Assembly (NCBI GenBank): GCA_001275005.1
Contig: JWZX01003100.1
Location: 1 to 58,520, forward strand
Reading direction: 5' to 3'
DNA from: Chrysochromulina tobinii
Lineage: Eukaryota
DNA: 58,520 nucleotides
Shown here: positions 1-58,520 of the stretch, piece after piece
Numbering within the stretch: position 1 is the first letter of the stretch
How the letters are laid out: each line of letters opens with the position of its first letter
Position numbers and translations under genes: made by a program
The notes under the pieces: generated by a model
Told to the model about the DNA's origin: nothing
Databases searched by the model: none
The model's input: only the letters and a program-made list of their open reading frames with translations

Positions 1-1120
1 GCACTGCCCTCGCGTCAAGGTCTGCAGACACCAGCGAAAACCCGTTGCACCAGTAGCCGGCAGGCGCACGAGGCGACGGCCCACTGCAGAGGACTCGTGA
101 CATGACTCGGGAGCTCTTTTTCGTGTTCTTTCCGGGACTTTTCCTCGGGCAACTTCCCGGATCCTTGCTCGGTTCAAATCAGGTGGTGGGGATAATGTGT
201 GAAATGTATCCAGAAAGAATCAAAGAATATTTCCCCCTAGCCCTTTGGGTCAATCACTGACTTCAAAATCAGGTGTGGCGGAGGGATAGTGTGTGAATCC
301 AGAAAGATGCCTGTATGCCTCCCCTAAGGGCAAAGCGTCAAACACACCGACGCTCCACGCGCGCGCGCGCGCGGCCGCGCGCACGACCAAGCCACCTCAC
401 CACACGGCGGCCGTCTCAAGACGTCAAGAGAGGCCACCGGCAGTCCGGCACAGCAAGTACCGCGACCGGAGCCCGTCGCGGCGCCTCTCTTGCCCTTCCC
501 GCGGCCCAGCTTGCCGCCGCCGACCTTGCCACCGCCGCCCTAGTTGTGGCAGAGGTGCAGGAGGGTAACGAACTAACGATCCGCGCGGAGCGAGCAGGTC
601 ATGAAGACCGCCCACACCGCCGTCGATGTATGTAGAGTGGGCCCACGCGCCGGGAAAGAGAATGCGAGGTGAAAAAGGAGGCAAGGAGGCATGACGGCTC
701 ATCTGAACCCCCCCGCTCACGTGACTGATGCAGAGGCTGATCTTCACAGAGAAGGAAGATCAGCCTACAAGGCAGCCTAGGGCTGCGCGCGCGGCGCGGC
801 GCGCCGAGGACGAGGTGCGCGTGCGGTGCGGGGGCTTCACGTAGGGGCGGACCAACGAACCGCCCCTCCTCCGCGGCGCTCGCCTCGGGGCCTCGCGACA
901 GGGCACAGGGGGGACGAGGAGTTCTAGCCGCCACTCATTTAAATTGAGGATCTGAGGATTGTGCATGAAATCCAGATATTATTCCCTCCCCTACCCGGGT
1001 ACCCGCGCTGGCGCCGCGCTACCCGCCCCGCCCGGCGGCCCCGCTCGGCTTCGCCGCACCACGGCCCCGCCCCGGTTCTGGGTAAAACGGTAAAATCGCG
1101 CCGCGATGGTGCATGGTCGC

Positions 1121-1167
1121 CCGGTTACATGTAGGTACGGTCCGGTTACATGTAGGTACGGTCCGGT
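1121..1167. repeat. 21-bp tandem repeat CCGGTTACATGTAGGTACGGT x2 plus partial copy
   Basis: Exact copies at 1121-1141 and 1142-1162, then CCGGT. Confidence 0.9.
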
Positions 1168-1269
1168 GAGACAAAAGACAAAATTTCTAAAGCTCGTCGA
1201 CACCGTCAGTCGCGACGTGTAATTGCAGTAATAGTACGCGGCGGACGATGTCAAAGCGTTTTTACCGTG

Positions 1270-2325
1270 TCACTCCGTGCACCACCTCTGGTTTTGCCAC
1301 TTGCCCTGCTCCGGATCGTATGCCTCCTCGAGGATGTCGTAGTCGTCGCCGCCGCTTCGGCCGGCGGAGTTGGCGTATAGGCTACTCTCCACAAAGTGAT
1401 GATCGATGCGCCGCGCCTTGACACGCACGAAACCGACGAGGATGTAGCGCCGTCCACGTGTCACAAGCGCGCCCTCGTGCAGCAGCTTGCCACAGTGCGT
1501 CGTCAGGTCTCCGCAGCGTGGGGGCTTGATGGCAGCCCGCCCGACGCCCTGGCAGCTTGCACACAGGCGCGACGCAGCGTCGGCAAATGCAGACTGATAG
1601 GCCGCCGCGGCCGGCGACACCTCAGCATGGCCGGCGGCATCGCCGGCGCTCTTGGATCCGGGGGCGTCGGCGGCAGCGGCGGCGGCCCGGCACGCTGCGC
1701 ATGTCGTGCCTCGGCATACCGGGCTGCCGCACGCGACGCATGACGGCCCGAGCGAGTGAAAGCGCAGCCCGCCGCCCTCAAAGTCGGATGGCTCAGAAAG
1801 GAGGATGGAGAAGCTGAGAAGGCTCCCGTCGCGATGGAACGCCAATCTGTCCTGCTGCGCCACATCTGCGTCAGGCGAGCCGAGTTTGGCTTCGTATTTG
1901 ACCAGGAACATGTCGGCCATAGATAGCTCGGTTACGTCAAAATGTCCGTACAAAGCGGCGATCGTCGGGAGCACAATGCTGTCGATCACGTGCGGTTGAA
2001 GTGCATCGTAGATGCTCGGCGCGTTCTCTTTGGTGACGGCAATATCAGTAGTTGGAAAATGTTTGTGACGGCCTGTGGCCCAGCCACGCGTGCGGCCGTG
2101 AGCCTCAGCTAGGCTCACAAGGTGTTGGCACGTCGCTGCATCAAGCAGGTGGAAGAGGTGGACGCCCCAAAGCGGCGAGCGCTTGTGGCCCTTTTGATCC
2201 GGCAGCCAAAGTGAGGTATGCGGCGTGAGCGGAGGGGTGGGTAATTGTGCAGGCGGTGGCGGTAGTGGTGGCGGTGGCGGTGACGGGTCGTCGGTCGTCG
2301 CGTCCATCGCCTCGGCCTTCCGCAT
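1270..2325 (-). CDS. 2OG-Fe(II) dioxygenase (prolyl/lysyl hydroxylase-like) with Cys-rich insert
   Basis: Motifs FLVKY...LAFHRDGS (HxD), FEGGG and LHEG...GRRYILVGF (distal His, 2OG-binding Arg). First in-frame ATG at 2325, alternative 2307. Confidence 0.8.
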   Translation of the reverse strand: MRKAEAMDATTDDPSPPPPPLPPPPAQLPTPPLTPHTSLWLPDQKGHKRSPLWGVHLFHLLDAATCQHLVSLAEAHGRTRGWATGRHKHFPTTDIAVTKENAPSIYDALQPHVIDSIVLPTIAALYGHFDVTELSMADMFLVKYEAKLGSPDADVAQQDRLAFHRDGSLLSFSILLSEPSDFEGGGLRFHSLGPSCVACGSPVCRGTTCAACRAAAAAADAPGSKSAGDAAGHAEVSPAAAAYQSAFADAASRLCASCQGVGRAAIKPPRCGDLTTHCGKLLHEGALVTRGRRYILVGFVRVKARRIDHHFVESSLYANSAGRSGGDDYDILEEAYDPEQGKWQNQRWCTE

Positions 2326-2410
2326 TTGACACAAGGAGGTGCCCTAGACGACGCGATACGCCAGACAGCCAGTTTCGTCGCGTCCCCTGGTGCTCGCTGC
2401 CCTATACTAC

Positions 2411-2597
2411 CGGGCGGGATTGTGATAGGCAATCGGGTGGGGTGGGTGAGGGGGGAGTGGGGTTGGGGTTGGGGTTGTGTCAACCGTCGTCGTCCTGCCG
2501 CAGCCTCTACGCAGGGCCCGCCGTCTCTACGGTCCTTGCGTGGGACGTAGCGCTTCTTTCAATCATGTCGATCATCCGCGGGCCGATCTTTATTTCC
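2411..2597. repeat. Dispersed repeat copy 1 (related to 49168-49359)
   Basis: Shared blocks CGGGCGGGATTGTGATAG(G/A)C(A/G)ATC(G/A)GGTGGGGTG and ATCATGTCGA(T/G)CATCC(G/A)CGGGCCGATCTTT(A/T)TTTCC in the same order and similar spacing. Confidence 0.8.
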
Positions 2598-3736
2598 GCC
2601 GTCAACCTGCCCGACGCGATTTCGCATCGGCTAGGAGCAGTATCTTTTGCTTGCGCGGTCCTGTTCTGTGGCCGGTCTCGTCACCTCATCGGCCTCCAAG
2701 CTCGTCGTCTTACATGTATTCACGCCAAAACGGCGCCGCTCAGCGCCATTGTCGTCTCATCCAGCACCTCCAGGACCTGGCGCGTGATTTCGTTCGGTGC
2801 GGCTCGGCTCCAAATTAGGTTCCGCCAAAACTTTCGGAACTTTCGGCAAAACTGCCGGCTCTACATTTCCCATTTTCGGGTATACATGTAGGAATGCGAC
2901 CAGGACGTCATAAGGACGTCACCGACCGGCAAATCAGCATCAAAGTGACAGAGGTCGTCTCTTGTCAGCCCCCGTCTGCTCATGAGCGACGAGGATACCG
3001 ACCTCGTTCTCGACGACCTCATGGGTGAGGTCTGAGGTGCAGGTGGTGATATCTGAGTCCACGTTTCCCGCCGCTCCTCTGGTCAGGCCTCCAGCGATGT
3101 TACCTCCCGTGTTGGCTGCTTGGGCCTTGGCTCATACTACTATTGAGCAGACCGCCGAGTCAATGATCACGGCGGCGAGCCCGAGCGACATCGTACGCGT
3201 GAGCACTACGTGAGCACAACGGTCGCCACTACATGAATAACTACATCGTCGCGCCACGCACGCACGCCATGTGACGCGGGAAATATTCATGGCCGGTGAT
3301 CGACCCGATGTCGGCGAGGTAAGAGGGGCTACATGCACCCCCGAAATTGTGACGCAGCAGTGGAGCTGCTGTGAGTTGGTCATATGACCATGGGCCATAC
3401 TGGCCGCAGCACTTGATGTTTTGCACCTGCGCAACATGCCAAGGCGTGTGCTAGTACTGCCTATGAGCTGTGTCATGAGTCTGGCCATGTGTGTCCGTAG
3501 AGTATCTAGCCTTCTAGGAATTCCTTCTTTGTTGTCAAGGGAGGCGAGATACTGCGCTGCGAAACTGCGTCCGGTCATCAGAATTCTTGCATCTCCTCTT
3601 GGAGCTGTCTGGCTCGGATTATGTGCGTCAACTTGGCATGCAACTTGGCCCGGGCGCGGTCGCGCTAGGTCCCCAGGGCCATCTTGGTTCTTGCAAGTGG
3701 CGCCGGCCCTCTTACCGGCCCTCCCACAAAGTCCGC

Positions 3737-3797
3737 GTAAACGTTAACACGACAGACGCGACAATCGAACCGGTGCTACGGCACTGTTACTGCCCGC
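3737..3797 (-). repeat. ~60-bp dispersed element copy A
   Basis: Reverse complement GCGGGCAGTAACAGTGCCGTAGCACCGGTTCGATTGTCGCGTCTGTCGTGTTAACGTTTAC matches 25585-25640 and 44938-44982. Confidence 0.9.
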
Positions 3798-3940
3798 TCA
3801 GAATACTCCGCGTGCTTCCGTAACTTAGGTTTCCGCATTTCCGGTCTCCCTGCTGACCGAACGCTGACCGACATGGACCGAACGCGACCGAACTGACCGA
3901 ACGCAGTTTCGCAGCCTTTACCATATTGAACTAATTCGTA

Positions 3941-5610
3941 TCATGGCTCGTTAATCAACGAGACGATACTGAAGTCGGTCTCCTTGGTTGCGGACGCGGG
4001 CTGATCGGGCCGCGGAACTACCGTCAGCCGAACGAGGGCCTCGTCGGTCTGCACGTCAGCGCCAAACTCAGCGATGATGGCACGATGATAAAATCCTTGC
4101 CCCGTTGGGCAATGATCCGCCGGAGTGCAGCGCCCGTCGATGTAGCTCGTGACGGAGACGCGACGAGACGACGGGACGGCAGGAGCGCCAGGCTGCGCCG
4201 GCCATCCCTGTAACGTCTCTCCTGTAACGGCCATCCTTGTAACGCCAGGCTGCGCCGGCCGGGGCATCCATGTAACGTCTGCTTGGAGTAAGCCCAGTGG
4301 TAGCATGTCGTGCTTGTAATACTCAAGGTGAAGCCAAGGCGAGATCACAGGCACGGCGAACGACAAGAAGGCGCCAATGGAGGACGCTTGCAGCCACTGC
4401 TTCTTGCCGCCAGCACCGCCGGTCTTGAGCTGCCAGCCCGTGTTGGCCAAGAGCGACACATTTACGTTCAACCTATTGGACGACCCGAGGGAAGACCCAG
4501 CTTGGGAAGACCCGCGGGACGCCGAACAGACGCTGCGAGCCAGCACCACGACGGACGCAAGGGTCTCCTTGAGGGTCTCGGGCGCTCCGCATGACCATGA
4601 GTGGATGTGCTGGGCTGGTGTGCTTCTTGAGCCGGAGGAAGCGGGGACAACGCCATGGAGGCCGACGGCCGAGCCGCGAGACGTGGCGCGAGACGCGTGT
4701 AATACGCGCCGCTCACGAGCTCGGCAGCTGCCGTCCCTTGAAGTTCGCAATAGCCCGGGGCTGGGTGGAGGGGGTCGGCTAATTTGGACTTTGGGTTGTA
4801 TGGGAACATGCGGAGGACCAGACTCTTGAACTCGTGTGAGAAGCTCAGGGCTCTCTTGCCGCCGGCCGCTGTGCTGCTGTGATTCAGTTTGGTGCATGCA
4901 TCCAGATGGGCTGGAAGCTGAGCCCGCAACAGTGCGCACGAATCGACGAAGCTGATGTTCGTCGCCTGCACGAGTGCTGCGTCTTCTCGCTCGCACCGGG
5001 CCTGCCACTCAGCGTGCTTGACCGCCTTGTCGACCCCGGCTACCGAGGAACGCAGCGATGTATGATGTTTGTCGAGTTGAAACCACAGAGCGTCGTCAAG
5101 CTCGGCGCGGCCACTTGGTACGCGCCCGTTGCTCAGGCTCACCTCCAGCTGCACCAGCCCGCAGTGCTTGATGACGACGACAAGTGCGCGCTGGCCGAGT
5201 TGCAGCAGGTTCTCAAGCAGCTGCCGACCTCCTTGGCTACTCGCGAGCTCAGCGTAGTGCACAAGGATGATGTCTGCAGCTTGCCAGTGGCTGCGCCCAC
5301 ACGAGAGTTCGTGGCTCGCTCCAAAGCCCCCCGCCACGTTGTCGAGATCAACGGTGAAGCGAAGCCATGGAAAACAGCTCTGCAGTCGCCGCGCGAAGGC
5401 GTGGCTTGTCATCGCGTTGTTCCATCTTGCCACGGAATTGCCTAGTGCGAGGACACGTTGCACTGAACCTGATGGCAGAGAGGGTAATCGTGCAACGTAC
5501 GCATCAAGGCCGCGACCGGGCGCATAGACCGGAGAGCCACAGAGGTGGGACGGGAACTTCGACGAGCACTTCGTCCCTGATGTAAACTGGGGATGCTCTC
5601 CGCGGCTCAT
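3941..5610 (-). CDS. Hypothetical SGNH/GDSL-hydrolase-like protein, apparently split by a frameshift near 4610-4650; start uncertain
   Basis: ORF 4468-5610 has VLALGNSV (block I-like) and DPLHP (block V DxxH). Protein-like sequence continues in the overlapping frame ending at 3941. Confidence 0.5.
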
Positions 5611-6426
5611 CTCGTCGCAAGCCTTTTGTGGTGCCCTGCGACGTGCTTCTCGCCCTGCCCTTGGGCGCTGGGATCAACATGCTGGGAATTAGCATGCAAT
5701 TGCGAAACGTTGTGAGGTCTTGTTCGTCGAAGATTTGGGGGGACAACTCCGCTCCTCCGAGCTCCGGTTCCAAACTGATCCTATACTTTACCACTTTTGA
5801 ATGTGTACCATTTCCAAGTCGCCCGCAAGTGACAACATTTAGGCATCTAGGAGGGGCAATTTTTGCCCATTGAAAGTGCGGTGCGCCGGCGGGAGCGCGT
5901 GGGGGGGCGTCCGAGCGACGCGCGTCATTGTGGTATACCGCGTGTTGAACGGAAGAAGCGGAGTATGAGTTGAAAACGGTGTGGACACATCCAAAAATCT
6001 AATGATTTGAGATTTCAAGCCTTCGCTTGTAATATTGCGAAGTGGCTCAGTTTTCCTTTAGTTTTCGCCTTTTCCTTTTCGTTTCGAAACGGAGAACGAG
6101 GTCGAGGAGTACACTCACTCCGTAGAGTACACGATTATTGGGCGGAGGGGGAGTCGTGTTCGCGTGGACGCCGCGTCCCGCGTAACCCCCCGTATGAATC
6201 GGCGCGGCGTATGCGCTTTCTTACACCCTCGCCTACAAGAACGTTAATAGCTCACCCACGAGCGTGGCCGATACTAAGGCGAGGGGTCGATACCTCGATT
6301 CTGCCATTCTCGCTGCAAACACGGAATAGTGCTTCTTCTTCGTCCGTTCTTCCTTCACTCACGGCATGACTGTACGCGTCTCCGTTTCGTCCCTATCTCT
6401 CGCCCACACACCTCACGCCTCGCACC

Positions 6427-9400
6427 TTACGTATCAGGAGCCACCCAACGCATGATCAATCGTACGCGGCTGTGCCGATTGGAGCGCAGGCGATGCAGAC
6501 CGCGCGTCCGGCTCACAACCTGCACCGGCGCCGTCCACCTCCTCTCCGTGCCTCCAAGCGTAGCGTCGCTCGCAGCCTGAGCGGCCCTGAGCCAGAGCGT
6601 AGCGTCGCCAGCAGCTTTAGCAGCGTTCAACCGTGCCCTGTCCACGTACTCGGCGTACTCGACCTGTGCGAGCACACCGCGCGGCGCCTCTTCGTGGACC
6701 ACCAGATGGACTGCACCAGTCACAGTGGCGGCGAGCGCCTGCATGTGCTTGTGCACGAAGGCAAAGAGAGCCCCGTCGAGCCGCTCGAGTTGCGGCAGCA
6801 GCGGGCCGAGCAGTAGGGAGGGCCTCTCTCGAAGGATGGAGCACAGGTGCATCGCCTGTGCATCGGAGCGTAACCGTTCGAGCGAAGAGGCCGCGCCGAG
6901 CTCCTCGACGTCGAGCATGATCGCTCGGAGCATGAGGCCGACCTCGCCACCGTCGCGAGTCGCCTTGACTTCGTGCCGCATGCGTTGAACGGCCCGCAGA
7001 AGCTCGTGCACCCGAGGCGTGTACAGCTTCGTAGGATCCGCCGCAGTGAGCTTGTCGACCTCCTTGCGCTCGGCGGCGGACACCATCGAGCGCAGGACCT
7101 CCTCAGCTTCAACTGGTGCTGCCTCTCCTACATCGGACGTGCTTCTTGCCACCGCACCGGCCTTGACGTCAACATCCGCCTCCGCCTGTGGCTCCAACTT
7201 AGGCGTTGCCACCGTCATCGGCTTCCTGAGAGGGGGCACTTGCATGCCGCCATCGGCAAGCACCGCCTCGATGCGAGAAACGAGCTCCGCGTCTGCCTCG
7301 TTGTCCTCTGCGCTTCCGTCGTTCAAAGCGGAGGCCGTGGTTGTCATCTCATACGCCTCCTTCTCTGAGGAAGGAGCCGCTGGCGCCTGCGGCTCGGTCT
7401 CAGCGTCCCGCTCCACATTAAACCGAGCCTCGGCCTCCGCTTTGAACATCACAACCTCTGCCTCTGTCGCTAGCTCGGTCTCGGCGGTCTCAGCCTCCGA
7501 CACGCCATCCGCCCGAGACTCCAACTCGACTTCGTCCACCTCCGCCTCCGCCTGGGCGCCAAAGACCATCGCATTGGAAGTAGCGATCGTCTCCTCAAAG
7601 CCCGCCTGCGCATTAGCAGCCGCCTGCGCATCAGCGGCCGCCTGAGCCTCAACGGCTGCCTCGGACGGTGGGCCTTCTTGCAGCTGCAACTCCTCGCACA
7701 CGCTAGAGACGAGAGGGGCAACAGCATCAGTGTCAGCTGACGAGTGTTGCTCGACCGTCTCCGCCCCAGGCGCAGCCGCCGTCCCATCCATAGGGGTGAT
7801 GTCAAAGCCACCCTCACCGAGCACTTCCAACAGCCGTGTCGCCAGCTTCGCGTCCGACGGCTCTTTCTCCACCTCCTCAATCGCCGTCTCCGCCACCTCG
7901 ACCTGCGTACCACCCGCAGCTTGCTGCATCTCCGGCGTATTGATCGAAGTGGGACCAAAGACGAGGACGTGGCACTGCCGGATCGTGGCCTCGTTGGTAG
8001 CGGCAGCCTCGATGCCCAGCACCCCACTCACAAGCTCGGCAGCGTCGCCCGCCTGAGGGAGGCCAAGCTCACGGCAAAGGTCTGCCGCCATCTCGGCCAC
8101 CTCCGGCGCCATCTCGGCCACCACCGGCGCCATCTCGGCCGCCACCGGCGCCATCTCGGCCACCTCCCGCGCCATCTCGGCCACCACCGGCGCCATCTCG
8201 GCCACCTCCGGCGCCATCTCGGCCGCCTCCGGCGCCATCTCGGCCGCCATCTCGGCGAACCCCCGAGCCCGGGCAGCGGCCTCGGCACTCGTGTGAGAAG
8301 AGCCGCGCACCTCGAGCTGGCTCAGCGTGCTCTCGACGGCGCTTAAAATGCCCTCGATGCCCTTCTCTGCGCGGGCCTCTGTGTGAGCTTCGATTGTCCG
8401 TGCCGTCACCACCATCGGTGGCTCATGGCTCGCCAGCCAAGCCGCCTTCGCCGCAGCCTCGTCCACGAGAGGGGGCACTTGCATGCCACCATCGGCGAGC
8501 ACCGCCTCAATACGAGAAGCGAGCTCCTCCTCCTCTTCCTCCTTAGCAAGCACCGCCTCAATGCGAGAAGCGAGCTCCTCCTCCTCTTCCTCAGCAAGCA
8601 CCGCCTCAATGCGAGATGCGAGCTCCTCCTCCTCTTCCTCGTTAGCAAGCACCGCTTCAATGCGAGAAGCGAGCTCCGCCGCATCCTCCTCGGCGATGAG
8701 CGCCGCTGCCGCCGCCTCGATGCGGGCTGCCAACTCCGCCTCCTCCTCGGCGAGCCTTCGAGCCTTCTCCATGGCGAGTTCGATCGCTACCTCCGCCTCC
8801 TGCAGGGCGTGCAGGATCACCTCCGCCTGGGCCTTCTCCTCGGCAATCGTCGACTCCGCCTGGGCCTTCTCCTTGGCGATCTGGATCGCCCGTGGAGTCA
8901 CCACCATCGATGGCTCATGGCTCGCGAGCCAGGCCGCCTTGGCAGCCTGCGCCCGAGCCACTACAATGCCATGAGCTCTGGCCGCCTCTTCCTCTTCTGC
9001 CCGCGCCTTCGCCGCCTCGATGACACTGGCCTTGGCCTCCTCCTGCTCTGCTAGCCTCGCCAGCCAGCGGGCGCGGGCGTCGGCGCTTGCGGCCGGGTCG
9101 GCGCTCGTCACGCCGCTCGGCAACTCGTGGCGCGGTGCCTGTTGCGCCCCCCGAGACGCCCGGAACGGCGCCTGCGGCGCCCCGAGCCGCACCCACGCCG
9201 ACGTTGCCGCCGGCGGCGGTGCTGACATCGGTTGCGCAGGCGGCGACCAGGCAGCCGGCGTCGATGCAAGCTCTTCCGCCGTGTGCTCCTGGGCTCTAGC
9301 AAGGCTATCGGTCAGCTGGGTCGGCAGGGCAGGCACCGATATGGACTCTATGGTAGCGGCGGCGAACTCTTCGTATGCTGCTTGCAGCTTGGCACGTCTT

Positions 9401-10044
9401 GCTATGGCGACGGCCCCATCGCGTTGCATGCGGGCGATTTTCAACTTGCGCATCGCCGCGTACAAGGCGGTGGTTGCCTGGTAGGCTGCCTGGACCTTCT
9501 CGCGACGTGACGTCGCCATTTCGCCGTCGCGCCGGAGGACCTCGAGGCGGCGCTCCCGCGCACTCGTCTCATGAAGTGGTGTTAGCGGGTCCGATGTGGC
9601 ACATGCTGCCATAATTGCTGTCTCATCCTCCTCGTACGCTTCTTGCTGTTCTGCGAGGCCACAATCGCCCAGCAGGGTCGGTTGTGGCAAGAGAGCCGTA
9701 ATCACGAGATCTCCCACCGCTCCAGCGAGTGTTGCAAGTTTATCGACGAGTGGCTGTGGTGGTGGTACCGGGGTCACATTTGGCCCGATGCCACGGTCAG
9801 TATTGGCTCGGCGATGCCGCGGTGAAAGCTGCTCAAGGTGCATTGTCTCGGAAAGGCGTCCGAAGGGCTTCGGAAACTCTTCCATGTAAATGGGCATGGC
9901 GTCGGACTTGGATGCCTTTGCCGACCCCGGAAACATTGGTGTGCCCGGAGCGAAGGCGGATGTCGCCGGCGCGCAGCTGAGGATCACGGCGAGCAGTGGA
10001 AGGCACGGAAGGCGCCGAGAGCGCTTGATGGCGTTTCCCTCCAT
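6427..10044 (-). CDS. Large Ala/Glu-rich repeat protein with signal peptide and ASAFAP-like motif (possibly plastid-targeted)
   Basis: 1205-aa ATG ORF. Hydrophobic LPLLAVILSCAPATSA followed by FAP. Internal repeats EEEEELASRIEAVLA, AEMAP(E/V)V and AKAAWLASHEP. Confidence 0.7.
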   Translation of the reverse strand: MEGNAIKRSRRLPCLPLLAVILSCAPATSAFAPGTPMFPGSAKASKSDAMPIYMEEFPKPFGRLSETMHLEQLSPRHRRANTDRGIGPNVTPVPPPQPLVDKLATLAGAVGDLVITALLPQPTLLGDCGLAEQQEAYEEDETAIMAACATSDPLTPLHETSARERRLEVLRRDGEMATSRREKVQAAYQATTALYAAMRKLKIARMQRDGAVAIARRAKLQAAYEEFAAATIESISVPALPTQLTDSLARAQEHTAEELASTPAAWSPPAQPMSAPPPAATSAWVRLGAPQAPFRASRGAQQAPRHELPSGVTSADPAASADARARWLARLAEQEEAKASVIEAAKARAEEEEAARAHGIVVARAQAAKAAWLASHEPSMVVTPRAIQIAKEKAQAESTIAEEKAQAEVILHALQEAEVAIELAMEKARRLAEEEAELAARIEAAAAALIAEEDAAELASRIEAVLANEEEEEELASRIEAVLAEEEEEELASRIEAVLAKEEEEEELASRIEAVLADGGMQVPPLVDEAAAKAAWLASHEPPMVVTARTIEAHTEARAEKGIEGILSAVESTLSQLEVRGSSHTSAEAAARARGFAEMAAEMAPEAAEMAPEVAEMAPVVAEMAREVAEMAPVAAEMAPVVAEMAPEVAEMAADLCRELGLPQAGDAAELVSGVLGIEAAATNEATIRQCHVLVFGPTSINTPEMQQAAGGTQVEVAETAIEEVEKEPSDAKLATRLLEVLGEGGFDITPMDGTAAAPGAETVEQHSSADTDAVAPLVSSVCEELQLQEGPPSEAAVEAQAAADAQAAANAQAGFEETIATSNAMVFGAQAEAEVDEVELESRADGVSEAETAETELATEAEVVMFKAEAEARFNVERDAETEPQAPAAPSSEKEAYEMTTTASALNDGSAEDNEADAELVSRIEAVLADGGMQVPPLRKPMTVATPKLEPQAEADVDVKAGAVARSTSDVGEAAPVEAEEVLRSMVSAAERKEVDKLTAADPTKLYTPRVHELLRAVQRMRHEVKATRDGGEVGLMLRAIMLDVEELGAASSLERLRSDAQAMHLCSILRERPSLLLGPLLPQLERLDGALFAFVHKHMQALAATVTGAVHLVVHEEAPRGVLAQVEYAEYVDRARLNAAKAAGDATLWLRAAQAASDATLGGTERRWTAPVQVVSRTRGLHRLRSNRHSRVRLIMRWVAPDT
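8086..8256 (-). repeat. 21-bp coding minisatellite, about 8 units of AEMAP(E/V)V
   Basis: Repeated GCCATCTCGGCC(A/G)CC unit on the + strand with 21-bp period. Confidence 0.9.
8500..8690 (-). repeat. 45-48-bp coding tandem repeat (EEEEELASRIEAVLA) x4
   Basis: Repeated AGCACCGCCTCAATGCGAGAAGCGAGCTCCTCCTCC-type units. A dispersed copy (ELVSRIEAVLADGGMQVPPL) lies at about 7229-7290. Confidence 0.85.
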
Positions 10045-10295
10045 GGCACAATCACCACGCGGTGCTCACCGGTTTGGGGCTTGCTGCTCTTGATGAATGA
10101 ACGCATTTTCCCCACAAAACTACAAGCAGTCTTGTTTGCGGTGGAGTCTGACATCGTTCGCCGACCTTTTGGAATCATAACCCACATACCTTCATGTAAG
10201 ACCTTTTCGGTGTGTAGGAAAAGAAATCCTATGCTCCGCGGCGATCCTGGCACGGCGACGCCGAGAGAGAGAGGCTCTTCTGCCTCCTTGGAATT

Positions 10296-11471
10296 ATGTT
10301 CCCTTTCATCTTACACGCTCTTGCGTACAATAATGGAATGGCACGAAAGCCGCCACTCGGATGGCAGACGTGGTGCAGTGCCGGCGTCTGTGGCACCGAC
10401 CATTGCTTCGACTACCAAATCAAGGACACAGCCAAAGCTATGGTGGACAACGGCATGCACGCTCTTGGCTACGAGTGGATCCTGCTTGATGACTGTTGGC
10501 ACCCATCGCGTGACGTGGACGGCAGGCTCGTGCCGCACAAGGAATTCTTCCCCGACGGCATGGTGCCTGTCATCGACTACGTGCACTCTCTCGGCCTCAA
10601 GTTCGGCCTCTACACATCAGTTGGAGACAAAACGTGTCACGGCGGCTGGAGCCCAGGTTCATACGGCTACTACGATCAGGACGCCCAGCTGTTCGCCTCT
10701 TGGGGTGTCGACTATGTCAAGATCGATTACTGCGGCGACCACGATAGTGCCGAGGGCCACGCCAACTTTTCTCGCGCGCTCAACCAGACTGGTCGTCCTA
10801 TTCTACTTGAGCTGTGCCGTGGGCCATACGCGAGCCAACCCGGGTGGGGCTACGCTCCTGCGATCGCCCAGGTCTGGCGCGCGACTGGTGACCACAAAGA
10901 TGCATTCGACAGTACTCTCGCGCAAGTGAAGGCGCTCAGCGATCACAGCGTAGCTGGAAGCTATTCGAAGCCTTATGGATGGGCGACGGGCGACATGCTC
11001 ATGACCGGCGGAGAGGGATGCAAACTCTATGACGCGCACACGCCGAAGCACTGCCCCAAGCAGAGCGACGCGGAATATCGAACCGAGTTCACTCTGTACT
11101 CGGTGCTCTCAGCACCCCTCATGATCGGCACCGACATTCGCCTGATGACGTCCATCATGAATGAGCTCATCCTCAACCAGGACGCTCTCCGCGTGAACCA
11201 GGACATCGACGCCCTGCCTGGCTCGCTCGTCAACATGTGCGGGCAGGATGCGTACGTACGAAAGCTCTCCGATGGCAAGGTGGCGATTGCCTTGCCCAAC
11301 CTCGGCACTGGCAATGCTACCATGGTCGCCTGTCTACCTGAGGTAGGTATCATGGGCCGAGCGTCCATTCGCGACGTCTGGGCGGTCAAAGATGAGGGCG
11401 TCTTCTCGGGCAACTACAGCGCCATCGTTCAGCCCCACGACACATTGTTCCTGCTGGTTACGCCGCAGTGA
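10296..11471 (+). CDS. Alpha-galactosidase / alpha-N-acetylgalactosaminidase, glycoside hydrolase family 27, secreted
   Basis: NNGMARKPPLGWQTW, LLDDCW, GLKFGLY, WGVDYVKIDYC (nucleophile Asp), WRATGD (acid/base Asp), APLMIGTD, C-terminal beta-sandwich with VQPHDT. Confidence 0.95.
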   Translation: MFPFILHALAYNNGMARKPPLGWQTWCSAGVCGTDHCFDYQIKDTAKAMVDNGMHALGYEWILLDDCWHPSRDVDGRLVPHKEFFPDGMVPVIDYVHSLGLKFGLYTSVGDKTCHGGWSPGSYGYYDQDAQLFASWGVDYVKIDYCGDHDSAEGHANFSRALNQTGRPILLELCRGPYASQPGWGYAPAIAQVWRATGDHKDAFDSTLAQVKALSDHSVAGSYSKPYGWATGDMLMTGGEGCKLYDAHTPKHCPKQSDAEYRTEFTLYSVLSAPLMIGTDIRLMTSIMNELILNQDALRVNQDIDALPGSLVNMCGQDAYVRKLSDGKVAIALPNLGTGNATMVACLPEVGIMGRASIRDVWAVKDEGVFSGNYSAIVQPHDTLFLLVTPQ

Positions 11472-12436
11472 ATGCCACGGTTTCGTCCATTTCGGGTACG
11501 AGGTCAAACTCTTGAGCTTTGAGGGCGCTTCTGCCTGAGACGTCTTCGGTGACCCCTGGCTTGTCGCGGCCGCTGTGTGTCGCAACGCTACAGCTGTTTC
11601 GGGTATCGCTAACGTAGCCGGTGTGGAATCCCTGCACCGTATGTATATACGATACTCGTACTGACTATACTCGCGTAGCGCGCTCTATTCGTCGGCGAAT
11701 ACGAATTCGCGTCCGGTCGCGCCAACGCGCGCGCATGCCAGTTGCCACCGCAGCACCAGCACCGCGCACGAAATGACAAGTAATCGTCGAATCCGGTCCG
11801 GCCGGGCCGCGCCGTGCGACATTTTGGATCGTGCCCTGCATCGTCACCACACGGTATAGAGGACCGGGGGCGGGCGAGCGCCGCGGGTCGCGCACCGCGC
11901 CGGGCGACGAGCCACGAGCGGGCGTCCGAACCCCAACCCTAACGCCGCGAACCGGAGGACTAACGGACTAACGCGCTAACGCGTAACGGGCCGTAAAAAC
12001 GGGGGACCCGCGTCGACCGACGCCCCCGGCCCCCGCGCCGTACGCCGCGCTAACCCCGCGCCAGCCCAGGCGCATGAGCCCGAGCCACTAGCCACCTAGC
12101 CGCGGGGTTAGCCGTTACGCCCGTTAACGGTTAGCCGTTCCTTACGGGCCGTTGGTTAGCCGTTTTAAGGTTTTTCAAGGGTCATGCCCCATGCGGGACG
12201 AGGAACCCACGCCCCGATCGACGCGAGCACATGGTTTCGTCAACATCCACCGCGACGGTCGATCTCCTCGCTCTCGCGCGGAGACGACGTCGACTGTGCC
12301 CCGATTCAAGCCATGACTCACCCTGGTGCGGACCACCACGCCACACGGACGCTCACTGACGGGTCCCCTTACCCTATGACGCTATACACGCCCGGACGCC
12401 GTCGCCGAGCCCGACCTCGCGCTTACTCGACCGCCT

Positions 12437-14113
12437 CTAAGCATCGGCATCTACTTCGTCCCACACCTCGCAGTACTCGGGCCGACCGAGGGCAAACTCG
12501 GCTTGCATGCGCTGCGGCGCACCGGTCGGCTGCAGCAGCACATTACGGCCGCCGGCGCCAAAGCGCGGCCATTCGGCATCTGCCGCCTCCTGGACCTCGC
12601 CCCTCTCGATCCCCTCACGTACGCCTGGGTCGCCGGAGGCGGCAAAGGACGTCCACAACCGGCCCACCGCCCTGGCAAACGCGGCCTCTGTCGCGTTAAA
12701 GTGGCAGTCGAGGCATGAGCGATCGAAGCCTGACCAGCCTGGCACGGAGCAGTTGGTATACCCGATATTCATGAAGATGGGCTGCCCAAACACAAAGGAG
12801 ACTTCGTCCTGATGCACACTGCCCCAAGACGGGTCATGCCAGTTGGAGGCGGCTGTGCACACCCTGTTCGACTGGAAGAAGTAATTGTACCGGTAGAGGT
12901 GCACCTGGCCTTTGGTGGGCGGTGCGGCGGCAAACGCGGCGGCGGTGCGGCGCAGCCCGCAGAGCATCCTATCAGACGACCACCAGCCCATCAGGTCCAC
13001 GTGGTCGTCAGTGCGGTTATCGCGTGGCGGGTACAGCGCAAGCAGCGCTCTCGCGAGCGTGACGTTGCCTCGCGCGGCCGCGAGGAGCGCCGCCTCGTAC
13101 TCCGTGCGGCCGATGGGCCCGGTATTCATGATGAAAAGGTACGAGTCGTTCGTGTTCGCGCCGAGCGCGACGGCCAGGGGGTTGACTTGGCCCGCCTTCG
13201 CCAAAACGAGAGGGTCGTCCGGCAGCAGCGCGCCGTCTACCGTAGGCGACCACGAGGTGGCGGCATTGCATGCGTTGGGTGTGATGCACGTGACCCCCTG
13301 CGCGTACACGAGCTCGTCGCCTGTAGCTGCGACCAAGCACGCTCGCGTGCTCTTGAAGCCCTTTTGCGTGCAATTGAGCCGCTCGGCGAGCGTTTCCGTG
13401 ACGCCGAGGCTCTTGTCGAGCGGGCGAGCCCCCAGGTCCCCTGACTGGGAGATGACGCCCTCGAGGAGCCCGGACGAGCTGGGCAGCACGGTGTGCAGCA
13501 GCACGAGGCCGCCGCCGCTCGACTGGCCGAAGAGGGTCAGACGCTTCGGGTCGCCACCGAAGTCCGCCACGTGCTGTCGCAGGAAACGGAGCGCGGCCTG
13601 GATGTCTGTGAGTGCAAAATTGCCGGTGGGCTCGCCGGCCAGGGCCTGCTCCTTGAGCGCCACGAATCCGAAGGGGCCTACGCGGTAGTTGATCGAGCAG
13701 ATGACGGCGTGCTGGTCGGACGCCATGATGCTCGCATTGTACGGCTCTGCTTCACCGAAGTCGTTGGTGCCTCCTGGGACGAAGAGCAAAACGGGCAGGT
13801 TGGCGCCGGGTCCGACGCCTGCGGGACGCCAGATGTTGAGCACGTGGCACGAGTACTCGCTGCCATACGTTGTCACATTGGTAAGCGTCTGAAGGCACGC
13901 TGGGCCGAAGTAAGTCGCATCAAGGGGGTTCTGGTCGAAGCCCTTTGAGCGCGGCACGGCCGGCTCAAAGCGCTCGGCGGTGCCGTAGGGAATGCCGAGG
14001 AACTCTTGGAAGGTCGGGAACCCGTTGCCGCGCACGGTGCCCAGGGCCGTGCGTACGTCGACTTTCTGCGAGACCGTGGTCATGACCACCACGGTGCTGA
14101 TTGACCACAGCAT
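12437..14113 (-). CDS. Carboxylesterase type B (cholinesterase-like alpha/beta hydrolase), secreted
   Basis: FLGIPYG, LNIWRP, INYRVGPFGF, GNFALTD, FGGDPKRLTLFGQSSGG (catalytic Ser), HQDEVSFVFG (catalytic His). First ATG at 14113. Confidence 0.93.
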   Translation of the reverse strand: MLWSISTVVVMTTVSQKVDVRTALGTVRGNGFPTFQEFLGIPYGTAERFEPAVPRSKGFDQNPLDATYFGPACLQTLTNVTTYGSEYSCHVLNIWRPAGVGPGANLPVLLFVPGGTNDFGEAEPYNASIMASDQHAVICSINYRVGPFGFVALKEQALAGEPTGNFALTDIQAALRFLRQHVADFGGDPKRLTLFGQSSGGGLVLLHTVLPSSSGLLEGVISQSGDLGARPLDKSLGVTETLAERLNCTQKGFKSTRACLVAATGDELVYAQGVTCITPNACNAATSWSPTVDGALLPDDPLVLAKAGQVNPLAVALGANTNDSYLFIMNTGPIGRTEYEAALLAAARGNVTLARALLALYPPRDNRTDDHVDLMGWWSSDRMLCGLRRTAAAFAAAPPTKGQVHLYRYNYFFQSNRVCTAASNWHDPSWGSVHQDEVSFVFGQPIFMNIGYTNCSVPGWSGFDRSCLDCHFNATEAAFARAVGRLWTSFAASGDPGVREGIERGEVQEAADAEWPRFGAGGRNVLLQPTGAPQRMQAEFALGRPEYCEVWDEVDADA

Positions 14114-14122
14114 GACCAGCGT

Positions 14123-14155
14123 ACACAGGGCGTTCACACAGGGCGTTCACACAGG
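14123..14155. repeat. 13-bp tandem repeat ACACAGGGCGTTC x2.5 just upstream of the esterase ATG
   Basis: Copies at 14123, 14136 and partial at 14149. Confidence 0.85.
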
Positions 14156-14600
14156 AAACACGCCTAAAAATCACGCCTTGCTGAACATCCTGCCTGTGAA
14201 CACCGGAAAATGGCGCAAAGAGGCTGCGGCGGAAGGGCGGCCGCCACAGCCGAGGCGCCGGCGGCTCAGAAGGCAGTGGCCCTTGTTGCTGTGAGGTCGT
14301 GTTCTCCTACCCAAGCGCACGAGCCAGCGCATGAGCGGCACAGGTACTTCAATCGCCGACAGCAGATCGAGAGCAGGGTGCGAACGTGCGGTGCAGCTTG
14401 TCGAGGAGGAACGCGACGATGGATGCCGGCGAGTGGCGTGCCGGGCCGCGAGCGCTTTGGCGCGGCACCGGGCACATGTAGCTGCGTCACGGCGCGGAGC
14501 GCACACGCACTGCACAGTGGTCGGTGCCGACACGACATTTTTCGATTGTTTCCACGCGAAGTATTAAGTCAATCGCGTATAATGTAAACCCCTATAACCC

Positions 14601-15008
14601 CTATCTGTTCACTAGTGGCAAATGCACGCTGTCGAGCAGCCTGTCAAGGTAGTGCTCACGCATTGTGCAGCCCTCGCACTTGACTCCACGGTCGCTCAAA
14701 CTCTTCTTGAGCGCCTTGGGCCCCATCTCAAGGCATGCTGCGTGGACGCGCGATATCCAGTGCCCTCGCGTCGCGCAGGTCTCGCAGCTTGCGCCGAGCC
14801 CGGTCACAATCTCCGTCAATGCTGACACCGGAAGCTCAGACAAACTCACCTTGCGCACATCCTCGGGCGGCACGAAGTCCACGTGTTGGTCCTCAGCCAC
14901 GCGTGGCCGGCTGGCGCCATTCGCAGATGTCTCCCACTTGATCTCGAGATTACCAAACTGAGCTCCCGCCGCGCAAAGCATGAAAGTGCAGCATGCGAGC
15001 CTCAACAT
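14601..15008 (-). CDS. Small secreted/ER protein with two ARMET/MANF C-terminal-like (SAP-like CxxC) modules
   Basis: Signal-like N-terminus. LTEIVTGLGASCETC...HWISRV and LKKSLSDRGVKCEGCTMREHYLDRL resemble the LKxxLxxxGxxCxGCxEKxxxV pattern. Confidence 0.65.
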   Translation of the reverse strand: MLRLACCTFMLCAAGAQFGNLEIKWETSANGASRPRVAEDQHVDFVPPEDVRKVSLSELPVSALTEIVTGLGASCETCATRGHWISRVHAACLEMGPKALKKSLSDRGVKCEGCTMREHYLDRLLDSVHLPLVNR

Positions 15009-15646
15009 TCGCAAGTTTAGTCAAGTTTAGTTCTCCATGTTTCATGATCAACTTCCAGTCCGTTACAAGTTACATTCAAGGGTCAGAATTGTAGCGGTCC
15101 CCCCCAGCGCTCAGCACACCAACTTCTCTAAGGACGGCCGCCGGTGCCGCCCGGGGGCAACACAAGTTTTGAGTATACTGCACTAGCCACTACAATTGTT
15201 CTCGCTCTTGAGGCCAAGTCGCAAGTGGCCAGCTCAATTATGCGAGTGACACACCACAGACGAGAGAGGTCCGAGCTCCGAGGTGCACTGCCACAGATCA
15301 GTCTCGCTCCCAGCGCGGCAGCAAGGGGAACGGGGCTTGTCCCTGGGCCTTGTCCATGCATGAACTAGCATGTGTCCCTGCCGCTCGCAGCCCGACGCGC
15401 ATGCGGCCATGCGGGGATGCCCGCCGCCCCGCGGCTCGCCCGCCAGCCGCCACCTGCGCCCTGCGCGGCGCGCGCGCGCGCGTGCGGGCCGCGCGGCGCG
15501 CGGCCAACTGCGCGGATACGATGCGGATCCCCGGGGAAATCGCCCCCAAACTCCGAAAAAGAATTACGGTACCGCGGTACCGTTGTATATTGCAGAAATT
15601 TGCAGTGATGTACAGACTAAGGCTCGCCCGCCCGGTGTCTCTAAGT

Positions 15647-17344
15647 CTAACCCACGCCGGCATGATCGCCATCACCGCCCACCTTCGCCAACGCCCACAC
15701 ACTGTCCGACGCTGCGATCTTGCCACTCGAAACGTACGCCGAGTGGTTGACCTCGATGCTCTCTGGCTCGTAGAGGTAATTCACCATCATCGAGCATGAT
15801 TCGCGGACGCCACGGGCCGACGAGTTCGCGCCCCAGTGGATCGATACGAGCGTCGCTCCGTTGCGCAGGTGGAATGCTGCCACCGGATCGAGGGCGCGCT
15901 GGCGGTGCGTCGCCAGGCAGAGATAGCGAGCGCACAGGCAGAGCAGAGCACGGCGCACTGCCACCAGCGCCAACGATGCTGCGTCGCCCTCACAGTCCTC
16001 GTGTACAGGGCCCACTGCCTCAAAGGGGTCGCTCGATACCAGCCCGGCGGCACGAAGCGCCTCGAGCAGCGCGTTGAGGGCCACCGCCTCGTCCGCCGCC
16101 ACCTCGTCCGCGAGCGTCGATGCGCCGTCGTGGGTGCGCCTACCAGCCGCGCCGTCTTGGGCGGCCACGTGGCGCGCGAGCCGCGCCTCGAGCCAGCTGC
16201 GGAAACCGGGCACGGGCGAGAGCGTCACGAATGTGTCGAGTGCGGGCTCCGAGGCAGCGAGCGACGAGAGAACGTGCTTGATGAGAAGCCCACCGATTGG
16301 CACGCCTCGCAGCCCCATGTGAGGGGACGAGATGGTGTAGAAGCACGCGACACGAGGCGTTAAGCCCACCTGTGGGGAAGGGACACGGCGCCGTGGTGAG
16401 CACTTGCATGCTGGGCGTTCGTCGACACGAGGCGTTAAGCCCACCTCGGTCGCGCCGGCTTCGGCTGGTGAGCCTCGGGCGGTCCGTGGACTCAGCGGCA
16501 GTCCACGAGGCAAGACGTCGCGCAGGCGTGTGGGTACATGGGAGACGAGGGCCACCTGCACAAAGACCAGGGGCTCGCCAGGTAGCCGCGGGTGCAGGAA
16601 GGCAAACAGCCGCCGGTGCGGCCCGTCGAGGCGCGTGCGCAGGTCGTCCCAACCGGAAAACGGATGCACGCGCTCGTACGCCATGATCCTCTCGAGCAGG
16701 GCCGCGGGCGTATGTTCCCACGTGAGACGCTCGAGACGCAGCAAACCCATGTCGAACCATATGCTCAGCTGGCGACGTAGCGAAGCGTCCAGCTCGCGCC
16801 ACCGCTCGCGCTCGCCGTCTTCCTCCATGACTGGCACCGAAGCGGCGCCGCCGACTGAAGGCGGCGGCGCCGTTCCTGGCACAGCGGCCACTGCCACGTC
16901 GGCCGGGCTGCGATTTTCAGCCATCGCTGCGAGGAGATCGGCACGCAGCGAGACAAGGAAGCGCAGGCCGTCGGGCTGTTGCGCGAGCCTCTCGATGATG
17001 CGCTCGTGAGCTGGTAGCAGTGCCTCTCGCAGCTCCGACCGCGCCCTAAGAAGCGCCCCCGCCCCACGAGGCTGCTGCTCGTCAAAGCTTGCGAGCACCT
17101 GACAGCATCGACGGACCGCCTCCACGTCGGCGTCCTGACGAGAGAGGATGGAGAGAAACGCGAGGCGGCCTGGCTGCTTGAGTTCCTCGTAGGCCGATGT
17201 GAGCGACGCACACAAGCGCGCCGGCAAGACCTGATCGCCTCGTGGAGCGCGCGCAATTTCGTGCAGAAGGTCACGGAGCCGGCGTTCATCGCGCGGCGGC
17301 ATGCGCCCAGCGGCCCGGAGGAGGGAGCGCAGGCGCATCGCCAT
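15647..17344 (-). CDS. MLYCD: Malonyl-CoA decarboxylase; exons 17344-16445 and 16369-15647
   Basis: GLRFLVSLRADLL, LSIWFDMGLLRLERLTWEHTPAALLERIMAYERVHP, EPLVFVQVAL, FYTISS, LIKHV, FVTLSPVPGF, DPVAAFHLRNGA, MMVNYLY. Arg-rich N-terminus may be a mitochondrial presequence. Confidence 0.93.
   Translation of the reverse strand: MAMRLRSLLRAAGRMPPRDERRLRDLLHEIARAPRGDQVLPARLCASLTSAYEELKQPGRLAFLSILSRQDADVEAVRRCCQVLASFDEQQPRGAGALLRARSELREALLPAHERIIERLAQQPDGLRFLVSLRADLLAAMAENRSPADVAVAAVPGTAPPPSVGGAASVPVMEEDGERERWRELDASLRRQLSIWFDMGLLRLERLTWEHTPAALLERIMAYERVHPFSGWDDLRTRLDGPHRRLFAFLHPRLPGEPLVFVQVALVSHVPTRLRDVLPRGLPLSPRTARGSPAEAGATEVGLTPRVDERPACKCSPRRRVPSPQVGLTPRVACFYTISSPHMGLRGVPIGGLLIKHVLSSLAASEPALDTFVTLSPVPGFRSWLEARLARHVAAQDGAAGRRTHDGASTLADEVAADEAVALNALLEALRAAGLVSSDPFEAVGPVHEDCEGDAASLALVAVRRALLCLCARYLCLATHRQRALDPVAAFHLRNGATLVSIHWGANSSARGVRESCSMMVNYLYEPESIEVNHSAYVSSGKIAASDSVWALAKVGGDGDHAGVG
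16370..16444 (-). other. Putative 75-nt in-frame GT-AG intron bounded by a 24-bp direct repeat
   Basis: AG|GTGGGCTTAACGCCTCGTGTCG occurs at both junctions (+ strand copies 16348-16371 and 16423-16446). 3' end reads TCCCTTCCCCACAG. Removal deletes the duplicated peptide VGLTPRV. Confidence 0.8.
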
Positions 17345-17427
17345 GCGACGCCCCCACCAGGTCGGGTGCGGCCGGGTGGTCGGCGTTGGAACACGAAAAA
17401 AACGCCGAAACTTGCCGAAATCAGTTC

Positions 17428-17510
17428 GTCCACCGATCACGTTCACGTTCACGTTTATTTGCCATCTCTGTCCACCGATCACGTTCACGTTCACGTTAAT
17501 TTGCCATCTC
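17428..17510. repeat. 42-bp-period tandem duplication with internal (CACGTT)n upstream of MLYCD
   Basis: GTCCACCGATCACGTTCACGTTCACGTT(T/A)ATTTGCCATCTC at 17428 and 17470. GTCCACCGATCA recurs at 17570. Confidence 0.9.
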
Positions 17511-18108
17511 GGCAAGACGCACAGCCACAGGTCCCGTGGAGACCCATCGTGGGGGGCGCAAAGAAAAAGGTCCACCGATCAGCCTCACGCGGTCCTCCCA
17601 CGGACCTTCCATACACACCACCACCGTGCGACTCGGGGGGGTGCGACTATCTCGGCATATAGCCATCGTTCGCTCGCGGAGCACGCACAAACATTCTTCG
17701 CGCCGCAGCCCGCACCCGCCATGCCCATGGAGCTTCAAGCTCACCGTAGACATGTCGCAGCTTCTAAACCGGCCCCGTGCGGTACCCGCCATGGTGTTAA
17801 GCGTGTGTGACTGTGTGTTATATCAATATTTCTTAGTGTCAAGTGTCACATCGGTGCCAGCTCACATAACGCACACAAGCGCGGGGACGAGAACGGCGAG
17901 GCAGCGCGCGGTGTCGGCGCAGTCCCGGTCGACGGGTCGGAGTGCCGCTCTGTGCTGGGGCGTAGCGCTTACGATGACGTGTGTGATTTCTAACACACGC
18001 AACGGCACAAACCAGACAAACGGCCCCCGGAGAGGGCCCGAACTACAGGCGAAGCCGAGTTTCCCGGGACATCGTCGCTGCGTCGGCTCCGACAGCTCCG
18101 AGTCCCGC

Positions 18109-19936
18109 TCATCGGGTCGCCGTCTCTTCCTCCAGGAAGTCGGAAAGGACCCGAGTCAAGGCCTTCGCCTGCTCGAGCGCCGCGTTCTTGAGTCGGCAAG
18201 CGTCCTGATAGAGTAACGCGTCGCGCTTCTTGCGCACAGCACTGGCGCCCAATATCGCCTTCAGCGCCGGACGGAGCTCGAGCTTCGCCGTCTTGTTGCT
18301 CGAGGCCACGCCCTCGGGGAGCAGCATGTCGAACTGCGCATAGATGTCCTCCTCGGTCAGGTTGAAAGCGAGCAGTGATGTCTTGGACACGAGGCTCTCT
18401 TCTTCCGAACTTAAGCGCGCTCCAGCAGCGGTTGCTAACTTTTTCGCTCCTTTGAGGCCCTCGTAGAGCGAGAGCATGCACTGCTTGAAAAACTCCTCCC
18501 TGTCGATCCAACCTTCCTCCGTCTTGCCCCTTTTCCACTCCTTGTACAGGTCCTCGAACTCCACGTCACCCACGCGACCCTCGTTTGACTCCGACTTGAA
18601 CTTCCAGCTGAGCTTCTCGTCCAACTTGGCATCCGCTGCGGGAAGCGCGCGGAAGTTGTTCAGCTGGCGGATCGCCTCGTGCGCCGCCTCGTGCGCGGTG
18701 CGCATGATCGGCACGACGCCCTCGAGAACGCCTAATTTGAGCGTGAGCGATTCCATCAGCGCGCTCATCTCCTGCCGCGTTGCATTTTCAGACTCCGACC
18801 TCTCCTGCAGCAGCTTGAGCGCGGCCTTGAGCTCGGCCTCGTCTAAAGTACCGCCGCCGTCGGCGTCCATTTTCTCAAACCACTCATCGAGGGGCCTTGT
18901 TGTCAAATTTGAGGCCTAGGCCCTCGCGCACACCCGTCCGGAACTCAATCTTACTGATCTCCCCCTTCGTCTTTCGGGCCCACTCGCGCACCAGGTCTTT
19001 CACATTGATCCCACGCTGCTGCAGCGTGTCTCCCAGCGCGCGATCTAGAAAGTGCTTCGGTAAGACGGCGCCGCTCGTGATGTCCGCTACGCCCCTCTTG
19101 GCGTTCATTTGCTTTTGCTGCGCTTCCCTGACTTTGCGCCCGATGGTGGTCGCCGCCCGGTTCTTGTGTACGCCCCTGATCATCTTGGCGAACTCTTCGA
19201 AGTCAATCTCGCCGCTCGCGTCATCGTCGGTTGCACGCATCATGGCGTCGATTTCCTCGCTGGTCAGCAACTTGCCGGCACCCGTGAGGGCGACTTGCAG
19301 CTCGTTCTTATCGATCGTACCACCATGGTCTAGGTCGATCTTGTCAAAAATATCTCGAAGCTTGTCTTCGCTCGCCAACGCGGCTGCCAAACTCGAGCCC
19401 ATCCGCAGCAAGCCCTCTTCCGCGGTGGTCCTCCAAAGCTTGATCGCCTTTTCGTTCCCCATCTTTGGTTTGCTGGGCGGCGCCTCCTCGGGTGGCAACT
19501 CCGGTGCGCTCGAAGCGCCCCACCTCCCTGTCTCTCCGAGCTCGCGATGGCGCTTCTGCGCCACGACGAGCTCCTCGCGAAAACGGCTGATGAGCGCCTC
19601 GACGGGGGCCAAGATGTCGGGCAGCGGTGCCAACTCTGCAAGATCCACCGATGATTCCAAGGACACCTCTGCCGGCGGCTTAAAGACGGGCGCTGCTGCC
19701 TTAGCCTTAGGCTTCGCCTTAGCCTTCTTCTCCTCATCTAGCAAATCCAGCTTCTCTGCAGTCGACATGGTCTTCTTCCGCGAAGAGCTGAGCTTCTCCT
19801 GGGCGCCTTGTAAGCCCGTGTTCGGCGTCTCCGGCCGGTCTGTCTTCTTACGAAAAGACTGATTTCCTGGACGAGAAGACTGATCACCGGAGACTTGCGA
19901 GCCCTTCGCCCCAATCGGCTGCCTCTTGGGCGCCAT
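18109..19936 (-). CDS. Multi-EF-hand calcium-binding protein; one gene with an apparent +1 frameshift at the G4 run 18891-18894
   Basis: EF loops DLDHGGTIDKNE, DDDASGEIDFEE and DADGGGTLDEAE. Removing one base joins ...KFDNKA to LDEWFEKMDADGGG. Confidence 0.8.
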
Positions 19937-21348
19937 TGCCCGCCCGCCCTTCACCAAATGGAATCGGCTACAAAGCGGAGACACGCCCAAAGCGCAAATT
20001 GGAAGTGCGAGGCACAAACACCCACACGAGGTCTCGCGTCGCGGAAACTTTGACAGATATATGAAACGACCATGGAAAAACGACACACGCATCCAAAGTA
20101 TCCATTCTCCCTATGGCACGAGAAATGCTCCCGTGCCCAATGGAGACGCGAGCGACGGCCAGCACCGCCAGCCGCGTACATTCATATCCCGCGCATCAGC
20201 GCGCAGACAGAAAGACAGGGCGCGGAGAGCAACAGTTCAACAGAGGAGGTCTGATCCATTTCCATGTGTGGGCAATTACTGAATTGTGTGTGGGCTTAGG
20301 ATCTTGAGCCCCTCCTCATGTTTACACCATCGTAGCTCTCCAGCATGCGTATGGCTGCGAGACTGAAGGCTCAGTGCGAGTGTCTAGGTACTGTGTGTAT
20401 TATGTGTGTAGTGACGTGCATGTGGCAGTTTCTAATTTAACGCGGACTTCATGAAATGGACTTGGACACGCAGGACGCAGCACAAGATTTGGCTCATGCT
20501 TTTAATCTTGGCTCGGGCTCATCTTTCGGAAATGAATTTCCCAGAGACGCCGCTCCGATGTGCGACCGGACCGACCTGGGGCTGTTCCAATGGTCTGTTC
20601 GTGCAAGTTGATAAGGGGTCCAGTGGGTGTCCCCGAGCTATAGTGGTAACCGCATCCGTATGTACGCCGGTCCGGTGTCTTGGGTGTCGATTTATAAACC
20701 TTAGAAAAATGCCAAGAAAGAAAGAAGAAAAAAGGGCTCACACGCGAGTCATGAAGACGCAGTTGAAAGTTAGATGAAAGAGGAACACGATTACGGTTGC
20801 GTGTGGTTTGTTGAGTACCCTCGTCGGGAATCCTGTCGCTTCTGGTGAACGTATTACACCGCAGCTTCTCTCATCGATTAAGTCCGTCTGTCTGTCTGTG
20901 AGGCGTCACGCTCGTGAACTCGCGTGGTGATCTCCGAATCACCCAGCTCCTCGGCTTCGGAGCCATCGGAGGACGGAACGGCGCTATGTGAGAAATTTGA
21001 TTGCTCCGCAAAGCTGTAGCTGAAGGAGGAGCCAGCAAGCCCGACGTCAAACGTGAGATCCCCGTCGGAGTTCTTGAACGGCACCTCAACGTCGGGCGCC
21101 GCCCATCGACGGCGCGCGCGCTGCGCTCCGGCGAAGGGAAGAAGCAAGGCGGCCGAAGCACGTTCCTGCACCAAGACAAGATGCAAGAACGCCGGCCCCC
21201 CGCGAACGCCGAAACAATCATTCAAACAGGCGCGAAAAAGCAGAATCGAAAAAAGGGGAAATCTGGGCGGCGACTGTCGAACCAAAACCATTCACCGTTG
21301 GCTGTCGTGTGAATGAATCCGCGGAAGGGCGAGTCCCCCGCCCGCCCA

Positions 21349-23496
21349 TCAAGACTCACACGGGCAGTAAACTTGCTGCAACACCGCGTCCACCGCACCA
21401 ACGAGCGCCTCGTCGCCGTGGAGCCACTCGCATCTAACCAGGTGCGTCGGCCCGGCGCTCGTCATGGCGCTCGATGCCGCGCCGGTGAGCCTCAGCGAGC
21501 GCAGCTGTATGCTTGGTGGTGTCTCCAATGGGTGCCATTGCAGCTCAGCCGCTTGGCACGGGAGGCTTCCTATGTGCTCGCACAGGAGCTCGTGTACCGT
21601 ATTTAGAGGGCAAGAGAGGCGCAGCTCGAGGCGAAAGCGCATTCGGTGCGGTTGCAGCCCAGTCACAGTATGCAACTCGTCCTGCGAGACGAGCTGCAGC
21701 TGAGGTGGCCTTGAAGCCGAGGGTGAGCGATCCAATGGCTGGGGCACCGCCGCAGCGGCTGAGCTCACAGGCAGCACAAGAATGCCCCTCACACGCTTAT
21801 CAGTGTGAGGGAGGGGCATGGCGCTGAAAGACATGGCGCTGAGAGGCATGGCGCTGGGGAGTGTGGCAACCTCTCGTGTGGCCTCTCTCGTGGCCAAGCC
21901 CCTCTCAGAGTTCGCATGCGCTGGTCGCCGGCTGTTGGGCCTGCCGTCGAGATCGGCCATCAACGTCGTCGAGGGTGCGCCGGCCCGCTTCCGTGTACGC
22001 TGGCCTGCAATCCCAACAGCACCTACAGTGTCGCTCACCGCGCCGGCCGCCACGCTGGCATCTGGCTCAGCTCGCGCAAGGAGCCGCGAGGATATGTGCA
22101 CGGCGATGCGCTGCTCCGCAGGCAGCCGGAGGCACTCACCATTCTGAGGGTCGTGGCACGGCACTCCAAAGAGCTTTGCGACCCGAACCTTCAAGTACGC
22201 CATCTTCGCCTGCTCTCCGTGAACCAGCACCACGGCCGCTGGCTGCAGTGTGCTAATGAGCCCTAGGATGCCCTTGGCATCAGCGTGCGCCGAAAAGGAG
22301 ATCTGCTTGACGGTGCACGCGACGGTCAGGCGGCGCGTCGAGGGCTCCTCGCCGGCCGGCGCGTCCACGACCACCTCCTTGGCGCCATGGAGCAGCGTGT
22401 GCCCGAGGGTGCCGCGCACACAAAAAGTAGGGAAGAGGACGAGGTTCTTCGCGTCTCCCGCCCAGTGTCGAAACGCTTCTAGTGCCATGCCGGCGGTCAT
22501 CATGCCCGAGGTGGCGAAGAGGACGCACGGCCCGGGCGCCGACAGAAGCGCGCGCTCAAAGGGGCGCACGTGCCGAAATGCGAACGGATTGTACCCGGGC
22601 GCTCGCTCGCTGTCCTTGACACACGTTGACGTCCAGCTGGCGTAGAGCTTGTAGAAGAGAGTCGCGTGCTGTGCCATGCCAGCGGCGACGTAGATGGGGA
22701 CCGAGAGACCGAGACGGTCCCAGTACATCTCGAGCAGCATGAGCAGCTCCTGCGCGCGCCCGACTGCAAACGAAGGGATGAGCACCTTGCCTCCCACGCC
22801 CACGGCGGTATGCACCAGTTGCAGCAGGTCCGCCTCTCGGCAGCGCTTCGACTCGCGGATAGAGGTCCCGTAGGTGGACTCGGTGATGAGTACGTGCGGC
22901 TGGAGTCGACCGACCTGCGCGGCGCCGAGATGCCGGTCCGCCACCGTGTTGAAGTCGCCCGTGTACATCACACGATGGCCCAGGCACTCTGCGGAGACCA
23001 TCACGGCGCCCACGACGTGCCCGGCGTAGTGGGTGCACAAGCGCAGCTCGTCGTCTACGTGAATCGTCTCGCCGAGCGTGACGAATCTCACCTTGCTCAG
23101 GCATGCGTCCACATCCCTAGCACTGTACGATGGGCCGCCGCCCTTGCGCGCGGATGAGAGCACGTTCAGAGAGTCTTTGAGCAGGATCGCCGCCATCGCT
23201 GCCGTCGGCCGTGTCATGTAGATGGGGCCATCGTAGCCAAGCTTTTCGGTGAGGAAGGGCAAGGCGCCGCAGTGATCGAGGTGGAAGTGCGTGATGACCA
23301 CGCAATCGATCGCGCTGGTGAGCGAGCCCCTGTGCGCACCCAGCTGCTGCCAATCTGGGAAGCAACGGTGGTCATGGTAGCCCATGTGCATGCCGCAGTC
23401 GAACATGACGCGCCGCCCGCCAAGCGTGACCACCACGCAGCTGCGACCTATGTCCTGGCCAGCGCCGAGCACGTGCACCTTGATGCTCGTGCCCAT
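21349..23496 (-). CDS. INTS11: Integrator subunit 11 / CPSF73-II (metallo-beta-lactamase, beta-CASP RNA endonuclease)
   Basis: LGAGQDIGRSC, FDCGMHMGY, THFHLDHCGALP, YAGHVVGA, YTGDFN, DRHLGAA, LITESTYG, GGKVLIPSFAVGRAQEL, SFSAHADAKGI, LVHGE. GQD and GMHMG favour INTS11 over CPSF73. Confidence 0.9.
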   Translation of the reverse strand: MGTSIKVHVLGAGQDIGRSCVVVTLGGRRVMFDCGMHMGYHDHRCFPDWQQLGAHRGSLTSAIDCVVITHFHLDHCGALPFLTEKLGYDGPIYMTRPTAAMAAILLKDSLNVLSSARKGGGPSYSARDVDACLSKVRFVTLGETIHVDDELRLCTHYAGHVVGAVMVSAECLGHRVMYTGDFNTVADRHLGAAQVGRLQPHVLITESTYGTSIRESKRCREADLLQLVHTAVGVGGKVLIPSFAVGRAQELLMLLEMYWDRLGLSVPIYVAAGMAQHATLFYKLYASWTSTCVKDSERAPGYNPFAFRHVRPFERALLSAPGPCVLFATSGMMTAGMALEAFRHWAGDAKNLVLFPTFCVRGTLGHTLLHGAKEVVVDAPAGEEPSTRRLTVACTVKQISFSAHADAKGILGLISTLQPAAVVLVHGEQAKMAYLKVRVAKLFGVPCHDPQNGECLRLPAEQRIAVHISSRLLARAEPDASVAAGAVSDTVGAVGIAGQRTRKRAGAPSTTLMADLDGRPNSRRPAHANSERGLATREATREVATLPSAMPLSAMSFSAMPLPHTDKRVRGILVLPVSSAAAAVPQPLDRSPSASRPPQLQLVSQDELHTVTGLQPHRMRFRLELRLSCPLNTVHELLCEHIGSLPCQAAELQWHPLETPPSIQLRSLRLTGAASSAMTSAGPTHLVRCEWLHGDEALVGAVDAVLQQVYCPCES

Positions 23497-23886
23497 TTTT
23501 CTCCTGGGCGCACAGAGGCGAAGCGAGTTTCGTCGGTGTGCTCGTTTTCGCGAGGCCGCCCCAAACTTGTGATTCGCATCGCTACAGGCCGGACTTCCAA
23601 AGTCGGAGCACGTGAGCCTAGCGGAGACGTCCGAACGCGTCACGTAGTTCACAGTCCGGTGTCGTTTCTGTAACGTACAATTGTACGGTAGGCGTGTTTA
23701 GGATTCAAGCAGGCCCTACTAGTACTATAGACCTTCTTCGTTCCCTCGCCGTGCGCTCCGACCGCACGCGCAACGACGGGAGAGGCCTGGTTTCTGGATA
23801 CATTCAGTATCTTTTGCGGAATTTGCCACACACTCCGACGAAGGCCGCCGACGCCGCCGCCGACGCCGCCGCCGCGGCCGCCGCGA

Positions 23887-25386
23887 ATGTCGATTTCGAC
23901 GCTCATCGCACTTGCCGTGTTCGCAGCCGACACGCTCTACGACCGCCTCGGCCTCGCGCGCTCCGCCGACCATCGCGCGATCAGAAAAGCTTGGCACCTT
24001 CTCGCACTCAAGGAGCACCCAGACAAGGTCAACGGCGATGCAGCAGAAAAGGAGGCGGCAGCAGAGCGCTTCAAGCGTGCGGCCGAGGCGTACGAGGTCC
24101 TCTCAGATGCTGCGCTGCGCGAGCGCTACGATGCCACCGGCGAGATCCCTGACGACAAGGCGAAAGCGGAGGCGTCCGCAAAGAGCGCGGGTGGTGCAGC
24201 TGGCGAGGAGGACGAGTATGGTTTCGACGGCCAGCAGCAGCAGGGCTCTCGTCCGCACCAGCGCTCCTACGGATGGGGCGGGCGCTTCGACCAATTCGAG
24301 GTCAACCTCGCGCAGAGCCGTGCGCGTCGCGTGCGGACCCTCGAGGGCCTGCGCAAGCTGCTGCAGCCGAGCGACGGTGCCCGGCGTTTCGGCCTCATCG
24401 GCTTCTATCGGAGCGGCGACGACGCCATGCTGAAGCGGCAGCTGCGCTTCCCGTACCCGTTCGCCGGCTGGTCGCTCGCGGCCCAGGGCGACGGCTTCTG
24501 GTGGGAGGACGCCATCCAGACAGTGCTCGTGAGCGTGGGCGAATTGGGTGGCAGCCAGGCCGGTGGTCTTCTCTCTCACTTTGGGCTCTCTCATGACGCG
24601 AGGCTGCCGGCGGTCGCGTGGGTACGTCGTGACGAGGCCATGAGCTTTGAGCTCACCTCGCGCCTCTCCTTTGATGATGACTTCGTGAGCTGGGTCTACG
24701 ATCGTCTCGGCGCCACTGTGCGGGTGCTCAATCGCGATCATCGGCCTGCTACGGTGTGGTGGCTAGACGGCACCTCGGCAAAGCAGCAGGGCGTGGTACC
24801 GCCCGGTGGCTCCTTCGAGCGCTCTTCCTTTTTGAGCCACCGCTGGTACTGCTGGCCCGAGTCCACCCAGGGCAGCTTGCTCACTGAGGACGCCTCGCTG
24901 GGCGAGATCACGCTAACCCGTGTAGGGGAGGTGCACGAGCTCGTTCTCGAGCCCAAATGCGTCGACGCCAACGGCCACTGCAAGCAGTGGCGCGATCAGG
25001 GCGAGTGCGAGCGCAACCCGAGCTTCATGAGTGATGCGTGCCCGCGCTCATGCCGCGGCCCACGCTCGTGCAAGGTGTGGGGTTGGCTCTACCAGGCCGG
25101 CCTCGGCCCATTGCACAAGGAGCTCGCGTGCTGGGCGGACGCCAGCTGCGCGCTAGAGAGCCAGCTGCCGAGTGGAGGGCACGCGATGAGCGACCCGAGC
25201 GAGCTTAGAAGGCTCCCTCAGCTCGCCGCCAACTGGCTGCGAGGCGTGGCCGCGCAGATGCGAGACGGAGCGCTCTTGCAGACGGTCGAGCGACTGCTTT
25301 CGGGTGCCCCACCGCCCGTACCGCTGCCCACGAGGAAGGTGCCCTCGCCGCCGCCGCCGCCGCTGCCGCCGCGTGATGAGCTGTGA
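23887..25386 (+). CDS. ER-luminal DnaJ protein with VHL-beta-like segment and ShKT domain, C-terminal RDEL
   Basis: Signal peptide, J domain with HPD and AYEVLSD...R..YD, ShKT CVDANGHCKQWRDQGECERNPSFMSDACPRSC, ends RDEL. Divergent from INTS11 across about 390 bp. Confidence 0.88.
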   Translation: MSISTLIALAVFAADTLYDRLGLARSADHRAIRKAWHLLALKEHPDKVNGDAAEKEAAAERFKRAAEAYEVLSDAALRERYDATGEIPDDKAKAEASAKSAGGAAGEEDEYGFDGQQQQGSRPHQRSYGWGGRFDQFEVNLAQSRARRVRTLEGLRKLLQPSDGARRFGLIGFYRSGDDAMLKRQLRFPYPFAGWSLAAQGDGFWWEDAIQTVLVSVGELGGSQAGGLLSHFGLSHDARLPAVAWVRRDEAMSFELTSRLSFDDDFVSWVYDRLGATVRVLNRDHRPATVWWLDGTSAKQQGVVPPGGSFERSSFLSHRWYCWPESTQGSLLTEDASLGEITLTRVGEVHELVLEPKCVDANGHCKQWRDQGECERNPSFMSDACPRSCRGPRSCKVWGWLYQAGLGPLHKELACWADASCALESQLPSGGHAMSDPSELRRLPQLAANWLRGVAAQMRDGALLQTVERLLSGAPPPVPLPTRKVPSPPPPPLPPRDEL

Positions 25387-25584
25387 GAAGATGGGAGTGT
25401 GCGCTCCTAAGTAAGTAAGTAAGTAAAACATGCCAGCACGGGCAGCGCACACACACTCCTAATGGGTACCGGGACGGCGCCCCAAACCACTTTCGATGAA
25501 ACCAAATCCCCTAGGTCGCCTTTGTCTTAGGAGCGAACCCCAAAGGGGAGATCGCGGAGAAATTCCATACATTTATTCACACTC

Positions 25585-25640
25585 GCGGGCAGTAACAGTG
25601 CCGTCGCACCGGCTGTCGCGTCTGTCGTGTTTACGTTCAC
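25585..25640 (+). repeat. ~60-bp dispersed element copy B, 32 nt upstream of the FHA-SNF2 ATG
   Basis: GCGGGCAGTAACAGTGCCGTCGCACCGGCTGTCGCGTCTGTCGTGTTTACGTTCAC. Confidence 0.9.
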
Positions 25641-25672
25641 TCATCACGGCGCTTGGCATCGGCGATTTCCTT

Positions 25673-28600
25673 ATGAGGTGCAGACTCGTCCCGTCGCTCG
25701 GCGGCCATGAGACCGTCATACTCGCACCCTCTGAGGACGTCATCATCGGCCGCAGCGTTCGCCCGGTGGATTGCCGGTCGACCTTCTACGCGAGGATCGA
25801 CAATCCCAAGGTCTCGAAGCAGCATGCGCACATCGCCCTCTCTGTGGATGGCACCGTGCTCACGCTCACGGACAAATCTACCAACGGCACCTTCATCGAC
25901 GGCGCGAAGGCGCCTCCTGGGAACCCGATTCAGCTAGTGAGCGGCTCCGTGCTCTCCTTCACGGCCAATAAGCTCCTTCACGCCATGCTGCCATCCTTCA
26001 GTGTCATGCTCGACCGCCAGGAGGCTGCGCCAGTGTCAGCGTCTGCGTCGACGCCGGCAGTGGAAGTGGCAGCGGAAGTGGAGGCATCGGCGTCAGAGCC
26101 GGCGTTCACCGAGCAATCGGCGTCGGCGCACGCGTCGGCGCACGCGTCGGCGTCGGCGCACGCGTCGGCGCCGGCGCCCGAGCCCGCAGCCCGCAAGCAG
26201 AACGTATGGAGTGTCTTCGACGACGACGAGGATGATAAGCCGTCGCCCTCACCGCCGCCACAGCCGCCGACTGCTGCCTCGAGCGGTGCCGGCGTACCAG
26301 TGCCGGCTGCGGAGGCGCCGCCTGGCGATGCGGGTGGAGCGGAGAGCGATGCGGGTGGCTCCGAAAGCGACGTCTCTCTCGCATACGATGATGGGCAGCA
26401 GGAGGCGGCGGCGGAGGCCGAGGAGGCGGCGGCGGCGGAGGGTGCATCAGGTGAGCCACCACACCCACCAGGCTCCCCTGCGAACCGCGCCGATTTCGAC
26501 AGCGAGCCACCGAGTCCGGTGCTCGACATCGCGTCCGAGTGCTACGACCTAACGGCGGACTCACCGGTCGCCGACCGGCGCGCCGACGCGTCCGCTGGGC
26601 GCCTGCTCCTCCTCGGCGGCGTCGGCCGCGATTCGGCCAGCGGCATGCTTCATCGTGCCGCCTCCGCTGCCCGCTCGTAACGAGGAGGACGCCTTTCTCG
26701 AAGCGGCTGCCGCATGTGAGCAGCCGGCAGCGCGCCGCGGCGGCGGCAGAGGCGGTCAAGGCCAAAGCAACCCTAGAGGCCGCCGCAGAGGCGGCGGAGG
26801 CGGCGGAGTTGCGCGCGCGCTTCGGCCCACCACGTGCCCCGCCGCGCCCCACTGCACCCCTCCCGGTCGTCGCCTCTGCGTCCGGCGCGCAGCAGCAGCA
26901 GCCGCAACAGCAGCAGCAGCAGCCATGTTTGGGCGATGATGTGCAACGAGCCCCGAGGCACAAGCCCACGGCCATGCCAGCCGGGGACCCGACCCTCGAC
27001 GCCATGCTCGCCAACCGTCGCGGGCGCAGCGCTCTCGGAGCGGGGGCCGGTGGCGCCCTCGCTCCCTCTGCGAGCATGCCCGACGATGATGAAGCGCATT
27101 CGGCGCCGGACGTCAAGCGCCGTCGTGGGCGGTTCACCTGAGGTGATCGACCTCGACTCGATCTCGCCGATGAAAGCCGATGACGCGTCGTCACTCATCG
27201 GCAGCTTTGCCTATTCGGGTGCACATACCGCAGGCCCCTCCTCATCCGCCGCCGCCGCCGCCGCGCCTGAGCCCATCGAGTGGTTGACGAAGCGCCGAAA
27301 TCAAACCGAAGAGGAGCGCGCGGCGATCAGCCGGACGGCTAAGCTGGCGCTTGGTAAGACAAGGAGACGCGCCGGCGGTGGAGGTCGAGGTGGAGGCGGA
27401 GGTGGAGGCGGCGGCACGCGATCAGCGGGCAAGCGGGCGGGCGGGCGCGGCGGCAGCAGCGGGCGCGGCGGCGCGGCAGCTCGGAAGCGTCGACGTTCCG
27501 TTTGGGACAGCGAGGACGAGGAGGAGGAGGAGGAGGAGGAGGAGGCGGAGGAGAGTGATGAGAGCTGGAACAGCGAGGCGGAGGCGGCGGCAGAGGCAGC
27601 CGAGGCGGCCGAGATCGAGGACGAGATCGAGGACGACGAGATCGAGGTCAGCGAGATTGAGGTGTGGGGAGCTCGTGAGGCGTCTCGAGCCGTGCCCAAC
27701 ACGGCGGCGGCAGGTGCGGCAGCAGCTGGGCGGGGAGGCCGCCGACTCATCAAGACTGCGGATGTGCGCAAGGGGCGGGTGGCGACTGGCAGGGCACAGG
27801 CGGCGCCCAGCGGTGCCAATCCGAGAAGTAACGGTCGAAGTAACGGTCGAAGTAACGGTCGTCGGAAGGAGAGAGCGATCGTCATTGATAGCGACGAGGA
27901 GGAGGAGAAGGACGAGGACGAGGACGAGGACGACGAGGAGGACGAGGAGGACGAGGAGGGAATGGATGACGGCGACGGCGAGGAGGAGGTCGGCTTCGAG
28001 GACGGTGAGCGTGGCCGCCCGCCCGAGACCGAGGCGGAGGCACGCGCCGTCGTGAGCCGCAGCCTCTCCGCTTGCGAGGCTGAGTCTCGCCGGATTTCGA
28101 GCGCGCTCGCCGCCATTGCCGAGGACGGGGTTGGCGCCCAGGGCGGCGCATTGCATCTCACCAAGGTGGGCGACGGTCAGCCGTTGCGCGTGCAGCCGAC
28201 GAGCCTCGGCGGGAGCGCGCGGATGGTGCTCAAGGAGTATCAGTTGGTGGGTCTGAATTGGCTTTGGCTCATGTGGCGTATGCGCGCGGGCGGCATCCTC
28301 GCTGATGAGATGGGCCTCGGCAAGACCATCCAGGTGATTGCCCTCATCTGCGCCATCAAGGAGGCGCAATCAGCCCAATCTGGCTTCGGCGGGGGGCACG
28401 ACGACGACGCCGATGATGGCGCTCGGGACGGCGCCGACGATGGCGCGCGCCGCTGCCACTTGGTCGTAGCGCCCGCCTCCACGCTCGACAATTGGCTGCG
28501 AGAGTTTGGGTTGTGGGCTCCGTCACTCGTGGTGGCCAAGTATCACGGGTCGCAGGCGCTCCGCACGCAGATGCAGCGAGATCTCGATGACTCGACGTTC

Positions 28601-30482
28601 GACGTGCTCGTACTCCCGTACACGTACTTTGAGGGCGAAGGCGCCGCGTCTCAGTACGACCGTCGATGGCTGCGCCGGCGCCGCTGGGGCCTGGGCGTCT
28701 TTGACGAAGCACACGCCCTCAAGACGTCCGGCTCTGCGCGGTACCATCGCCTCTCGCAACTCACGATCGCTCACCGGCTGCTCCTCAGCGGAACACCCGT
28801 CCAGAACAACCTGCACGAGCTGCTCACACTCCTCTCGTTCATGTTGCCGCGCGCCTTCCCGCCGCGCCTCGCCGACGCCTTCGCAGTGCTCGACAAGGCG
28901 CGGCGCGACCGCTCATCTGCCCAAGGCGGCGCTCGCGGCGGAGGCAGAGGCGGCGGCGGGGGCGGCGGCGGCGGCGGTCGGCAGGCCGCGCGAGACCCAG
29001 ACGCAGTCGCGATCGCCAAGGCGCGTCGGCTGCTCGCCCCCTTCGTGCTACGTCGTCGTAAATCCGAGGTCGTCACCCACCTGCTCACATCGCTGATGAC
29101 CTCTGATGGCCTCTGAGTGCTTCTGAGGACCCCTTGATTGCCTCCCTGTTCAGGTTCTCACCCAATTGGTGCCCAAGCAAGAGAAGGAATGCCTCTTGAC
29201 GATGAGTGCCGCCCAGCAGACCCTTTACATTGAGCGCCTTCGCCTTGCCTCGATCGCCTCGACGGCCCTGCACCCCTCGGCTGCTGCAGCCGGGGCGCCG
29301 AGACGATCGAACCGTGCCGTGCCGTCGCAGACGGCGGCGTCGCACTTTGCGGAATTGCGCAAGGCGGCCAACCACCCCCTCCTGCTGCGCTCGCACTACA
29401 CGGACGCGATGATTGAGCAGATTGCCCGCGCGGCGCATGCCGCCCACGTCTACGGCGAGCAAGCGTCATTAGCTCAAGTGCGCGCCGAGCTGTCGAGTGC
29501 GTCCGACTTCAGGCTGCATACGGTGTGCGCGGAGCTCGCGGAGAGCAGCCAAGTGAGGCTGGGCGGTTTGCAGGGGCTCATGCTGCCCAACGAGGTCATA
29601 GTCGACTCGGCCAAGATGAGGGAGCTTCGCCGGCTCCTGCCCGAGCTCAAGGAAGGCGGCCACCGCTGCCTCATCTTCTCACAGGTGCGCGCCTTCTCCC
29701 CGGATTGCGATGGAGTGCGATGGAGTGCGACCGAGTGCGCTCCCCCCACAGTCACTCGAGATACTCGACCTGCTCGAGCACTTGCTCGGATGACCCTCCT
29801 GATTGCCTCCCTCATCTCCCACAGTCACTCGAGATGCTCGACCTGCTCGAGCACTTGCTCTGATGACCCTCCTGATTGCCTCCCTCATCTCCCACAGTCA
29901 CTCGAGATGCTCGACCTGCTCGAGCACTTGCTCGGCCCGAGTGGGCTCAGGCTCCACTACTGCCGCCTCGATGGCGGCACGCCGGTGGCGGAACGCCAGG
30001 TGAAGATTGATAAGTTCCAGGCGGCCGACTCGAAGATCTTCGCCTTCCTGCTCTCCACCCGCGCAGGCGGCCAGGGCATCAACCTGACCGCCGCCGACAC
30101 GGTCATCCTGCACGACCTCGACTGGAATCCTCAGCTCGACCGGCAAGCCGTCGACCGCGCACATCGGCTCGGCCAGCGGCGTGCAGTCACCGTGTACAAG
30201 CTCGTGACAGCGAGCACTGTGGAGGAATCGATCGTCCAGCTGCAGCACCGAAAGCGCATCCTGGGCAACGCCGTGCTCGATGAGGCGGCCCCCTCGCCCA
30301 CTGGTGGTGGCAGTGCTGCGGCCAACGCGGACGCGGCGCTGGGCGTGGAGAGCGACGATGAGGTACAGCTCTTAGACGACCAGTACGACGCCGAACGCGG
30401 GCGCGACAGCGGCGGGAGCGCCAAGATCAACTCGAGCACGATGAACCTCCTCCTGGTGCACGCTCTCGGCTTGGCCAAGTGA
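25673..30482 (+). CDS. FHA domain + Fun30/SMARCAD1/ETL1-type SNF2 chromatin-remodelling ATPase (about 1500 aa after two introns and three apparent +1 frameshifts)
   Basis: FHA motifs IIGRS, VSKQHA, DKSTNGTFIDG. SNF2 motifs ILADEMGLGKTIQ, FDEAH, LSGTPVQNN, LRKAANHP, LIFSQ, LLSTRAGGQGINLTAADTVILHDLDWNPQLDRQAVDRAHRLGQ. Introns 29069-29153 and 29685-29897. The FHA-ATPase join is inferred. Confidence 0.75.
29069..29153 (+). other. 85-nt phase-0 GT-AG intron
   Basis: Joins RRRKSE|VLTQLVPK in frame. Contains TGATGACCTCTGATGGCCTCTGA and ends TGATTGCCTCCCTGTTCAG. Confidence 0.9.
29685..29897 (+). other. 213-nt in-frame GT-AG intron containing a 73-bp-period triplication of acceptor plus exon start
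   Basis: Removal restores the SNF2 motif LIFSQ|SLEMLDLLEHLL. CCCACAG|TCACTCGAGAT(A/G)CTCGACCTGCTCGAGCACTTGCTC with exon copies starting at 29752, 29825 and 29898. Confidence 0.85.
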
Positions 30483-30930
30483 GACTCGTGTAAACGTACC
30501 GCCTAACCCTACTGTGCACGCACGCATGTTCGTGTTGCATGATTTAGGACTGAAGCACCGTGCAAACGGACTGACCTGACTTACATGTACTGACTTACAT
30601 GGGTCAACAAGAACACTTGACAAAGTAACTCTTCTGTACTCCCGCTCAAGCGAGCGCCATTGACCACGCCAGTGGCATTTTTTGGCGCTCGCTTGGGTGT
30701 GAATGATGTCTCAGCACTGACGTCCTGTGTTGTGAAACAATGGTAAAGAGGAGCGCCTTAGAGTGGGTACTGTGTTGTCGTGTCGTCCTTAGTGACTTGT
30801 GTAAAGTGTCTGCCGCTGCGAAAAGTGAGGCGGCTGCGCGCGCCGCGCGCGCGCGGCCTAACTGTTCACGTTGTCTGAAAGATTCAAGTTTTTCTCAAGA
30901 TCGAATCTCTCAAAACACGAAACCACAAAC

Positions 30931-33905
30931 ATGTCAACTGGGCAGCTGGCAACGAATGAGGGAACGTGGACGTACCTGCTGCAGGTTGCGGCGGGCTGCT
31001 TCGCGAACGCTGCCTCAGCGCAGGATGCGGCGGCAGGAATGCTACGTGAGCTGGGAATCGGAACGCGGACGCACCTCCTTTTCCAGGTCGCGACGGGCTG
31101 CCTCACGTCCTCGGTGGTAGGGCTCCTCTTCTTCGGGCACGCTCTCGCCGATGTGCCACTCGAGCGCATGGGCACCAACACGGGCGCCGGCTACAACACC
31201 CGCGTCCTCGGATACGACGGAGCGCGCGGCGAGTTCTCCATGTTTGCAACGCTGTGCATCTTTGGACCGTGGCTGCTGGTCGTGCCCTGCCTGTCTGAAC
31301 AAGGCGCCCTCGCCGTGCTGTCCACTCTTGCGCTTCTCGGCCTCTGGTACAGGTTCCGAATACATGCTAGCCATCCGGGCGGCCCGCGTGCCCATCGCAT
31401 CCTGCGTGAGCCGCAGTGGGCCAACAAGACGTCGCATCTCGATGCCGGCTGGCGGTGCGAGGTGGCGGAGGCGTCGCACATGCACACGCACACGTCGCTG
31501 CCCATCGGGCAGACCCTCACAGGCGAGGCCGCCGGCCGTCAGATTTGGCACAAGGTGCAGCTCAACCCGCTGCAGCGCGGGCTCTCGTTTGGGGCCGAGC
31601 ATAAGGAGAAGTGCGGCTTCAACCCGAGCGTCAACCCAAACCCGGAGGACGAGATCTGGCGCGCACAGCGCGTGCAGGCCTGGACGGCACGCGGGAACAA
31701 GGTGCCCGACGCGCGCTGGGTGCCCAAGACGACGCTCGATGCGCTGCGCAAGGCGCTGTCGTGGTACGAGGTGCTGCAGAGTGACGACGGGCACTGGGCG
31801 GGAGACTACGGCGGACCGCACTTCCTGATGCCCGGGCTGATCGTGGTCTGGTACGTGACAGGCCGGCTAGACACCTTTCTCGACGGCAATCAGCGTGCAG
31901 CCATGGCCCACTACCTTCGCGTGCACCAGCAGCTTGACGGCGGCTGGGGGATGCACATCGAATCGCCCTCGACGATGTTCGGCTCGGTCATGTGCTACGT
32001 GGCGCTCCGGCTGCTGGGTACGCTGGCTGAGGACCCGGCGATGCAGCGCGGATGCGAGTTCATTCGCTCGTACGGCGGCGCGCTGTACACCGGCTCGTGG
32101 GCCAAGTTCTACTTGTGCCTTCTCGGAGTGATGGATTGGAAGGGGCACAACGTCATCCCTCCGGAGATGTGGCTGCTCCCACGCTGGATGCCTTTCCATC
32201 CTGGGCGGCTCTGGTGCCACTGCCGCATGGTCTACCTGCCCATGTGCTACCTGTACGGCCACAAGTTCGTCTACGCCGACGCCGAGAGCGATCCGCTCAT
32301 TGCGGCGCTACGCGCAGAGCTCTACCCTGTGCCGTATGAGTCGATACGCTGGGAAGGCACCGCCGACCACGTGGCCGAGATCGACAACTACTCGCCGATG
32401 CACCCGGTGATGCACGTGGCCAACGCGGTGCTGCGCCTGTGGGAATCCTGGGGCGGGTCGCTGATGCGCGCGCTGCGTCGTCGTGGGCTCGCGTTCGCTC
32501 TCGACTACATGGCTGCAGAGGACAATCAGACGAACTACGTGTGCATCGGGCCCGTCAACAAGGTGTTCTGCCTCTTGACGGCCTCTTGATGGCCTCTTGA
32601 TGGCCTCTTGATGGCCTCTTGATGGCCTCTTGATGGCCTCTTGATTGTCAGAGCTCACCACGATGCCCCACGCTCCCCGTCAACAAGGTGCTCAACATGC
32701 TCTCCGCGTACCACGCGGCGGGGCAGCGTACGGACACGCCTTCGTTCACGAAGCACCTGCTGCGCGTGCCCGACTACCTGTGGATCTCGGAAGACGGGAT
32801 GAAGATGCAGGGGTACAACGGGTCACAGGGCTGGGATGCCTCGTTTGCGATGCAAGCGCTCGCCGAAGCAGATCTCGTCGATGAGTTCGCGTCGATGTGC
32901 AAGAAGGCGTACTCGTATCTCGAGCGCACCCAGATCCTCTGCTCGGCCGACTCGCGTGCCTCGCCTGCCCTCGCCTACGAAACGGCCGAGCAGCGCCAAA
33001 AGTATTTCAGGCACGTAAGCGAGGGCGGGTGGCCCTTTTCAACGGCCGCCCACGGATGGCCAATCTCGGACTGCACCGCCGAAGGCCTGAAGGCCGTCCT
33101 TCTGCTCCGCGGCCATGCATGCATCCAAGCACACTGTGCTCCCATATCGGACGTGCGCCTGTACAAGGCCCTGGAGGTGCTGCTCACGCTGCAAAACGTC
33201 GACGGTGGCTGGGCCACGTACGAAAACAACCGCGGCTACAGCTGGTTCGAGTGGCTCAACCCCTCAGAGGTCTTCGGCGACATCATGATCGACTACTCAT
33301 ACGTCGAATGCTCGATGGCGTCGCTCTCCGCCGTGTACATGTTCCATCAGCAGTTCCCTAATCACCGCACTGCTGAGGTGAAGGCCGCCATCCGGGCAGG
33401 ACGCAGGTTCATCAAGTCCATTCAACGCAAGGACGGCTCGTGGTATGGCTCGTGGGGATGCTGCTTCACGTACGGCACCTGGTTTGGGGTCGAGGGGCTC
33501 GTCCTCTCCGGCGAATCTCCCGACTCGAGCTCGCTTGCCAAGGCCTGCAAATTTCTGCTGAGCAAGCAGAATGCCAATGGTGGCTGGGGCGAGGACTTCA
33601 CCTCTTGTTACGACAAGGCGTATGCGGCCAAGGGCGCCGAGCGCTACGGCAAGGGCGGCTCGGGAGTGGTCAACACGGCGTGGGCGCTGCTGGCACTCAT
33701 GGCGGCGGGTACGAAGGACACGGCGGCGGTGCGCCGTGGTATTGAGTATCTGATGGCTGAGCAGCGCGAGAATGGCGACTGGAAGCAAGAGGGCATCACT
33801 GGCGTCTTCAACCGCGCGTGCGGCATCTCGTACACGCAATACCGCAATATCTTCCCCATGTGGGCCCTCGCAAGGTATGCGCGCAGCTACGAGGGCAAGG
33901 CGTGA
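30931..33905 (+). CDS. CAS1: Cycloartenol synthase (oxidosqualene cyclase); exons 30931-32562 and 32688-33905
   Basis: DGHWAGDYGGPHFLMPG, DGGWGMHIE, LWCHCRMVYLPM, GPVNK|VLNM, MQGYNGSQ, HGWPISDCTAE, QRKDGSWYGSWG and QW repeats. The Tyr/His/Ile at the product-specificity positions are the cycloartenol-type residues. Confidence 0.95.
32563..32687 (+). other. 125-nt GT-AG intron bounded by a 15-bp direct repeat, containing an 11-bp microsatellite x7
   Basis: CCCGTCAACAAG|GTG at 32551-32565 and 32676-32690. (GCCTCTTGATG)7-like array at 32570-32646. Confidence 0.9.
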
Positions 33906-34540
33906 TGGCCGAGGACCGGCGGCGCGAGGGCCGCAGCCGGTGCCAGATGAACCAAGATCAATGCAACAAGGGAGCGAGAGGGTATGGGGGCGCGAGCAAA
34001 CGAGCCGCGCCGGGAGGAGCGCGCGGGGCGAGAGGCCTACGAGGCGCGAGGCGGCCGTTGCATCGGTGGCCGCGCGCATACGGTGTTCAGACAGCATCCC
34101 CCCATTCGAGGTCTGAGCTCTCTCCAGGCTCTCTCTTGCGCGTAGAGACTGCGATACCGTGGTTGTGCAGCATGAAAGCATGAAGGTGACCCGTAGCGTA
34201 GTGTGGTGGCGAGGGGTCGCATCGGCGCCGGACGGAGAGCTTCGGTTACGGAGAGAAAAGAGGCCACGAGTCGCGGTCGAGTTTTTCTGCGATAAGGGTC
34301 AGTTGAATCGACACACAAGGTACCGACCAGCCACTACCACACGAAACACGAGTTTGCAAGCACCACGAGCCCATTCACACCACATGTCGGGCTCCGAGGG
34401 GCGTGCCTCGCCGCGTGCTTCTGCTTGGGTGCACACGCGGAGCTTGGCGGTATCCTTTGGCATCTACCAGCGCATCGGTGGCGAGCGCTCGGCGAGTTCC
34501 GGGCCCAACTCGGGTTTCCCACGATTGCATTCCTCGGCGC

Positions 34541-35293
34541 ATGCTTCTTCCTTCACATGAGCCGGAAGGCGTGGATGGCGATGGCTGTGCACGCTCGGAT
34601 CCTGCAGTAATGAACGCCGCGGCGGCATCGCTCGGCACGTCAAGCGCCTCCGATGCGTCACTGCAGGACGTGCTCACGCTCATCCTGACCACCAGCCCCT
34701 CGCCCATCTGCCCGAGCACGGAGATGATCGAGACTGTACTGGATTCCATGGCAAAGCACGCGCCTGGCGTTTCCGACTGTAGGCTGATCATCGTGTGCGA
34801 CGGCGCTAAGGTGGGCGGCAAGGAGGTCTTCCGTAGCGGCCGTGTGACGGAAGCTTCGTGGGCATCCTACGCCGAGTACAAGCAGCGGCTGCACGCTCGC
34901 ATCCAGACGGGCGACGCGTTTGGCTTCCGGCGGGCCGAGGTGCTGGAGCTCACTGAGCACCATGGCTTTGGGTTCGCGGTGTATGCGGCGCTGCAGCTCG
35001 TCCGGACGCGGCTGCTCTGCGTGGTGCAGCACGACCGCGCACTGCTACGCCCGGTAAGACTCGCCGCCCTTTGCGAGGCGATGCTCAGCACGGCGCTACC
35101 CGATACGCTCGTCGGGTATGTGCTGCTGCCGACGCGCGCGACCGAGGGCTACCCGGAGGACATGCGTCGGCGATTGGGCGAGCGTGGCCTGCGCCCACCC
35201 GCGAGCAGTATCGAGCCACACGCGCTGCCGCTCCCTCCTGCGCGCGCTGCGCAGAGCGAACGCGGCGGCGATGGCGGCGGCGGTGGCGGCGGC

Positions 35294-35331
<38 letters not shown>

Positions 35332-35860
35332 CGGCGGTGGCGGCGGCGGTAGCGATGGAAGCAGTGGCAGGAGCGGCGGCGACCGTGCCCGTCTGCTGCC
35401 ATGCCTCACCTTTTACGACAGCACGCACCTCGCTCACACCTCCTTCTACACGAACTTCATCTTCCCGCGGGCTGACGTGGAGACCGAAGAGGTCTTCGCC
35501 AATCGGACGGCGCGCGCGTACCTCGAGAACCTACAGGCCGAACAGCGCGCCAAGGCGCTCGTGTTTGGTGCACCTGGTCGCCTGGTCACCAAGGGCGCCT
35601 TTCTCGAGGCGGAGCTCGCCCCCCGGCAGCTCGACGACGTTGTGCAGCTAGGCCTCCCCCACGCACTCGCCAAATGGCGCACCTGGCTCTATGACGACGG
35701 CATGGGCGCACCCCTAGTGGGCCATCTTAACGGCGCCGTCGCGCAGCCGTGGGACGTTGCGGAGCAGAAATTTGGCGGGTGCGCCAACGGAGCGGGCCAG
35801 AGGTGGCAACGCGAACGCGTCGCCACGCGCGCGGATAGCATGGCGGCAAGTAGTATGTAA
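34541..35860 (+). CDS. Hypothetical GT-A-fold (glycosyltransferase family 2-like) protein with poly-Gly insert; start may be 34610
   Basis: TLILTTSPSPICPS, LIIVCDG, HHGFGFAV..AL..V.T..LCVVQHD (DxD-like position). GGC/GGT run at about 35263-35350. Confidence 0.55.
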
Positions 35861-36436
35861 GCGCGCTACAAGTACGAAGTAGAAACGCCGCGCTTGGGGC
35901 GGGGACCGACACATACCGTACCTAAGACCCACGCTGCTGGTCGCATTTAATTGGTCGCATTCCAAGCTAAAGGCTCGGGTTTTCGAAGCTACAAGCTTCC
36001 GGGACGAGGGGGGGGATAGGCGGATGAATAATCATTGTACTAACGTACCGCCCCAGCGCGTGTCGAATTTAATTCGTCGAATAACCATTGCGAATAACGG
36101 TGTCGAAGCAACGCAAAATGCACTGGTGGCCGTCAGACTGCGCGAGATTTTTGACCTTGGTGGAGGGCTTCAACACTCAGGTAGTTACCCTATGGTGTTT
36201 CAACATAGTGTCAGTCAGAGCTCGCGCGTTATACAAGTAGACACCGGTCTTTTCATATTTATATGTATCGAAGCGCATTGGACCTGTATGACTTGGACTT
36301 AGAATTGAATGAGGAAGTTCCGAAGAATTGACTTGTCTGACTGGGCTCGATGCTGGGGAAAAGCCCTGAGGTGTGTTGAGCGCGGGTGGACCGCGACGAA
36401 ACTGGCTAACTCCGTTGGCTGCATTCCTTCGCTCAG

Positions 36437-39400
36437 GTGGTCTTCTACACATTGATGGCAGCGCTTGGCGCGCTGCACCATGCATGGCTGCCGCCTGAAA
36501 GCCCGGTGCGCTTCTGGGGCGATCGGAGCTTGGCAGCGCCGGAGCGCTCGACGCGCGTGAGGCCGGACGAGGTGCTTGCAGTGCTTGGCAAGCTGCAGCC
36601 CTTGAGCCGGCTGATCCATGCCCTCATGAACGAGCGCGGCGTCATGGCATGCACGATCGCTGGCGGAAACACGCCCTTCTTTGCTGAACGGCTAACTGTC
36701 GCAATTGCCGCGACCGACGAGGCGCTCGCCGGACTCGCGAACGTTCCCGCCAGCGTGCATGAGGCGCTGCTGAGCCTGCGCGAGATCTCCCTCCATGAGA
36801 TGCCGCTGCCGCCGCCCGCCACGGACACGCTACCCGAGCTGCCAGCTGACTCCATCACCACGGCCGTCGCCGCCGCCGTCACGGCCACCGCCGTCACCGC
36901 CGCCGCCGTCACCGCCGAGCAGCGCGCCGAGGTGTTCTACGCCTCCTTTGGAGCGTACGACGAGCTGCTGACCACTCTGCAACTCGAGCTATGCTCGGAG
37001 CTCGTGTGCGCGGCGACGGACGCATTTGCGTGCTTCACGCAGCTGAAAGACGCGGTGGGCGTAATGCACGCCTTTGTCGCCGTCGGTCTCCTCCTACCTG
37101 CCGCCTCCGACCACATGTCAAAGCGCTTCCGCGGCGCGCTCGTCGTCTCTTTCCACCGGCAACAGGACTGCACCTCGAGACTCCGAGCCTCGGCGCCACG
37201 TCGGCTGGTGAACCTGGTGAGCGCGGGCTTTGAGCTGCCGCCCATACTCCTCGCCGTGCGCGAGCAGCTTGAGGCCAACTTCTCGCTGGACGCCGTCCGC
37301 GCGCTCGTTGGCACATCGCAGCCGGTCGAGGTCTGGTGGGAGGTCGCGTCTTCCCACGTGGATCAGTTGTCGAATATGGAAGAGACGCTCCTCCTCGAGC
37401 TTGAGCGGACCGCGCGGAAGGCGCGCCACCGCAGCCACATCGAGCGCCGTCATGAGCGCGTCTACTCCGACGCCAGCAGCAGCATCACCGACGACATCGC
37501 CCGCCAGGCTGAGGCCGGGGACAGCCCCCAAGCGCTGAATGGCCTCTTCTCGCCGCCGCGGAACGACTCGCGTAGCAGCATCTTGTCCGACGACTCCATG
37601 GCCGACTCTACGTACTCGTACGATCACTTCTTCTCGCGCGAGGACAGCATCCGGAATCCGCACCTCGCGCGATTCTTAGCGGAGTCGTCGCACGAGGAGC
37701 TGCTGCTGGCCTCCGCCGCGCAGCCTCGCGTCCTCCACTCCTCGGCGAGTTTGCCTGCGAACTTTGGCAGCGGCCTGGCGCTGGGGGCAGCGGCAGCAGC
37801 AGCGGCAGCAGCAGCGGCAGCAGCAGCGGCAGCAGCAGCGGCAGCAGCAGAGGCAGAGCGGATGGCGCACAGGCGCATGGCGCTCTGGCAGAAGCAGCAC
37901 CAGGAGCACCAGGAGCAGGAGCAGCAGCAGCAGCAGCAGCAACCGGACGAGAAGGGAGTGGCGGCCGCCGCGGCGGCTGATCATCGCCTCGCGTGCGCGG
38001 CGGCGGCGGCGGCGCTCCGGGCGATGGGTGAGGACAACGACGACCAGGAGGTGGGGGAGGGCGGCGCAATGGACTACACGTCGGAGAGCCTCTGGCCCAC
38101 TCACAAGCGTCCCGTGTCCGATCGCTCCCAGTACTCCCATGGCTCCGATCCGTGTGCCGATCTCGCCGACGCTCAGTACCACGATACCTTGGCCGAGGAG
38201 GAGGAGGAGGAGGACGAGGGCGAGGACGAGGGCGAGGACGAGGACGAGGAGGGGCGGCCGTTCACACCCATCGTTCCGGTCGTGAACGGCCGCTCGAGTC
38301 CGCCGCCGCCAGCGCTGTCCTCTTCACCCTCCTCTGCCGGCGTGATGGCTCGCCCTTGGTCCAAGTCACCCAGTGAGCCATCACTGCTCTCGAGCGCGAC
38401 GCCGTCGCCCGCGATGCCGTCGCCCACGATGCCCTCGCCCACGATGCCCTCGCCCACGATGGCCGCGACGAGCTCACCACCCCTGAACGTCGATGGGAAG
38501 TCGATCCTGCGCGCGGCGGCGTCCATGCTCGTGCTCGGACCGGCCTCTGTGGAGGCGAACTCGGCGGCCGAGCTGCGTGCCAAGCTGTTGGAGCTCACGC
38601 CCGCAGAGCTCAAGGCGGCGCTCGTCGCGCTGCTCAACGAGCCAGCGCCCAATAGGATGCGTACCAGCACAGCGCTCATCGCGCCGGACATTGCGGCGCC
38701 ATTGCCCACGGTGTGGACATCCGAGGCCGCGCCCTTCTCCTCCGATCAGCCGTGGCGCCGCCAAGTGCGCGAGAAGCGCCGTGCGGATCGACTCTTAAGC
38801 GCAGTAGAGCGCAGTGGCGCGATTGCAATCGAGCATAGTCGACAGCCTGGACAGTGCAATGGCAACGGTCGTGCGTCGCCTCCGCATGAGCGCAGCGAGG
38901 GCTTTCAGGCAGCGCTGCGCTCTGAAACGCTGCGGCTGCCTGAAAGCCTCAGGGGACTCTCGGGACCAAAGAGCAGCGAGGTTCGGGCAGTTGCGCCGGG
39001 CAAGAGTGATGGCTCAATGAACGCCTCACCGACGACGGTTTCGCCGACGACGACGGTCTCGCCGCCGGCGGAGCGGAGGCAATATTTCGTCTCGCCGAGT
39101 CAGACGTCGCGCTTTCGCCCACCGAGCGACCTCGCTCAGGAGTCTTCCTCGTCGAGACACACGTCGCGCTCGCGCCCACCGAGCGACCTCGCGCTATCGA
39201 CCTCCCCACCCTTGCGGATCTCCCCACCCAACCTGCGCCCCCCGCGGAGACGCCGTCAATGCTCCGAAGACGACCTCTGGCCGCCGCCACCCGCCGCCGC
39301 CAGCCTACCTCGGACAAACTCTGCGATCCAATTCACGCAGATGGGTGCGCAGCTCACAAAATCTACCCGCTCATTTCACGAGGCGTCGGACGCCGACGTC

Positions 39401-40990
39401 ACTGCTGCTGCCGCTGCCGCTGCCGCTGCCGCTGCCGCTGCCGCTGCTGCGGCCGCTGCCGCTACCGCAGGAACGGACGGCGGCGCTACCGCAGGAACGG
39501 ACGGCGCCGCCCCCGCCGGCGCCGCCCCCGCCGGCGCCGCCCCCGCCGGCGCCTCCTCTGTGCCCTTCGTTCCATTCGTCCCTTTCGTCCCCTTCGGCAT
39601 CGTCACCAGCGCTTCATCCGACGTTGCCCGCCGGGTCGAGTCCTCGGCACCGTCGGCTGCACCGGCGCCGGCGCCGGCACCGGCACCGGTGCTCGGGCAT
39701 AGCTTGCCTGAGCAATCGGATTGGGTCATCGGGCTGCATGAGGTGTCGTTCCACGGCAAGATCGGCGCGGGCTCGGCGGGAACCACCTATGCAGCCACCT
39801 GGAACGGCGCGCGCGTGGCTGTCAAGGTCGCCGGCTGTAATCCCTCGTCGATGGAAAGCTGGCGCGCGGAGGTAGATGCTCTCACGAGGCTGCGCCATCC
39901 GAATGTGGTACAGTACCTAGGCTGCGTCATCTCGCCGCCCACCTACTGCCTCGTGCTCGACTATTGCGACGCGGGCGACCTCTATCGCGCCCTCCGGCTC
40001 CCAACGCCGCCCGGCTTCTTGCTGCGCGTCGCTCGCAACGTAGCGGCGGGGATGGCGTATCTGCATAGGCGCCAAGTGATGCATCGTGACCTGAAGAGCT
40101 CGAATGTGCTCCTCGACACGGCGGGAGGCGTCAAGCTGACCGATTTCGGCGTGGCTGTGCGCGTGAAGGATGGGCGAGACTCCGAAATGCACGGGTACGC
40201 CCACGGCGTGCAGGGCGCTGGCCTGCTCTGGGGCGACACGGATGAGTTTGAGCGCAGCTGCGACCCGCTCTCTGGCGAGATGGGGACCTATCGGTGGATG
40301 GCGCCCGAGGTGACGCGGCATGAGGGGTACACGAAGAGCGCGGACGTCTTCTCATACGCGATGCTTCTCTTCGAGCTCCTCACTCACGAGATCCCCTTCG
40401 CCGACCGACCGCCGCTGCAGGCGGCCGTCGCCATCGGGCTGCAAGACCTGCGCCCGCCGCTGCCCCCTGATGCACCGCGCGCCCTGACCGACCTGGTGTG
40501 CGCGTGCTGGAAACGCCGTCCGACGACCCGTCCCAAGTTTGACGGCGTGCTTACACAGCTAGCGGAGGCGAGCGCCTCACTTACCTTCGACGAGATCAAG
40601 TGGCTCGATGCCCCCCACGGGCATCCCGTCTACAAGCCCGTCCTTCAGGCATCAAATGGCTCGATGCCGGGCGCCGCGCCGAGCCCCCTTCTGCCCGCGC
40701 CGGGCTTGCACGACACCGCCGTCTCCGGTGTCGTCGGTGTGGTGAGCGCCGTGCCGGCGCAGGTAGACCTGCCGTACAGGGCGCCGTACCGGGCGCAGGA
40801 GACGGCGCCGACAGCCCCTGCTGCCGATGCCAATGCGTGCACATCCGCACTTCTCGGCACCCGTTCGCATTCCATGTTCCCGGCGCAGGAGACGGCGCCA
40901 GTGCATCATGAGACGATGATCATCGAGCCTAGCCTCAGCCGGCAGCGCAGCGGACCCGAGCTCAAGCTGAGCGTCGGTATACCGATGTGA
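36437..40990 (+). CDS. TKL-group (Raf/MLK-like) Ser/Thr kinase with N-terminal NIT-like sensor domain; 5' end may be spliced (CTCAG|GTG at 36436), first ATG 36455
   Basis: Kinase at about 39720-40570: IGAGSAG, VAVK, LRHPNVV, HRDLKSSN, DFG, GTYRWMAPE, DVFSY. N-terminal LIHALMNERG...QLKDAVGVMHA...WWEVASSHVDQL resembles the NIT consensus. Confidence 0.9.
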   Translation: MVFYTLMAALGALHHAWLPPESPVRFWGDRSLAAPERSTRVRPDEVLAVLGKLQPLSRLIHALMNERGVMACTIAGGNTPFFAERLTVAIAATDEALAGLANVPASVHEALLSLREISLHEMPLPPPATDTLPELPADSITTAVAAAVTATAVTAAAVTAEQRAEVFYASFGAYDELLTTLQLELCSELVCAATDAFACFTQLKDAVGVMHAFVAVGLLLPAASDHMSKRFRGALVVSFHRQQDCTSRLRASAPRRLVNLVSAGFELPPILLAVREQLEANFSLDAVRALVGTSQPVEVWWEVASSHVDQLSNMEETLLLELERTARKARHRSHIERRHERVYSDASSSITDDIARQAEAGDSPQALNGLFSPPRNDSRSSILSDDSMADSTYSYDHFFSREDSIRNPHLARFLAESSHEELLLASAAQPRVLHSSASLPANFGSGLALGAAAAAAAAAAAAAAAAAAAAAEAERMAHRRMALWQKQHQEHQEQEQQQQQQQPDEKGVAAAAAADHRLACAAAAAALRAMGEDNDDQEVGEGGAMDYTSESLWPTHKRPVSDRSQYSHGSDPCADLADAQYHDTLAEEEEEEDEGEDEGEDEDEEGRPFTPIVPVVNGRSSPPPPALSSSPSSAGVMARPWSKSPSEPSLLSSATPSPAMPSPTMPSPTMPSPTMAATSSPPLNVDGKSILRAAASMLVLGPASVEANSAAELRAKLLELTPAELKAALVALLNEPAPNRMRTSTALIAPDIAAPLPTVWTSEAAPFSSDQPWRRQVREKRRADRLLSAVERSGAIAIEHSRQPGQCNGNGRASPPHERSEGFQAALRSETLRLPESLRGLSGPKSSEVRAVAPGKSDGSMNASPTTVSPTTTVSPPAERRQYFVSPSQTSRFRPPSDLAQESSSSRHTSRSRPPSDLALSTSPPLRISPPNLRPPRRRRQCSEDDLWPPPPAAASLPRTNSAIQFTQMGAQLTKSTRSFHEASDADVTAAAAAAAAAAAAAAAAAAAATAGTDGGATAGTDGAAPAGAAPAGAAPAGASSVPFVPFVPFVPFGIVTSASSDVARRVESSAPSAAPAPAPAPAPVLGHSLPEQSDWVIGLHEVSFHGKIGAGSAGTTYAATWNGARVAVKVAGCNPSSMESWRAEVDALTRLRHPNVVQYLGCVISPPTYCLVLDYCDAGDLYRALRLPTPPGFLLRVARNVAAGMAYLHRRQVMHRDLKSSNVLLDTAGGVKLTDFGVAVRVKDGRDSEMHGYAHGVQGAGLLWGDTDEFERSCDPLSGEMGTYRWMAPEVTRHEGYTKSADVFSYAMLLFELLTHEIPFADRPPLQAAVAIGLQDLRPPLPPDAPRALTDLVCACWKRRPTTRPKFDGVLTQLAEASASLTFDEIKWLDAPHGHPVYKPVLQASNGSMPGAAPSPLLPAPGLHDTAVSGVVGVVSAVPAQVDLPYRAPYRAQETAPTAPAADANACTSALLGTRSHSMFPAQETAPVHHETMIIEPSLSRQRSGPELKLSVGIPM

Positions 40991-41341
40991 CTCAGCCAGG
41001 CGTGGCAAGACACACCATGTACAACGTTGGGCGCGAGACTACCGTGTCAACGCGTCGTTGTCGAGGAACACGGCTTGTCAACACGGCTTCCAAGCCCATG
41101 CATAGCCAGAGGACAGCTACAGGGTACAGAATCGCGTATCTACGATAGCAGTGAGAGAGGGTGTTCCTGTATCATTCGGCGGCGTCCGGTCCGATTCAAG
41201 GTGTGAAAAAAGCTCAGTTGAGGAGATTCTCGTCAAAGGGGTCATCAAAGATCGGCGGGCCGCCGCGCGCACGAGATTCCTTGGCACGTCGAGTTCACGT
41301 CCGCGACGGACGCTGACTGACGCCTTCGTCACGCCCGCAAT

Positions 41342-42292
41342 ATGGCGTTCGCTAGTCGCGCAATTCCGATTGCGTATCGAACGAGCACCATGGGTTATCG
41401 CAGCCCTGATCGAATGCCAATAGACAGGGCGCGATATGAGTTGGAGCCGATCACGTCGCTCCGTGATTTGAATTGGGGTGACATGCGCTCTATGCGCCCG
41501 AGCTTCCGAAACTTGAAGAGCCTTCGAACGGACACCCCGCCGGTGCTTAGCAAGGCATCGCGCTCGACATCCTCGCTCTTTCACACGCCCACTCCCGGCA
41601 CCCCATCCTTCCTTAATCCTTCGCTTAGAACGCTGTCAAGAGAGGGCCGGAAGAGCTCCAGCCCGACCTTCGCCTCCGAGATGCGAGCGCGGCCGCACAC
41701 ACCCACGGACATCATGCGTCCTTCCACGCCTGGAACGTTCTGGAAGCCAAGTCACCAGCCATTTGATATTGACATCTCACCGGACGCTGTGTCCCGTCAA
41801 GGCTGCATCCCGCGCCATCCGCTGGTCTGGAAACCTGCAGGGAGTGACATGTTCCCGGTTTCATGGCACGATTCGCCGCAACTGCGCGAGCCGCTCAAAT
41901 CATCAAGGCTGGTGGCCTCTCTCCGCTCCAACTCGGCTGCTGTGCTTCGACCGCGACCGTGCCACAAACCGCCGCCGATCATTCATATCAAAGACTCTAA
42001 ACGAGTTAGCATTGCGATGAGGTACCGCCAGTCGTCCCAACGGGCCTCAGGGGCCCGTAGAGCTCAATCACCGGCCCGTCGAACCACACCGGCCGATGAG
42101 CCGTCCATGATGCGCTTGATTCCACCAACGCCTAGCACGACCGAAGTTCTTGGCGACCACCACCAACGGGCTCTGGTTTCATACCCTCCGCCCCACATGG
42201 ATACGCTGGATTGGACAACAATTGTGGGATCTGTGGAACAGAAAACCTCGACGACTTCATGCGCCTTGAGCAACACGAACAAGGCCTTGTAA
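41342..42292 (+). CDS. Hypothetical Pro/Ser/Arg-rich protein
   Basis: 316-aa ATG ORF with no recognised motif. C-terminal frame uncertain. Confidence 0.5.
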   Translation: MAFASRAIPIAYRTSTMGYRSPDRMPIDRARYELEPITSLRDLNWGDMRSMRPSFRNLKSLRTDTPPVLSKASRSTSSLFHTPTPGTPSFLNPSLRTLSREGRKSSSPTFASEMRARPHTPTDIMRPSTPGTFWKPSHQPFDIDISPDAVSRQGCIPRHPLVWKPAGSDMFPVSWHDSPQLREPLKSSRLVASLRSNSAAVLRPRPCHKPPPIIHIKDSKRVSIAMRYRQSSQRASGARRAQSPARRTTPADEPSMMRLIPPTPSTTEVLGDHHQRALVSYPPPHMDTLDWTTIVGSVEQKTSTTSCALSNTNKAL

Positions 42293-42515
42293 TTCTTGCG
42301 GTCCCTCGTGACAACTTCAGCGTAAGTTGAAAGTTTTTCAGGTTCTTGGAGCTTCGATGCATCAATGCTCTTGTGCTCATGTGCTCGCACGTCCACAAAC
42401 CCGTTAAGCCCGAGCCGGGTTTCGGAGTGATGAGATGAGGGTCGTTTTCGTCCCTGGTTAGAGATGATGATTTTTTCCCAATTTACCGCGGGCGGACTCC
42501 CCTGTGGGGAAAACG

Positions 42516-44561
42516 ATGAGGTGCGAAACTTCCTTCACGGTATTTTCGAACATGCCGAAGGAGTCGCAGGGGACAGGCGGCGGCGGCGGTTGCCCGCCCT
42601 CGTGGAAAACGTGCCCGGGTTGCAACCAGAAGTTCTCTCCCGCTTCATTCGACATTCACGTCAAGCGCTGCCGAGACCGCAAGGACGTGCGGCTCGCCGC
42701 CGAGGAGATCAAGGAGAGGATGTTCATGGAAAATGCCTATTGGGGACGCGGCCCACTCCCGACCGACCCAGTCTGCCCAAACTGTGGCCAGAGGTACCAC
42801 GTGCAGGCAATGGGGCCACATATAAAGCGTTGCCGCCGTCTGCGGCCAAAGGGAGGCACGAAATCTGATCCGTTTGGGGCTGGCTCCACAGCGTTTGATG
42901 GTATGTGGGGCGTGAGCCGTGAAGATCGCCCACTTCCTTCGATGCTCGAGAAGCTCGGTAACTCGCTTAAGCTGCTGGTAGCTGGCGACGCTTCAGAAGC
43001 AGTCGACGGTCCAGGCAGCCTCAGCGATGAGGAAGAGAAGGTGCTCGGCGCCGCAGAGCGGCAGCGGCTTCGAAAGCTCTTCGACAAGTTCGACGCGAAC
43101 GGCGATGGCGCCCTCTCGCAGGCGGAGCACGGCCTGCTGCTCTTCAACTGCTTCCCAGAGCGCGTCATTGATGCCAAGGAGCTGCTTGCCGAGTTTCGGA
43201 CAGTCGACGCCGACGGTTCGGGCTTCGTGAGCTTCGATGAATTTCTCACCTACTATGGGCTACTCACCCCTGCGTCGACCCACTTCGACGAGGCGGCAGA
43301 TATGTTTGCCTTCTTCGACGTGGACCATTCGGGCACGCTCGAGCTGCACGAGTTTGCCTCCCTCTTGAACAATGTCTTCCCCACACAATGCGATGCCAAC
43401 GAGTCCGCCATTGCCTCGGAATTTGCGAACGCCGACAAAGATGGCTCGAACTCGATCACCTTCATCGAGTTCTGTGCGTACTACGAGCGGTTGTGCTCAC
43501 TGTACGGCGACACGAAGCCGCTCACCACTCAGGAGCTCCGGTCCGCTGCTACTCCACTGCTCGCCAAACCGGCAACTCGCAAAGACAAGGGCGTGCGGAT
43601 CGTCACTCCGAAGACGATCAAGCGTTCGAGAGGTGAGAATGAGAATGCGGGCGGCGGCGGCGTCGGCGTAGGCGGCGTAGGCGGCGCAGGCGGCGCAGGC
43701 GGCGCAGGCAGCGCGGGCGGCGCGGGCGGAGGCGGAGGCGGAGGCGAAGGCGGCGGAGGCGACGTAGAGAGCGCGACCCACCTGGTGGCTCGATGTGCGC
43801 AGCTGCGCGAGCTGCGCGAGAGTGGCTGGATCTCAGAGAGCGAGTATCACAATAAGCTCACTGAATCTCTCGGCCCCGGGCCCATCGGAGACTTTCACAA
43901 GGCCTTCGTCGACAAGTCGTCCGAGCTCCGCGGGCTCCTTGCTATGGGGCTGATCACGCAGCCAGAGTACGATGCCAAGCTGGGCGCGTTGGTGACCGGG
44001 CTGAGGGGCGAGCCGACGAGCGCTACGGTCCAGGCTGCCGCCACCGAGCTGAGTGCGGAGGAGGCGTTGGTGCGATGCGAAGGGTGCGGCGAGAAGTTCC
44101 TGCCGCACCTCCGCCCGAAGCATCAGCGCACGTGTACGGCGGTGCTGCCGGCCAAGAAGATGAAGAAGGTCACCTTCGGGCAAGGCGGTGGCGGCTTTGG
44201 ATCGGGCAGAAGCGGCTTGAACCCCACCGATGAACGTCCACTGCCCAGGCCGCGGGATTCAAGCGCGGCAGAGGCAGACGCACGCTCAGTCGAGTTCGCT
44301 GATAACGGGAGCAATTCTTTCGTGGCGTGCAGCAAGTGCGGACGCACCTTTTTCCCAGATCGCTTGCCACTGCACCTTCGCGCCTGCAAGGGTGGCAAGG
44401 CTGGCGGCAAGGGCACCGCCGATCCTAATCAGGATTCCCAACCTCCGGTCGGCGAGGCTGAGGCGCTGAGGCTAGCCGAGCTTGCGGAGCTGCTGAGTGC
44501 GGGATTCATAACACAGGAGGAGCATGATGCGAAGCGCTCCGCGTTCTTGCTCAGCGCCTAG
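42516..44561 (+). CDS. C2HC zinc-finger + EF-hand + SHOCT-like repeat protein
   Basis: Four CxxC...F/Y...H...C fingers (e.g. CSKCGRTFFPDRLPLHLRAC). EF loops DANGDG, DADGSG, DVDHSG, DKDGSN. Three SHOCT-like L..L...G.I...E...K units. Start 42516 or 42552. Confidence 0.85.
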   Translation: MRCETSFTVFSNMPKESQGTGGGGGCPPSWKTCPGCNQKFSPASFDIHVKRCRDRKDVRLAAEEIKERMFMENAYWGRGPLPTDPVCPNCGQRYHVQAMGPHIKRCRRLRPKGGTKSDPFGAGSTAFDGMWGVSREDRPLPSMLEKLGNSLKLLVAGDASEAVDGPGSLSDEEEKVLGAAERQRLRKLFDKFDANGDGALSQAEHGLLLFNCFPERVIDAKELLAEFRTVDADGSGFVSFDEFLTYYGLLTPASTHFDEAADMFAFFDVDHSGTLELHEFASLLNNVFPTQCDANESAIASEFANADKDGSNSITFIEFCAYYERLCSLYGDTKPLTTQELRSAATPLLAKPATRKDKGVRIVTPKTIKRSRGENENAGGGGVGVGGVGGAGGAGGAGSAGGAGGGGGGGEGGGGDVESATHLVARCAQLRELRESGWISESEYHNKLTESLGPGPIGDFHKAFVDKSSELRGLLAMGLITQPEYDAKLGALVTGLRGEPTSATVQAAATELSAEEALVRCEGCGEKFLPHLRPKHQRTCTAVLPAKKMKKVTFGQGGGGFGSGRSGLNPTDERPLPRPRDSSAAEADARSVEFADNGSNSFVACSKCGRTFFPDRLPLHLRACKGGKAGGKGTADPNQDSQPPVGEAEALRLAELAELLSAGFITQEEHDAKRSAFLLSA

Positions 44562-44937
44562 GTAGGTGGCCACTCAAATGCCCCAGGGGGGTGCAGGCGC
44601 GCAGCGGCAAAATAGCCCAGCGTCCCCGTAAAGCTGTACACGAAGTACGATTCTGTGAGCTCTCAGATAGAGAGTTATAGGCGATCATCACAATCCGAGA
44701 ATTCCGCATATATATGACGCGCGCGTGTCGTCCGCTCTTGACGGGCGGCGGTCTCAAGGATTTGAGCGGGGGGAGGGCTTTTTTCGCCAGTCGAGGCTGC
44801 AGGCTCCTGGACGAGAGGCAATTCGGAATTATACACTTTGAAGAGTGTCCATGATTGGTTGATTGCTTTGTTCCAAGAGAGCTGCAGAGAGTGCTTGCTT
44901 TTACGCTTCCAAGTGAGGATTGCACGTCACACATCAA

Positions 44938-44982
44938 GCACCGGGTGTCGCATGGTGTCGCGTCTGTCGTGTTAACGTTCAC
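44938..44982 (+). repeat. Dispersed element copy C (partial), 61 nt upstream of the CRAL-TRIO ATG
   Basis: GCACCGG...TGTCGCGTCTGTCGTGTTAACGTTCAC. Confidence 0.85.
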
Positions 44983-45043
44983 ACATTCACATTCATCAGT
45001 CGATCATCAGGGATTGCAATTGTATGTACGCATCTTTCTGGAA

Positions 45044-45907
45044 ATGCAAGCCCTCTCGCCAGCCCTCGCTGACAAGGCTCGCCGGAACCTCAAAGAGCCT
45101 GAGGACGCCGCGGCTGTCTTCGAGCAGGCAAGGCTGGAAGTGGTCGCTTTGATTGGCGAAGAGGAGCAAAAGCGTTTCGACTGGGCGCTGTTGGCGATGC
45201 TTCGGCAGGCCAAGTGGGACAAGGCTGCCGCTGTCAAGAAGATGTGTGCGCTCTCAAAGTACGCCTCCAAGAATTCGCACCTCTTTGTGGACTCGACCGC
45301 TGACGAGTTCATCGTCCAAGCTGAAATCGGGATGATGTCGCACCTTCCGGTTCGCAACTCTCGTGGCGAACTCGTGCTGCTCCTTGATGGGGTGAAGCTC
45401 ACGCCGTATGCGAAGAAGTTCACAATGACGGACATGCTTCGCTTCTCCGTCTTCTACATGAGCAAATTGATGGTCTCGGAGGAGACGCAGATCAATGGCG
45501 TCATCATCCTCGAGAACCTGCACAACTACCCGATGCTGGCTCTGAACAGCATGAAGGGTGGGAGCCTCGCAGGCATCCGAGCCTCGTTCGAATGGATGCA
45601 CTTGAGCCCCCTGCGCCTGCGCGGCTTGTACGCGATCAAGCAGCCGTGGTACATCGGCATGATGCTCGGTCTCACCCGGCCGTTCATGCCACGCAAGCTC
45701 CGAGAGCGCGTCTACCTCTTCGGCGAGGATACGTCAGCTATGCTCGAGGCCGCCGGCCTCACGCCCGAGCAGGTGCCGCCCGAGTATGGCGGCACCCTCG
45801 AAGGCTTCGACTACTGCTGGCATTTGAAACAGCAGCTCAGCTTTGAAAGAGCCGCTCAAATGCCGGGTGTAGTCGAAGCCATCAAGCCAGAAGCGGCGTT
45901 GTGGTGA
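45044..45907 (+). CDS. CRAL-TRIO (Sec14-like; clavesin/tocopherol transfer protein-like) lipid-binding protein
   Basis: LLAMLRQAKWD, ETQINGVIILEN, PLRLRGLY..KQPWY, PFMPRKLRERV, VPPEYGG. Confidence 0.9.
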   Translation: MQALSPALADKARRNLKEPEDAAAVFEQARLEVVALIGEEEQKRFDWALLAMLRQAKWDKAAAVKKMCALSKYASKNSHLFVDSTADEFIVQAEIGMMSHLPVRNSRGELVLLLDGVKLTPYAKKFTMTDMLRFSVFYMSKLMVSEETQINGVIILENLHNYPMLALNSMKGGSLAGIRASFEWMHLSPLRLRGLYAIKQPWYIGMMLGLTRPFMPRKLRERVYLFGEDTSAMLEAAGLTPEQVPPEYGGTLEGFDYCWHLKQQLSFERAAQMPGVVEAIKPEAALW

Positions 45908-46668
45908 GCGCGATCGCTCCGCAAGTCCGGAAATACTACGTAGCAATTTAGGGGAGAGTGCGTTGTCGCGGGCGGGTGCGCGATACCGTGGGATCCCACG
46001 ATATCGTGGACGGGCTCACGATATCGTGCCGACACTATAACGGCACGCGGGTACGATATCGCGCCGCCCTACGGTATCCGATCGCGAGTGTGCGCGATAT
46101 CGTTCACCGCACACGAGATCGCGACCCCCCGTCGATATCGCACAAACCAACGATGAGTAATGGGATGGCGTAGCGGGGTTGTGGTGATCGTTGATGCCAC
46201 TCGTCACCCGGGCGGAGGTATCGGCTTGTTACTAAGCCCTCCTAAGGGTGCCGGGTGTATGGCTCCGCCGCTCGTGCGGTGCCGCTCGTCGGTGGGGCTC
46301 CGCTCCACCCGCGCGCGCGAGCGCCGTTAAGCACTCCATACGATACTACTCGCGCCACGTAAGCGGCAACTGTAACAAATATCCTGATATTAAACACTAA
46401 TTAAACGCAGAAAGCACACTCGGACGCGACCGAATATTTCATGGCGTGTGGCTCGCACCACGGACATGACCACGGACCGGACAGGACGCAGACAAGCGAG
46501 TTCCGATCCGTTTGTTCTGTCCAAACTTCCATGCTCATGAAGGTGGGAACGCGAACGGATCCTTCTCCCCCTCATCTCATGGCCCATGCTTCAATGCACG
46601 TGATTCGGTGCTTGAATGGCCTCCGCGGCCTCTTTCACCCCCTTCAACCTGGCCTGCACTTTGTGTCC

Positions 46669-48629
46669 CTATCCGCTGCATGAGGCGAGCCCGCGAAGCG
46701 CAGAGGCAGTTTCGAGAGGGGAGAGCCGAGACCCCTCTCCAGCCGAGACCCCGCGCCTTTCGCCTCGTCCACGAGCCACGTGCTCACCCCCAACCATCCA
46801 AGCTCGTCCCCAAACATCCAAGCCTCTCGTGATGAAGTTCTCAAACATCCAAGCCTCCCGTGATGCCCTCGGCGATGAAAGCGCGCACCTTGCGGCTGAA
46901 GAGCGACTTGGAGCCAAGAAAGGGGAGGAGCTCAGCCACAAGCTTGGCGAGGGCATCGGGCCCGAGAGCGCCCATGAAAGCGCACGTGAGGGTCGATGCC
47001 CATGGGGTTCCATTCCCGTAGCTCCAGAGCTGTTCGACGTTTGCGGCCTGCACGGCCGGGGACGCGCTCGCCAAAAGGCGCATCACGATATGCGGGATCT
47101 CGGAGGCCAGCCCCGCTTTGAAGTGGGTGAGTGTGGCAAGGGGGAGCAGACCATAGAGCTCTTGCGCGTCGAAGCGCCGCCCATCGCTCAGCCAGAGGGT
47201 CGCGCGCTCTCGAAGGAGGAAGCCGACGGGGCCTTGGAAGGACGCCGAGTACGCCATGCCACGCGGCAGCACAATGGGCAGTAACCGGGCCAGGTCGGGC
47301 GCGCTGAGCGCCCTTCGATCCAGCAGTTGCGGCAGCAGTTCGAGCAGCAGCGGCGTGCACGCCGCGCACGCCACGATGTGAGGCTGGAGGGCAAAGCGAA
47401 TCATCCTCTCCGTCTCAGCGATAGAGGGGGGCGGCCCGATTAGAGCAGGCTCGACACAGCACCGTAGAAAGGCTGCGAGGCCCAAAGCCGCGTCCGGCGC
47501 GTACCCAAGACCAGCAAACGAGCCTTTAAGGGGGGGCTCGACCGAGCTAGCGAATGCGCGCATCGAATGGCTGTCACCATTCGGCACGCCTTCCATCCAT
47601 TCTGGGATCCACTCGGGCTCGGGTGGCGACGTCTCGAGAGCGGGTGGCGTAGTCGGTCGCGGGCTGGGCGCGAGAGATTGCAATCGGGACCAGATGGGTG
47701 CAGAGAGGGCGGGCCGCGCACGCGAGAGGGAGGAGAGCTCGCGAAACAACGCTTCCGCACCTGGCTTGAGCACGAGCAATGGTGCCGCCTGGGCCGCCGC
47801 GGACGGGGCGCCGCCGCCGCCATCGACGGTGGCCTCGTGGCCCGGGGACATTGGTGGGGCCAGGAGCGGCTGGCGACTGACAGCGCTGCCACACGTGCTT
47901 CGGCTGAAGCACCTGCAGAGTCGAATCCACCTCGTCCGCAGTGCGAGTGGCTATCTGGAGCCAACGTACGAGCACCTCAGTCTGCGCCCCGTCGAGACTC
48001 TTGTCGGAGCCCATGGCACTGAGCATCGATTTGATCTGCATCGGCGACATCGCATGCAGCAGGCGGCTTCCGTCGAGCCGGAGCCGTTGCTGCACCGCGT
48101 CCCCGCCCTCGCCGGCCGCGTGCCGTAGCCGCTCGCAGTCGTCGGCGGTTCGCACGCGGCGCTCGCAGAGCACGCGCAGGTGAGGCATGAGCGCGTCCTG
48201 CATCAGAAAATCAGCTGTCTGCAGCAGCGCCAGCGTGCTCTCGAGCCCGCCCGTGTCGGAGAGCTCGACGGTGAGCAGACCAGTAGCCTTAGCCGCCGCC
48301 CAGTACAGCAGCGCCACGCACGCTTCGACTGTGCACCCAGCAGGCAGCCGGAGCTCGCGCCGACGGCTACGCTGCTGCGTGCCCACCGACGTCGTCATCA
48401 TAACCTCGAGGTAAGGCACGTGCTTCAAAGCCTTGCTGAGCAGCGCGACCGTCTGGCACTTGTCTGAACCCATGCCGACAACGTCAAAGACGTGCAGACT
48501 ACTGCCGTCTTCACGGAGGCACGCGTGCTTGGCGAGTGGTTCGCAGCCGTCGGTGCCCGCGCTGTCTTCGGAATCACTGTATTTGGCGTGGCCCTCGAAG
48601 GTTCGCTTCGGTGCCTTGTCGTCGCTCAT
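46669..48629 (-). CDS. Hypothetical protein with N-terminal BTB/POZ-like region; apparent +1 frameshift near 47856-47860; 3' end 46841 or 46669
   Basis: PYLEVMM...ELRLP....EACVALLYW...LALLQTADFL resembles BTB. Protein-like ORF 46841-47851 continues in the shifted frame. Confidence 0.5.
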
Positions 48630-48974
48630 GCTGATGATGATGATGCTCTCGGCCGCACGTGGCGATGCGTGCTCAATCCGTGCACTCAATCCGGTGAGTG
48701 CGCGGCGCCTCATATCATTTCAGAGTTCCTTAAAAGGAAGGCTGTTGAGAGTTTTACTGGTTGAACTAAGTGGCAAGACCGAAGGGACCCCTGGCTATTT
48801 TATGCACATGGAAGCATGTGCAACAATGAGCTCGCAGGGCCTCAAGTCCGTCAGTCAGTTCGTCGCGGTCCCCCCGCTCAATCAATACCGGATTTACCGG
48901 TACATGTACACCACCAGGACCACCGTGGTCCTGGACAAAATCTGAAATGAAGGTTAAATGAAGGGGGTATGTAC

Positions 48975-49037
48975 CGTCTCAAAGGATGGCTCCGCACCCC
49001 TCGGTCAACACAAGTACTGAGTACATGTACTCGCTCT
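48975..49037 (+). repeat. Short direct repeat copy 1 (copy 2 at about 52799-52903)
   Basis: Shared blocks CGTCTCAAAGGA(T/C)GGCTCC, CTCCGCACCCCTC, CGGTCA(A/G)CAC, CACAAGTACTGAGTAC and TACTCGCTCT. Confidence 0.8.
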
Positions 49038-49167
49038 CTCGGGTCTCTCCATCATGCGAGTGTAGAGGTTGGTTTCTCGACCCAGCGAGCAGCGTGCAGG
49101 CTGCAGGGACGTGTTCCTTGTCCACGCTTTCTCGCTTTCACTGCCCTCTATGCTGATTCTATGCTGA

Positions 49168-49359
49168 CGGGCGGGATTGTGATAGACGATCAGGTGGGGT
49201 GTGTGGGGGTGGGTATCAATTGGGAGGTATTGCATTGTCAGCCATCATCATACCTTTGCCGTCGTTGTCGTGTCGCTGGGCCTCTGCTGTCCGCGCCATC
49301 TTGGGGCGCTTTAGAGTTTAGTCGATCATGTCGAGCATCCACGGGCCGATCTTTTTTCC
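49168..49359. repeat. Dispersed repeat copy 2 (related to 2411-2597)
   Basis: Same two conserved blocks as copy 1, same order and similar spacing. Confidence 0.8.
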
Positions 49360-50121
49360 CGTCCGCTGCAGCTTGCCCGCATGGCTTGCCCCGTTGCCCG
49401 TCGCTGAGTGTTCGCGCGTCCGCTAGTATCTTGTCCGGCTTGCGTGGTCCGCAGGGCGCGTTGCAAGCCGAATAAAGCCGATGCGCGATGGAATTACAAT
49501 TGCCGAATTATAGCGAGATAGCGACGAAAAAAACTTGGGGTTTTTTGTGGGGTTTTTTCGTGGTTTTTTTCTTACTTCTTAGTTTGGACATTGCGGTTTA
49601 GGTCGTAACGTTTAAAAACGTAAGCGAAGCGGTAAGGAGCCGAGCGGTCACGTCGTCGAAAACAAGCCTCTAGCCTGGCTATCGTGTGTGCGCGCAACAT
49701 CGAACATGAACGTCAACATCCCGCGTACTGCACGTACCCCACTCCCAGGAGCCAGGTGCCAGGAGGAGAACGCTGGTCTCTGACTGTGACAGTGTGACTC
49801 CGCGCTGCCTACATTGTACTGTAGGCTGTGCTGTGTGCTCCTACCAACTTGGCGCCTAATCGCACCGCATGTACCTAATAACACACCAGGGATCGCGCCC
49901 CGGCCGCGCCGTCGACCGCGCCGCGGTCCGCATTGCGTGGGAGACACAGCCCACAGGACACACACACAGTGTTGCGGGGGCCCTTATTCGAGGGGGGGGT
50001 GCGTTCGCAGGCGGATCCAGCACGGGGCCCGCCTATCCATCGCGTCGGGGGGCATGCATGGCTCAACTGAATGGCCCTAGCCAGGATAACGAGGTCCATT
50101 GAGACCCTCAATTTGATCGGA

Positions 50122-52434
50122 TCAATCCAGCGCCTGAACGCCGGAGGTCGAGCGCCATGACGAGAGCTCGTCGGGGAGCTCCTTCCACTTGACCGGCTCG
50201 TTGCCAAGCAGGTGATGCCACTGTGAGACGCCACCCGCCTCGTATTTGATCCTGTGCGCTGGCTTACCCTTGTCCCAGCGCACATCGACCACGTGCCCTG
50301 AAAACCACTGCTTGGAACCCGTCCACCATACGCTGATGCGCTTTTGCAGCAGCGTATCCTTCTCACGCAGCTCGTCGTCGGAGCTGTCGGAGGGTGGAAC
50401 CCAGTCTGACGCCGAGGCGAGCTCTGGCTTGCGAGGCGAGAAGGGCTTGGATAGCTTGCGTTTCTTGGCGTTGAGTGGGATATCACCATTATCGGAGCTC
50501 TCCCCGTCGACTGCATGCTCCTCGGCGCCATGGTGTACGTGCGCCATAGTGAGCGTGTCGGCTGCGTGCTCCACGGCGCTGCTACTGCTCCTGCCCACTG
50601 CTGCCGCCTGCACCTCCCTATCCATTACCGCACCCTCGGACGTCGGCGAAGCGCCGTCGCCCAACACGACGCCACCGCCCAACGCGACGCCACCGCCCAA
50701 CACGACGCCGCCGCCAAACGACGAGCCGCCGCCGCCGCCGCTACCACCCGCCGCATTATGCAGACGAATGGCCTCGGCGATGGAGCGCGCCTTCTCCCCA
50801 TTCGGCCCATGGAAGGTGGGATAGGTCCTCGAGTTAGCATGATGTACCTTCTCCCGCCATCCATGGGGAAGCACCTTGCTGACCGTACGCGGCCGCTTTG
50901 GTAGCTTCGGCGCAGGCGCCGCCGTGGGCTGGTTCTCGCGGCGCACCGTGCCCTTCTCAAGCAGTTCTTCGTCGGAGCTGTCGGCGGGGTCCACCTGCTC
51001 AGTGGCCACCACCTCCGCGTCCACCCCGTCCTTTTCCTCATCCTCGGCCTCGCCGTCGTCGTCCTCGCCATCGCTCGACTCCGACGACTCCGACGACGAA
51101 CCACTGCCGCAACCGCCGCCGCCGCCGCCGCCGCTACCACCCGCCGCATTATGCAGACGAATGGCCTCGGCGATGGAGCGCGCCTTCTCCCCATTCGGCC
51201 CATGGAAGGTGGGATAGGTCCTCGAGTTAGCATGATGTAGCTGCTCCCGCCATCCATGGGGAAGCACCTTGCTGACCGTACGCGGCCGCTTTGGTGGTCT
51301 TGAGTGGGTCTCTGTCAGCTGAGAATCGTGAGCGCCATCGTGGGCACCCTCCGCTTCCACTTCCACACGCTCCGCTGCACGCGTCGCCTTGGCCGCCGCC
51401 CTCGATTCCTTGTTCGCCTCGCGTACCTTGCGCGCTGCAGCCCTATCTGCAGCCGCCTTCTCCTGCGCTGCCATCTCAGCCGCAGCCCTTTCGGCAGCGC
51501 GAGCGGCGGCTGCCTTCTCCTTATCAGCTTTGAGGCGTGCCCGGGACGACGCCTCGTCGCGTTCTGCCTCGAGCCGCGCCTCCTTCTCAGCCTCCAGCTC
51601 TGCATGCCGCTGCGCCCTCTCGGCCGTTGCCTTGGCGGCCGCGGCCGCTGCGCGCTCCTCGCGTGCCCGCTGCTCGGCCGCCGCCCTCTCGGCAGCAGCC
51701 CTCCGCAACTTATCCTCCTCCGCGAGTCGGTTGGCGCTGATCTCCCAAGGCATGAGCTCCTCCTCGTCCTCTGCGTGCCTCGAGAGCTCCTCCTTGGCTT
51801 TGGCCAGAAACTCGCGCGTCTTGTGCCGCTGCTCTTCCTCCTGCACCCTGGCCAACTCTTCCACCATGGCCTGATCCGCACGCATCCGAAGCCGCTCGCG
51901 CTGGCGCATGTCCTCGTGCTGCTTGCGCGCCGCCGCGTCGGCCTCGTCGGCCGCATCCGCGCGTGCCTCGTGGACAAACGTGGCGCGGTTGGTCGTTGAC
52001 CTGCCGTCCCTGGAATCCTTGCCCGTGCCCTTAGATCCCTTGCCTGGTTTCTTGGACCTGGATGGTGATGCGAACGGCAACGGTGGTGGCTCGGTGGATG
52101 CAGAAGCACGTGGCAGTGGCAGCAGCGCGGGAGCGGGTAACAGGAGAGGCGCCTGTAATGGCAACAGAGGCAGAGTCGCTATCGTGGGTAAAAGAGGCAG
52201 AGGCCCCGTAGGTATTGTGTGTGGGGGCATCGGCGGCGGCGGTTGCGGCGGCATCATTTGCGGCGGTGGCGGCGTGGACGCCAGGTCTGGTATGACGGCG
52301 CGGCGCCAGCTTGGTTGGGCTCCAACGCCAGAGACTTTTGATGAGCTGTTCGCTGTGGTCGTGGGCGTCGGTGCCGCCGTGTGGGTCCGACCGAGCAGAG
52401 AGTGGAAGGAGTAGCCTTGTGTCCTCGCGCGCAT
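50122..52434 (-). CDS. Putative chromatin reader: coiled-coil region, two near-identical MBD-like repeats, C-terminal Tudor-like domain
   Basis: 2x LPHGWRE...TYPTFHGPNGEKARSIAEA (MBD pattern LPxGW...Y/F..P.G...RS). LLQKRISVWWTGSKQWFSGHV...HRIKYE (Tudor-like). First ATG 52434. Confidence 0.65.
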   Translation of the reverse strand: MRARTQGYSFHSLLGRTHTAAPTPTTTANSSSKVSGVGAQPSWRRAVIPDLASTPPPPQMMPPQPPPPMPPHTIPTGPLPLLPTIATLPLLPLQAPLLLPAPALLPLPRASASTEPPPLPFASPSRSKKPGKGSKGTGKDSRDGRSTTNRATFVHEARADAADEADAAARKQHEDMRQRERLRMRADQAMVEELARVQEEEQRHKTREFLAKAKEELSRHAEDEEELMPWEISANRLAEEDKLRRAAAERAAAEQRAREERAAAAAAKATAERAQRHAELEAEKEARLEAERDEASSRARLKADKEKAAAARAAERAAAEMAAQEKAAADRAAARKVREANKESRAAAKATRAAERVEVEAEGAHDGAHDSQLTETHSRPPKRPRTVSKVLPHGWREQLHHANSRTYPTFHGPNGEKARSIAEAIRLHNAAGGSGGGGGGGCGSGSSSESSESSDGEDDDGEAEDEEKDGVDAEVVATEQVDPADSSDEELLEKGTVRRENQPTAAPAPKLPKRPRTVSKVLPHGWREKVHHANSRTYPTFHGPNGEKARSIAEAIRLHNAAGGSGGGGGSSFGGGVVLGGGVALGGGVVLGDGASPTSEGAVMDREVQAAAVGRSSSSAVEHAADTLTMAHVHHGAEEHAVDGESSDNGDIPLNAKKRKLSKPFSPRKPELASASDWVPPSDSSDDELREKDTLLQKRISVWWTGSKQWFSGHVVDVRWDKGKPAHRIKYEAGGVSQWHHLLGNEPVKWKELPDELSSWRSTSGVQALD

Positions 52435-52798
52435 CCTTCCTCCCTCCTGGTATCCTGCGCCGCCCTCCGTCGCTGCTGCTGCTGGGTTCACACCCGTCGT
52501 TCACAGTCAGTCAGTAAATTTGTCCCCTGCCGCGAGGGGGGGGGGGAAGGAAGTGCACGCGCTCACACGTGCGGTGCCTTGGGCCGGTGTGTGGCCTTCG
52601 GTCGGCCGAAGATGAGCGTCTGGGGACACGCTGGTGCCGATAGCCCCTCTTACAAAGTTGCATGCATCCCACGATTCGCACACCCTTATTTGGAACCTAT
52701 TTGAGTTATGTGTGTTTTAGACGCGAGGACTGCGCACCAGCTCTAGATTGTACAAAGGGGCCCTGCAAAGGGGTGCTTATAGACTGAGCCCAACGCGA

Positions 52799-52903
52799 CG
52801 TCTCAAAGGACGGCTCCACGATAATCGTCTCAACGGACAGCTCCGCACCCCTCCGCTCGGTCAGCACATAGCACACGCCTCACAAGTACTGAGTACTCGC
52901 TCT
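52799..52903 (+). repeat. Short direct repeat copy 2
   Basis: Same blocks as 48975-49037 with extra internal insertions. Confidence 0.75.
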
Positions 52904-53211
52904 TCAAATGGCTCATCTCGACGTCTCTTACTCGAAAAATTATTTTATATTTTATTAAGAGCAAAGAGGTGTGCTACAGTGTACAGTGCGTGCGAGCTGC
53001 GGTGAGGCATATGGTCTCTCCCAGTCCCACGCCGCCTGCACCAGAGTGTTTAGATGGCATCCCGAAAAAGTTGAAGCAGCCTGTACACACGACATGTACC
53101 GGTACGAATCGAGACGTGCCTCTTGCGCGCAACACCTGGCGTCTGGGCACTGGGGTCGACACATTTCTTTGAGTGCGACCAGCTCCTCAGGCATCGATTC
53201 TCCAACGAAGG

Positions 53212-53774
53212 CTACCTGTGCGCGATCGACTTGCTCCTGCGCACCTCCTGTTTTCGACTCTTGTGCACCTCGGTCTCATTTTTCTTCCTGATGACCTTGA
53301 GCTCGCCCGTGTGGTCGCCCACACCCACCAGCCGCATGTTCCAATTCATCTCTGTGAAAACGCAGAGAAGTGGGGGGTGGGTTGCAGCACTGATCACTTA
53401 AACGTTGCGGACGAGTGGGCGTGCAACAGGCGGCACAGACTCCGGCCCCGAGAGAGCTCGTCCTCACGACAGGAGCCCGCTGTGCGTACCGAGGGCAAGC
53501 TGGATGTCCTTTGCCTCGAGGGTCGTGCCCCCGCGGTGCACTGCGAGCTCGCACGCAAAGGCTGCGACGTTCTCGACAAAGTCGTCGGCAATGTCCTGCA
53601 TTACCTGATATTTGCGAGTCGCGACGCGTGAGCCTTGCGCATTTGATGCCATGGAAGAATTGCGTGGGAAGCTGCGCTCACTCGCTCAGCCTCGCGGTCT
53701 AGTTCCACCCGTTGGTCCACCTGCTTCGCCAGTTCCTGCAGGATTTGCGAGGGCAGATAGTCCGAACGCTCCAT
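53212..53774 (-). CDS. TAF12: TFIID/SAGA subunit TAF12 (histone fold), 115 aa; exons 53774-53682, 53604-53490, 53351-53212
   Basis: Spliced product MERSDYLPSQILQELAKQVDQRVELDREAER|VMQDIADDFVENVAAFACELAVHRGGTTLEAKDIQLALE|MNWNMRLVG. Both introns (77 and 138 nt) are GT-AG and frame-consistent. Confidence 0.92.
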
Positions 53775-54668
53775 TGGTTCGAAGGCTCTGATATGCCTCT
53801 GAGGCTGCCGCCGAGCAGGCGAAGCACTTTTCCGGAGGACGCGATATCTGTGAATTGGCTATAAATCTGTGAACTGGCTGTAAAGTCCACGCACAAAGGT
53901 GTCGAGTAGGGGCGTGGGCCTCCAGGTGTAGGTTTGGGGTTGAATCGTAGAGCCGACTGTCAAGCGGTTTAAAGCGGTAACTAAGCGGTAACCTTACTAC
54001 ATTACTACTTTACTAGTAGGCACCCGCAGGTGTACCGCTGACTCCGTGAGGTGTACCCTCGACGCCGCGCTGGCCGATGAACCCATCGAATGAACCCATA
54101 TTGCCATTCACCACACTGTCACTCACAGGGCCTGGCCGTCACCCGTCACGCGTCAGGCCGTCGCTAGCCTCTCCATCGGCATCGTTGATTCAGAAAGTTG
54201 ATTCTCACTATCTCAGCGGACAAAGCGCCCTCCGAGCCTCGACACGCGCCCGGGGCGCGCCTCGGCGATCCGCGATCCCGATCGTGCATCCGGTCCGGGA
54301 AGCGGCCGTTCCCCGTTCGGATTAATATACATTGAACGTTCGGTATTTCCTTTTCCGGTTGCTTCGCGGACCGTCGGCCGGGCTCCGGGCCAGCTCGTCC
54401 CGTTGTCCCCGCGCCGCCCGGCCCTGGGCCGGTTGAACGAGTCAAAACAACCCCGAGCACACGCACAGACCAAGAGAACAAATCGCTAATTTAAGACCAA
54501 ATGAAAATACACAGCAGTCCAGGTGTCTCACTTTCACCGATTGAGCATCGTATCGCCCATCGATCGCTGGTCGATCCCTGTGACCGATTTCGTATTACGT
54601 GTTCATGTGGGGAATCACGTCATGCATCTCCTGCCATCCGCTGGAACAGGCACAGCAATCGTGGCGGC

Positions 54669-57600
54669 TCAGCAGCTCACCTGCACCGAGGGTAGATACG
54701 GCCGCGCCCCTACTGAACGAGAAGAGCCGTCACCTAGATTCGAACCGAATGCCGTCGCGATACTTACGTTGTTTGCAACCGCCTTCCAGTTGGCGTCCTT
54801 TCGTCCCAGGATCTTATTGGCGCGTCCAACAGCGTCATCTTTTTTCGCCGCCTTGCCCACTTCACCGGGTACCCCGCCAAAGCTCACCGTGGGTTTGGGG
54901 TTGCTCGAAGGCGGTGTCGCTCGATCGAGCGATGCGAAATTTATGTGCCTTGCAACTCCGGTGACGTGCTTGACGAGCTCCTCGCCTTCGTTCTGTACAC
55001 TCGACGGGTCTCTGAAGACGTGGTCCGCGAAGCTTTTGGTTTCGTCGAGGTACCGATCTAGGTGCGCGGATACTTGGCTACGCGAGAGCACGCTCTTGCG
55101 AGTCACCGACGTTGCTACCGTCTTTAGAAGATCCGTATCGGCGGACCCGCTTTCGGGATCGGGCTGCTTGCCTGGGGAAGAAGCAGAAGTTGCGAACATC
55201 TTCGATGCGCGTATCCAGAAGGGTTGTTTGCGAGCGGGCATAGCATAGGCACTGGCCCCGTCGCGCAGGCCCATGACCTGCCGGCCGCGCCGCAGCGCCA
55301 AGCGCTTTCGAATGTAGCGCATTATCTCGCGCGCCACGAAGTGGAGCACGATCGAAATCGGAATCGAGCCCGCCGCCGAAAAGATGGAAAAGTACTGAGT
55401 GATGGGCGGGATGATGGTGAAGAGCGTAATGACTGTGACGGTGCACGCAAAGGCAACGACGGAGCCGATGAAGAGGACCGTATACTGCTTCCAGCACGGC
55501 ATCTTCTCATGATCTCCCGCCCCGTCGCGGCGTAGCCGCCTCATGAGTATGCGCCAGATGATTTTGCGTGCATCGGCACCGGTCATCGGTTCCGGGCGGG
55601 GGGTGCGCGGCGTTTCCCCACCCTCTTCATCGTCACTCGCGAGGCTCTTGCGGCTCCCAGGCTGCGCCCCAGGTTGACTCCACCCGCTTCGAAACGCGCC
55701 CTTGGGTCCCAACTGAACTGTCATGGCGCGCTTGAGTGGTCGCATGTTCATCGCATCGTCGGGCGGAGAGGCAGGCGGAGACAACGGAAACTCATCCGAT
55801 TCCTCAAGGGTGGACATCCGCTCCTCGAACCTCACCATGTCGGGCAGCTCGGTGGGACCAAAGGTTTCGCCGCCCCCTATGCTCAGCCGCCCATGCGAGC
55901 TCACCCGATCCAGGTGCGGCGACGCGTGCGTCATCGAGACCTGCCGCTTGACGACCGCCGCGCTCGGCGGCGGTACTATCTTCCCCTTGCCTCGGCGCAC
56001 CTTCACCTCCTCGAAAGCGTCCGGAGGCTTCGTGCGCGAGATCAGCGTGACGGGTGTGAAGATCTCGTCGTCGTACATGTAGTCGGCGCTCGCATCGCGC
56101 ACCTCGTCGGCCCGCTTGCCGATCTCGCTCATGAGCGCGCCCAGCTGCGCCTCGGTGTCGTGGCTCGCGTTGTATGGCATCGCGACGAGGGCAAAAGCGT
56201 CCTTCACACTATGCAGGGCCATCTGGAGCAGCGCGCCCTCTTCTTGCGTCATCTCAGTCTTGCTCTTCTCGATGCGCAAGCGCAGCGCCTCGGTGATGAG
56301 CTCGCGCGTGCGCACGGCGTTCTGACCATCGTCTGGCAGGTCCACTTCGATGCCTCGGAAGTGGTGGCCGAGCTGCTGCAGCGTGGTGAGCATGCGCACA
56401 GAGTGCGCCGCATCAAGCTGGAGCTCGGCGTGCTTCTGCTGGTACTGCACGAGCGCCTCGACCACGCGCAGTTTGATGTTATCGGAGACCTTGACCGCCT
56501 CGAGCTTAAACGACGGGTCGAGCTGGCCGAGGATCCAGTCCATCGCCTCGGCCTCGTCCGGGTGCGCCGCATGCCGCAGCCGCCACTGCAGCAGTGCGTC
56601 GCGCAGCGTAGCACGGGGCAGCCCGTCGGGCACCTCGACCGGTGCAAGGAGCACCTCCGACCGCACGGGCGATGGCTTGTTCGCTTGCTTGCCTGTGATG
56701 AGCTCCGACAGCTTATGATTGAGGTACGAGGCGAGCATTGACGCGTCCTCTTTAACCTTATCGAAGACCTTATCGACAGGTCGATGATGCCCATCCTCCT
56801 CTCCATGTCCAGGTGCATCTTCTCCCAGTCATGCTGCGCCAGCCCACCGAGCGTCCGGCTGGAGCCGGGCTCGTACACCTGGCAGTACATGCGCTCAACA
56901 AAATCTTCGCCGACGTCCTCATCGATCTCCCAGGCCAAGCTGCCTCCAAGCCGGTTGATGTCGCCAACGGAAAGCGCATTGCGCAGGCTGAGGCTCTCCC
57001 CTCTGATCCACGCGTTGAGAATAGCGATGAAACACGCACCGACGACGCCGATAAAGCCCGCATACAAGTACACGAACCCGAGGGCCTCGCTGCTCGAGGG
57101 CGCCGGGCTCGCCATGTGCAGAGCAACCGACAGGATGATCTGGAAGAAGCTTGAGAGCACGATCACCTGTATCGTCTCGCCTGTCGGCACGATGTGCTTC
57201 TTCCAGCTCGCATGCGTGCGCTTGCGGCAAGCCGCCCCGCGCGCCGTAATGGACCAGAAGACTGCAACGCCCCACGCGGCCACAAGTGCGAAGATGATGT
57301 TGACCGAGCCGATTGTCTTGTACGCGTTCATCTCGTCCTGCAGTTGCTGGTTGGAGAAGTGGTCCGTGAGCTCGCTCATCTGGATGATGTACGGCTGCAA
57401 GACCGTGAATTCGACGCCGAGAGCCTCCTGCACCAGAACCTCGTTGACGAGCTGGGTCATCATGTGGCGCACAGTGGGCCCGCCGCGCCTGAACTTGATC
57501 TGGAAACTCACGGCGGTTGCACCTTCAATGTGCTCGAGCCGCCGCCCACCTCCGGGCGGTAGTTCGGGAGGCGGTGGCAGCGGGGGCGGCGCTCGGGGCG

Positions 57601-58520
57601 GTGGCGGAGACGGCGGAGGCGCTCGGGGCGGTGGCGGAAATGGCGGCGGCGTTCGGGGCGGTGGCGGAGACGGCGGCGGAGGCGACGACGGCGGTGGCGA
57701 CCGTGGTGGAGGTGGAGAGGGTGGCGGTGGCCGCAAAGGGGGAGGCGGCGGCGGCGGCGCTCGGGGCGGGGGCGGCACATGTGGCGGCGGCGGAGACGGC
57801 GGCGGCGGCGCTCGGGGCGGTGGCGGTGGCGAGAAGGCGGGCGAGAAGGCGCGAATCTCCGCCAGGTTGAGCGTGCGCGATTGGCCAGGAAGTACCAGCG
57901 TCAGGAAGTTGCCGCGCAGCGGTGTGCCGAGACTCCCGCCAGCAGTGACGCAGTCGAAGGCATAAGGCCCTGCGTGCGTCGGCTCAGAGCCGATAGTCAG
58001 GTTCTGCACCCCGCATGCTCTAGAGGTGGGCGAACCATAGTCGCCAGGCGAACTACCTACCCACAGCTGAAATGGGTCCAGCCGATCCTGGCAGCAGTCG
58101 AACCGATTGAAGATCACGATTTGCTTCACTGCTGCATCGGCGGGCAGCTCGATGGAGACCCACGGATAGTCTTGCGTGCGCGAGTGGCAAAAGCCCGACG
58201 TCTCTGCGTTGTCGATGCACTTGGCAGCAACGTGATCGCTCTCCGTAGTGCTCAAAGTCGCGCCCAAGCGCGGGAGCTCGAACAGTGTGCTCAGAGGTGG
58301 CAGCGGCGATGGGGGTGGAGGCGATGGCGGCGGCGATGGCGGCGGCGAGGGTGGTGGCGGCGAGGGCGGCGGTGGCGATGGCGGCGGCGGCGAGGGCCGC
58401 GGGGGCGAGGGTGGCGGCGGCGAGGGTGGCGGCGGCGAGGGCGGCGGCGGTAAGGGCGGTGGCGATGAGGGCGGTGGCGGCGAGGGAGGTGGTGGCGACG
58501 GTGGTGGCGGCAAGGGTGGC
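54669..58520 (-). CDS. 5'-partial membrane protein: SPPPP stalks, F-type (fucose-binding) lectin domain, about 5 TM segments, large cytoplasmic region; apparent -1 frameshift near 56768
   Basis: H-X26-R-X-D-X4-R motif (FCH...NRFDCCQDR) between Pro-rich tracts, followed by hydrophobic helices. Adding one base joins GIIDL to VDKVFDKVKEDASMLASY of ORF 54669-56738. Confidence 0.75.

What the first reader, a model, noticed from the sequence alone, without database searches (positions are those of the whole stretch)
16348..32690. Introns bounded by duplicated exon sequence with shared filler motifs: candidate ongoing intron-gain system
Seen: four of the six introns I can define have junction duplications. 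MLYCD 16444-16370 has an exact 24 bp (AG|GT plus downstream exon). CAS 32563-32687 has an exact 15 bp. SNF2 29069-29153 has a decayed copy (11/15 identities). SNF2 29685-29897 has acceptor plus exon start triplicated. The non-duplicated fillers share motifs across unrelated genes: GCTCACCACG (MLYCD, CAS), TGATGGCCTCT (CAS, SNF2 intron 1), TGATTGCCTCCCT (both SNF2 introns) and CCCACAG ends (MLYCD, SNF2 intron 2). These contain branch-point-like YTGAT/CTCAC words. The two TAF12 introns show no such duplication. Established: tandem duplication of AG|GT and Introner-type elements are proposed intron-gain routes. Inference: a process duplicates a variable length of exon at AG|GT sites and inserts a stereotyped branch-point/acceptor cassette. 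Variable repeat length and no visible terminal inverted repeats differ from a classical DNA-transposon footprint. I cannot tell whether this is already described for this lineage.
Basis: partly seen in the sequence, partly recalled or inferred. Interest (0 to 1): 0.85.

Follow-up and report, generated by a model that had tools for sequence, protein, structure and literature searches.

The report
Half-copied introns spreading in an alga
In the alga Chrysochromulina, many introns consist of a 10-50 base copy of the neighbouring exon joined to half of another intron, and some are present in one strain but absent in a near-identical one, so they are likely being created today by a copy-and-repair process that may need no transposon enzyme.

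Summary
Real and genome-wide. All four repeats and the shared motifs are present. RNA contigs skip all four segments (MLYCD only in a sister strain). The contig matches Chrysochromulina tobinii. A metagenome scan for the MLYCD filler core gave 134 loci. In 125 of 165 non-redundant acceptors the intron begins with an 8-50 nt copy of its own downstream exon (permuted control 1.9%). A second, unrelated filler family does the same in 34 of 69 (control 5.5%). A mirror class keeps a shared donor half and ends in a copy of the upstream exon (CAS). Empty alleles exist for MLYCD, for an 81-nt intron (L074 vs L011), and for two introns in a paralogue pair. Fillers are copied from other introns, often nearby ones, and can carry pieces of the parent's exon copy. 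There are no inverted repeats, hairpins or fixed repeat length. Best reading: break-repair template switching copies half an intron, and selection keeps the exactly spliced products; the enzyme and template type are not shown. Published Introner screens require both ends to match and would miss these. No description found in nine literature searches, and this scan had not reported it before.

The parts
16370..16444 (-). MLYCD (malonyl-CoA decarboxylase) intron, 75 nt, class 1: exon copy plus imported acceptor half; polymorphic among strains
16423..16444 (-). 22-nt exact copy of the downstream exon start; supplies the GT donor
16370..16422 (-). Imported family-A filler: 11-nt spacer, core, pyrimidine tract, CCCACAG acceptor; no other family-A core within 5 mismatches in the window, so its source is elsewhere
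   Evidence: DNA depth about 12,000 vs about 47 at 16382-16384
16390..16411 (-). Family-A core GCATGCAAGTGCTCACCACGGC; its CTCAC is the inferred branch point, 22-47 nt from the AG across 96 copies
   Evidence: no lariat data
16348..16369 (-). Downstream exon start (the original of the duplicated stretch)
29069..29153 (+). SNF2 (SMARCAD1-like) intron 1, 85 nt, class 1 with decayed exon copy (11/15) and family-B filler (TGATGRCC repeats, TGATTGCCTCCC, CAG)
29685..29897 (+). SNF2 intron 2, 213 nt, removed whole: a third-type module (29685-29751) followed by two 73-nt units of exon copy plus family-B acceptor
29752..29824 (+). 73-nt unit 1 (exon start beginning TC, then family-B acceptor)
29825..29897 (+). 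73-nt unit 2; only one unit in some alleles
32563..32687 (+). CAS (oxidosqualene cyclase) intron, 125 nt, class 2: imported donor side, 11-nt array (32570-32645), degenerate family-A core, then copy of the upstream exon end
32676..32687 (+). 12-nt exact copy of the upstream exon end; supplies the AG acceptor

Best explanation
These spliceosomal introns are built from a 10-50 nt duplication of the target exon plus half of another intron, and they likely arise when DNA-repair synthesis at a break switches template to an existing intron, copies its branch-point half and rejoins the gene a little way back. Class 1: the strand copied from the downstream side likely switches at a donor-like GT onto a parent intron's AG|GT junction, copies acceptor, pyrimidine tract and branch point, and rejoins 10-50 nt further into the exon through 2-5 nt of microhomology; the exon copy then serves as donor. 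Class 2 is the mirror image: the donor half is imported and the upstream exon's AG serves as acceptor. Selection would keep only products that splice out exactly. Each new class-1 intron has an acceptor followed by a donor-like exon start, so it would be a ready template for the next event, a chain reaction needing no encoded transposase. Shown: the anatomy, two filler families, empty alleles, parent-to-daughter transfer with parental flank, a bias to nearby parents, and removal from RNA of the window introns. Inferred: the break, the polymerase (Pol theta-like, from recalled knowledge), DNA rather than RNA template, and the role of selection.
For: Anatomy: 125 of 165 and 34 of 69; duplication median 27 nt, 10th-90th percentile 15.5-36; intron nt 7-20 are unrelated between loci (pairwise identity 0.28) while the last 8 nt are shared (0.89). 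Mirror class among 26 donor-half hits. Target looks like a donor: GT 92 of 98, G at +5 64 of 98, G at -1 74 of 98. Gain: L074 has an 81-nt intron with a 33/33 duplication; L011 (about 98% identical, other introns retained) and L039 have the exact empty site. MLYCD: of 11 listed cluster members covering the site, 6 carry the insert and 5 lack it, on contigs up to 37,691 and 11,500 nt, two with E instead of V at the donor codon. Paralogue L057 lacks two introns of L027. Copying: the new L074 filler is identical to the next intron of the same gene about 500 nt downstream in L011; L046 and L063 daughters carry 6-7 nt of the parent's exon copy, joined by 5-nt microhomologies, with parents 1.7-2.5 kb upstream. 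Shared spacers in 11 of 84 same-strand pairs within 4 kb (7 of 33 loci) vs 150 of 17,632 between loci. Cores inside existing introns occur with duplications but without the AG end (e.g. L013, L022), so exact ends are not intrinsic. No TIR (3.99 vs 4.02 matches of 12), no unusual folding (z -1.8 to 0.75 for 6 sequences), no Rfam match in 5 loci.
Against: No enzyme, break or intermediate was observed. Related filler pairs share no more exon-start microhomology than unrelated pairs (28 of 54 vs 2081 of 4699 at 3 nt or more, p=0.16; weak test, since most pairs are not true parent and daughter). The local signal is modest in a stricter set (3 of 26 same-strand pairs within 6 kb) and the MLYCD filler has no source in the window. 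Orientation is almost always preserved (79:0 within 400 nt; 50:1 against family B within 150 nt), which fits an RNA template equally well. Random repair plus selection would need a high event rate to give roughly a thousand exact introns. Direction of the L074/L011 difference is not polarised by an outgroup. None of the metagenome loci was tested for splicing, and all were chosen by the motif.
Confidence: 0.5

Rival explanations
1. Spliceosome-guided route: an excised lariat's 3' end is partly reverse-spliced into a donor-like site in RNA or R-loop DNA (or a mis-spliced intron circle provides the AG|GT joint), and repair copies the RNA and fills in the staggered ends.
For: Exact acceptor-to-GT joint, donor-like targets, strict sense orientation and same-strand local bias, repeated insertion at existing junctions (L114, SNF2 intron 2). 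R-loop reverse splicing (PMC4540971, passages) and AG-GT intron circles (PMC11146597, passages) are published ideas.
Against: Published model predicts a clean full-length insertion without duplication. A same-transcript circle predicts only downstream parents for class 1, but parents lie upstream in L046 and L063. It does not simply give the mirror class 2 or the imprecise inserts inside introns.
Confidence: 0.25
2. Non-autonomous elements moved by a HUH (Replitron or Helitron-type) transposase, with one exact end, one fuzzy end and a variable target duplication.
For: Replitron-1 in Chlamydomonas inserts at a dinucleotide, carries variable parental flank at one end and makes variable-length duplications (PMC10288648 section 9 read); that paper reports a Replitron-like protein at one locus of C. 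tobinii.
Against: No terminal direct repeats or hairpin; two unrelated families and both mirror classes behave alike; only 25-60 nt are moved; the exact end differs between classes; that paper calls the signature non-canonical.
Confidence: 0.1
3. Target-primed reverse transcription by a LINE enzyme acting on intron-containing RNA (SINE-like).
For: Exact 3' end, variable 5' end and variable duplication are the usual TPRT footprint (recalled); non-LTR Introners exist (PMC12130899, passage).
Against: No poly(A) or simple-repeat tail at the 3' end; duplications of 15-36 nt are long; class 2 has the exact end on the 5' side.
Confidence: 0.07
4. No gain: old introns are remodelled when spliced cDNA partly overwrites one half (abortive intron loss), and empty alleles are completed losses.
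For: Explains both mirror classes with exact joints. CAS site is shared with distant homologues P0296 and P0299; SNF2 intron 2 is clearly remodelled.
Against: Fillers come from other introns, not from the site itself; sister alleles show no intron rather than an unconverted one; exon starts are GT or GC in 141 of 165 acceptors, far more than expected for ordinary old introns.
Confidence: 0.06
5. Assembly artefact or chance repeats.
For: The window has a few single-base errors; no long reads were available.
Against: Independent assemblies and RNA agree; many copies are diverged (mean identity 0.96); controls are 20-40 times lower.
Confidence: 0.02

Closest known systems
Introners, incl. marine Chrysochromulina sp. 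families (Gozashti et al. 2022, PMC9860276; passages and supplement rows seen)
   Same: Repeated intron sequence in many genes; one splice site carried, the other co-opted from the target duplication; no TIR in the Chrysochromulina example.
   Different: Their example has a fixed 4-bp TSD and whole-intron similarity; here the duplication is 8-50 nt, only half the intron is shared, either half can be imported, and parent flank is carried along.
Double-strand-break repair introns of Daphnia pulex (PMC4202315; passages seen)
   Same: Polymorphic new introns with a direct repeat of the adjacent exon, read as staggered-break repair.
   Different: Daphnia repeats are 4-12 bp in 33 of 90 introns and the filler source is mostly unknown; here repeats are longer and the filler is traceable to other introns.
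Replitron-1 insertion signature (Craig 2023, PMC10288648; section 9 read)
   Same: One exact end at a dinucleotide, parental flank at the other end, variable-length duplication, copy-and-paste.
   Different: Replitrons are 0.9-3.6 kb with terminal direct repeats and a transposase; nothing of that was found here.
Tandem duplication of an AG|GT-containing exon stretch (Rogers model, recalled; PMC11782384 abstract only)
   Same: Exon sequence duplicated across the intron ends.
   Different: Foreign filler is present and supplies one splice site; the repeat usually starts at GT or ends at AG rather than spanning both.
Fungal same-gene intron duplications and introner-like elements (PMC3609843; passages seen)
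   Same: Introns copied within a gene or between genes without transposon hallmarks.
   Different: Those are near-identical whole introns, rare within genes (at most 16 per species), and ILEs fold stably; these are half copies with long duplications and no stable fold.

Membership tests
Introner (Gozashti definition) | Similarity between introns reaches near both splice boundaries | tested here: not met
   Pairwise identity 0.28 at nt 7-20 vs 0.89 in the last 8 nt, 96 class-1 introns; criterion read
Introner (Gozashti definition) | Multi-copy intron sequence in unrelated genes | tested here: met
   229 non-redundant core hits; about 700 exact-core sites per genome by re-sampling, rough
Introner (Gozashti definition) | Creates an intron on insertion (empty site in relatives) | tested here: met
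   L074 vs L011/L039, MLYCD alleles, L027 vs L057; direction inferred
TIR DNA transposon / MITE | Terminal inverted repeats | tested here: not met
   3.99 vs 4.02 of 12
TIR DNA transposon / MITE | Fixed-length target duplication | tested here: not met
   8-50 nt continuum
Replitron / Helitron | One exact end, parental flank at the other, variable duplication (Replitron-1) | tested here: met
Replitron / Helitron | Terminal direct repeats or subterminal hairpin | tested here: not met
   No significant fold in 6 sequences; ends unrelated
Replitron / Helitron | Autonomous partner with HUH transposase and matching ends | not testable with these tools
   No genome held
SINE / non-LTR retrotransposition | Exact 3' end with A-rich or simple-repeat tail, truncated 5' end only | tested here: not met
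   3' end is the acceptor with no tail; class 2 has the exact end 5'
AG|GT tandem duplication | Both splice sites lie in the duplicated exon stretch and no foreign filler | tested here: not met
   Upstream AG in 57 of 125; repeat extends 0-1 nt past GT in 56 of 96; foreign filler present
Break-repair intron gain (Daphnia type) | Direct repeat of adjacent exon flanking an inserted filler, polymorphic | tested here: met
Break-repair intron gain (Daphnia type) | Dependence on an end-joining pathway | not testable with these tools
   Needs mutants or mutation-accumulation lines
U2 spliceosomal intron | GT/GC-AG ends removed from RNA | tested here: met
   CAS, SNF2 introns 1 and 2; MLYCD only in a sister strain, so inconclusive for that one

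The most novel reading that the evidence does not exclude
A transposase-free, self-propagating intron factory: host repair (or the spliceosome itself) copies half of an existing intron into exon sites that look like splice sites, each product becomes a template for the next, and parent-daughter chains can be read from carried-over flanks. It would account for on the order of a thousand or more introns in a culturable alga, may extend to other haptophytes (P0299), and is invisible to current Introner screens.
Probability: 0.45. Interest if true: 0.92.

Novelty: new variant of a known kind. Interest (0 to 1): 0.82.

Why it matters
How new spliceosomal introns arise, and where their sequence comes from, is a long-standing open question. 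Here both halves of the new intron are traceable: one to the target exon, the other to a specific parent intron. Segregating empty and filled alleles in a cultured alga make the mechanism directly testable by population genomics, mutation accumulation and repair-gene knock-down. It also shows a blind spot in Introner surveys that need both intron ends to match, so intron gain by copying may be undercounted.

Tried and rejected
No whole genome was held, so genome-wide numbers come from 134 motif-selected metagenome loci (129 with DNA, 647 kb) and are biased to family A and class 1. Viral collection: 1 hit for the core, 0 for the donor half. Prokaryote genomes: 2 hits to a 19-mer, about the chance expectation, not followed. 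Automatic four-way classification of hits was noisy and is used only for examples. Extra microhomology at the exact junction: not significant. Duplication identity vs core mismatches showed no age trend. Same-transcript intron-circle model: rejected as sole route because parents lie upstream as well as downstream and MLYCD has no local source. Hairpin, TIR and Rfam tests negative. A suspected EF-hand intron near 18916-18996 is not skipped in the X16 contig. Literature searches found no description; the library lacks most subscription papers. The 2022 Introner supplement was cut when stored and I saw 32 of 214 Chrysochromulina places plus the single 'tobin' row; the 2025 supplements were not examined, so a family call for C. 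tobinii there is not excluded.
Full report
Source. The window is 58,520 nt, about 63% GC and intron-poor. A named NCBI protein of Chrysochromulina tobinii on a 58,520-nt contig equals the spliced SNF2 product, so the window is taken to be that haptophyte. Pfam confirms MLYCD, SNF2/helicase C and squalene cyclase.

Observation. All repeats and motifs are at the stated places. RNA contigs skip the CAS segment (125 nt, 2 of 3 RNA runs), SNF2 intron 2 (213 nt, 4 of 4), SNF2 intron 1 (85 nt, 2 of 4) and MLYCD (75 nt, 1 of 4). The MLYCD skip comes from a diverged strain that may lack the intron; window-identical runs only stop at 16423. The insert is in frame, stop-free and lies in a variable loop, so its splicing in this strain is inferred. 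An independent DNA run covers both MLYCD copies and the filler without differences, and shows about 12,000-fold summed depth on the filler against about 47 elsewhere, marking it as a dispersed repeat.

Genome-wide anatomy. A scan for the 22-nt MLYCD filler core returned 134 loci (129 with DNA). Allowing 3 mismatches gave 251 hits, 229 non-redundant; 165 had a pyrimidine-rich AG and enough flank, and the other 64 were left out of this count. In 125 of 165 the sequence after the AG is copied just upstream of the core (permuted exons 1.9%, maximum 4.3%; own sequence 60 nt further on, 7 of 158). Copies are 8-50 nt, mean identity 0.96, 52 perfect. They start at GT or GC (115 of 125), and the two bases before are AG in only 57. 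In a stricter set, intron length has median 79 nt with no phase bias, the inferred branch A lies 22-47 nt from the end, the ends are not inverted repeats, and only the 3' half is shared between loci. Family B (the SNF2 filler), found in the same loci, gives 34 of 69 against 5.5%. A mirror class carries a shared donor half and ends in a copy of the upstream exon (examples among 26 hits); CAS is of this kind. Re-sampling among assemblies suggests about 700 exact-core sites per genome (7 repeats among 99 seeds), and flanks hold about 90 near-matches per Mb (25 in 276 kb), against one in this window; 'about a thousand to a few thousand' is a rough inference.

Gain. L074 has an 81-nt class-1 intron with a 33/33 duplication; L011, about 98% identical and retaining its other introns, has the exact single-copy site, as does L039. 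For MLYCD, 6 of 11 listed cluster members that cover the site read through the insert and 5 lack it, on contigs up to 37.7 kb, which I infer to be DNA; filled and empty alleles share haplotypes. More diverged relatives are empty (short contigs, possibly transcripts) or carry a filler-free 27-nt exon duplication with the same right edge, which I cannot explain. Paralogue L057 lacks two introns of L027. Against universal youth: the CAS intron is in 15 of 15 listed close members (of 58), and two distant homologues break at the same site while others on 9.6-15.9 kb contigs do not. SNF2 intron 2 is shared with the sister lineage and varies inside; a 69%-identical homologue on a 14-kb contig is uninterrupted at both SNF2 sites. 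The process thus both creates and remodels introns.

Source of the filler. The new L074 filler equals the 3' 48 nt of the next intron in the same gene. In L046 and L063 the daughter's spacer contains part of the parent's own exon copy, joined by 5-nt microhomologies, with the parent 1.7-2.5 kb upstream. Shared spacers occur in 11 of 84 nearby same-strand pairs, 0 of 12 distant same-strand pairs, 2 of 38 opposite-strand pairs and 150 of 17,632 between-locus pairs; a stricter set gave 3 of 26. MLYCD has no source in the window, so copying also works at a distance. Cores inside existing introns show duplications with ragged ends.

Mechanism. The best fit is repair synthesis with a template switch: either broken end can invade a parent junction, which gives the two mirror classes, and rejoining behind the start gives the duplication. 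Exactness would come from register at the parent's splice junction plus selection. This is inferred; the enzyme and template type are untested, and the test for extra microhomology at the exact junction was negative. A spliceosome-guided RNA route fits the orientation and target bias; a HUH-type mobiliser fits the footprint described for Replitron-1 but lacks its termini.

Known systems. Gozashti 2022 (passages; supplement rows) reports Introners in marine Chrysochromulina MAGs with 4-bp TSDs and lists C. tobinii among genomes screened; 'tobin' occurs nowhere else in the held, truncated file. Its method needs similarity near both boundaries, which class-1 introns fail. Gozashti 2025 main text does not mention the genus (supplements unseen). 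The genome paper mentions introns once. Daphnia gains have 4-12 bp repeats and unknown fillers. Fungal same-gene duplications are rare whole copies. Nine searches found no description of this anatomy. The scan's earlier findings hold no look-alike and only splice-junction minisatellites in other genomes.

Verdict. A real, abundant and still polymorphic mode of intron formation; a new variant between break-repair gain and Introners, with a fair chance of being a distinct transposase-free mechanism. Interest 0.82.

Noticed in passing
window 53605-53681 and 53352-53489 (-): The two TAF12-like introns show no exon duplication and no family A or B filler; a useful non-member control.
   Followed up: partly
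window 4186-4260: 18-bp direct repeat spaced 57 nt, containing CAG|GC, around GTAAC-type repeats; possible GC-AG intron on + with both sites from the duplication.
   Followed up: no
window 18891, 26597, 27131: Single extra bases absent from other runs; likely assembly errors that split the EF-hand ORF and the FHA-SNF2 region.
   Followed up: partly
MLYCD site, proteins P0007 and P0136-P0149: A sister lineage has one or two extra in-frame 27-nt exon copies with no filler and the same right edge as the window's duplication: precursor, derivative or hotspot.
   Followed up: partly
CAS site, proteins P0296 and P0299: Distant homologues run into intron-like sequence at the same codon; P0299's read-through begins like a decayed copy of the downstream exon, hinting at the same process in another lineage.
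   Followed up: no
window about 3740-3800, 25570-25645, 44960-44990: Shared intergenic repeat near gene starts; the 25005-25671 bin has summed DNA depth 6468 against about 50. Bins 20336-21002 and 33676-34342 are also very deep. Possible small dispersed elements.
   Followed up: no
window 50725-50902 and 51118-51295: Near-exact in-frame duplication at 393-nt spacing in an MBD-domain ORF; the window is generally rich in short tandem duplications (146 rows).
   Followed up: no
L023 vs L049; L047 vs L100: Further strain differences: an extra 94-nt exon-plus-filler unit and a 42-nt acceptor-containing unit.
   Followed up: partly
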